Positions 1 to 55,109 of a DNA stretch of 55,109 bases are shown here, in pieces. This stretch comes from Dimorphilus gyrociliatus (taxonomy: Eukaryota; Animalia; Annelida): positions 25,515 through 80,623 of the forward strand of contig CAJFCJ010000074.1 of NCBI GenBank assembly GCA_904063045.1, read 5' to 3'. Under the pieces are notes generated by a model. That model worked only from the letters and a program-made list of their open reading frames with translations. It was not told where the DNA came from and ran no database searches. Positions within the stretch are counted from its first letter, which is position 1; each line of letters opens with the position of its first letter. Position numbers and translations under genes: made by a program.

Positions 1-3000
1 TCTTCCTCGTAGACTGTTTTAACAAAACGAAAAACAAAATGGTACACTTGATTATTATAAAAAAGGTACTACGCAGCATACATAGTTAACTTGGCTGAGT
101 GAGATTTCTCACCTGACAGAGATCACTATTTATTGATGGTCGGTTGCATTGACACAAATCCCTTTAACCTGACCCACTCGCCTCCTCCCCCACTACTCCC
201 ACTCGCGTTCGTAACTTAGGATGATCACTATTAATTGGTACGAAATCTCCAAGCGCCATATTAACTTGAATATCATACTGTATTTTAAAGATAATTACAA
301 GATGGTGTTTGACATAAAATTCGAGGAGTTTTTGTAGTACATTTAATGAATTTCCTATATTGCATGTAATCACTCGAATATCTGGATAGGCATTTGAATT
401 TAGGTGATACCAGAACTTTTTCAATTTTTCCAGAATACTCCTCACAATTGAAAAAGTCGCCGTAGTTGTGTAATGATGTAACGATATAATTCATTGGATA
501 ATTGTAAAACTTGGACGATGTTAAATCCGCATCTTTCTTTGATTCGTTCAAATTCATCACTGTTAAAAAACAGAAAAAGAAAATTATTGCATTGTAGATC
601 TTTCTTTTTAATTGAAATTAATGAAATTTTTTTTGCAACCAGAATAGAAAAGATCATTTGGAAAAATGTTTTTAAAGTATAATTCATTCAGGAGATAATC
701 AGTGGATAAAAATGCAAAATCCACTATTGATAATCCTCTTTTTTTACACATTATCTCTGCTTTTGAAATGGTTGCCCAGTTTTGAAACGATAAAATCTCA
801 TAACAATGATCCATATAATCAAAAATAAACTGTCCATTTTTGCAAACTATCATGTGTGTGTTTATGTATTTTGTTTAAAAAAAACATCTTTTAATCTATT
901 CTTTAAAAATTTTGGAAAATTTTTAACCTTTTTTATTGTTATCTCTTGTGCATTTCAATGCCATTTCAATAGGCAAAAAGATAAAACTTGGCTTTACTGT
1001 TGATTGGCAAAAATAGTTATTTACCATATCCGGACATTTTGCTCTATCTGTCTTCATATATGACATTGTGCTATACGAGAATCCGAACATTTGGCATATT
1101 TTTAAATACATTTCGCTCCCTTGTTGAATCAAATCTAAAATTTGATAAATATTATCTTGAACAACTTGAACTAATGCAGTTATTTCGCTTTTCTCCGAAA
1201 GGTCGTGTTTATAGAAAATATTCCCATAAGGGATGACAAGACGGTAGCGAACATCTATGAAAAGAGAACATGGCAAAAAAAAGTTTATTCTATCGAAAAT
1301 AATCAGCTTTTACCTTCAAATTTTGTATTTTCCATATGTGAAACTAAATACATTTTACCGTATTTTATTGAATACGAGAACGTACATCCTTCGAGGTAAG
1401 AACCATCCCATTTACAATTTCCAAGCGTTAACAGAGTATTTTTTGAGTACAGTAACCTTGGTTCTCTTGGACAGTGTAAAATATCGTCCTAAGCGCATAA
1501 TTATTAATCTATCTATGATTTATTTTTATTAAGGATACTGTACAGAATAGATTATTGAGTAGTTTATATTCTTTGAAGGAGCCCTTTTGAGAAGCTTCCA
1601 TGTCCAGTTAATAATTAAACTTTGATTTGTATCATAAAATGTAAATGGGATAAAGCCATACGTTTTTGAATTTAACATTAATGTATTGTTGAGATAGAGA
1701 GATTGGGATGTTAAAAGATTTAGGAAAAATGGTGTTATTGGCAGTATTTCGTCAATATCTATGGTAAGTCATTTTTTTCAAATAATATTGAATATGTATG
1801 AATTTCTCATTCTAACCTTGAATTTCTTGAAAAGAACAATATATTTTTGAATAATTTCTATTGACAATTTCCAGTTTGAATTCTCCTTTATAAAAGACAA
1901 TAATTGATGATGTAGATGATGATGATGATGATGATGATGATGAGTTTATGTTTTTAAGGAAAAACTGAGAATCCTTGCATAAAAATTTAACATTTCCCTC
2001 ATTGCTGAACAAATCATAAGAGTAGCCATCTTTTCTTACAAACAATTCGTATATATTTTCATCAAAGTGTTCTATGGAATAAATGTCTAACAAAGAGTAT
2101 TTTAATAGAATGTAAACCAATAAACAAAAATTTTTAATAGGTGCAATTTGAAAATATTAATTATTAGAGAGAACGAAAGAGAGTGAGAGAGAGGAGAAAG
2201 AAGACCATCCAGGACAACACCTGTAATGAGGAGGAGATTAGTAAAAAAGAAATCGAGGCAAACAAATACACTCAATAATACATTCAATTGCACCTAATAC
2301 ACTTTAGCATTAGTCTCCTATCATTGGTCACCCATTTTTCTAACAAATGACGTTTTTTTACTACTCCGAGTATTGCTAAACTATTTATACATTTGAATTG
2401 GACTTTCAATCTGTCAGTTGTGGTAAAAAATGAATGATTGATAGGGTTTATCTGTATCATTCTTCCATACAAGTAGATTTCTTTTTGAAGCATTTCAAAC
2501 AAAGCAAAGGTATGAAGAAATCAATAGCCAAATGTTTTTCACTAAAAAGTTAAATTGTAAGTAATAATTGCCAATTAATTGACTAAAAGACTTAAAATAC
2601 ACACAACTGGCAACAAGGATCGAGAATTTTCGGTTCTAGCACAGTACGAACTGGTTGTTAGATAATAAATTTGAAAAAATTAGTGAAAGTAGTCAAAAGG
2701 AATAAAGGAAATTATTTTTTTTTACAATTTTGCTGATCACACGGAGTAGAAGAGTAATGAATTGTATCAAAACCCATAAAATCGCAAATACTTTTGTACA
2801 TTACATTGTCATAACAAAACGAAGTTGCTATTGGATAACTGTCATTGTAATATGGAGATGTTGATACCATTACAGTTCCGTATGTGAAAAATTCATTGTC
2901 AGCAATTTTATTAAAGTATATAGATGCATTTGATACAGCTAAATGTTTATATTCCGACCAAATTAAGCAGTGAGAAATTTTTATATATAACAAAAGATAG

Positions 3001-3026
3001 GAGATAGTCATCAGCAAGTTTGACAT
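1..3026 (-). CDS. Multidomain GPCR paralog B, N-terminal exons only (signal peptide, SRCR-like, C-type-lectin-like); continues off the left edge or is truncated
   Basis: Exon ORFs 2712-3068, 1812-2120, 923-1276, 608-853 and 285-560 are colinear paralogs of the gene at 3309-9169. Shared motifs: FTYGTVMV...CDFMGFD vs FRYGTVVV...CSFMGYD; LGNCKWDGSYLEGC in both; ICQMFGFSYST vs ICQYFGYSYST. One internal splice junction (about 2100-2300) could not be resolved. Confidence 0.7.
1915..1943. repeat. (GAT)n microsatellite encoding poly-Ser in paralog B
   Basis: Uninterrupted gat run; reads SSSSSSSSSS in ORF 1812-2120(-); absent from the matching exon of paralog A. Confidence 0.9.
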
Positions 3027-3308
3027 TCTGACATTGAGAGACAATGAATTTATCGAGGAGATAAGCATTGAATTACTAATGAAATATCTTTAGTCTTTTT
3101 TCTTCTCTCTCTTTTTCTCAAGGTAGTGTTACAAGTTGTGATAAATAATGTAATTTCATAATTAATATTTATTCTAAAGAATAATTAAATGCTTTTCAAT
3201 TCTAATATTCAATTTTTATTCAACAAAGTCGTGCATTTAAACTAATTATTTCTGCCTCTCTCTCTCTCTGTTCCTATCTATCTATCTATTAATCTATATA
3301 GTATCAAA

Positions 3309-6300
3309 ATGATTAAATTGAAAGAATACATACTTTTCTCGCTTAATTTAGCATTAAAATTTCTTACAGAGTGTATTACAATAAATTACACCTCATCAGA
3401 CCTTAAATTTTCTATTGATTCAATAGAAGATGATAAATATTTTAGATATGGAACAGTGGTAGTTGAAAATGTAAATAATTCAGAGTTCTATTACATTAAA
3501 TCCGATGGCTGTAAAGGAACAAATAGTTTAGTTCACAACCTGTGTTCATTCATGGGCTATGATAAAATTCATGTTGTGCACAATTCTTGCCAACCGAAGA
3601 ATGGTAAGTCAGAAAAAGAGAGATGGGAAAAACAACTTTTCTTACATTTTTTTCCTTGTTTTCTAGATAACGGAAAATTGATAAATGATCTTCTCCTTCA
3701 GCCATGCTGTTCAATGTAAACTGGAATTTTTTACATATATACTGTATAGATGCGATAGAAAAGTCCATAAAGTTTTAGTTTAAGTCTAGCTCTAACCTAG
3801 CCCTGGATTTTTACATTTTCTAGCCCATTTTTAGTTAAACTAAATCCAAACTAGTTAAAATTTTGAGAATGGACGTTTTTCTCTCGACATATATACATAT
3901 ATATATATTTATACTTGAAATAACCCGACCGTTTTACAAAGGAATGTTACTCCAACAATCACCAACAAATCTTTTGTTGTCATTTGTTTAAAATGCTTCA
4001 AGAAGAATTCTACTTGTAAATTCTTTAACAAATTTGGATTAGATTCTTTAACAATAAATTGACTTTCAGATATATATTCACTTAAATATCCAACATTGAG
4101 TATATATCAACTATTTTTGAGAAAGAACCAACAGTCATTCCAAATATTTAGTAATGAGACTAACAAACATTTTTTATGTAAACAATCTCAATTCTATATC
4201 TCGGAAGATTCTTTACATACATTTTCAACAAAGAAGGCAATTTTTCTCCAATCGACTGACTTTGTATTCAAAATTAAAAATGGAATAGACACCGCAAATA
4301 CATTTTGCTCTTTTCAAGATATTAAAGGTTTGCCTATTTATTGGCGAGATAATAAACAATGTTTATTTAAATATATTTCAATAACAAAGATATTCAACTT
4401 TTACCTTCAAATAATTTTTTTCTATCGTTTTTCCAAATGAATGAACCCATTTCGGATCATAGTTTGATAATGAAGTCAAAAACGCTTGGATATTTACCTT
4501 TTAGCTTTGCTAAAACGAATAAAGATAAAATTAATAAATGGCTGAGGAGGTTTTTTGATAAGAAAATGACAAAATTACAATCAACTAAGGTAGATTTGGT
4601 AGTAGAGAGAGAAATAAAGGAGAGATTTAGGAATACTACTCAAACATAATAAACAAACAATCAATACAGCCCTAAACTCCAACAGATATCCATAGGATTT
4701 TGTAATGAATCTTTCAACTTTAATTATCTACCATCAAACCGTTTGGCTTTGGGAAACTGTAAATGGGACGGGTCCTATCTAGAAGGTTGCATACTTTCTC
4801 AAACGTTATCGGAATCGACAATTTATTCAATTATAAATATTGAAAGTCTAAGAGAAACTGGTATAGTTAATTAATTTTCAAAGTTCATATTTTTTCATTT
4901 ACAATGGATTCAGATTCTTTGTATCGGATTGTTACTCTGATCAATAAATTCATCTACAAAAGTGATAAGGATAAACCGAACGAAATAATAGGATTCGTTG
5001 AAATTCTCGAAAACAATTACTACTCACAAATTCCATTTCAAAATTTAACATCTGATAAAATTGCTTACATTTGCCAATATTTTGGTTATTCTTACAGTAC
5101 ACTCCAGTTTAAAATTCTTGAAACATGTTCGCATGATTCAGTTGATAACTCTATATGTTGGCCGAAAGGAGTGAATATAGATACCGAAAATAACCTCAAC
5201 TTTACTATAAAATGTAACCGTGCAACTAATAAAAAAGGTTTTCTTTTCATGATAAAATTATTTTTTCCATTAAAAAAGGTTTCATTACTTGTTTAGCTTG
5301 CCACCACAAGTACTACTCGTTAGCAGACAACTCAACTATTTTCGATATTCACGATAATTGCTATTATTACTTTCACGCTAAAAGAAATTTAAGTATAATT
5401 GAAATAAGTTCCTTTTGTCAAAAAAGAAATCTTTCGATCTTTGACAACGCATTCGCTTTCTCCGAACTATTCTTTCATACATTTGTTAAACATGTAAAAC
5501 CAAACGTTACAGCAGCGCCAAGCAGTTAAGCAATGTTATTTATCTTCTTTTCAATGATAAATTCATGACGTAAATGTTGGGGGATAGCGGATAAAGAAAC
5601 GTCACTGTTTGTGAGCAAATAGTTAATAAGCCTATGTGCAAACTTTCTATAGACAGTCAATTCTAACCGTTTCAAAAGTAACATGGGGACGTTTCTATTC
5701 CGGCATTCCATTATTTTTTCTTTCAAATATTTAGTGCTTGATGAAAAATTCCTAAAAAGAAAAAATCGCACAGTACTAACAACCTCAAATAATTACCCTG
5801 AACAATTCATAATCTATGATTTGCACTCTTCTTGTGAAAAGAGCTATTACGATCATAGTATGAGAAATTTCATTTTTTAGCATCCTTTTTTTTAAAAAAA
5901 GAAAGAATTAAAACTGAATATTCAAGTGTTAAATGAAATTTTCCAGTGTTCGAGAAGCTCACCACGGTTCCATCAATGTGTCTAGAGAGGAATATATATT
6001 CTTCTTATATTGAAAGTTTTAACTGTTATGAAAGATATTACGAATTTTTTTGTCAGAGACCTTCCTGTAAGTTACAACTGTTATTTAATAAAAATAGAGC
6101 ATAGCATTTGGGAGAAATGGGGATTGGATGTCGAAAGGAAGCATTTACTTTTTGGTTTTTGTTGTAAGCCTATGATAATTTACATTTTTAGACTATAAGG
6201 AAGAAAGAAGCCCTTTGAATTCTTTGCCAATTGAAATTATTAGCGATGTAGTATTTTTATGCTTTAGAGAGAATGTTTACATTAATAAGATGTACGTCTG

Positions 6301-9169
6301 CGACGGAATTGATGATTGTAAACTGGGTGAAGACGAGGAGAATTGCTCACAGCCGCAATACTTTTACTGTTCACCAACCGAGAGGATAATGTATCAATTC
6401 GTTTGCAATCATTATTATGACTGTTCCAACAAAATTGACGAGGAGTTTTGTGGTAAATAAAGAAAAAACAACGAAAATACTAATTATCAATAACAAACAT
6501 TTTTGATCTAACCGCTTTGACAGAATGGCAAACTTGTCCTACTTTTAGGTCTATATTCTATCAACGTGATAAACAAATACTCATTATTTTTCTTTAGATG
6601 TCAGAATAAGCAATGTATAGAATTATATAATTTATGTAATTCACAAATCAACTGCGCTGATCAAACTGATGAAATTTGTGATAAAAAACTATTTCATTCA
6701 AGCGACGAATCAAATTCGAGCTTTTGCCCAAAAAATTTCTTTTATTGCAATGGAGACAAATGTATAGAAAAGTCTCGCGTTTGCGATCTGCACTTGGACT
6801 GCACGGATTTTAACGATGAAATTCCATCAATGTGTAGCACTATAATCACTAGAGCAAAGTGTGACTCACTAATTGCAAATAGAACAAACACATGCCGTCT
6901 GGAAGAGTACTTTGATCATTTTAGCTTTTCTTCACCAATCTCGTATTTTGCAAATTTTTGGTCAGAGTGCTCAAACAATTCATGTCCAAATGGAACTTAT
7001 ACATGTAAAGATGATAATTATTGTATACCGATTATGAATGTATGCGACGGAGTTGCTCATTGTCGAAAAGGAGATGACGAATATCAGTGTGGTTTGTCTT
7101 ATATTAGTTTTAACAAAGCAATTGATAAAACATTAATAAACACGTAGAAAACTTTCGACCTTCTGGTTTTTTTGCCTGTAAAGATAGCACTTCAATTTTG
7201 AATTTAAATCAAATATGCAATGGAATAATTGATTGTTTAGACGGAAGTGATGAAATTAATTGCAATTCAACAATGATAAAATGTGATAGAAATTTAAAAT
7301 CAAGACAATATTTCTGTGAAAATAAAGAGATTTCAATTGAAAATAATGACAAATATATTAAAAATCAATTTTATAATGATTTAATATTCAAAAATTCAAA
7401 ATTATTACCAAATAATGATGATGATGAAATAATATTTTTAAATATCTATAAAGTTCAATTCAATGATTTGAATAATTTCAAAATTATCATATCAAATTCA
7501 ATGCCAAATTTAATTTCATTAGCTGTTCAAAATTTAATGCTTGACTTTTTCAAACATTTCGAAATGGATAAACCAATGAAACTTTTACAAAATATTTCAA
7601 TTGTTAAAGTTACATTAGCAAAATCATTTCAATATTTCAATTTCTCAATTTTTCCTTTGTTAACAAAGTTGAGTATTGTTAGATCATTTCCGTTAGAATC
7701 TCTTAAAAATGGACATCTAGGTGCTAATTCAAAATTGAAATTCCTTGAGATTATCAATTGTAGATTATCGTCAATTGACAAACTACTGTTTCACAATATA
7801 AATGTAATGAATAGTCTAAGAATTTTATTTCTCAATGGAACAAAATTTAATAAATCATCAAATTTTTTACCATTTAAACATCTGTTGACAGTTGATCACG
7901 TGTCATCTGAGTACTCTTCAATTTGTTGCATTGTCAATTATTTTAATAAGGCAATTAAATCTTGTCGACCAAACCATAAGAAATTACTAAAAGCTTGCTC
8001 CAATTTATTAGTTTCGAAAAGAATTAAATTTCTATTTATAGCAGTGACAATTCTTTGCTTTCTGGGTAATTTAATTAGTTTTCTAATCAAGTTAAACAAT
8101 TTGACGAGATTGTCAATGATATTCGAATTGTTTCTATCACTTGGAGATTTTTGCATCATTTTACCATTAATGATCCTCTTATCCAAACACTACAAATACG
8201 AAGGGGTTTTTATGTATTTTTCAGTTCACTGGCTTTCAACTATAGAATGTCTGTTAATTTATCCATTTATAATACTCTCTTTGGCCTTGTCGTTGTCAAA
8301 TCAACTTGTAGTGACCATAGAACGTTTTATAGCTATAAAATATCCATTCAAAAAAACTTTTTCCTCAATATTTTCAATTGTTGTAACTGAACTTTCCATC
8401 ATTGTTACATCAACGATATGTTTTATATTGCTCTTGTTATTTAAGAATGTATATATAGTAAGAGAAAAATATAGATCTTATTAAACTCTATCTTTTCCAG
8501 ACTTATCAATTTTCTACTGATATCTGCTTTAGTATTTTCTACACAAATCAACAAATACTTGAATGGTCCTTGTTATTTCTACTCTTTGGATTTATCCTAT
8601 TCAGTTTATGCGTAGCTATGAATCTATTCTCTCTGCTTACAATTTTTCTTTTAAGCAAAGCAGCAGCCGTATCCAAAAATAAAAAAACAATGACCTACGC
8701 CAAAAGTTCAATGGTTATAGCATTTATTACCAATACAATTAGTTGGCCACCAGTGTTTATCATAGGCCTTTTGTCCTCATTTATTGATTTCGAGATAAAT
8801 TACGAAATGTATTTATGGATATTTATTGTATTTGTGCCTATGAATAGTATTTTAACTCCTTATTTTCGTATAATAAGCCAGTTGAGAACTAGAAAACAAT
8901 TGAAAAGGTATGTATACTTACTTACCAGCTGTTTTAGAAGGACAAAAATTTTCCATATGAAGATGGAGCAAAAAGATAATTATCTTATTTCTTTTTCCAT
9001 AAAAAAACAGACAGAAAAAACTGTTGCTCCAACAAAAGTCAATAGGAGACAAATGTATTGTTTCTCCTTTTCTTTCTTTCTCTCGCTCTCTCTATCTCGC
9101 CTTAAAAACCTACATTTTCCTTTAATACAGATGTCAGCTTTTACAAGACATCCTTCAAATATTACTTAA
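3309..9169 (+). CDS. Multidomain rhodopsin-class GPCR A: signal peptide, SRCR-like, CTL-like, about 6 LDLa, LRR, 7TM (GRL101/LGR type C-like); 3' end approximate
   Basis: LDLa motifs VCDGIDDCKLGEDEENC, VCDLHLDCTDFNDE, VCDGVAHCRKGDDEYQC, ICNGIIDCLDGSDEINC. LRR region in ORF 7198-8484, hinge ICC...C...CSNLL, TM1 GNLISF, TM3 TIERFIAIKYPF, TM6 TISWPPVFII, TM7 VPMNSILTPY. GT-AG junctions checked in phase at several exons (3603/3667, 6066/6191, 7091/7148). Confidence 0.87.
3760..3889 (+). repeat. Dispersed short repeat copy (degenerate CCCTAA/CTAG-rich core ending TGGACGTTTTTCTCTCGAC), in an intron of GPCR A
   Basis: The same terminal motif occurs at 24458-24478(+), 32383-32404(-), 52949-52970(+) and partly at 41706-41720(-). 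Confidence 0.55.
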
Positions 9170-9219
9170 TTTCAAAAAATCATAGTAACAAACTGACATT
9201 ATTTCAACGTATCAAACAT

Positions 9220-9459
9220 TTGAAAAGCATTGTTGACCTAAGAATCTTTTCATATTGTTTATTTACAGCCATATTTCAAAGCAATGAAATATCTGTTTGT
9301 TTAACTGAAGCTATTAGTTTCAAAAATATTTTTGTTGAAAAGAGAAAATACTATTTTTTAATGTCAAATGTAAAATGTTACTCTGATCTTCAAAGTCAAA
9401 TTGATATTCAAAATGCTGCTCTATTAATAGATGATTGTATGAACACTCTATTGAAATAA
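9220..9459 (+). other. Possible first-exon remnant of a further receptor paralog (signal-like start, SRCR-like YFLMSNVKC)
   Basis: Hydrophobic N-terminus; weak similarity to ORFs 12782-13189 (KRFYCLFNNV) and 20633-20902 (KRQMYFFNVRC). Confidence 0.3.
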
Positions 9460-10000
9460 ATTATTAAAATGTCATTTGAATATTTTCAAATTTTTACTAT
9501 ATGGAGAAAAAATTGGCAAAATTCCAAACTTGATAGAAAAAAGTGAGCCTAGCTAATTAACTATTGATTAGTTGCTTTTAACATAAATTCGATTCAACTC
9601 TTGCAACATGAATAGCTAATTTTAGAATGTCGAACAAAATTTCCATTATTTCATTTTTTTACCCTAACCCTAATCCTAAGTTACTTTAGCCTTTAACATT
9701 CAGGAAATGCTCTGACCACGAACTCTTTTACTTTTTCTCCAACATTACCAATTCATTGAAATTAATCAAACTTTATACTTAAAAATTGTTGGCACCAAAG
9801 TAGTATTTTATCACTATGCACCAATAACTTTAATTGCCAGTTTATAGTATAATTTTATAATGCAACCTATTAAAATCCATAATTATAAAATATAAATGTT
9901 ACAAGGTTCTCTTGAACAACGAAACTAAACGATAAACAATTTTTTTTTGCAAGCAAAACTGGGAAACAATAAGGATGATTTTGATAGACCCTCTTTAATA

Positions 10001-11180
10001 AAGTAAATGACAGGAGTATTGGAACACCTGGAAGTTTTATTGGCCAAATATTAAAAATCTTTTTCATTATGAAAAAAGATTATTTTTTATTCAGTGTTCA
10101 ATAATAGGTTCAACTTCCAATTTTAGGGCTCCTTGCTGGCCAATCAAAGGCTCAACGTTGTTTTTTTAAAAGGCCTTTTTCGTTTTTCTTTCTATGTGAC
10201 TATGTGACAACCAGCATTTTCTTGCTGGAAGATGTACTTACTGCCCATTTTTTACCTCAGTCTCTTCTATGACAGAAAGAACATCTTCCACAATGAAGGA
10301 GCTCTACTTTTCCACATTCAGTTTTCTCCTTATCACTATTGTTAGTCCACATCCTAAAGTCATCAGGTCCACTTAGGGAAAACCTAGCCTCAACTGTAAA
10401 AATAACCATAGGCCAGTCTAGACTAATAATTTTGTGACAGTATTCTTTTCTCTGTTTACAATCTTTAGAGGTGAGATCAGTTCTTTGTCTGACTCTTTTG
10501 TATTTGACGTTTTGTCTTTTCAGCTCCTTCTGAATTGTTCTGATGCTTATATCTACTTCTAGTTCCTTTAATATCTTTGCTGCTGTCACTCTTTGCTTCT
10601 TATCTTTCAGTTTCTTCACAATCTGTTTCATCCTGGTTATCTCTCTGTCAGAAAGCTATTGTCTTGCTCTGGCTGCTTATACTTCAAGATGTTACTAACT
10701 GATGATGGTGCCATTCCTAAAACTCTTGCTGTTGCCCTTAATTTCCCTATTTGCCTATATTTTTTGATTACAAGATCCCTAATATCTTTACCCCAAACCA
10801 TAATTAAAAAAATACAAATAAATTATATACAGTAATTTTTAATATTCAATAACTAATTAACTCAACTTAATACAGGAAAAAAGTTGAAAAAAATTTTGTT
10901 TGAGATGTCTATTTGAATGCCAAACCAGATATCAATGCAATGTTCCAATAAACATGTCACACAGCCAAAGATAATTACTAAAAACTTTTGCTAAAAATAT
11001 TCACAAAATATTACCATTTTCTTAATTTTTTTCAATATTATGTTATTATGTCAATTTAACTCTTCTTCTATATGAATTTAGAAAAAAAATAATAGTTTGC
11101 AGTAAATGAACAAATTTAACCATTAATTAAAAATTGGCCTGTGAAAATTTATGGTGTCCACATATTCTTGTCATTTACTT
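10001..11180 (-). mobile_element. Internally deleted Tc1/mariner element with both TIRs and TA target duplication
   Basis: TIRs AAGTAAATGACAGGAGTATTGGAACACC (10001) and its imperfect reverse complement ending 11180, flanked by TA at 9999-10000 and 11181-11182. Transposase remnant starts MVWGKDIRD at 10801(-) and includes VIFTVEARFSLSGPD; frameshifts and deletions present. Confidence 0.88.
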
Positions 11181-11399
11181 TATATTACTGATTTTTTTGG
11201 GGAGATAAAAGGAATGTCTGAGAACTTATTGATACATCCTTGGATGAATATTATTAATCCTATCCTATTTTTACTTAAATTTCAAATTGTAGCTTTAAGT
11301 GACTGAGAGAGTTATATGCATAAGGATACTTAAGACAACATACTGCTCACTTGAATGTTACCGTATCTGGTGGGTGACTTAAAGTCACCTTCCTAAAGT

Positions 11400-12720
11400 T
11401 ACCCCCCAACTGTTTCTTATCTCTTCTCAAACTATATGGAAATTTGTTGCTACTTAAAAACTATTAATGAAAAATTGATAGTTTGCCAACCAGAAAAGAG
11501 TATATACAATGGCTGTATATTTCTGTTTGGATCATTAACGTTAAGAAATTGGGCAACCGCTATTATGATATTGGCATTTATGATAAAAGTCCATTCAATT
11601 CTTTTGCGAATATTTAACTTGAAACGCTATGACCATATTTTTAACTATTGTGTGTCATTTGGAGATGGTCTTTTTGCAATTTCACTATCAATATTACTAA
11701 TAATGGATTATAAATATGGAAGAAATTTCCTTACATTTTCATATATGTGGAAATCTAGTTTTAAATGTCAACTAGTTAGAGTATTAATCACATTTTCTTT
11801 GATTTTTACACATTTGAATAACATGTTCACAACTATTCGACTCTTTGATGCAAAGTACATTTTACTGAAAGAGTGTTGTTTATTTAAATTGCAACATATC
11901 GTCTTAATTGAATTGACTATATTTCTTATATCGCTTTCCTCTGCCATTTTGTCGTTATATTTTAGTCAAAATGTGAGAAAAAAGTAACATTGTTTGTTTT
12001 CTTTGAAGGAGGAAAGGGGACGAGATTGATTGCAAATAGTTGAATACTGGATAAAATATCCCCAACTTATTAACTTACAACCTTCATTTTGGCCTAATTA
12101 ATGAAATTATTTTCCCCAACCGGAAATGAGCCCCCCTCAGGGGATATTTTGTCCAACACCCCATCTCCTCACCAAATAGTTCACCTAATTGTTTTATTGT
12201 TCCTTGTAGGATAATCAATATTCAAAATCTGTGCTGTGTTTCAATATTTTTTACACTGGTGAAGAAACAACAGAATGGATTATATCCGCTGTGTTTTTTG
12301 GCTTCATAGGCTTTCTACCCTGTTTCTTTATGGATTTAATCAGTTTCTTAAAAATTTGCAAGTGTTTTATGTTAAGAGAAAGAATTCATACATCAATTCT
12401 TTTAAGAGTTTTTGTTTCAAATGTTTGCTGGTTGCCATTGATATTTATTAGTTAGCTGTTTTTATGTTGATTTCTACTGTTTTTACATCAACACTTCTAT
12501 CTTTCTTTCAGCAACGTTTTCTCCATTTTTAAATTTGACCATTTCCCACAAAGTTAATGTTATTGTTTTCTTAACAATACTACCAGCAAATTCAATATTC
12601 AATGAAGCTTTTTACATTGTAGAATATATTAAAATGAAATTAAAGGAAAAGAGGTTTTCTTTGTTTTTCATTCAGTTTATTTCAATCATTTTAATATTAT
12701 ATACTCATTTTTTCTCCTAA
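11400..12720 (+). pseudogene. GPCR paralog D: hinge + 7TM only, ectodomain absent (truncated gene or pseudogene)
   Basis: MEICC...CQPEKSIYNGC hinge and TM1-4 in 11436-11973, TM5-6 in 12211-12452 (VSNVCWLPLIF), TM7 ILPANSIFNEAFY near 12580. Homology stops abruptly near 11400 with an in-frame TAA at 11394-11396. Confidence 0.72.
12048..12155. mobile_element. MITE-like insertion in an intron of paralog D
   Basis: TGGATAAAATATCCCC (12048-12063) and GGGGATATTTTGTCCA (12140-12155) form a 15/16 inverted repeat; the intron is longer and GC-richer than its neighbours. Confidence 0.5.
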
Positions 12721-12781
12721 TTTGTAAATAAATAACAAGGCATTTCAAATCGAAGAGAATGCAAGAGACACTCATTCTTAA

Positions 12782-13189
12782 ATGTTGATTTTAAAGAATG
12801 TTTGTTGTTGTTTTTCTTACTCAGAGAGATTTTCTTTTTTTCCAACAGATTTTAGTTTTTTCAATGACAGTTTCAACAATAATCTAGTTTTAAAAGAACA
12901 TAGTCAACATATGGAATTATTTGATTTTAACAAACATATTACAAAAGTTAATGATTTATTGGAGTTTACGCATTCATTATTTCAAGCGATAGACATTTGC
13001 TGCCAAAACACTCTCTGCCTTGATCAAAGTATCAAATCCGATTGCATTTTCTATGATCAAAAAAGATTTTATTGTCTCTTTAACAACGTAACTGAGTTTT
13101 CTGAAAAACAATTTAAAAATGATATTAAAGAAGCTTCAATGATTATTAGAAAATTCCTACAAAAATTCTTTATTGTCAATAAACTGTAG
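12782..13189 (+). other. Uncharacterised Cys-containing ORF, possibly the N-terminal remnant of another receptor paralog
   Basis: 135-codon ORF directly after paralog D, mirroring ORF 9220 after gene A; weak motif sharing only. Confidence 0.3.
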
Positions 13190-13595
13190 TTTAAACTTTT
13201 ACGGTTTTTCTAATTTAGCAAAAGTTTAGGCCCACAGCTGTATTAAGATTGCAATAAAACCTGTAAACATAATACAGTCCCGCCAAAAAATCTATAGCAG
13301 GGTTGTTCTTGAAATGAAAAACGTGAAATATTTAAGTAACAGGACTTGCTTAATTAAATTTTTTTGTTTAGAATGAAGGATAAGACATTTATAGAACCAA
13401 ATTTAAAGATAAAATTCATTTAAAAATTTTTTTTACTTTCCAGTAATTTTTATTCAAAAAATTTTGCATTATTTTATTTTTCTCTCTTATTATTTCAGAA
13501 ATAGGACAAGCTCGTCCAAAAAAGGCCAGTGCACTGCCCTTCCTTAGCCAATTTTCCTTAGATTTTTTTAAATAAGTAAATAGAGAGGTTGTATA

Positions 13596-14257
13596 AAGTA
13601 AACAACAGGTATGTTGGCACACCTCGAATTTTGATAGGTGAAATATTAAAAATCAATTTCATTATGAGGAAAGATTATTATTTAAATTTTCTCAGTCTTA
13701 AATTATAGATTAAACTTGGAATTTTATATAAATTTCTTTCAAAAAGCATTTAGCTAAGCTTTTACATATATTTTTTTTATAAAAATTACTATTGTTTTAT
13801 GATTTTTTTTCTTATTTGGCCAATTGACATGATTATTGGCACATAAACTTTTGAGTTAAAATTTTCTTTATCTTTGTATGTGCTGACCCTCTCTTTCTAA
13901 GCATTTGCTTATCCTATGGCCCATTCCATCATACAAATTTGGAAGCAACTCTGGATTCTTCTTTATAAGCTCATAGCAGCACTTCTTAATTCTTTCCCAT
14001 AATTCACCCTCTGACTCGAACTGTGGCCCATCATAGACCATTGTTTTTGTTAGGTGCAACATGTTCTTGATTGGGCACTGGTCAGGGCTCCTTGCTGGCC
14101 AATCAATGGTCTTGATTTCATTTTTCTTAAAGGCCCTTTCTGCTGCTCTTGCTGTATGACAGCCAGCATTACCTTTCTGGAAGATGTACTTCCTCCCCAT
14201 TTTTGTCTCAATCTCAAGACATGGCAAGAAGAGTTGACATAAATGAAGAAATTTCAT
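13596..14257 (-). mobile_element. Tc1 3' fragment (catalytic C-terminus plus one TIR)
   Basis: FQKGNAGCHTA...WPARSPDQCPIKNMLHL is a decayed DD34E region; TIR TA|AAGTAAACAACAGGTATGTTGGCACACC at 13596. Confidence 0.85.
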
Positions 14258-14502
14258 TTGAGAAGCAATGTAACATTATGGAAACTCAAAGAAATGATTT
14301 GAAAATTGTTGTAGCCAGAAGAACAAAAGCTAAAGACTTACAAATTTTCTTTGTCTTCAAATATTACTTTTATTTTTGTGATATTTATTTATATAAACCC
14401 AGCAAAATGAACAGTTGACTGTTCAGTTCTCCAATTGTCAGCTTGTTGTTTATACTAGTGTACAACTTTCATTATATTTTACGCTTACATTACATTGCTA
14501 TA

Positions 14503-14940
14503 AAGTAAACGACATGTATATATGCACACCCTGAATTCTGATAGGCCAATTTGTAATTAATGGTTAAAAATGTTTGTTCGCTGAAAAGCATTTTTTTTAT
14601 CTAAATTTATATAGAAAAAGAGTTATATTTACATAATATTAAAGAAAATTTAACAAAATCATTATATTTTGTAAATATTCTTAGCAAAATATTTTTAGTA
14701 ATTTTCATAAGTTTTTTCTTTATTTGGCCAAACGACATGATTATTGGCACACTTACTTGACATCCGCTTTGGCATTCAAAAAGACATCTCAAAAAGCTTT
14801 TTTTCAACTTATTTGCTTTTTTAAGTTAAGTTTCTTAGTTATAGACTTTTTTAATTACAGTATATAGTTTTTATTGTACTTTTTTTAATAATCATGTGGA
14901 GTAAAGATATTAGGGATCAGAAAATATAGAGAAATAGATT
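14503..14940 (+). mobile_element. Tc1 5' fragment (TIR, leader, first codons)
   Basis: TA|AAGTAAACGACATG...GCACACC TIR; the leader aligns with the reverse complement of 10800-11180; ATG TGG AGT AAA GAT ATT AGG GAT near 14894 matches MVWGKDIRD. Confidence 0.75.
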
Positions 14941-16430
14941 TTTTTGTAAGAATTAAAGCACTTTGTTTTTGTCATAGGCTTATGTAGACTTAATAATATC
15001 ACAATATCATTAAATACTATTTTTCAATTCTCTGGCGGTGAAACTATTGAATGGACAAAATTGAAATGGCAAAAAGCTTATTTTTAGTGTATTAAACTCG
15101 CCTTATTATTTATTCTATTGAGAAATCTTATTAATACTTTGGGGACCAGCATCTGTATATAGGCTTAAAGCTTACACAAAAAGATTACAATCAAATGGGT
15201 AGACTTATCAGAGATATTGTAAAGAAAGAATTTGCACTCTTCCTGGCAGTTCAAGTCAAGAATGATAACAAAATTTCCCGGAATGACTAAAGGAGCAGCT
15301 ACAGTTCAAGTAAATAATAATTTAGAGGAAGACTTCTCCAAAGAAGTAAAACTCCTTATTGACTGCTTGATGTTAATGATATTGTTAAACCTTTGTAAAT
15401 CAGCAATTATCTATTTAAAAGAATTAACTAGCACTGCAAAAATTTTAGGTTTTGGTTTTCATTTTAATTTCCATTGCATACTGATATCTGTACTCTTGTA
15501 AAAGTTAATAGTCAATACCGACACACTTGAATAGCTTACCTACAATAGTTTTGTCTTGTCCTTTCCCAAGACAACAACTCTTCAAAATCATTAGCTGTGC
15601 TAATTTATGCCTTTGTTGATTACAAAAGTACAAGTTAAACAACATATTTTAAATTGTGGGGAAAAACTAAAATTCCTATAAATTTAATATTTTATTGTCT
15701 CTGATATATAAATATACATTGTGTTCATTTTCAGGAAAATGAGTCAATTCCTCTGAATGTTGTGTCATATATTCATGGTTTTCTTAATATAAATATTCTT
15801 TTCTTTAAAACATTACCAACAATTTTACCAAAGGAAAAAATGTCACTAGTCATATTGTCGGTATTTAAAGGGACTAATTCTTTTGGATAAACAAAAACTT
15901 CCTGTCCATTTTCGTTTTTCTGAAAACATAAAAATTTTGGTGTTTACACAAATTTAATCAAAATTAGAAATGCTAAAGAAATTAGTGTTTTTTTTTACAA
16001 TTTTCAAACAAAAAACACCTGATTTCTTTCAAAACCAATTGGTTTTTCTTTTAACCTGACTGAAGATGACATTTTCCACAAAATATCCATTTAGGGAATA
16101 ATTATATTCATGACAGAAATATATTGCATTTAAACAAGATTTAAAAGACTTTAGAAGAAAAATTATATTTAAATTCCACTTATTTGAAAAACTGATAGGA
16201 TTACAATGGTTTCTATGGTTACAGAACAACAAATTATTTTTGGCGCCATATTTTAAAAATTCACAATCTTTGTTATTAAAAAGCAATAAAAAATAGAATT
16301 TATTGAAAATGTTTCTTTGTTATTTTTTGGGTTTTATACTTAAAGTTCTAATTTTTAAAGTCACTTCCTGTTTCATTGAATGACTGAAAAGAAAAGAATA
16401 TTGAACTAGTGTGAAATTGATAGACAAGGT

Positions 16431-19400
16431 TTAAAAAAAAGACATTTTAGTCTGATGTTTTCTCTTATTTTCTTTCAATTTCACAACAATTTCTCCATAG
16501 GAATGGAATAATGGATTCAAAACTGAATTGATAGGAATCAATACAAGTACAAGACACGAATAAATTTCATTGCTCATATTAATTTTGATAGATATTGACA
16601 TTATTCCTGTAAAAGAAAATTGTTAAATATTTAATATACATTTTTTTGGTATGAGAAACCAAATTACCCAAAAAAGAAACTGGTAAAGAGTACATTAAAT
16701 TTAATAATATGATAAAATAAATTGATTTTGAAAGAGATTTCGATTTAGTATTTTTCATAAAAACAACAAGTTTATTGTGTTTCCTTAATTCAGCAATAAT
16801 AAGAATGTAAAACATAGAATTGATAAATGATATAGCGAATACAACAACTCCAAAAATTACAAAAGAATACATTGATCCTTTAGCAGATTCACTTCTGATG
16901 TACAATTTAAAACATATTGGGGATTGTTGAAAATACTCCTAAAGTTTGAAATGTACGTCAAATAGAATGGAACAGTTATTGAAAAATAAAATTATACTTA
17001 ACTGTATAATAATAAACCGGAAATGAACTGAGACAAAGGCTAACACACCAATTAATTATTGTAATTGCAACAATAATCCTCTTAGTAAAGTAACGATGCA
17101 TTGGATATGTAATGACAATATATTTTTGAAAACTGATTAAAAATAAACTTCCTGTTGAGCATAACATGGAAAAATTCATAATAGATCCAATCAATTTGCA
17201 AACATGTCCATTTGTCCACTGGTGTTCCCGTTCAAAAAAATTACCCTTAAAATACATATTGGCAGAACCTATTGCTATTAAATAGACACCTGTCAATAAA
17301 TCAGAAATTGACAATGACAGATAAAATGTATTTGATAATTTCTTAATGATAAATGAATGACAAAATAATGACATTAAATTAAAAATTACTCCAAATACTC
17401 CAAATATCCATAGAAATAAATTTAATATTTTTGACGCTACTAACTCCGAACAAGTATTGAAAATTGATGAAGCCGGTGTACATTTTCTAATTGACTTTGA
17501 ATATTTGAATACGAAACAACAAACCAACAAATATTTACTCTGAATTTTTTCAATATATTTTAAATGTTCAATAAGATTTTTCAATTGAGATTTTGGTAGT
17601 TCAGTAGATGATAGATCAAATATTTCTATACTATTTAGAAGAAGACTACCCTTCTCGACAAAATTAATTGAACAACCTCTTAGAATGAAAACAGTTAATT
17701 TTCCCATTGATTTAAAATTCTCTTTCCTTATTGACATTACTTTTGTATATGATAAATTCAATACTCTTAAATTTGTTACTTTTTCCAAATTGGATACATG
17801 ATTTATAGGATTATAAGACAAATCTAATACAGATAACAGATAATCAACTTTTAAAAATACATCATTTAAATCTTCTAAAAGATTTCTTGTTAAATTTAAA
17901 AAGAAAAGATTTGGTGTTTTTATTTTTTTATAGAAATTTTTCAAACTACAATTAACAATTGATAATTTTACTAGTCGATTCGATGAAAATAATGACCCAT
18001 TTCTTCTTAATTGAATATTTTCAATTTTTAAATTTTTTACCAATAGAAGTGTATTTAAATTTTCAAATTTCAATTGTTCTTGTTGACTATTTAAATTATT
18101 CGAATTGTTTGAAATGCATTCAATTTTGTAGCCGTGTCGACATGAACACAATTCAATGCATACATTGAATTTCTCTAATGGACAATATAATTCGTCATTT
18201 CCGTTACGACAATTCATTATTCCATTACAAACTCTATCTAAAGTGATGTATTTGTTCTCGAGTTGACATTTAAAATATCCTTCCGGTTGATAATTGCCTA
18301 CAAAAAATTGAAAATTTCAGCCTATTTTATAATATTTTCCATTCTCAATTACTGCAATTTTCTTCATCTTCATTATACCAACAATGATTGATACCGTCGC
18401 AAACTTGTTCAATAGATATACAATATCTGGATAGTTTACATAGAAATTCACCTTTTGGGCAAGACTTCTTGGAACAATTTCTCAATGAAGAATAAGGTTC
18501 TCGAATATTAACTTTAAGATTTCCCATTGAATCGTAAATAAGCCTACAACGTGAGTATTCAAATTTTGTATCAATATCGAATGATTCAGTTGAACAGAAC
18601 TGTTCATCTTCGTCACTACCATCTTTGCAATCATAGACATAATCGCAAAAAACATTTTTAGGCTTACATACATTATCACACATATAATGATATTTTCTAT
18701 TACAACCTGCACATGATTGTTAAAAAAATATTATTAAACTGCTTCCAATGGAGAGAATAGGTGTTTTCTTCCAATATACTGTAAAACATTAGGTCTGAAA
18801 CAAAAGGAAAAAAAAATACCTTCAATATCATTCGGATGACTATTGGAGTTTTCAATTGATTTATAATTGAGGCAGTCTTCATCACTGAAATCATAACAAT
18901 TGCGTTCATTGTTGCACAATTTTTCATATTCTATACATTGTCGATTATTGCAGGTGCTAAAAAAGAAATAATAACATTAATGATAAAATTTATATATAAA
19001 GAAAACCAATTCAACTTTTCAGAATCTGGACAAGTGTCATAATCTAAAATAGACAAAAAATCTCTGTTACATTGAAATAATATTTTCATATTGTCTACTC
19101 ACTACAAAATTTTTCATCGGATTTATCATCACAATCATATCTATAATTGCAAATATATTGGTATGAGATATTTTCATTGTTTGAATGGCAAAGAAATCTT
19201 GTATTATCATTTGAACAATTCATTTCATCTTCGCCGGAAATACAATCATTTTCACCATCGCAAACTTGAAATAATGATATACAAATACGATTTTTACAGA
19301 GAAAATTAAAATTTGAACAATTAAAAAGAAGTTGCATTGGTGTAATTTTTGTATAAAAATTCCATAATTTTTCATCATAAAATGACTCACTTCCTTTTCA

Positions 19401-22089
19401 AAAAGAAAATAAAAAATTTGAATATTACTTTAATATTTAAATTTGCCAACTTGACATTTTTTGACAAAACAAAAAGCTTTGAATTTTTTGCGAGCATGAA
19501 ATAGGAATTTTCAAAAAGTAATTAGCAAAAACTGCAGAAGAATATTTGGTGAATCTTTTGTTGATAAAACATTCACCTTTGGGATGATTGATTTCAGTAA
19601 GTTGAAGAGATATATAACTTTGTATAGTTTTTAATGACCCAGAGCGTCTTAAAGTTTCTTTTCTAGTTATCAAACCGTATCCTGACCAAAAATACCAAGG
19701 CATTAATGTAGGTGTATATAGAGTAGTATCATAAGGAAAATTCTCCTTTTCAACCTTTTGAAAAGCTGTAAGAAGAAAATAGGTAAAAATAATCATGAAT
19801 CACTCCCCCTGTCCGCCAATTTACCTGTTGGAATAATTAGTAAAGCTTTTCCAGTTGAACTATGAGTATTATACAGGTTAGTTAATGTAATTTTAGTGGA
19901 TTTATAAAGGTAAAATCCCAAAAATAAGACTACTTCATAAATCAATGCAGAAAAATTCAATGGTTCTTCTATCATTTCAAGATTATTCTCTTTACATTTT
20001 TCACTCATTTCCTGTATTGAGTACTTTTTATTTTGATTAAAAATATAATAACAATTATTCAAAATTGTATAGTTTGCCTTCTGTAAACAAACTACAAAAA
20101 ATGTATTATTAAATATATGTCAACAATTGAAAATTAAAACACAAAAAAAAGTTTACCAGTTTTCATCTTATTTGTACATTGAATATTTAAAGTTTCTTGG
20201 AAATGAGCAGCTTCTTTATTAGGTCTATTAAAAATTGTTTTTTTAATTTATTCATAGAAATATGTTAGATAACAAATCTATTATTACAAATTATTTAAAT
20301 GTGTATATTTTCCATCTGTTATATCACAGTTTTCAATTGATTTTCCATCTGTTGGACATTGAATATCGAACGAAGAATCAATGCGGCTTCTTGAATACGA
20401 TACTCGATTACTAATTATTATTGTTCCAGTAGAATATCCAAAGTATTGACATACAAAATCCAATTCAAAACTTTGAATTGATAATAAATTTACTGACCGC
20501 CATTTTGTATTTTGAAAAGTTTGTAAAAATCCATTGATTTCACCAAATAGTTTGTCACCTTTATACCAGTATTGTTTGTTTTCTGATGAAATTCGAAGTT
20601 GATTATCTATATTTTTTTTAAAATACAAAAACCTAATATAAAAAATAACATAAAGCAAAAAAAATTTTTAAAAAACTTGTAAAATTTTTGATTTCTTCGC
20701 AACGAACGTTAAAAAAATACATTTGCCTTTTTACATTTTTAATTGTACATTGATTTCTTGAACAGAATGAAAAGAATGGTAAATTTGTAAAATTTTCAAA
20801 AACTTCATAAGAATGTACTAAATTGTATGATGCACAATATTCAAATGAGTTGAAATATTCATTATCCTGATAAAGAATGTAAAGATGATTGATAGTTATC
20901 ATTTAGTTATGGAAACCTTTATTTGAACATAATTCGTCAAATATGAATATTCCGTCTCTGCCATCATATTTCTTTGTCGACAAACATCTATTGGAAGGAT
21001 TTTTGGATATTTTTCAAAAAGTGCTAAATCATCAGTAATTAAATAAACTGGTAAAAAATTCGACATTATTTCTCCATTTGATAAATAAATTAGTAAATTT
21101 TTTTTCTTATCTGTTTTTGTTTTTTATTGCAATTTTCTTTCTATTGAAATGAATTTGATTGAAAGCGGCCATTAGATTGGTGTTTATAAAAAAGTACACC
21201 AATTTCATGAACGATTTCATCAAATCTATTGAAAAAAAGCATACTAATAATTTTGCCAATTTTACAAACAACAGCCTCAAATTTAATGAAATTGAACTCT
21301 TTAGATATAGGAATTGTTTGGCGAATTGAGGTAATTTCAATAGGTTTATAAATTCTAAAAACTTTTTCAAATTTTAAATACTGAGCGATATTACAAATAT
21401 TTCTCCAATTATTTTTATAGACGATAGAAAAACTTTCAGCATTTTTTCTTAATAGTGCAATTACTTGGTCTTGTCTACTTTGTACTTGAAGATAGATATC
21501 TAATTTAAATGAAAAGAAAACTGGTAATTGAATATTTTATTGAATTGCTAAGAAATAATCCACTAACAAGGTGTAGTAGTTTTAAAACATTTTAAACAAG
21601 TTGTAAATATAAGTTCTTTGGTGTTATTTCTATTGCTTTCACTTTAGTAATTGAAATAAATGAATGAGTAGACATTTTCTGATTTATCTATTGTGCTAAC
21701 ACTTACAAAGTACAGCATTTCCAAGTAACTTTAATACTAGAATAATCCATTACAATTGAACCTTTTGTTTGAGAACAATTACTACTAGAATCAAATTTTA
21801 GAAAAGTTAATCAATACAAACCATTGTCTCCTGGACAGATCATTGGTTCATTATAGATTTTGTCATATTTAAGAATTGAACAAAATTTATCATAGGCCTT
21901 AAATTTACAATTTTCATAACGAAGTGGTAAATTTAATGTATTTTCTGGAAAGTAAACAAACACCTTTCCAATTATATAGCTTTCATAATCATGTAAAATT
22001 TTCAGTGAGAAATTTTCACTTATTTCTAAACTCGATTTAAATATTTCAAATTCTGTGAATAACATTAAAACGAATTGTTTCAAATTCAT
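16431..22089 (-). CDS. Multidomain GPCR C: signal peptide, SRCR-like, CTL-like, multiple LDLa, LRR, 7TM (GRL101/LGR type C-like)
   Basis: First exon 21811-22089 parallels A and B. VCQYFGYST SRCR-like, NNCYYIF...C CTL-like. LDLa motifs VCDGENDCISGEDEMNC, FCDYVYDCKDGSDED, VCDGINHCWYNEDEENC. LRRs LDLSYNPI and LNLSYTKV, NLSISDLLTG-type TM2, TM7 LIPINSVLNPLFH; stop TAA at 16431-16433. Confidence 0.88.
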
Positions 22090-23872
22090 TTCAAATTTTT
22101 ATAAACTAAAAACTAAAAACAATCAGACACAAATATATTTTTTTCACATTTTTTGATATTTTTATTAAGTAAATTATATAAATAATAAAATAGATTAAAT
22201 TTCTGGTAAAAGGCCTATCACTTTACACTTTTAAATTGAATACTCTAGGAATGTTGGCATAAAAACATATTTTAGTGTGTATTTATTTCAAACAGAGATT
22301 CTGCTATGTTTCTATGTTGTGTATCAGTGTGTATGTATGTCAGGGTTAGTGTGTGAGTGTTTATCATGTCATGAGAATGGATGATCTGGAGTCATGATCT
22401 CAAGTGTTAGTTTGACTTAATATCAAGTAAAATCATAGACATATCGCCATTTTGCATATTTTACTTGAATTTGTTATTACAATTGAATGAAATCTTCTGT
22501 TCATCATGTAAATCATACTGAAATGGCATTTGATAATTCTCCAGAGCACTGTTTACAATAACATTTTTCTGCAATTATATTATCTTGTTGTAGATCACAT
22601 TGTTCCATTCTTCATTTAATACAATTTTCAAATGGGATTTTGACATTCATAAACATACAGAACAAAGTCATTTGTCAGATCAGAGCCATTATGAACTAGT
22701 AAATCATTTCCTTTTTTACTACCATTTTAAAAAATATGTTTTGCTGTTGACTCTTATCAAAACTGTCACATGAAAAGTAAAGAGAGAAATCCACTTCTAC
22801 ACAAACAGCTTCTTTTAATTTCATCTAATAGTCAGGATTAATGAAAGAGATTAAATATAGACAAAAGAAAATTGGTTGATTATGTATATCTAAAATATAG
22901 ACAGGGTCCTGGAAGAACAATAAGTAGCTCAAACATTTGATTTTACAGATCAAACAGTTTTTATTTTTGAAACAGAATAAACAACAAAGATAATAGCTAA
23001 TATCTATAAAATATTTTTGAGCAATGAGAGAGAGATAATTGAGAAACAAACACTTATCTTAAGTGTAAAGCAATGTTGAACAATGAACTCTTCTCAATTT
23101 GTGTATCTGTCTCATCAGTTTATCTCTAGTAAGTAGAAAATTGTCCTTCAACAAGAGAAATAATCTTTAAACCAATTATATCAAATGGAAATATCATTGA
23201 AAGTGTTTTAAAAGGTGGTTTTGCAATAAAAACGTTGTTCCAATGCAATGGGAATAATAATAATGAAGCAACAACAATTCCAAATAAAGTTATCACTACT
23301 GAAAAGAATTCCAATTCTCAAATATTGTATTGTCACAATAAATTAAAGCATCACATTGTATTGGATTGTAGTGGTAGAAATTTTACATTAACAACAAATG
23401 GTTTATACAGACAAACGAGTCTTGTGGTTACAACGTCATAAATGAAAATCATTTCAAAGTTTTCAATGTGAAAATTGAGGGCCTACAATGGCAAAATCAA
23501 AGACAATGAATGGTCAATATGTGTTTTGTCTATTACAAGCATGCAATGACTTCAGTATATGTTACCCCTGTGTACTTTTATCCATGTAGAAAAGCATAGA
23601 AACTCTGAAAATTTATCGTTTTTTCTTACTGCTTATTTAGAAACTCAATACATTATTCTATATTGTAAAATACTTGATAATTTTTATGGAAAAATTACAG
23701 AATGAGTTTGAGATTGTTAGATGCAAATCAAAGCTCTTAATGACCTTATCCATACATTCACATATAATATTTGAGAGTTAGGAACGGACACTCATAATTC
23801 AAATGTAACAAAAATATGAAGGACACTTATATCACTTATCTAAAATATAATCTTCAGATTAGTGTCACATGT

Positions 23873-24220
23873 TCAACATGGGCCACTGTAAAGCAAGCAT
23901 GCGTCTTCAGCAGTAGAGCAAACTTTAATAGTCTCTCCTAAACATTTTGTTTGCTTTTCCTTTAGTTGACAATAACTTTGATTAATATGCTTTAATGTGT
24001 TAAAGGTTGACTTTAATCCTTTACAGATGACTTGAAATCCAGTTTCCATTTTTGTATTACAACTAAAGTTTACACTTTCTAACAAAGAGAACTTTTGCAT
24101 TTTTTGTCCTAAGTATGTTGCTTGTTTGCAGTTGAGATTGCACTCAATCATAATATATTGTTTTAAAGTGTTGGAAGAGAGTATAATTCCGTTACAAACT
24201 CTTTCAAAACTCGTTGACAT
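23873..24220 (-). pseudogene. Isolated ribonuclease-inhibitor-type LRR fragment (NLR-like C-terminus)
   Basis: LESVNFSCNTKMETGFQVICKGLKSTFNTLKHINQSYCQLKEKQTKCLGETIKVC fits alternating RI-class LRRs; no NACHT or other flanking exons recognised. Confidence 0.55.
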
Positions 24221-24319
24221 TCTTATCTTTCTTTGTCGCTCTTGTATTTCGCTAATAAAATTTTATATTGAAATTTTCCATAATGTTCAGTTAAAATTCT
24301 CCCTTTTCACAAATGAATG

Positions 24320-24478
24320 CTTTTACCCTAACTCTAATCCAGCCCTTGGCTGTACCTAGCCTTTCCATTAGCCCTAACTCTTAAGTACAAGCCAGTTGCT
24401 GTTTTCTTCTCCCTAATCATTTCTCAATCCAAAATCTAGTCTTGAAATAACTCATTTGTGGACGTTTTCTGTCGACCC
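24320..24478 (+). repeat. Dispersed short repeat copy (CCCTAA-like core, terminal GTGGACGTTTTCTGTCGACCC)
   Basis: Shares aatccaaa..ctag and the terminal motif with 3760-3889 and 52848-52970. Confidence 0.55.
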
Positions 24479-24987
24479 ATAAAGCAAATTTTAACTTACT
24501 GTTCATTCTACATATAGAAAAAAAGGAGAGGATAAGATATAGCTGGCTTTGCCTTTTCTCTGTAATAACATAACACCTCATCCTTCATACAAACAACAAA
24601 GACAGCTTTGATAGACAATCTAGTATATAATTCTTTTTGTAAAAGTAGACCTAATAGAGAAGATTATCAACCATTCAATAGCAATTGTAGATCAGAACAG
24701 TAATGTTGAATTATATAATTGTCAACTAATGTCTAGAATAAGCTCGTCGGAAGAAAGTTTCATAATTTTACCTCAGACACTTGTTTGGTATGTTTGTAAA
24801 TTGCATTAATATGTCTATGATTTGAATTTATCTAACTAATCCTTTACAATAACTCTTGTCTAAACAATTATTTTCAGTTTTGTACACAGATAATTTCCAG
24901 ATAATTGCAGTAGATAATCGATTTATTAAATTTCACATATCTCAATATTTTCTTTTGACGTATTCAATACGAAAACAACAATTCTTT

Positions 24988-26007
24988 TTAATATTGTTCA
25001 CATATGAAAGTTTGATTTCGAATTTCGTTGCATAACCTCAGTTGAGAATCTTCTGTCTTCATGTAGGATATTATGCTCAGTGAGTGGATAAATTTTGCAG
25101 AGATTTTAAAATTTTCAGTATAATCCAATAGAAGTGATAGGGTTGATATTTGAAATTGAACACATGTATGTGTATCTTTGCCACGTAGTGCAAAAAGGCT
25201 TCCAAAGCATCCACTGGGGGCTATGACTTCTATCCGAGGTAAGGTACATGCCAGTGGACCTATGACATGTTTTGCATATTCCTCAGAGTCGTCTAAATCA
25301 CCATATGAAATTTGAATTAATGGTAATTTGTTTGATAGAACAGAGATTTCACCCGATAAATCATAGATTTGATTATGAGATTTCTGTCCAGTATCAATAC
25401 AATTTTTACTTGAATCCTTCTCTTCAAGACATACTGTTGATATTAAACAGTTACAAATGCCGTCCTCAAAACTGCTCAGATTATATTTGGTGTCATCAAA
25501 GAATTGAAATTTTAGGAGATGAGCTTGCGAGTTTCTAATTGTAAGTTTCATATTTTGGGAACATTTTCCAGAATATTTCTTCATCTCTTGTAATTCTAAA
25601 TCATTCAGATCCTGATATTTTATATTTGTGATTGCATAATCAAAAGGACCACCAGGAGTCTTTATCTTTATATTCTGTTCCACGTCATTATCAATTTCTG
25701 TAACATAGTTGTTGTCTTCACCGAATGAGCATTTAAAATAAAATTGTCGTCCATTTTGAATTGGTTGAATTTTATATGTTGAATTTTTTAATTTGTTATA
25801 AAAGAGAGCTTCTTGGAAATTTCTAAACACAGATTTTGACTTTCCATATTGAAATATTAAAAGAAAGGAAACAATAACAACAAGTAAATAGCAATAAACC
25901 TTATTTGTATACAACTTGGACAGTTGGCAAGAGAACTCCAACAAATCAAAGATTAAAATGACAACTTGTTTAGAACAATAATAATCAATTTCACAAATAA
26001 TCAACAA
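24988..26007 (-). CDS. Secreted or membrane-anchored protein with a stand-alone Caspr/neurexin-IV-type fibrinogen-like domain; start uncertain
   Basis: TYKIQP...FYFKC...VTEIDND, ELQEMKKYSGKCSQ, CNC...C and KLPLIQISYGDLDDSEEYAKHVIGPLAC follow the Caspr-family pattern LPVxQVxxGDT...GPLxC; hydrophobic stretch YCYLLVVIVSFLLIF near the N-terminus. Confidence 0.65.
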   Translation of the reverse strand: MLIICEIDYYCSKQVVILIFDLLEFSCQLSKLYTNKVYCYLLVVIVSFLLIFQYGKSKSVFRNFQEALFYNKLKNSTYKIQPIQNGRQFYFKCSFGEDNNYVTEIDNDVEQNIKIKTPGGPFDYAITNIKYQDLNDLELQEMKKYSGKCSQNMKLTIRNSQAHLLKFQFFDDTKYNLSSFEDGICNCLISTVCLEEKDSSKNCIDTGQKSHNQIYDLSGEISVLSNKLPLIQISYGDLDDSEEYAKHVIGPLACTLPRIEVIAPSGCFGSLFALRGKDTHTCVQFQISTLSLLLDYTENFKISAKFIHSLSIISYMKTEDSQLRLCNEIRNQTFICEQY

Positions 26008-26129
26008 TCAGGCAATAGACTAGTATTTTATTAATGTTTTTTTCTGAATTAATCATCAATTAGGCAATCTTATATGAATTTCTTTTTAGAAAAGAATAAT
26101 TAATAAATGAAATCCATCAAAAATGAGTT

Positions 26130-26560
26130 TCAAATAAGTCAGAGTTTTGTGATGATGGCTATTTTGATAACTATGAGATGAATAGAAATGAAATGGATGA
26201 GAATTTAAATAAGGATGTGACTGTAGATGCAAATGAAGGTATGATGGATACAAATGAAAATGACAATGGAATATTGAACACTTGCAAAAAATTATGCATG
26301 ACAACTTTCAAATAATTAAAGGTTGAAGTTAACTGGGAAAACATATTCTAATCAATGATGGATTTTCATTCGATCTAAAAGCTAAAACTTCAAAAAGTGT
26401 TCATTTGAATATGCAGTAAGAGGACCAAAAAACAAAGATGCCCTGCAAGGGTTCGCCTGCAAGGAAAAACATTTATCAAACGAAACTTAGAACATATTCA
26501 TGGTAAAAATGATCATCTAACAACAGACATCAGCAATAGAAAGGATTTAAAGGATTTTTT
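26130..26560 (+). mobile_element. Degenerate MULE 5' fragment (acidic linker plus FLYWCH-like zinc finger)
   Basis: Manual translation LGKHILINDGFSFDLKAKTSKSVH...RGPKN(K)CPARV...EHIH with stops and frameshifts. Confidence 0.55.
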
Positions 26561-39399: not shown

Positions 39400-39627
39400 A
39401 TGGCGGCCAAACAATATCTTACTATTGAAGATGATTTTGAATGTGGAATATGCTTAGATTCCTGGAAAGGAAATGATCCAAGAGTGCTTTCTTGTCAACA
39501 TATATTTTGTTTTACTTGTATTCAACACTTACAAATTAAAAATGATGAAATCTGTTGTCCATTATGCGGGCAAGAAATGAAAATACCATGTGGTGATATT
39601 AAACAACTCAAAAAAATATGTGTTTAA
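39400..39627 (+). CDS. C3HC4 RING finger, TRIM-type N-terminus, 75 aa as sequenced (possible truncated TRIM)
   Basis: CGICLD...PRVLSCQHIFCFTCI...ICCPLC has all eight ligands; the stop follows an A7 run. Confidence 0.75.
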   Translation: MAAKQYLTIEDDFECGICLDSWKGNDPRVLSCQHIFCFTCIQHLQIKNDEICCPLCGQEMKIPCGDIKQLKKICV

Positions 39628-40250
39628 GACAGCAGAAAGTTTTGACAGTTATGACTTGAAGTTTGCTCAACCACCTGATGTTCTTTTCAAAAATGAAGAA
39701 GAAGTTTCTGGCTGGTTTAAGCAATTTGTCAATTTTATGGTTGTATGTGTTGCCTAGCAATCACAAACTGAAGATATAATACCTTGATGAAAATAATTCT
39801 GATAAAAAATATCAATTTTTGATATAAATTGTTATTCAACAAGTTTGTTTTCTGCTCTTATCTTTTTAAATGCATCTTATAAAAAATACCGTTTAATGTG
39901 AGCTTTGTGACTTGACTGATTACATAAAAGAACTCTAGATATATTAGGTCTAATCGCAGTATTAAATACACTCTGCTTTAATTTTACAACCGCCAAAGTA
40001 ATACTACTGATACTTTCCAACAATATTACTTAATCCGTAAACTTTCATTTGGTTTTGTAAGATGTAACAATTTTTGTAACATTCAATTCAGCCATTGAAT
40101 GTGAGAAGTTGGAACTGATCCAAAAGTCAACAATAGTCAAGTTTGACCTTTTAGTGCGCTTTAGCAGGCTTCTAAATTATTGTTCATAAGTAGTTAAAGT
40201 AAGACTAATGTGCTTCAATAATTATTACTAAATTTATTAAACTGAATATA

Positions 40251-41630
40251 AAGTCAAGGCCTAAAATACCCAGACACTGTAAATTTTGATAGGCCAATTT
40301 TGAAAACACCCCAAAAATGTTATCTTTGTTTTAAATTGGTTTTTTTGTCTAAATTTCCATGAAGAAAGAGTTATATTTATGTTATACTGAAAAAAATTAT
40401 AGAAAATTATCATATTTGTGAAAATTATTAGCAAAATTTTTTTTTTAATTTTCACTGTTTTTTTCTTTATTTGGCCATAAGTCCAAATTAACCATACATC
40501 CAGATTACATCCGGTTTTGCATTTCAATAGATGTCTTAAACTGAAATTTTTTTCAACAAAATTAATTTTCCAAGTTAAGTTGATTACTTATTATCTATTT
40601 TACCTACTTTAGTTAATTTTTATATCATTTATTTCATTATAGCATGGGGAAAAGAGGTTAGGAACCCGGTAATCCAGAAATATGAAGAATTGGGGAAAGT
40701 AAGGGAAACTGCAAGGGCTTTGGGAATGGCATCATCTACAGTGAGCAACATTTTAAGGTATAAGCCACCCAAACAAGAGAATAGGGGTTGTCCAAAGAGA
40801 CTCACAGAAAGAGATGTAGCAAGAATGAATAGGATTGTGAAGAGACTTAAAAGAAACAAGGAAAGGGTGACAGCTAGGAAGATTTTAAATGAATTAGAGG
40901 TAGATGTAGGCCTGAAGACAATTCAGAGAGAGTTGAAATTGCAAAATCTTTGTTATAAATGAATTCAACAAAGAGTTGATCTCACAAGCAATGACTGCAA
41001 AACAGTATTGTTTCAAAACTATTTGAGATAACTTAGATTGGTCAAGAGTCATATTTATGGATGAGGCAAGGTTTTCATTGAGTGGTCCTGACAACTTCAG
41101 GACCTGGACAAATGACAGGGAAAAAGAGATGAGATTAACAAAAAATATGGGCAGAGGTGGAGTAATGGTTTGGGGACTAATAACCTCGGATGGTGTGTTT
41201 GAGGTATGGAGAGTAAGCACAAGATTGAATGCCCAAAACTATGCTACTTTTGTGGTCAAAGATGTTCTCACAGTTATAGAAGAAATCTCAGATAAAATGG
41301 GGAGAGATTACATCTTCCAGCAGGATAATGCAGGGTGCCATACTGCAAGAGTTCCAAGCAGGGCATTCAGGATGAATGGCATACATCCAATCGATTGGCC
41401 AGCTAAGAGCCCTGATCTTAGCCCAATAGAAAATGTGTGGCACCTGACCAAAAATTTGGTTTATGATGGGGCACAATTCACATCAGAAGATGAACTATGG
41501 GAGAAAATTAAAAAATGCTCCTACAAACTTATAAACAAAAATCCTGACTTGCTACCAAATCTGTACACTGGAATGGGGGCGGGGTAGGATCAGTACATGC
41601 ATTGAGAAAGAAGGTCATCAAATACAGAAG
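40251..41630 (+). mobile_element. Near-full-length inactive Tc1 (DD34E), 3' TIR missing
   Basis: 5' TIR TA|AAGTCAAGG...CAGACACTGTAAATTTTG; start appears mutated (ATA GCA TGG GGA AAA), TGA at 40960, frameshifts; MDEARFSLSGPD, FQQDNAGCH-(34 aa)-SPIENVW. Confidence 0.9.
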
Positions 41631-41899
41631 TAGTAAAAATATTAGTCCCCAAACCATTGTCTGGAATAATGTGACTCACAGCCAAATAAGAAAAAAACGG
41701 GTACAGGAGAAAACGTCCACTATAGAACTTCAAAGTAAGATATAAGATATTTGATAGATGGAGTTTTTAGAGCAATTTGACAGGAAAAAATGAATAATAA
41801 GAATTACAAATATTTAAATATTAATATATTGATTAAGTAAAAAGAAGCATTATAACAAGAATGATTGACAACAGTGTAACAACATTAAAGAATAAAAGT

Positions 41900-42219
41900 A
41901 TTTTAAACTGGTGAATAAATGTCAGAAGCTTTATCAAGTAAGTCCAGGGAGGTAATGGAGGCAATTTCAAATTGTTCCCATAAGCTGAATATTTTGCTTT
42001 GAATATTCTGATATGCTTTTCTTTGCTGTCTACAAATTTTTCTTGTTAAGCCTGTGATGTCAGCCTTCAAGATCATTATTTGTCCTTATAGCCTCACCAT
42101 ATACAGACCATACCTCTGGTACCTTGCGCCCATGCTTCCCTAAAAACTTCATAAAGAAACACCTTTGCCAATATCTTGATATGTTGATTTTCATTCGATA
42201 TACCAGATTTATGCTGTAT
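41900..42219 (-). mobile_element. Older degenerate MULE transposase 3' remnant
   Basis: Manual translation PEVWSVYGEAIRTNNDLEG*HHRLNKK and RKAYQNIQSKIFSLWEQF...LLDKASDIYSP. Confidence 0.75.
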
Positions 42220-42230
42220 GGGACACCTGA

Positions 42231-43395
42231 ATAGGGGTGAAACCGTACCCATTTTGGGTGAAACCGTACCCATAAAAATATTAGGTTTTTTTAATGTTAT
42301 TAATACTAAAGAAAAGTATATACAATACTAAGAAAATGATAATAGATTAAGACATAACTTTGAAAGATAAAAGAATGGAAAAAGTGAAAAAAAAGAATAT
42401 TATGGAGTATAAATATCAGATGTTTGAACTAATAATTCATCTGCCAAAAGCCCTCCAAGTCTATAATTTTCTCAAATTTCAAATATTTTTCTTTCTATCT
42501 CAATATACTGCTTTTTTTGGAACTTGATAATCTTCTTCTCAGACATAAGCTTTTCACAGATAATAGCTAAATCAGCTTCTTTCTTCAGTTCATCAAGCAA
42601 CCAATAAAATGATCCTTTAGATGGTACTTTATTATTCCATCCTCCCACACTGTTATTAGTCCTTATGGATAATCCATATATAGACCAATTCTCTGATTTC
42701 CATAAAGAGTTCATAATCCAAGTTGCTTCAAAATATTCCAACAAGTCTGCAAATTTTTCTTTTTCTGTAAGTTGAGATTTCAATCTGAAATATGTTGGAG
42801 CAATGATATGAGCAGGCAGAAAAGGTAAAGCCATCAGCTTTCTCATGTCTCTCCAGTCCTCCCCTTTCTCCATATACTTTCCAGAGTATCCAAGAGACTT
42901 GAAGGATCATAATTGTAAAGACAAACCATATAGGTAAAATTAAATGTTTTACCTGTATTTTCCTATATATTGCTTGTATAAAATGGAATATACATCCATG
43001 AATTTGTGATTCTGGATATATTTTGGATACAGCTCTCCACAGACCCTTCTCAAAATCAATTGTTATCTTCTCAGGCTGTAACATACCAGTCATGTTTCTG
43101 ACACTCTGAAGAACGAAACATTCATCTGAAAGTAGTTAAATCTAGAATGATAATCTTTGCCCAAATATAATTATCAAAAAAAGCTTGACTTTCAAAGTAA
43201 ATTCTTTCCAAAGTGAAAGTTAACTTCAGTTTCTTCATTTTTAAAATGGCTGTCAGTTTATATTTTAACAGTCTTTTTATTTTTGTAGCTTCCATTATTA
43301 TAATTCTAAATAATAAAATTAAAAAAATATAATATTTTTATGGGTACGGTTTCACTCAGGTACGGTTTCACTCGGGTACGGTTTCACCCGCTACC
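42231..43395 (-). mobile_element. Internally deleted MULE (Mutator-like) element with TIRs, 9-11 bp TSD and an intron-containing transposase remnant
   Basis: GGGACACCTGA at 42220-42230 and 43396-43406; inverted termini built of GGGTGAAACCGTACCC units; IDFEKG...HGCIFHF, LMALPFLP, IRTNNSVGGWNN; 55-bp GT-AG intron 42898-42952 joins RKIQ|SLGYSGKY. Confidence 0.92.
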
Positions 43396-43647
43396 GGGAC
43401 ACCTGATATTAACCAATCATTCAATTGGTATGTTATGAGCAATTTCTTTAATAATCTGAAAATAGTCTACAGTATATGGTTATAAATTAACCATTTAACC
43501 ATTGTACATGAAATATAGTAAAAGAGTTCAGACTGTCAACAGCTGTCGAAATGATTAGAAATCAAGAAAATAAAAATGGTAATTTTAAATATTTAGCTAA
43601 AAGTATTTATTTTTAAACTACTCAACTATTCAACAGAAACTTCTGAA

Positions 43648-46600
43648 ATGGAGGAAGTCAAAAAAATTTTCACCCAGTTTGAAAGATTTGAAATGGTTTT
43701 TTTTCTTTTTTATATTTACAGTTCGATGTATTGTGATCGTAGGAAAACCAAAATGTTTTATACTAGACTGTTAACATACGAAGTCAGCTGCGCACAATGC
43801 TATTTATAACCGCTCATTTAAAATAGTTTTAGGTTACGTCTATGCTTTTCTAAACAAGGTTTTCTAAGTGCATACTATTATTTTTAAATTATAGAAAATA
43901 AATTCTAAAAGTTGTCATCTCTTTTTTCAGAATGAAAATTCAAAATGTACTCAACTAATTGTTTTAAAATGTAAGCATTATTTCTTTAACTAACGCCTCT
44001 TTTTAAGTTTTTATCTTTTAACATAGATAAGAATGAAAACAGGAAGTTTTTTAATATTGAAAAATTATCTAATCTATTTGATACTATTGAAGAATGGATT
44101 ATTGATACAAAAAGTGAATTCGAATTAAAAATTCGAAATTTAAAAAGAAACTCAACTGAGATTGATGGTTTTATCTTCCTTCTTCTTGTATCAGAAGAAG
44201 AAAATAGATCTGATTTTAAAATTGAGAATAGTGTATTAGGATCGTTTGACAATTTAAAATGCATGATTAATAAGAATAGTTCAGAAGAATTTCGTAATAA
44301 ACCGAAATTATTTATCTTCCCGAAATATTCAAAAGGTTAGTGAATGCTAAAAAATAACTGTCAATTTAACATTCTGAAAAAACTTTTTCAGTATCATCAT
44401 CTCTATCAGCCCAAACAGATTGCAGTAGTCAGAAAGACATTGCACAATCATTAGAAACTTGTTCAATTCAATCATTTTCCGATTTGAACATTAACTATTT
44501 TGATGGTATTTACTTTTCAAAATGGAGGTATTTTATCTTTTTAGAAATATTGAATTTGTATATTTTACAGAGAAATGGATGAACAATCAAGCGAGAAGAT
44601 TGTTTGACGAATTTAATATTTTCCATAAAGAGAATATATGCATTCATGAAAATGGAAATAATACAACAACAACTTTCTACTCAACTAGCGAAAATCTATT
44701 TAAAGATTACGAAAGTACAAATACACTGGTAGCAGAAGGAAAAAATGTTTTTCTCTCTTTTGATTACTTTAAAAGTCTGAATGAAGAAAACACAAACACA
44801 GAATGTGACGATGTTAAACTAAGCAAAGGTATAGTTTTTTATTCATTTGGTCACGTGATAGATTTCACTTTATTAAAATTTTTAGCTGTAAAAGTTTTTT
44901 ATGATAATGTCAGAAAATCAGATTGTTACTGCTATTTAAAAGCAAGGGAAATATCTCTCCTATTTGCTGAAAGTATATGTTATTTCATTCAAATATTCAA
45001 GTCTATCACTAATCGTATTCCCTTTTCCCTCAATCAAAGTCTCTTCCATTGCTGGACAATTACAACGGAAGTCTTTGGAACAAACGTCAGCTTATTTATT
45101 TAAAAAGAAAGCGGAAATAGAACGTTCAAGTTGTTCAAAATGCAAAAGTTTAATTGATGCATTCAAAACAAAGATAAATAATACATTTATGTTCTGGAAT
45201 GAAGACAGTATTAGAATTCTTCTCTGGTTGGATGACAGTAATAGACCCGGCAATGGGAATTTTAAAACCAACTACGACTTTGGATTCATTCTAAACGGAA
45301 TCCAACAAGATACTTTTGCAGAAACTTTACTAATTGTTACATTGAAACAAACCGGAAGTTGTAATTTTCAAAAAAGACTAACAAATCAAATTGGTTGGAT
45401 GGTTGTACCAGCATTCAATTACAGTTCGGACCATATTGAATTATTGAATAATGGCTTACTAATTGAGCATCAATCACTTTATGTTCCTCTCTTCCAAACA
45501 ACAGGCACCAATTATTATTTTCCAATCAAAGATGAAGAAAACGTCGACCAAGAATGGACACTTCTCCTATGCATTCAAGCAGAGATGATTGGACAAGAAC
45601 TTATCGGTTGTCATTTATCAATTAGACAGGAAATGAATAGCATTAATTCATTGAAAAATCTCATTTATTTGAGAGATTTTAAATTGAATTTAATGAAAAG
45701 TTCTTCATTTCAAATTCAAATTAATAAAGATTTGAATTTTAAAATCTCTTCTTTAGATTATCTATTGAAAGGAATTATCTTCAATCAACAATTCTATATT
45801 GATAAGACAAAAGAATTACATATATTCATTGAGAATAACAACAAGAATTTGATTTTGGATGATAATTTTCCAATATTGCAAAGGTTGAATAATGATATTA
45901 ATTCATTTTCAACAGCCTATTTTACTGGTGAAAAATTAATTTTAAATGCTGAAAATTCATTGGTTGTCCTACCGGAAGGATGTTTTCAAAAATCAACTGT
46001 TGTTTCAATACAAGAGAATTATTCATTCAAAAATAACAAAAATTGTACTATACTTCAAAGCTCTGTCGATTGTAAACCGGATGGAGAATTTTTTGAGCAA
46101 AAAACTGCAAAATTATTGTTTAATCCAATTTTTAAATCTAAAGATATTGACGTAGGGGAATTTAAATATTTAAAATCTGATTGGATTGTTGGCAATTTGA
46201 GGCATTTTTCCCGCCACGAGCTTTGTAACAATAGTAAGGATGGAGTAAGATTCAATCTTTATTCTTCAATTGAAAAATTAGATAACAAAACTTTGAAATT
46301 TTTTGTTTATTTTACTGTGAAAAGCAAAGTAAGTGATATCAATTTTTGTTGAATTTCAACTATCTTATATTTTCTGTTGTCGCCATTTTTTTCATTTTAT
46401 TCCCCAGAATAACACAAATGTTGAAATGGAACAGAACGAAATAACACTTCCATATAAAAATAATGCGGTTCCAGGTCAGAATGGCTTAAAGCTTACTGTC
46501 AAAGGGAATAATTTTGAAGAAACCTCTTCTAAATCCTTTAACACCTTATTTCAAAGTTTTGATAGAGGTTTTTATTAAAACAATGATAAAGAATACAAAT

Positions 46601-49167
46601 ATTATAAGCCTATATCATACACATTATTGATTTTATTCAGGTAACGACTTTCCTTTTGTTGTCTTCATCCAACATGAAGAAATTGACAAAGGAGAAATAA
46701 TCATTGAAAGTGGAAACTTAAAAAATAATGAGTTTGTTTCCTACGATTCTATAAATTGGAGATTTTCGAATATTTTCATTGACCAATCAAAGAACACTTC
46801 TCCAAAAGTGTGCATACTAAAATATTATTCAGAATATGGTGAGATTTAATAAAAAATTGTGATTGCGTTATTAAATTCTCTACTGTCCATCTTCCTAACT
46901 TACAACTCTTTTTTTGTTTTTGTTTTTAGAAACTCAACAACTCCAACACGAGGAAAATTTTGATTGTTCGAAGAAAATTAATGAAATATTAAAATGTTTG
47001 AATGATGAAGTAAGAACGCAGATTTGATTTTTAAAAATTAACAATAATAACCTTTACAGAAATCTTATAAAAATAATGGAAGTAGGGTTTTCTTCCTTTC
47101 TACAGCAAACACTATTGGAAGAGATAGTTCAAATTTGATCAATTTTTTCAACTTTTTGAATTTTCATACTCATACTTTGAATATCAAAGAAAATCTTTCA
47201 AGCCAAATTAAACATATTTTAAAGGATGATACAATTTCTAAATATGGTTTAATATTTTTTATACAATTTACCGGAAATGAAAAAATTGATAAATGTCAGG
47301 AAATTATTGATCAACTAAATATTGAAGAAGTTAGCGACCAACCTAAAATGTTCTTTTTTCAATTTTATACTAAAGGTGAAGGTTAAATTTTTTAAAAATG
47401 TCTTTTTTTTTTATTTCGAGTACTTTTAGTTTTTCCTAAAAATGAAGAAGATTTAAATGAAAAATTTAAGAATGTTTCACTCTCTTCCAAAACACCTGCA
47501 CAAGCATCAAATGATGACGATGATAGTTTGTTCGTGAAAGCTGACAAAACAACTAGCAATAATGTGCCTTCGTTACATAACATGAAAAATACTTTTGTTA
47601 GAATTGAAAACATTTATGGTAAGTATTGTCCAACTTGAAACTAAACTTAGTAATACCCAATTTTTAAGGATTATGTTATGAATGCATATGAAAACAATAA
47701 TTACAGATGACGTTGAAAATCTTGAAAAATGGGGAAGTTGTTTTATTAGAGGATTAATATTATCAATCAAATACTGCAACTACTGTAAACCTTTGAATAA
47801 GATCTTAGAATATACTCAGTTGATTGTTGAATCAAAACTGGAAAATATTTTAAGTGACAAAGAATTCGAATTAAAAACTAACGATTTCAAAAATTACTAT
47901 TTCCTACCAATTTCTGTTATCAAGTCTGAAAATTCCTTATTTAAGGAATTTAAAAAATTTGGTATAGTTCATTTGAAAATTTAAATTTTTAAAATATAAT
48001 TATTGAAATATATTCATTTTTTTTTAAAAGATAAATCACCTCGTATTACTTTCGAGTTGCTGGAGAGAAAATTTAGTAATGATAATGAAGTTTTAGATGG
48101 AAAGGTTTTTCTAACATAACTCAGTAACAAATTTAATTTCTTTCTTTTTTTCACTGTTTTCAGAAACTCTACTATGAATTTAAAACTGTAAAAGTTGTTA
48201 TTTTCAACATTTCAAAAAGTAACTTTCAATTGGATAGTTTAATTATCTAAAAAGACAAGAAAGCATTTTTTTTGTTGTTTTTTTTTATTATTTTGCAAAA
48301 CCTTTCAGAGAGACCAGGAAGTGAGCTGGACATTGACAACCTGTCAAATTTGTTCAATATTCTCGGGTACCAAGTACAAATTTGGCCTCAATGTAACAAG
48401 GATAATTTGATTCACAAAATAAAGTTGCTAAAAGAAGAAATGGAGAATTTTGACTGTTTAATATTCTTTGTGATGGCTCATGGTACTAAGTATGGATTCA
48501 AATGTAAATTTTCTTTTTAATAGAAGTTTTCTCAAATGTTTTTTATTAATAAGTTTTTTCTGTCATTTTAGTGTTGGACGACCATATTTTGGATTTTAAG
48601 GAATTTTTACGCCATTTTAATGACAAATGCCCAAATTTACTTTTAAAACCTAAACTTTTCTTTTTTAATTGTTGTAGAGGAAGTAAATAGTTTTAAATAA
48701 TTTATTTTTTCATTTTAAATTGAGCGATAACTAGGAATTTTTTCATTTTTAAAATAGCAAATTGGCTTTCCAATGAAACCAATAAATTCGACTTGAAAGA
48801 CACTGGGAGTGCATCAAATACACCTAAATCTGATGATGCAGAATGTATATCGGACTGCGGTAGGTTTTTTTCGACAATAGAAGGTATTGTTCTTTTTTTC
48901 TTTTGAGTTCTTAATTTATCATTTCTATTGTTACGTATTTTCTTGTCAGACCATGTCAGTTTACGTTTCCCAACTCTTGGAAGTATATTTATAAGATGCT
49001 TCATTATTTGTATGAGAGTCTATTCACATAGAGAATCCTTATCCTTAATTATGGAGAGAACCTACAGTCTACTGAAATGGAAAATTCATGAATACGAATT
49101 GGCATTGTACAGACAAGTTGCCGTCTCTGAACCTTCTTTGGAAACATTCTATTTTTTCAGCCTATAG
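43648..49167 (+). CDS. About 1390-aa multidomain caspase: pseudo-caspase, ZU5/UPA-like x2, pseudo-caspase, putatively active caspase
   Basis: Exons 43648-43695, 43931-43970, 44027-44335, 44392-44505, 44571-44972, 45040-46328, 46408-46567, 46641-46838, 46930-47009, 47060-47381, 47430-47618, 47707-47961, 48031-48104, 48164-48218, 48309-48503, 48572-48682, 48758-48883, 48950-49167. All are GT-AG and phase-compatible (4185 nt). Motifs NKPKLFIF, DQPKMFFFQ, WGSCFIRGL, FFVMAHG, KPKLFFFNCCRG, FSTIEDHVSLR..LGSIFI. The first exon is the least certain. Confidence 0.82.
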
Positions 49168-50600
49168 GCAAAGAATGAGTAGTGTTTTGTCATCATGAAA
49201 ACACTAAAAGCTAAAGAATAAGAATCTTTATTCAAGTTGTTTATTTCTAAACTGAACATTTTTATCCATTGAGAATTGTTTTGCTAATGTAAATTTTTGG
49301 ATTGATAATACTTATCATCTGTCTGCATTCTAAATTTGCAAAAATGATTCTGATTGGAGAGGAATGTTTGAATATACAAATTTTCATTAAACGCATTCAA
49401 ACAAAATTCCTATCAATCAATTAAAACTCGCTTCTAAACTGTCAGCCGCTACATTTGTGTATAAAGTGTCACTGTTAGTTGTTTTAGCTATAACAACATA
49501 ATCAATGTTTTAATAATAAACTCTCTATTTTAATATTTTATGTCTACGTCATAAGATAATTACATTCATTAGAAAGTTGATTGAATAAGATTTTTCAATT
49601 TACATTGAGATATCTTATCATATTTCTTTTTGGTACAAAAATCTTGTAACTTTTTACTAAAATCCTAATCTGAACTCTTCATTCATAAAAACACTTGCTC
49701 CTAAATCTACACTTTTCTATTGAGGGTATGATCTCCTCCAACTCTATTTTAGGTATCGTTTAGACCACGGTATAGAAATGATTGTACTCAACCCAATTGT
49801 TTCTTTAATTAGGCAGAGAAATTTGGATGCGATAGAAGACATCCACAAATTATTGCTTTAGTTCACTTGATCAAAGGTTTGCAAAGATAAAATGTCACAA
49901 TTTCATATTTCATACATAAGAAATACTCCATCGAACAGGGATACTTTTCCCTTTTTGGCTGCCATTAATGATATTTTGAAATTCCAATGAATTCTTGGCA
50001 GTAACTGCATTTCCTTCTCCTCTATCTCTACCATAAAATCTTTCATTAACATTTGATACAAAGAGGTGAACTCCTTTTCCTCTGTCTACTTTCTAAAGCT
50101 ATTTGTGTGCATCTGTTTACATTTTATCTATTAAATATAATTGTGAAGTTGAAAAAGTAGAACGATTTTGTTGTAGGAATTAGTTCAAATCAATTTTATA
50201 TCTAAAGTAGTTTATAGGAATTGATATTTTTTCAAACGTCCCAGAAAAATATCTCAATCGCCTGACAAGAAATTTATACAAAATTCCAACTTTACTTTTT
50301 TAAATTGTATCTTCACATGAACAAGTAATGCTAAAACAAACTAGAAAGTTAATCTACTATAATTGGAAGGCTATAATACTGTGCAATGAGTCACTATGAC
50401 ACTCTTTTCTAATATCAACTTTTAACCTTTAATGATAGAAATGCTGATAATCTGATTACAAAATTATCAAATATCCTATTAACCTATTCATTAAATGCAC
50501 ATAAATGTAAGCCTATAATAAGATATATATATATATATCCCACTAGTTTTTTTATTGGTAATATAATTTTGAATTTTGTCTACAAATTGAAATGAATACA

Positions 50601-52642
50601 ATGAAGACAATTATTATTCAGATTCTACTGTTTTGTCTCTGTAAGTAAACTTTAATTGATTTATGTTTCTTATTATATATGAATTTCTATAATTTTAAAA
50701 TTAGAAATACTTAAATGTTTTCATCAAATAGCTATGATCTTTAATTATTGTTCTTTTTTTACAACATTTTACAGCTCTTCACTCTTCTGATGCTACACTT
50801 TCCCCATTTATCTGTCCCGTTGATGACCAACAAAGACCTATAAATGGTGTGTTTAAGGATAGCATTTTATGTGATACTTATCATCATTGCATAAATGGAA
50901 CTGCATTTCTAAGGAAATGTCCTCCTGGACAGCATTTTAAAATTATATTATCAGACTGTAGCTTTTCTGCCTGTGTTGATCCAGAATTATCAGATTGTTC
51001 AGAGACTCTAAAGGCATCACTACCTTCTCAAAAAATACGTCAATGTGAGACAGGTGAAAAAAATTCGAATAATGGTGAACAATGTTTTACTAGAGTAAGC
51101 GAATGTAGTTCTAATAGCAATGAAACAGTTCCAAGTTTTCTTGATTGTAGAATTTACTATCACTGTAGAAATGGTGTTTCCTGGCCACAGCAATGTCCTG
51201 ATGGCTATTATTATTCACTAAATGTTAATACTAGAGAATGTAAAGCTGAAATGTGTGTACCATTTGAGGTTGCCAGATGTCCATTGGCAGGTGGTTGGTC
51301 TGCATGGTCACAATGGGGTGACTGTGAACCAGAGTGTGGTGGTTTTGGAATTGAAACAAGAAGAAGGGAATGTAACAATCCTCCTCCTCAGAATGGAGGA
51401 GCTGAATGTCCTGGTGTTCCGATAGAAATAAGAGAATGCAAACCACCTGATTGTTCAGGGTCTACAAGCCCAGCATTTATGCTTTCTTTACAGGAAAATA
51501 CAAATGTAAATAACGGAAAAATTCCATGGAGTTCTATTGATGTGAATGATGACAATCTATATAATAGCAATAAAAAGGAAGTAGAGATTAAAAAGCCTGG
51601 AATGTATTTTTTCTCTATGACAGCAACAACTCTAACAAATACTTGGATGTCCCTAGAAAACACTGGAATTAACATAGGTCTGTCAAAAGAGATACATTTT
51701 AGTGACAGACTACTCACTGAAACTATTACAAGAAGTGGTTTATTTTCCTTAAGCAGCTTATTTAAACCAAGAGTTGTACACCTTCTAAATGATTCGAATT
51801 TGATAGGTAGCAATGATGGAAAGGATACGTCCTGGTTGGGTTTTAGATATGAAAGCAATAGTTTTGTTAGTGCTGCTCTTGGTGTAAAACAGAATTCTCC
51901 AGGTTTTTTATCTCTAAATACCATATTTTTAAATAGAGGTTTCACTATTTCAAACAATAACAAGATTTTTACATCTAGAGAAGCTGGTCTATATTATATT
52001 AATTTTGGAAGTGGAATTGAGGAAGGTAATAGTGAACACAACATCATTCTTTCTGTTGCACGCTATATGGCATCTTACACAAGAATATATTCTAAACCTC
52101 CTGGCATTGTAAATCGGCAATCAGCATATCCTTCATCCAGAGGATTTCTACAAGACTTACATGAAAATACTGTTTTACAATTGTCAGCAAGTAATCACGT
52201 GACAAGCTCTAAATTGGAGACATATCTTCTTGCATTTAAAATAAATAGCTCTTTTCCAGCTGTATTTCTAGTTAAAAGTCATCAGGGACAGAGTCAATGT
52301 CGACCAATATTTGGAATACAAGGATTACAGTTTGAAAATGTACTGGTGGATACGTTGAATTCATGGAATACTACAGGATATTTTACAGCCCCCATAGACG
52401 CAGCCTATTTTGTAGAAGTTAACTTGGTAGCTATAAGAACAACAGAACTTATTGTTGAAGTAAATGATCAAGTAGCTTTCAAGTTGAAACATGTAATGAA
52501 ACATTCAGGTGAAGCGGAATTATCAACCAGAACAGCTTTATTAAGGTTAAAGGAAGGAGATATTTGCAAAATAAAGTATAGAGGTTGTCTAGAACATATG
52601 ACTATGTCAAGTTCATTCACTATATTTGCTATTCAAAACTGA
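50601..52642 (+). CDS. Duplicate copy of secreted protein 1 (CBM14 x2, TSP1, C1q x3)
   Basis: 597-aa ORF translation identical to 32715-34508; exon 1 50601-50640, intron 50641-50774. Confidence 0.92.
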
Positions 52643-53359
52643 TGTAATTGTAAATTACTAAATCTATTATTACTTATTTCTTCAATTTCAATAAATAACA
52701 GCTTTAGTTTTTATGCCAATCAGTATTTTAGTTCTGCTCTGAGGCCTAATGTTTTACATATAAAATCCAAAAAAGAATAGTTGTTAGTGAATCTGTTTAG
52801 AATTAAACTATGTGGACGCGACAGACAATGTGTATGTATTTGAAGTTTTATCCAGCTCTTAGTCAAACCCACTTAACAATAAAGCAAATGTTCATTAAAT
52901 TTCCAAGCCCAATTTCAATCTAAACTGTAACCACAAAGTTTCCAAACAGTGGACATTTTCTGTCAACCCCAGGTTATGCTATCAAATGGGTGACTTTATA
53001 AGTATTTTTGTTATAATCTTAGGTTTATTTGTATCCAATTAGTAGCAGATGACACTTGATAAGTGTGCAGTCAGAATACAAAACTTACTGTCATCAAGGT
53101 TCATCTGCTACATGTGAATAAAAGATGTGCAAAACTTGTTAAGATAATACATAAATTGTCTTTGGTATAATTTAGAAAATCAACAACACAGTCACAGAAA
53201 ATGATATCAATGATAACTTATCATTTGTTTTTTTTTAAAACTAATTTTAGACTTTTAAATAATTTTTTATGATTATAAATCACTTTTCTTTTATTGAAGA
53301 TAATACTTTGAATTTCACTAGAAAGCAAAAATGAAGATTATTGATATCATTCAAATATG

Positions 53360-54320
53360 ACTGTTATCGGACCAGGTGAAACCATACAAATTAGGTATCT
53401 TATGGTCAAGAAATCAAGACTTTAATTAAAGAGAAGAACCAAGAAGGCTTATCTATGGGCAGATTTCAGAGATTTGTAATATTCCAAAATCTTCCATACA
53501 ATACATTATTAAACCAAATAAAACCAAGAGTGGAGGTGTTGGGAGACCAAAATCTCTGTCAATTAGAGATAAAACCCTCATGAAGAGGGGAATAAACAAA
53601 CTGAAGAAAGAGAAACAGAGGGTTACAAGTACAAAACTGGCATATGAATGCAACCTTACTGTTTCAAAAACAATGATTCAAAAAAAGCCCTTAAAGAAAT
53701 GGGAGGAAAACTTAAAAAAATCTCTCAGCACCCCCCTCTCAAGAAGAAAAATAGACTTCAGCAAGTGGAAATTTGTTGAGGGTGATTTGAAAATAAAATA
53801 AATTTGGACAATGTAATCATTTCTGATGAATGTAGATTCAGTTTTCATGGGCCAGATAGCTGCCAAACCTGGCAGTTTAATCCAGAAAGGGAAAACTTAA
53901 GATGTTAACAATCAATGGGTGGTGGAAGAGTCATGATCTGGGGATGTATGGGACCAGATGGTTTAGTGCTCATTTCTAGAATTGAAAAAAAATATACAAA
54001 GGGATGGTACCTGGCTCTCTTGAAAAAAGAGGTCATGTCATTCCTAAAAAAAGATATAGGAAGGGTTTCATTTTCCATCAGGACAATGCTCCTTGCCACA
54101 AGACCAAAATTGTCCTAAAATATTTCAAGACTGGAAAGTGCGCAGTCTTACCATGGCCAGTTTACTCCCTAGATCTCTCTCCCACAGAGGATGTATGGCA
54201 TTTGCTAAAGAATATGGTGTATGATCACAGTTTAGCAAAAAGGAAATTTTGTGGAAGTGTATCAAAGAAAAAGTTGAAATACTGAACAAAAGATGGAAAA
54301 AAGACTTATTTGCCCTTCAC
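53360..54320 (+). mobile_element. Duplicate of the degenerate Tc1 at about 31030-31990
   Basis: ORFs 53580-53801 and 54004-54285 identical to the left-arm copies. Confidence 0.85.
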
Positions 54321-54740
54321 AACTCATTGCTGAAGAGAGGACTGGACTGCATCCAAAAAAATGGCTTGAAGCTAAAATATTAAAATTTTGTAAATGTACA
54401 TTTAATTAAAAATTAAAAAATATACAAAATATAAGGATATACAGAAAATTTTCATAAGTAGCTCATAAAAATTTCAAAAAATTTCTTTTTCCTTGTTTTA
54501 ATGTTTTAAAATAAATATTCTATTTTTCTATCAGTTCCAGAACTACTCAAGCTTTGATCTAATCTTATCTTATCCAATTTCCTACCTTGTTTATCTAAAA
54601 TAACTGAAAATAAAAATATGCAACATCCACAATCGATTGATGGATAATGATAGGATTACTATTTCTTATTAATTAGATAAAACTCATGGATTAGTATAAA
54701 ATTGGAAAATTTTCTTTCATTTTAACATTAAAGGTGAAAC

Positions 54741-55109
54741 ATGAAACTTTTCACTTTTAGTTTATTGTGTAAGTAATTTATTGTTTGTTTAGTTTTTTCT
54801 GAACAAAAAAACACCATTTATGCTATTTTTAACATTTTAACAGTGTTGTCATTTGTTGAATGCAAATGCCCTCCATTTTCTTGTCCTCTTAACTCCGAAC
54901 TGAAACCTCTTGATGGAACCTTCCGTATTCCAGTTTATTGTGGATATTATTATCATTGTAGAAATGGTACTGGCCATTTTCGACAGTGTCCGCCTGGACT
55001 GTTTATTCCATTTTGTTTAAAGAATCTAAGTTTTCCATGTGCCAGAAACCGAATAAGGGTGATAATTGCTTAGAAATAAATTCTACATATGCCACTGAAT
55101 CAGATACCC
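54741..55109 (+). pseudogene. Duplicate 5' part of secreted protein 2 with a 1-bp frameshift (real or sequencing error)
   Basis: Exon 1 54741-54768, intron to 54843; GGACTGTTT here vs GGACTGGTTT in the left copy shifts the frame after CPPGL and stops at 55073. Confidence 0.7.

Follow-up and report, generated by a model that had tools for sequence, protein, structure and literature searches.

A putative self-cleaving ZU5/UPA-type module predicted in one chain with two pseudo-caspases and a catalytic-type caspase in Dimorphilus gyrociliatus

The window analyzed here is a stretch of 55,109 nucleotides from the annelid Dimorphilus gyrociliatus (assembly GCA_904063045.1, contig CAJFCJ010000074.1, positions 25,515 to 80,623), and all nucleotide positions below refer to it. 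Its forward strand carries a gene with a coding span of 43551..49167, for which an intact, phase-consistent model of 18 exons (43648–49167, 1336 amino acids, all introns GT-AG) had been proposed from the sequence alone. This model could be rebuilt exactly, and spliced contigs from four RNA runs (X1, X3, X4, and X5) show that the locus is transcribed and spliced with one continuous reading frame; 16 of the 17 predicted junctions are seen in these contigs. The same contigs also corrected the model. The junction between its exons 5 and 6 is replaced by two junctions flanking an additional in-frame 87-nt exon (44886–44972) found in each of the four RNA assemblies. The donor of the last junction, in the penultimate exon, lies at 48883 rather than 48859, which adds 8 amino acids. 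Furthermore, an upstream coding exon fragment (43551..43578), whose splice joint from 43578 is seen in RNA, carries the first in-frame ATG at 43551, with the ATG at 43648 being the second in-frame methionine. Since an in-frame stop (43509–43511, read from the sequence) precedes this start codon, a longer N-terminus is excluded on this transcript. The transcript-supported coding sequence comprises 20 exons (43551–43578, 43637–43695, 43931–43970, 44027–44335, 44392–44505, 44571–44828, 44886–44972, 45040–46328, 46408–46567, 46641–46838, 46930–47009, 47060–47375, 47430–47618, 47707–47961, 48031–48104, 48164–48218, 48309–48503, 48572–48682, 48758–48883, and 48950–49167), all with GT-AG introns. The gene is real and expressed, and its product is probably a single cytosolic protein of 1386 amino acids.

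The domain order that we favor, with reasonable though not full confidence, is a pseudo-caspase (domain 1), a beta domain followed by a UPA-like domain, a ZU5 domain ending in His-Phe-Ser, a putative second UPA, a further pseudo-caspase (domain 2), and a catalytic-type caspase (domain 3). The order given in the sequence-only reading is borne out in the rebuilt model, and profile and alignment evidence agrees with its count of three caspase-type domains, two of which lack the catalytic dyad while one retains it. Pfam searches returned no match to CARD, DED, death domain, or LRR on any exon, in line with the earlier statement that the first three of these are absent. Nor does Pfam match domain 1, domain 2, or the ZU5/UPA segment, for which the evidence consists of profile–profile and structure comparisons.

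The large-subunit (p20-like) part of domain 1 (43955..44335, + strand) spans residues about 38–145, with only 37 residues N-terminal to it. It scores 35.2 bits against a caspase HMM, compared with a shuffle maximum of 11.2 (0 of 1000 shuffles), and an hhalign comparison with the caspase profile covers 104 columns at a probability of 96.7% (E = 4.5e-10). The large-subunit part of domain 2 (residues 875–979; 47060..47375, +) gives a similar hhalign result (96.7%, E = 4.1e-10, 104 columns) and an HMM score of 14.1 bits, above all 1000 shuffles (maximum 10.4). Its AlphaFold model has a pLDDT of 83 and its best 50 Foldseek matches in the PDB are all caspase large subunits, although by geometry alone this fragment is not separable from other Rossmann-like folds. 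These sequence comparisons show homology of both domains to the caspase large subunit; the catalytic His and Cys are missing from each (alignment A2). Domain 1 has Glu in the His column and Tyr in the Cys column, with PKYSK in place of QACRG, and domain 2 has Thr and Tyr in these columns, with FTG for HG and QFYTK for QACRG. The tail of domain 1 (44571..44972, +), which contains a YST motif and includes the 87-nt exon seen in RNA, is a possible small-subunit-like part, with a non-significant match to p10 (hhalign E = 0.12, HMM at noise level). A small-subunit-like part with a GS-x-FI motif follows domain 2 (47707..47961, +); hhalign places it at the correct profile position with a weak score (E = 1.2e-3, probability 20%; HMM at noise level), and in the paralog comparison, 28 residues of it align with the domain 3 motif at 39% identity.

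Domain 3 (48164..49164, +) has both p20 and p10 parts. Pfam Peptidase_C14 matches it with 34.5 bits at 48311–48502 and 22.3 bits at 48574–48681 (cut-off 21.4), and more weakly in the last exon (11.7 bits). The His of its AHG motif (His1228, codon 48479–48481) and the Cys of its NCCRG pentapeptide (Cys1270, codon 48673–48675) align with the catalytic residues of fish caspases and of the relatives. In addition, the arginines of RPGSE and IRHP in fish caspases, which we take to be the S1-pocket arginines that bind the P1 Asp, have aligned counterparts in Arg1172 (within KRPGSE) and Arg1320 (within VSLRF). Judged by these residues, domain 3 is a true caspase of the MEROPS C14A type and is apparently active. 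The Gln of the QACxG-type pentapeptide, which in caspases helps to bind the P1 Asp, is replaced by Asn in NCCRG, and the activity or specificity of domain 3 may therefore differ.

Between the first and second caspase-type domains, a large exon encodes three consecutive beta domains, whose structure model rests on an alignment of 15 sequences. The first of these (exon residues about 45–165; 45174..45536, +) has nine strands in the AlphaFold model, lacks an HFS tripeptide, and is possibly ZU5-like, the sole support being one Foldseek AFDB match of residues 47–278 to the ZU5-UPA part of a UNC5. It is followed by a UPA-like beta sandwich (exon residues about 170–283; 45549..45890, +) and by a domain (exon residues 285–390, protein residues 584–689; 45894..46211, +) that structure comparison identifies as a ZU5 fold. 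The ZU5/UPA–ZU5/UPA duplication proposed earlier is thus half secured, with one clear ZU5 beside a UPA-like domain and a first beta domain linked to ZU5 through the single UNC5 match. By structure, the ZU5 region most resembles the ZU5 domains of ankyrin-B, ankyrin-R, and ZO-1, which do not cleave; the large exon gives weak Foldseek E-values, the best being 0.03 (ZO-1 ZU5). Searches of the protein with Pfam ZU5 (PF00791, at E up to 1), UPA, and FIIND gave no match, a family profile found no sequence match in the PDB, and two of the 15 relatives show sub-threshold matches to PF00791 (best E = 5.8e-4).

The ZU5 domain ends in H687-F688-S689 (46203..46211, +), a putative autoproteolysis site at which a cut would be expected between F688 and S689. 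In the alignment of the 15 sequences (A1), the Phe is invariant, the next residue is either Ser (nine sequences) or Cys (six), and His precedes the Phe in nine. As these sequences are otherwise only 20–27% identical, this is the pattern expected of a nucleophile rather than of a structural residue. In the AlphaFold model, the tripeptide falls where the ZU5 fold ends and borders on the next domain. With HFS at this position, the module resembles the self-processing ZU5-UPA of PIDD1, or the NLRP1 and CARD8 FIIND, more than a passive scaffold, which sharpens the idea of a PIDDosome-like scaffold put forward in the sequence-only reading. The chemistry has been described for PIDD1, NUP98, NLRP1, and CARD8, with Ser, Cys, or Thr as the nucleophile and a variable residue at position −2 (PMC9162469). 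We infer that the beta-rich region after the HFS site (residues 690–847, encoded by three exons; 46212..46838, +) is a second UPA; its first 39 residues are covered by the structure model and form three strands, and a comparison with the first UPA-like domain gave no sequence similarity.

This gene is not a singleton but belongs to a family within the genome. A paralog (locus L001) has the same domain order and the same degenerate QFYTK, with 45–51% identity in the pseudo-caspases and 47% in the active domain. The nearest solved structure to its equivalent of domain 3 is caspase-2 (E = 8.5e-15). A caspase-like ORF follows downstream on the same strand at all nine loci that carry the ZU5/UPA module. 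Another family member, P0002 (DgyrCDS14372), likewise has a caspase-type domain after the divergent ZU5/UPA module. It has LRRs upstream, where the present gene has a pseudo-caspase at its N-terminus in place of any recognizable sensor, and it lacks the middle pseudo-caspase. Its C-terminal caspase domain is dead, so not all family members are catalytic.

Taken together, we think it rather likely that the protein is an autoprocessing, FIIND/PIDD-like caspase that works without death-fold adaptors. By analogy with PIDD1 and the FIIND of NLRP1 and CARD8, the ZU5 domain would cut its own chain between F688 and S689, and the two halves would remain associated in a silent complex. Loss or displacement of the N-terminal half would free a fragment in which the UPA is followed by pseudo-caspase 2 and the caspase. 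Through their UPA, the freed fragments would cluster, such that the caspase would be activated by proximity, and pseudo-caspase 2 may serve as a built-in dimer partner, as cFLIP-L does with caspase-8. One chain would then do what PIDD1-RAIDD-caspase-2 or CARD8-caspase-1 do as separate proteins linked by death folds. A more specific reading, to which we give little credence, is that of an adaptor-free "tripwire" death machine, in which, after the self-cut at F688/S689, the N-terminal half with its pseudo-caspase would hold the C-terminal half silent. Pseudo-caspase 1 could here serve to lure proteases of a pathogen or of the host, or inhibitors of caspases, and destruction of the N-terminal half would let UPA, pseudo-caspase, and caspase cluster via the UPA. 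The freed fragment would be active at once because pseudo-caspase 2 would supply the dimer partner within the same chain.

A rival to the single chain arises from a stretch of the large exon (45674..45886, +) that no RNA contig bridges: in all four runs, contigs end at 45633–45673 and resume at 45887–45889, and a word index agrees. The locus might consist of two transcription units, or yield a long and a short isoform, the single chain being a read-through artefact. The first unit would span pseudo-caspase 1 together with the 5′ half of the large exon, and the second, starting near 45887, would encode the ZU5 domain, the region after it, and both C-terminal caspase domains. The consistent absence of the stretch from four of four assemblies, the restart a few bases before the ZU5 domain, and a contig depth that is 1.4 to 4.6 times higher 3′ than 5′ of the gap are in line with such a division. 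Nevertheless, the reading frame is open throughout the gap, which sits mid-way in the best-modelled domain. The protein encoded there is about 60% identical to the paralog with no frameshift, and all 15 relatives can be aligned over it. Moreover, the contig ends carry no poly(A) or other loose ends, and after 45887 there is no in-frame ATG before residue 734. The gap is also the longest very AT-rich coding stretch (GC 20.7%), which suits assembly or library dropout. We therefore regard two units as highly improbable.

In another rival reading, the ZU5/UPA segment would be an uncut binding scaffold as in ankyrins, UNC5, and ZO-1. It would amount to a long prodomain of unusual type, by which the caspase is docked to the cytoskeleton, a membrane receptor, or some other partner, with HFS as a structural relic. 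The non-cleaving nature of the best structural matches and the missing −2 His in six of the 15 relatives speak for this reading, as do the many unrelated long prodomains reported for annelid caspases (10.1101/2023.12.11.571055). Against it stand the restriction to Phe followed by Ser or Cys in otherwise divergent sequences and the exact placement of HFS at the domain boundary, and the −2 His carries little weight given that NLRP1 and CARD8 cleave without it (PMC9162469). A pure scaffold is, in our judgment, unlikely. A third rival is a non-enzymatic regulator or decoy, whose three caspase folds act as binding surfaces, for instance to trap caspases or their inhibitors, and whose domain 3 is inactive despite its His and Cys. 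Two of the three caspase domains are certainly dead, the C-terminal caspase domain of P0002 is dead as well, and NCCRG departs from the usual QACRG. Yet domain 3, its counterpart in the paralog, and the more remote relatives L003 and L005 all retain the His with its following Gly, the Cys, and both S1 arginines, which argues for selection on catalysis and leaves the decoy very doubtful.

An autoprocessing caspase of this kind would share features with several known systems. Like PIDD1, the protein has an HFS-type tripeptide at the end of a ZU5 domain and what look to be two or more consecutive ZU5/UPA-type domains, and the solved structure nearest to the caspase domain of this family is caspase-2, the caspase of the PIDDosome. 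It differs from PIDD1 in that it lacks LRRs and a death domain, would need no adaptor, and has one HFS site instead of two. The pairing of dyad-less caspase folds with an active caspase recalls cFLIP-L and caspase-8, but here there are two pseudo-caspases, they reside in the same polypeptide as the catalytic-type domain, and DEDs are absent. Compared with the FIIND proteins NLRP1 and CARD8, the motif is HFS rather than SFS, an additional beta domain and UPA-like domain lie upstream, and there is no Pfam match to FIIND or CARD and no NACHT or LRR. The effector is a caspase following a pseudo-caspase, whereas in NLRP1 and CARD8 it is a CARD that recruits caspase-1. A survey of lophotrochozoans that included Dimorphilus did not find PIDD in the clade and described caspases with kinase, TIR, Z-binding, ROC, ankyrin, and PARP prodomains (10.1101/2023.12.11.571055). 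The present protein resembles the surveyed annelid caspases in its long N-terminal region without a death fold, but neither a ZU5/UPA or FIIND prodomain nor tandem caspase folds are among the architectures listed there (10.1101/2023.12.11.571055). Because the ZU5/UPA module has no Pfam match, Pfam-based surveys would miss this class of caspase architecture. Our literature search found no published description of it, in agreement with the novelty supposed in the sequence-only reading.

In this protein, a danger platform and a killing enzyme seem to be joined without adaptor proteins. To our knowledge, initiator caspases in all studied animals reach their platforms through death-fold domains (CARD, DED, DD, or PYD), and we know of self-cleaving ZU5-UPA modules only upstream of death-fold adaptors, in PIDD1, NLRP1, and CARD8. 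A protein with this module fused to the caspase itself would amount to a minimal PIDDosome or inflammasome of natural origin. It raises the questions of whether clustering through the UPA is sufficient to fire a caspase, whether dimerization can be replaced by a pseudo-caspase within the chain, and how such platforms evolved, and it is relevant to the reported absence of PIDD from lophotrochozoans. If the tripwire reading were true, this gene and its sisters bearing LRR, RING, and NACHT domains would represent FIIND/PIDD-type sensors wired straight to a caspase, with no death-fold adaptor in between.

The sequence-only reading had proposed an intact, phase-consistent gene of 18 exons at 43648-49167, and this model could be rebuilt from the sequence with GT-AG borders throughout, a single terminal stop and a product of 1336 aa. 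Its introns are short, and the region has a GC content of ~29%. The proposed junctions are confirmed in the spliced-RNA assembly X1, in which all contigs are spliced and show zero mismatches to the window, but the same contigs alter three details of the model, all on the plus strand: they add an in-frame exon of 87 nt (44886-44972), shift the penultimate exon's donor from 48859 to 48883, and show an upstream exon with its 3' end at 43578 that supplies an in-frame ATG at 43551, preceded by an in-frame stop. The revised CDS thus has 20 exons and encodes 1386 aa. Assemblies X3-X5, which come from another study's runs, likewise consist of spliced RNA, and their junctions agree with those of X1. 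A tandem repeat (16 nt x 2.8 copies, 43343-43387) sits within the 5' UTR or close to it, and translation from a short upstream ATG (43576-43578) would proceed in another frame, meeting a stop in the next exon. A pseudogene can be dismissed, given the intact frame, the expression of the gene and the conservation of its paralog, and so can an antisense gene, as all minus-strand ORFs measure 100 aa or less; the minus strand of the gene showed nothing notable. A tandem-repeat artefact was also rejected for the gene. The observation is real and needs minor corrections.

The third caspase domain is the only one of the three to be matched by Pfam among ten exon translations: exons 48311-48502 and 48574-48681 match Peptidase_C14 above the curated threshold. 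In an alignment with fish caspases and relatives, His1228 of an AHG motif falls at the catalytic histidine and Cys1270 of an NCCRG motif at the catalytic cysteine, with asparagine in place of the usual glutamine of QACRG. Arg1172 and Arg1320 occupy the columns of the two arginines that form the S1 pocket in caspases. Among solved structures, caspase-2 is nearest to the equivalent domain of the paralog (E 8.5e-15), and a protein search with the paralog's caspase domain returned three fish caspases.

Domains 1 and 2, which remained unmatched in the Pfam search, are recognized as caspase-like by other comparisons. With a small caspase HMM, domain 1 scores 35.2 bits (shuffle maximum 11.2) and domain 2 scores 14.1 bits (shuffle maximum 10.4), and in neither case did any of 1000 shuffles reach the score. 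In profile-profile comparison, the large-subunit parts of both domains match caspase with 96.7% probability and E ~4e-10 over 104 columns each. By HMM and profile-profile comparison, similarity in the small-subunit-like part is weak in domain 2 and not significant in domain 1. Modelled with AlphaFold (pLDDT 83), the domain 2 exon shows the same beta-alpha-beta order as a caspase large subunit, and the best 50 Foldseek matches of this model in the PDB are all caspases; a geometry-only search ranked caspases amid other Rossmann-like folds and did not discriminate. At the catalytic His/Cys columns, domain 1 carries Glu/Tyr and domain 2 carries Thr/Tyr.

Pfam matched no ZU5, UPA, FIIND, CARD, DED or Death domain in any of the ten exon translations. 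The large exon between these domains (45040-46328, 429 aa) had no Pfam match at all, and a family profile found no match among PDB sequences at E up to 10. Its AlphaFold model, built from an alignment of 15 sequences, is all-beta (pTM 0.75), with the first 45 residues disordered or helical. Foldseek searches of the whole 429-aa model against the PDB, Swiss-Prot models, AFDB clusters and the ESM Atlas returned a weak signal intermixed with unrelated beta-sandwich proteins; as a three-domain query the whole model is poorly suited to Foldseek, and the domain-wise VIA search was decisive. In this Foldseek-independent search of 48,161 PDB chains, the top ranks were held exclusively by ZU5, UPA and FIIND structures (score and matched range in brackets). 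Residues up to 283 matched rat NLRP1 FIIND chain B (8.3; 140-283), CARD8 321-445 (8.3; 170-282), UNC5b (7.4; 123-280) and human NLRP1 UPA (6.9; 158-276); residues from 285 onward matched Ankyrin-B ZU5 (10.1; 287-403) and ZO-1 ZU5 (7.5; 285-389), and Ankyrin-R ZU5A-ZU5B (9.2; 209-399) spanned both. Feature-based comparison in a protein atlas gave weak leads to ZU5, FIIND and UNC5. An internal repeat is unsupported: hhalign found no similarity between the two putative ZU5-UPA halves.

The ZU5 region ends in His-Phe-Ser (H687-F688-S689; 46203-46211, plus strand). Across the 15 aligned family members, the phenylalanine is invariant (15/15), the following residue is serine in nine and cysteine in six, and the preceding histidine is present in 9/15. 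Self-cleavage of PIDD1 takes place between F445 and S446 and again at S588; the nucleophile in this class of reaction is Ser, Cys or Thr, and NLRP1 and CARD8 retain processing with serine replacing the histidine at -2 (PMC9162469). The conserved Phe-Ser/Cys pattern fits a nucleophile of this kind, making this a putative self-cleavage site. The 158 residues that follow are beta-rich and spread over three exons, of which the structural model includes the first three strands only. The second UPA assigned here is putative, since the sequence of the segment does not resemble that of the first UPA-like domain; support for it through two annotated Dimorphilus relatives, P0001 and P0002, was rejected, as exons at this point are skipped or read through in both annotations.

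RNA coverage of the large exon is interrupted. In all four RNA assemblies, contigs end at 45633-45673 and restart at 45887-45889 within the 1289-nt exon, and an independent word index shows the same hole at 45674-45886. Repeating the run search and the placement of reads again showed the hole in all four RNA runs. We interpret the hole as a dropout from the library or the assembly, since no other very AT-rich coding segment of the gene is as long (its GC content is 20.7%) and since the reading frame, paralog conservation, the family alignment (15 relatives) and the structural domain with the best model all continue through it; a single continuous mRNA is putative. A divergent allele is another candidate cause, as is a second transcript start. 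The restart points lie just upstream of the ZU5 start, and depth 3' of the hole is 1.4-4.6x that on its 5' side; at the edges of the hole the contigs show neither loose ends nor poly(A) tails nor joints.

A HMMER search with the 429-aa exon against 1.84 billion representatives recovered only 13 proteins, the two best being from D. gyrociliatus itself: DgyrCDS14409 (P0001, 60% identical) and DgyrCDS14372 (P0002). With the 859-aa paralog as query, a protein collection returned only that protein; the annotated protein of the window gene was not found there. The P0001 locus (L001) equals the window in GC content, shares interspersed repeats with it and is collinear with the window gene, comprising domain 1, the module, the region after the HFS site, a domain 2 that keeps QFYTK as in the window gene, and an active-type domain 3. 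Within the locus stretch 8800-16062, the real span of the paralog is ~8800-14120. DgyrCDS14409 looks mis-annotated: it begins inside the large exon, omits the pseudo-caspase 2 exons (L001 11802-12188 and 12523-12780) and ends in a transposon-like C-terminal tail that overlaps an interspersed repeat matching 10-14.7 kb of the window at 79-86% identity. P0002 (L002 10001-16778, 1962 aa) combines LRRs with the same ZU5/UPA module and, at its C-terminus, a caspase domain. This domain is catalytically dead, as Asp replaces the catalytic His and QVHNQ stands in the place of QACRG; an intron right after the GFS site seems to have been read through in the annotation of P0002. Six further loci (L003-L008) come from a very AT-rich, metazoan-like genome (GC 24-26%) in Logan assemblies SRR23372216, 28, 29 and 31, which carries at least seven genes in which a caspase ORF follows the same module. 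Of these loci, L005 holds two module genes on opposite strands, and L007 two tandem caspase-like ORFs with an adjoining Death+TIR gene. Across L001, L002 and L003-L008, a same-strand caspase-like ORF lies downstream in 9/9 module-bearing genes.

The window gene is flanked by transposon remnants, with DDE_3 (Tc1/mariner-type) transposase pieces at 40058-41643 (DDE_3 match 41057-41587) and 54004-54285, along with part of a MULE transposase at 42472-43093 (MULE match 42728-43093); the same repeat family directly follows the paralog in L001. Nearby are an intron-less 709-aa ORF with DUF4781 (36547-38676; E 4.5e-64) and a 597-aa ORF for a secreted protein with chitin-binding (CBM_14), thrombospondin type 1 and C1q domains (50849-52642), which appears to be a third copy of the secreted family noted at 28659-34756.

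A survey of lophotrochozoan caspases that includes D. gyrociliatus describes kinase, TIR, Z-binding, ROC, ankyrin, subtilase and PARP prodomains and reports PIDD as absent from lophotrochozoans (10.1101/2023.12.11.571055); unlike the window gene with its module, the caspases it lists have no ZU5, UPA or FIIND prodomain. The part of a study by Aravind's group that describes TRADD-N fused to FIIND and to UPA-ZU5 does not mention a caspase fusion. A literature search found no paper pairing ZU5 with Peptidase_C14, which, at incomplete coverage, is absence of evidence only, and the work it turned up on FIIND/ZU5 and caspases in invertebrates comprised only the known mammalian systems and domain surveys. 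Within that coverage, the suspected novelty of the architecture holds, as no published description was found. The proposed architecture was largely right and can be sharpened: a predicted FIIND/PIDD-type autoprocessing module is connected to a caspase with no intermediary, and the same polypeptide contains two pseudo-caspases; the mechanism is putative. As far as we have seen, the parts of this gene are known and their combination is undescribed, and the gene is not a singleton but a member of a lineage-restricted family.

Follow-up and report, generated by a model that had tools for sequence, protein, structure and literature searches.

Human PIDD1, NLRP1 and CARD8 are armed by autoproteolysis in a ZU5 or FIIND domain; in these proteins, adaptor domains (DD, CARD) recruit a separate caspase. 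PIDD1 has the domain order LRR - ZU5 - ZU5 - UPA - death domain and self-cleaves at two HFS sites. The FIIND of NLRP1 and CARD8 consists of a ZU5-like part and a UPA, is cut between Phe and Ser of the tripeptide SFS and is followed by a CARD. After cleavage, the fragments of NLRP1 and CARD8 have been reported to stay bound until a second event takes place; in PIDD1, oligomerisation plays this part. UNC5CL, composed of a ZU5 and a death domain, has been reported to self-cleave at HFS, and the GPS site in the GAIN domain of adhesion GPCRs is cut after the Leu of HLT or HLS. The ZU5 domains of ankyrins, UNC5 and ZO-1 are not known to self-cleave. Homology between GAIN and ZU5 domains has been proposed (PMC3482391). 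Mutagenesis of CARD8, Nup98 and PIDD indicated that Phe and Ser are essential, while the residue before Phe matters marginally (PMC3210808).

The locus compared here with these systems was taken from Dimorphilus gyrociliatus (assembly GCA_904063045.1, contig CAJFCJ010000074.1, positions 25,515-80,623 of the forward strand). This whole stretch of 55,109 nt is called the window, and all coordinates refer to it. It encodes a multi-domain caspase protein with a His-Phe-Ser motif which, judged from sequence, structure models and analogy, is probably (roughly 0.6) the active site of a self-cleaving module of the ZU5 superfamily.

Gene structure and domain order

The motif is encoded by CAT TTT TCC at 46203-46211, in frame of ORF 44964-46352, in which all peptide strings quoted in the initial annotation were found; lying within an intact, multi-exon and expressed gene, it is a real coding motif. 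The long exon that carries it (45040-46328, + strand, 1,289 nt) continues the frame of an exon ending at 44828, with a donor after 44828 and an acceptor before 45040. Residue numbers follow the 430-aa translation of window positions 45039-46328. In a transcript contig, the donor GT after 46328 is spliced to the next exon at 46408, and the frame is open from the long exon through 12 further exons to the stop codon at 49165-49167. One spliced transcript contig contains twelve GT..AG joints of the gene, and mismatch-free transcript contigs span 45977-46328, HFS codons included. Upstream, further in-frame exons on the + strand were placed at 44392-44505 and 44571-44828 on the basis of splice sites and frames, and a caspase-like, in-frame exon lacking His/Cys was placed at 44008-44335 (+ strand) on the basis of splice sites, frames and weak similarity to the middle caspase-like exon. 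Pfam gave no hit for the upstream exons scanned (44008..44828), and this part of the exon model is putative, as no transcript contig covers 43600-44745.

Transcript contig depth, which by the tool's own rules is not comparable between positions, was 0 at 43600-44745, 0.35-9 at 44746-45891 and 144-346 from 45892 on, i.e. about 25-50-fold lower upstream of ~45880; the part preceding the ZU5 domain may thus be missing from the coding sequence of the abundant RNA. Such a step could reflect an internal transcription start near 45880, in which case the abundant product would begin inside or after the long exon, ZU5 and HFS would rarely be translated together with the caspase and the motif would be of minor importance in vivo. 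Four of the nine contigs, moreover, are only 90-95% alike and thus probably derived from paralogs. We nevertheless regard an internal start as improbable, since contigs do not show transcript ends, 3' bias is an alternative source of the step, and an RNA starting at ~45880 would lack an in-frame ATG before 46426 while carrying out-of-frame ATGs. The upstream frame is intact as well, and the exon is conserved from end to end in paralogs.

The initial annotation had HFS immediately upstream of a caspase tandem. Caspase-like regions indeed follow in frame, but about 185 residues, comprising the rest of the long exon and three exons, separate the motif from the next one at 47060. These three exons (46408-46567, 46641-46838 and 46930-47009, + strand, ~145 residues, placed by contig joints and frames), which are at most a candidate for the UPA of the initial annotation, gave no Pfam hit, and the region after HFS gave no Pfam UPA, FIIND or CARD hits. 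Three strands follow HFS in the window model; in a second AF2 model, made for paralog P0001:215-520, pLDDT was below 50 over ~160 aa downstream of HFS.

The middle caspase-like region (47060-47375, 47430-47618 and 47707-47961, + strand) is without catalytic His or Cys and had no Pfam hit over 47060..47961. It was recognized from the translations and from tblastn, in which 47060-47374 weakly resembled the catalytic exon (E 0.016) and 44257-44334 (E 0.14). The C-terminal caspase (48164-48218, 48309-48503, 48572-48682, 48758-48883 and 48950-49167, + strand), placed by Pfam and by its joints, matched Peptidase_C14 above the cut-off with an E value of 1.9e-9 (38 bits; also 2.2e-8 and 1.2e-4). Its catalytic His (codon 48479-48481, in MAHG) and Cys (codon 48673-48675, in NCCRG) are in place and in the reading frame of HFS, in agreement with the downstream caspase of the initial annotation. 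For the search and fold tools, window exons were taken one at a time; no Pfam match to a death domain or LRR was obtained in the exons scanned (44392-44505, 46930-47009, 47430-47618, 48031-48104 and 48758-48883 excluded).

A caspase was found after the module in six of six other family members examined. Ahead of the module, a NACHT ORF (E 1.8e-9) lies upstream at one paralog locus, LRRs were detected in P0002 (Pfam, E 9e-14) and an LRR-like N-terminal stretch was read by eye in P0007. These NACHT and LRR paralogs suggest that sensor, switch and executioner may be placed on one polypeptide.

With PIDD1, the annelid protein has in common an identical tripeptide at the end of a ZU5 fold, caspase activation as presumed output and, in P0002 and P0007, repeats before the module. 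Differences are the lack of a detected death domain, a C-terminal caspase fused together with dead caspase-like regions, a single conserved site versus two in PIDD1 and an apparent order of beta domain - UPA-like - ZU5 - domain after HFS; the PIDD1 order was thus not found in the window protein. As the caspase is fused directly, an adaptor of the RAIDD type would not be needed. Sequence similarity to PIDD1 is undetectable and the protein is therefore not considered a PIDD1 orthologue. UNC5CL resembles it in having a single ZU5 with HFS ahead of a death-fold or cell-death output, but signals via its death domain, where the annelid protein has a fused caspase. Features held in common with the FIIND of NLRP1 and CARD8 are the x-F-[nucleophile] pattern with a dispensable pre-Phe residue (PMC3210808), a long strand after the cut, an upstream domain best matching the UPA parts of these proteins and the NACHT ORF at one paralog locus. 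In contrast to FIIND proteins, the annelid protein has a caspase instead of a CARD, no Pfam FIIND match was obtained, some paralogs carry Cys instead of Ser and a probable UPA-like fold lies upstream of the ZU5 domain.

Fold of the long exon

For exon residues ~285-390 (45891..46208, + strand), an AF2 model and VIA-align predict a ZU5 beta-sandwich, in line with the ZU5-like domain proposed in the initial annotation. The AF2 models were based on only 14 sequences; pLDDT was about 90 across residues 285-390. The best PDB match in VIA-align was the AnkB ZU5 6m3q_E (Z 11.1, rmsd 2.6 over 109 aa, model residues 282-400), and other ZU5 matches to the window model included 3f59 (Z 8.3) and the ZO-1 ZU5 2kxr (Z 7.0). 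For a model of a 60%-identical paralog, the top five VIA-align hits were all ZU5 domains, as were all Foldseek rows of probability 0.82-1.00. Foldseek gave no match at E <= 0.001 for either model and nothing usable against PDB with the whole 430-aa model. An ESM Atlas feature search with the exon gave a weak lead to a ZU5 cluster (0.75), and a bacterial ZU5 cluster of ESM Atlas aligned on exon residues 285-403.

Sequence profiles gave marginal support. A Pfam scan of the window exon and its sub-segments (E up to 10) gave no ZU5, UPA, FIIND or death-fold match, and the gathering score of Pfam ZU5 (PF00791) was not reached by the window protein. Within the family, two of 14 members matched Pfam ZU5 at E <= 1 (best 5.9e-4), and paralog P0007 scored a marginal 19.5 bits (cut-off 21). 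A PDB sequence search with the ZU5 segment alone gave no match; with the family profile, the ZO-1 ZU5 was matched weakly (E 0.41). A core motif around C-x-P-x-G is common to the family and to non-cleaving ZU5 domains.

The absence of any Pfam family in the exon, together with a word-index protein search that found no match for it, could be taken to mean that HFS is a chance tripeptide in a non-ZU5 region, or that the ORF does not represent a true coding exon. This explanation is hardly credible and was rejected on account of the spliced transcript contigs over the region, 13 homologues with E values down to 9e-139 and ZU5 as top structural match in two independent models; the Phe is furthermore invariant in the family.

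A more serious alternative follows from the identity of the structural matches. The closest ones (Z 7-11) are the non-cleaving ZU5 domains of ankyrin-B, ankyrin-R, ZO-1 and UNC5b, and the ZU5 domain of the window protein is a short one, in which HFS follows the conserved Trp after few residues. The domain could thus be a true ZU5 fold that acts only as a scaffold or in docking, as in ankyrins, UNC5 and ZO-1, with HFS kept for packing and no cut being made. UNC5b differs from the annelid domain in carrying Leu at the Phe position, the motif being absent (PMC3210808). The scaffold alternative is weighed below against conservation and motif position.

Upstream of the ZU5 domain, exon residues ~168-283 (45540..45887, + strand) were matched by VIA-align to UPA-type structures. 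The best matches were the UPA parts of the rat NLRP1 FIIND (7crv_B, Z 8.4), UNC5b (688-828, Z 8.4), CARD8 (7jkq_B 322-445, Z 8.4) and NLRP1 (6x6a_G 1214-1350, Z 6.8); generic sandwiches reached Z 6.4 or less. On the model, this part is probably UPA-like, but not certainly so, because a Z of about 8 is near the VIA-align background. The N-terminal beta-rich domain (residues ~48-145, 45180..45473, + strand), delimited from model strands, is possibly a degenerate ZU5, the sole indication being a two-domain alignment to the ankyrin ZU5A-ZU5B tandem 3ud1 (Z 9.7, rmsd 12.9). When the exon's two halves were compared by BLASTP and profile against profile, no repeat emerged, and a reading of the exon as two ZU5 repeats is consequently unsupported by sequence.

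The initial annotation had suggested a possible degenerate cleavage site in the His-Gln-Ser encoded by cat-caa-tca (45468-45476, + strand, in frame of ORF 44964-46352), close to where the first beta domain meets the UPA-like domain. Its columns rank 100, 211 and 212 of 343 in the family alignment; HQS is thus not conserved, and has no Phe, Gln standing where the essential buried Phe belongs. A role of this tripeptide as a site is therefore not supported.

Conservation and position of the predicted cut

The family alignment contained 14 sequences, 17-60% identical, with 343 scored columns. The short downstream exons of the window were left out, as they misaligned when entered as separate MAFFT rows. 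A word-index search with this alignment recovered only one known member. Phe390 is invariant (14/14) and belongs to the eight invariant columns among the 343. The column after it, at rank 22 of 343, holds Ser in nine sequences, Cys in five and nothing else, whereas the His column is variable (H in 8/14; others G, N, S, Q and R). Conservation of the x-F-[S/C] type is what is expected of a working site, as it agrees with the published mutagenesis (PMC3210808). A column that accepts only Ser or Cys after an invariant Phe bears the mark of a nucleophile and not of a packing residue.

HFS fits the tripeptide [H/S]-[F/L]-[S/T/C] of autoproteolytic ZU5, FIIND and GAIN-type sites. In the models, it occupies the scissile-bond position of the ZU5/GAIN superfamily, at the end of the sandwich and before the last, complementing strand. 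This match is based on the end-points of alignment ranges and not on a residue-by-residue alignment: on the window model, the alignments of ZO-1 ZU5 (1-118), cleaved Gpr126 (..827) and GPR110 (..566) all stop at residue 390. On the paralog model, where the invariant Phe is residue 125, the end-points are the same, and GPR56 (5kvm_A, ..382), GPR97 (..249) and Lphn3 (..854) all end on this Phe. In GPR56, T383 is the cleavage nucleophile (PMC11374949). UNC5b 541-687 aligned to paralog model residues 22-136, which brings the Phe within about one residue of UNC5b L677, a residue that has been equated with CARD8 F296 (PMC3210808). Because the cleaved or truncated structures align to Phe390 and no further, His389-Phe390-Ser391 (46203..46211, + strand) were assigned as P2-P1-P1', with the predicted cut between Phe and Ser, an assignment that conservation and structural end-points both indicate. 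As regards the placement of HFS within the ZU5 fold, proposed at the outset as a structural check, Phe390 thus coincides with the residue on which cleaved N-terminal fragments and the truncated ZO-1 ZU5 end. Caspases require Asp at P1. Cleavage of the HFS bond by a caspase was rejected, P1 being Phe.

DSSP of the window model gave a strand at 383-387, a one-residue break and a strand at 389-399; the long strand just after the predicted cut covers Ser391-Ser399 (46209..46235, + strand, from DSSP and structural alignments). Alignments of ZU5 crystal constructs (3f59, 6m3q) and of single-chain GAIN structures extend to residues 397-401. Since this strand corresponds to the final one of the ZU5 constructs, the cleaved halves should stay bound. 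Similarity to GAIN domains thus comprises a sandwich that superposes on residues 277-401 (Z 7-8), cleaved receptor N-terminal fragments that end on Phe390, the His - hydrophobic - nucleophile logic and fragments held by the strand after the cut. GAIN domains differ in being extracellular, in their helical subdomain A and in releasing a tethered agonist, not a protease.

These data bear on the scaffold alternative. Absence of His in six of the 14 relatives would fit a domain that is not cut, but a variable residue before Phe is also seen in CARD8 and NLRP1 (SFS), and Nup98 tolerates substitutions there. A packing role, in addition, would have to account for the occurrence of only Ser or Cys after an invariant Phe across 17-60% identity, and for the coincidence of the motif with the scissile-bond position. 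We therefore consider a non-cleaving scaffold unlikely, though it deserves attention, and prefer the self-cleaving module.

Proposed mechanism and significance

In the proposed self-cleavage, the Ser391 hydroxyl would, after folding, attack the Phe390 carbonyl (N-to-O acyl shift) and the resulting ester would be hydrolysed. Phe390, presumably buried, would keep the backbone under strain, with His389 assisting as a base. Two chains would result from the cut: an N-terminal chain of roughly 650 aa with a caspase-like region, beta domains and the ZU5 domain, and a C-terminal chain of roughly 700 aa that begins with SRHEL and contains a beta domain, a dead caspase-like region and an active-type caspase. 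With the strand after the cut completing the ZU5 sandwich, both chains would remain together. Release of the C-terminal fragment by constitutive cleavage, as originally suggested, is unlikely in that form, given the alignment of this strand with the last ZU5 strand. Activation would instead require a second event by which the caspase-bearing chain would be freed or clustered; the N-terminal chain might, for instance, be destroyed or unfolded, as has been reported for NLRP1 and CARD8, or the protein might oligomerise, as PIDD1 does.

More tentatively, the family may be regarded as the equivalent, in a single chain, of the inflammasome or PIDDosome, in which a variable sensor (NACHT, LRR or dead caspase-like decoy) would be combined with a Ser/Cys ZU5 self-cleavage switch and an executioner caspase. 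Autoproteolysis would prepare such a protein for action and losing its N-terminal chain would trigger it, without a death-fold adaptor step; this extended version is possible rather than probable.

In the literature searched on ZU5/FIIND and caspases, no paper describing a direct ZU5/FIIND-caspase fusion was found. The family varies ahead of the module, with NACHT, LRR or a dead caspase-like region, and carries Ser or Cys at the predicted cleavage site. If the proposed self-cleavage is true, a switch wired straight to a caspase would offer a minimal system for cleavage, fragment retention and N-terminal loss in caspase control, and the logic of sensor, autoproteolytic switch and protease would have arisen, or been rebuilt, outside vertebrates. 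By analogy with the systems compared here, sensor, self-cutting switch and cell-death protease may be combined in one annelid protein.

Gene model and caspase regions

His-Phe-Ser (HFS) is encoded by CAT TTT TCC at 46203-46211 and His-Gln-Ser (HQS) by CAT CAA TCA at 45468-45476. Both lie in the frame of an open reading frame (ORF) at 44964-46352, which includes all peptide strings of the initial annotation. The window is AT-rich (G+C ~29%). Spliced transcript contigs were obtained from X1, the single public run with this stretch (no kind listed). A 2,307-nt contig with no mismatches joins 46328 to 46408 and bridges 11 more GT..AG introns, extending to 48948-49300; the introns bridged are very short (50-91 nt). 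A second contig spans 45977-46187, also without mismatch. Reading frames were checked exon by exon, applying the cut shifts of the contig mapping, and a single frame without internal stop is kept across all exons from 45040 to the stop codon at 49165-49167. Upstream exons at 44571-44828, 44392-44505 and 44008-44335, read from the sequence, are in frame with the long exon (45040-46328), whose 430-residue translation provides the residue numbering used here. Depth of X1 contigs was 0 over 43600-44745, 0.35-9 over 44746-45891 and 144-346 from 45892 onward, and no transcript contig supports the gene model at its 5′ end. Possible sources of the step near 45880 (from at most 9 to 144-346) are a 3′-biased library, cross-matching of paralogs and an internal start of an abundant RNA. 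Four of the nine X1 contigs mapped are 90-95% alike and carry non-splice joints (45293 to 45460 and 45491 to 45882), so they probably derive from paralog transcripts.

Peptidase_C14 was matched in the C-terminal exons (Pfam, E = 1.9e-9, 2.2e-8 and 1.2e-4), and exon translation places the catalytic His codon at 48479-48481 (in MAHG) and the catalytic Cys codon at 48673-48675 (in NCCRG). Regions 47060-47375 and 44008-44335 have weak similarity to caspase, the catalytic His and Cys being absent; a dead caspase-like region stands before the ZU5 module coded by the long exon.

A nearly perfect inverted repeat (arms 30236-36058 and 49299-55109; one block of 3,416 nt at 100% identity, others at 93-100%) surrounds a 13.2-kb unique segment with the caspase gene. 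Its right arm starts ~130 nt past the stop codon of that gene and reaches the window end, and each arm carries a chitin-binding/TSP1/C1q-type gene (e.g., ORF 50849-52642). The repeat may have arisen by a recent inverted duplication, or it may be an artefact of assembly. On the minus strand at 42472-43093, shortly before the caspase gene, lie two overlapping ORFs of 121 and 133 aa that by eye resemble pieces of a DNA-transposase gene.

Fold of the long exon and position of HFS

An AlphaFold2 model of the long exon was built with a 14-row alignment (pTM 0.75; pLDDT 75.6, reaching ~90 over residues 290-400). Foldseek with the whole model gave nothing informative. In an exhaustive VIA-align search, ZU5 structures ranked first for residues 282-400: Z was 11.1 for ankyrin-B (rmsd 2.6 over 109 aa), 9.7 for ankyrin-R ZU5A-ZU5B, 8.3 for ZU5-ANK and 7.0 for ZO-1 ZU5. 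GAIN domains of adhesion GPCRs came next (Z 6-8). The autoproteolytic ZU5, GPS/GAIN and Nup98 domains have been argued to form one superfamily (PMC3482391). A second model, of residues 215-520 of the annotated paralog P0001, was confident in its ZU5 part only; its top five matches were ZU5 (AnkB, Z 10.3; AnkR, 9.1; ZO-1, 8.1; ZU5-ANK, 8.1; UNC5b 541-687, 7.6), and all its Foldseek rows of probability 0.82-1.00 were ZU5. In an ESM Atlas shape search, residues 285-403 were matched by a bacterial ZU5 cluster. A ZU5 fold, as initially proposed, is predicted for both the window exon and P0001, with ZU5 structures as the best matches to both models.

Three structures stop aligning to the window model at residue 390: ZO-1 ZU5 (1-118; 2kxs, solved together with a bound partner peptide) and fragments of zebrafish Gpr126 (up to 827) and of GPR110 (up to 566). 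With single-chain GAIN or ZU5 constructs the alignment extends to residues 397-401. On the P0001 model, GPR56 (ending at 382), Gpr126, GPR110, GPR97 and latrophilin-3 all end on the invariant Phe; the cleavage nucleophile of GPR56 is Thr383 (PMC11374949). UNC5b 541-687, aligned to P0001 model residues 22-136, puts this Phe within ~1 residue of UNC5b Leu677, which has been equated with CARD8 Phe296 (PMC3210808). By these alignment end-points and the Leu677 correspondence, Phe390 is the predicted P1 residue and Ser391 the predicted P1′. HFS forms the start of an 11-residue strand (389-399) in the model, with a single residue between it and strand 383-387.

For residues ~168-283, the top matches were UPA parts, those of rat NLRP1, UNC5b and CARD8 at Z 8.4 each and that of human NLRP1 at Z 6.8, whereas scores of generic sandwiches were lower, so a UPA-like domain probably lies N-terminal to the ZU5 in the same exon. 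Residues ~48-145 are modelled as another beta domain of uncertain kind, and the ~185 residues C-terminal to HFS are beta-rich by eye.

Conservation and family architecture

The long exon had no Pfam match and no match in a word-index protein search. An exhaustive search gave 13 relatives: two annotated D. gyrociliatus proteins (P0001, 859 aa, 60% identical; P0002, 1,962 aa) and 11 ORFs from Logan contigs (377-608 aa), most likely counterparts of the long exon in paralogs. Five of these contigs were looked up and came from runs SRR233722xx. In the shallow 14-sequence alignment, 8 of 343 scored columns are invariant, that of Phe390 among them, and the following column holds only Ser (9/14) or Cys (5/14). 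Ser and Cys are the two residues able to act as the nucleophile. The His389 column varies (H in 8/14, otherwise G, G, N, S, Q and R). Published experiments on CARD8, Nup98 and PIDD found the Ser and the buried Phe ahead of it to be essential and the residue preceding that Phe (His or Ser) to be of slight importance (PMC3210808), and the family pattern, judged from the alignment, matches these mutational data. The HQS columns are unconserved and never contain Phe. HQS lies near the point where the first beta domain meets the UPA-like one and could be left over from an older site, with nothing in favour of activity. No sequence repeat was found between the two halves of the long exon.

A caspase follows the module on the same strand in all six other members examined (P0001, P0002 and paralog loci L001, L003, L004 and L005). 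The region before the module differs between members, with LRRs, NACHT or a dead caspase-like region. P0002 has strong LRRs there (Pfam, E = 9e-14), and the paralog P0007 has LRR-like repeats by eye. In L004, a NACHT-domain ORF (492-2465; E = 1.8e-9, 38 bits), a ZU5 module with the motif RFS (3131-4447) and a Peptidase_C14 ORF (5150-5515) stand in series on one strand within 5 kb, an order that suggests a gene of NACHT - ZU5 switch - caspase type. P0001 ends (~740-859) in what appears by eye to be a transposase helix-turn-helix piece and, unlike the window gene, has no dead caspase-like region in the middle; both probably stem from a fusion or skip in the public gene-model annotation. Residues 1-600 of P0002, before its LRRs, had no Pfam match and may hold an undescribed N-terminal domain.

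Predicted cleavage and known systems

We consider HFS probably part of a genuine ZU5-type autoproteolytic switch (probability roughly 0.6). The main rival, a ZU5 serving as a non-cleaving scaffold, is less likely. In the switch reading, Ser391 would attack the Phe390-Ser391 bond and the strand after the cut would keep the two chains docked. Freeing or clustering of the caspase chain would then require a second event: the N-terminal chain could be lost, as reported for NLRP1/CARD8, or the protein could oligomerise, as PIDD1 does. The idea that constitutive cleavage alone would release the caspase fragment runs against the behaviour of these analogues.

The window gene is not a PIDD1 orthologue: Pfam scans of individual coding exons gave neither a death domain nor LRRs, and there is no detectable sequence similarity to PIDD1. 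Pfam FIIND had no match in it. No direct ZU5/FIIND-caspase fusion is described in the literature searched on ZU5/FIIND and caspases, and in a survey from 2024 that covered NLR inflammasomes of metazoans, FIIND-CARD is listed solely for vertebrate NLRP1-type proteins (PMC11508797). The window gene is predicted to work like PIDD1 and FIIND proteins, but with a fused caspase in place of the adaptor domain and, in some paralogs, Cys at the nucleophile position.
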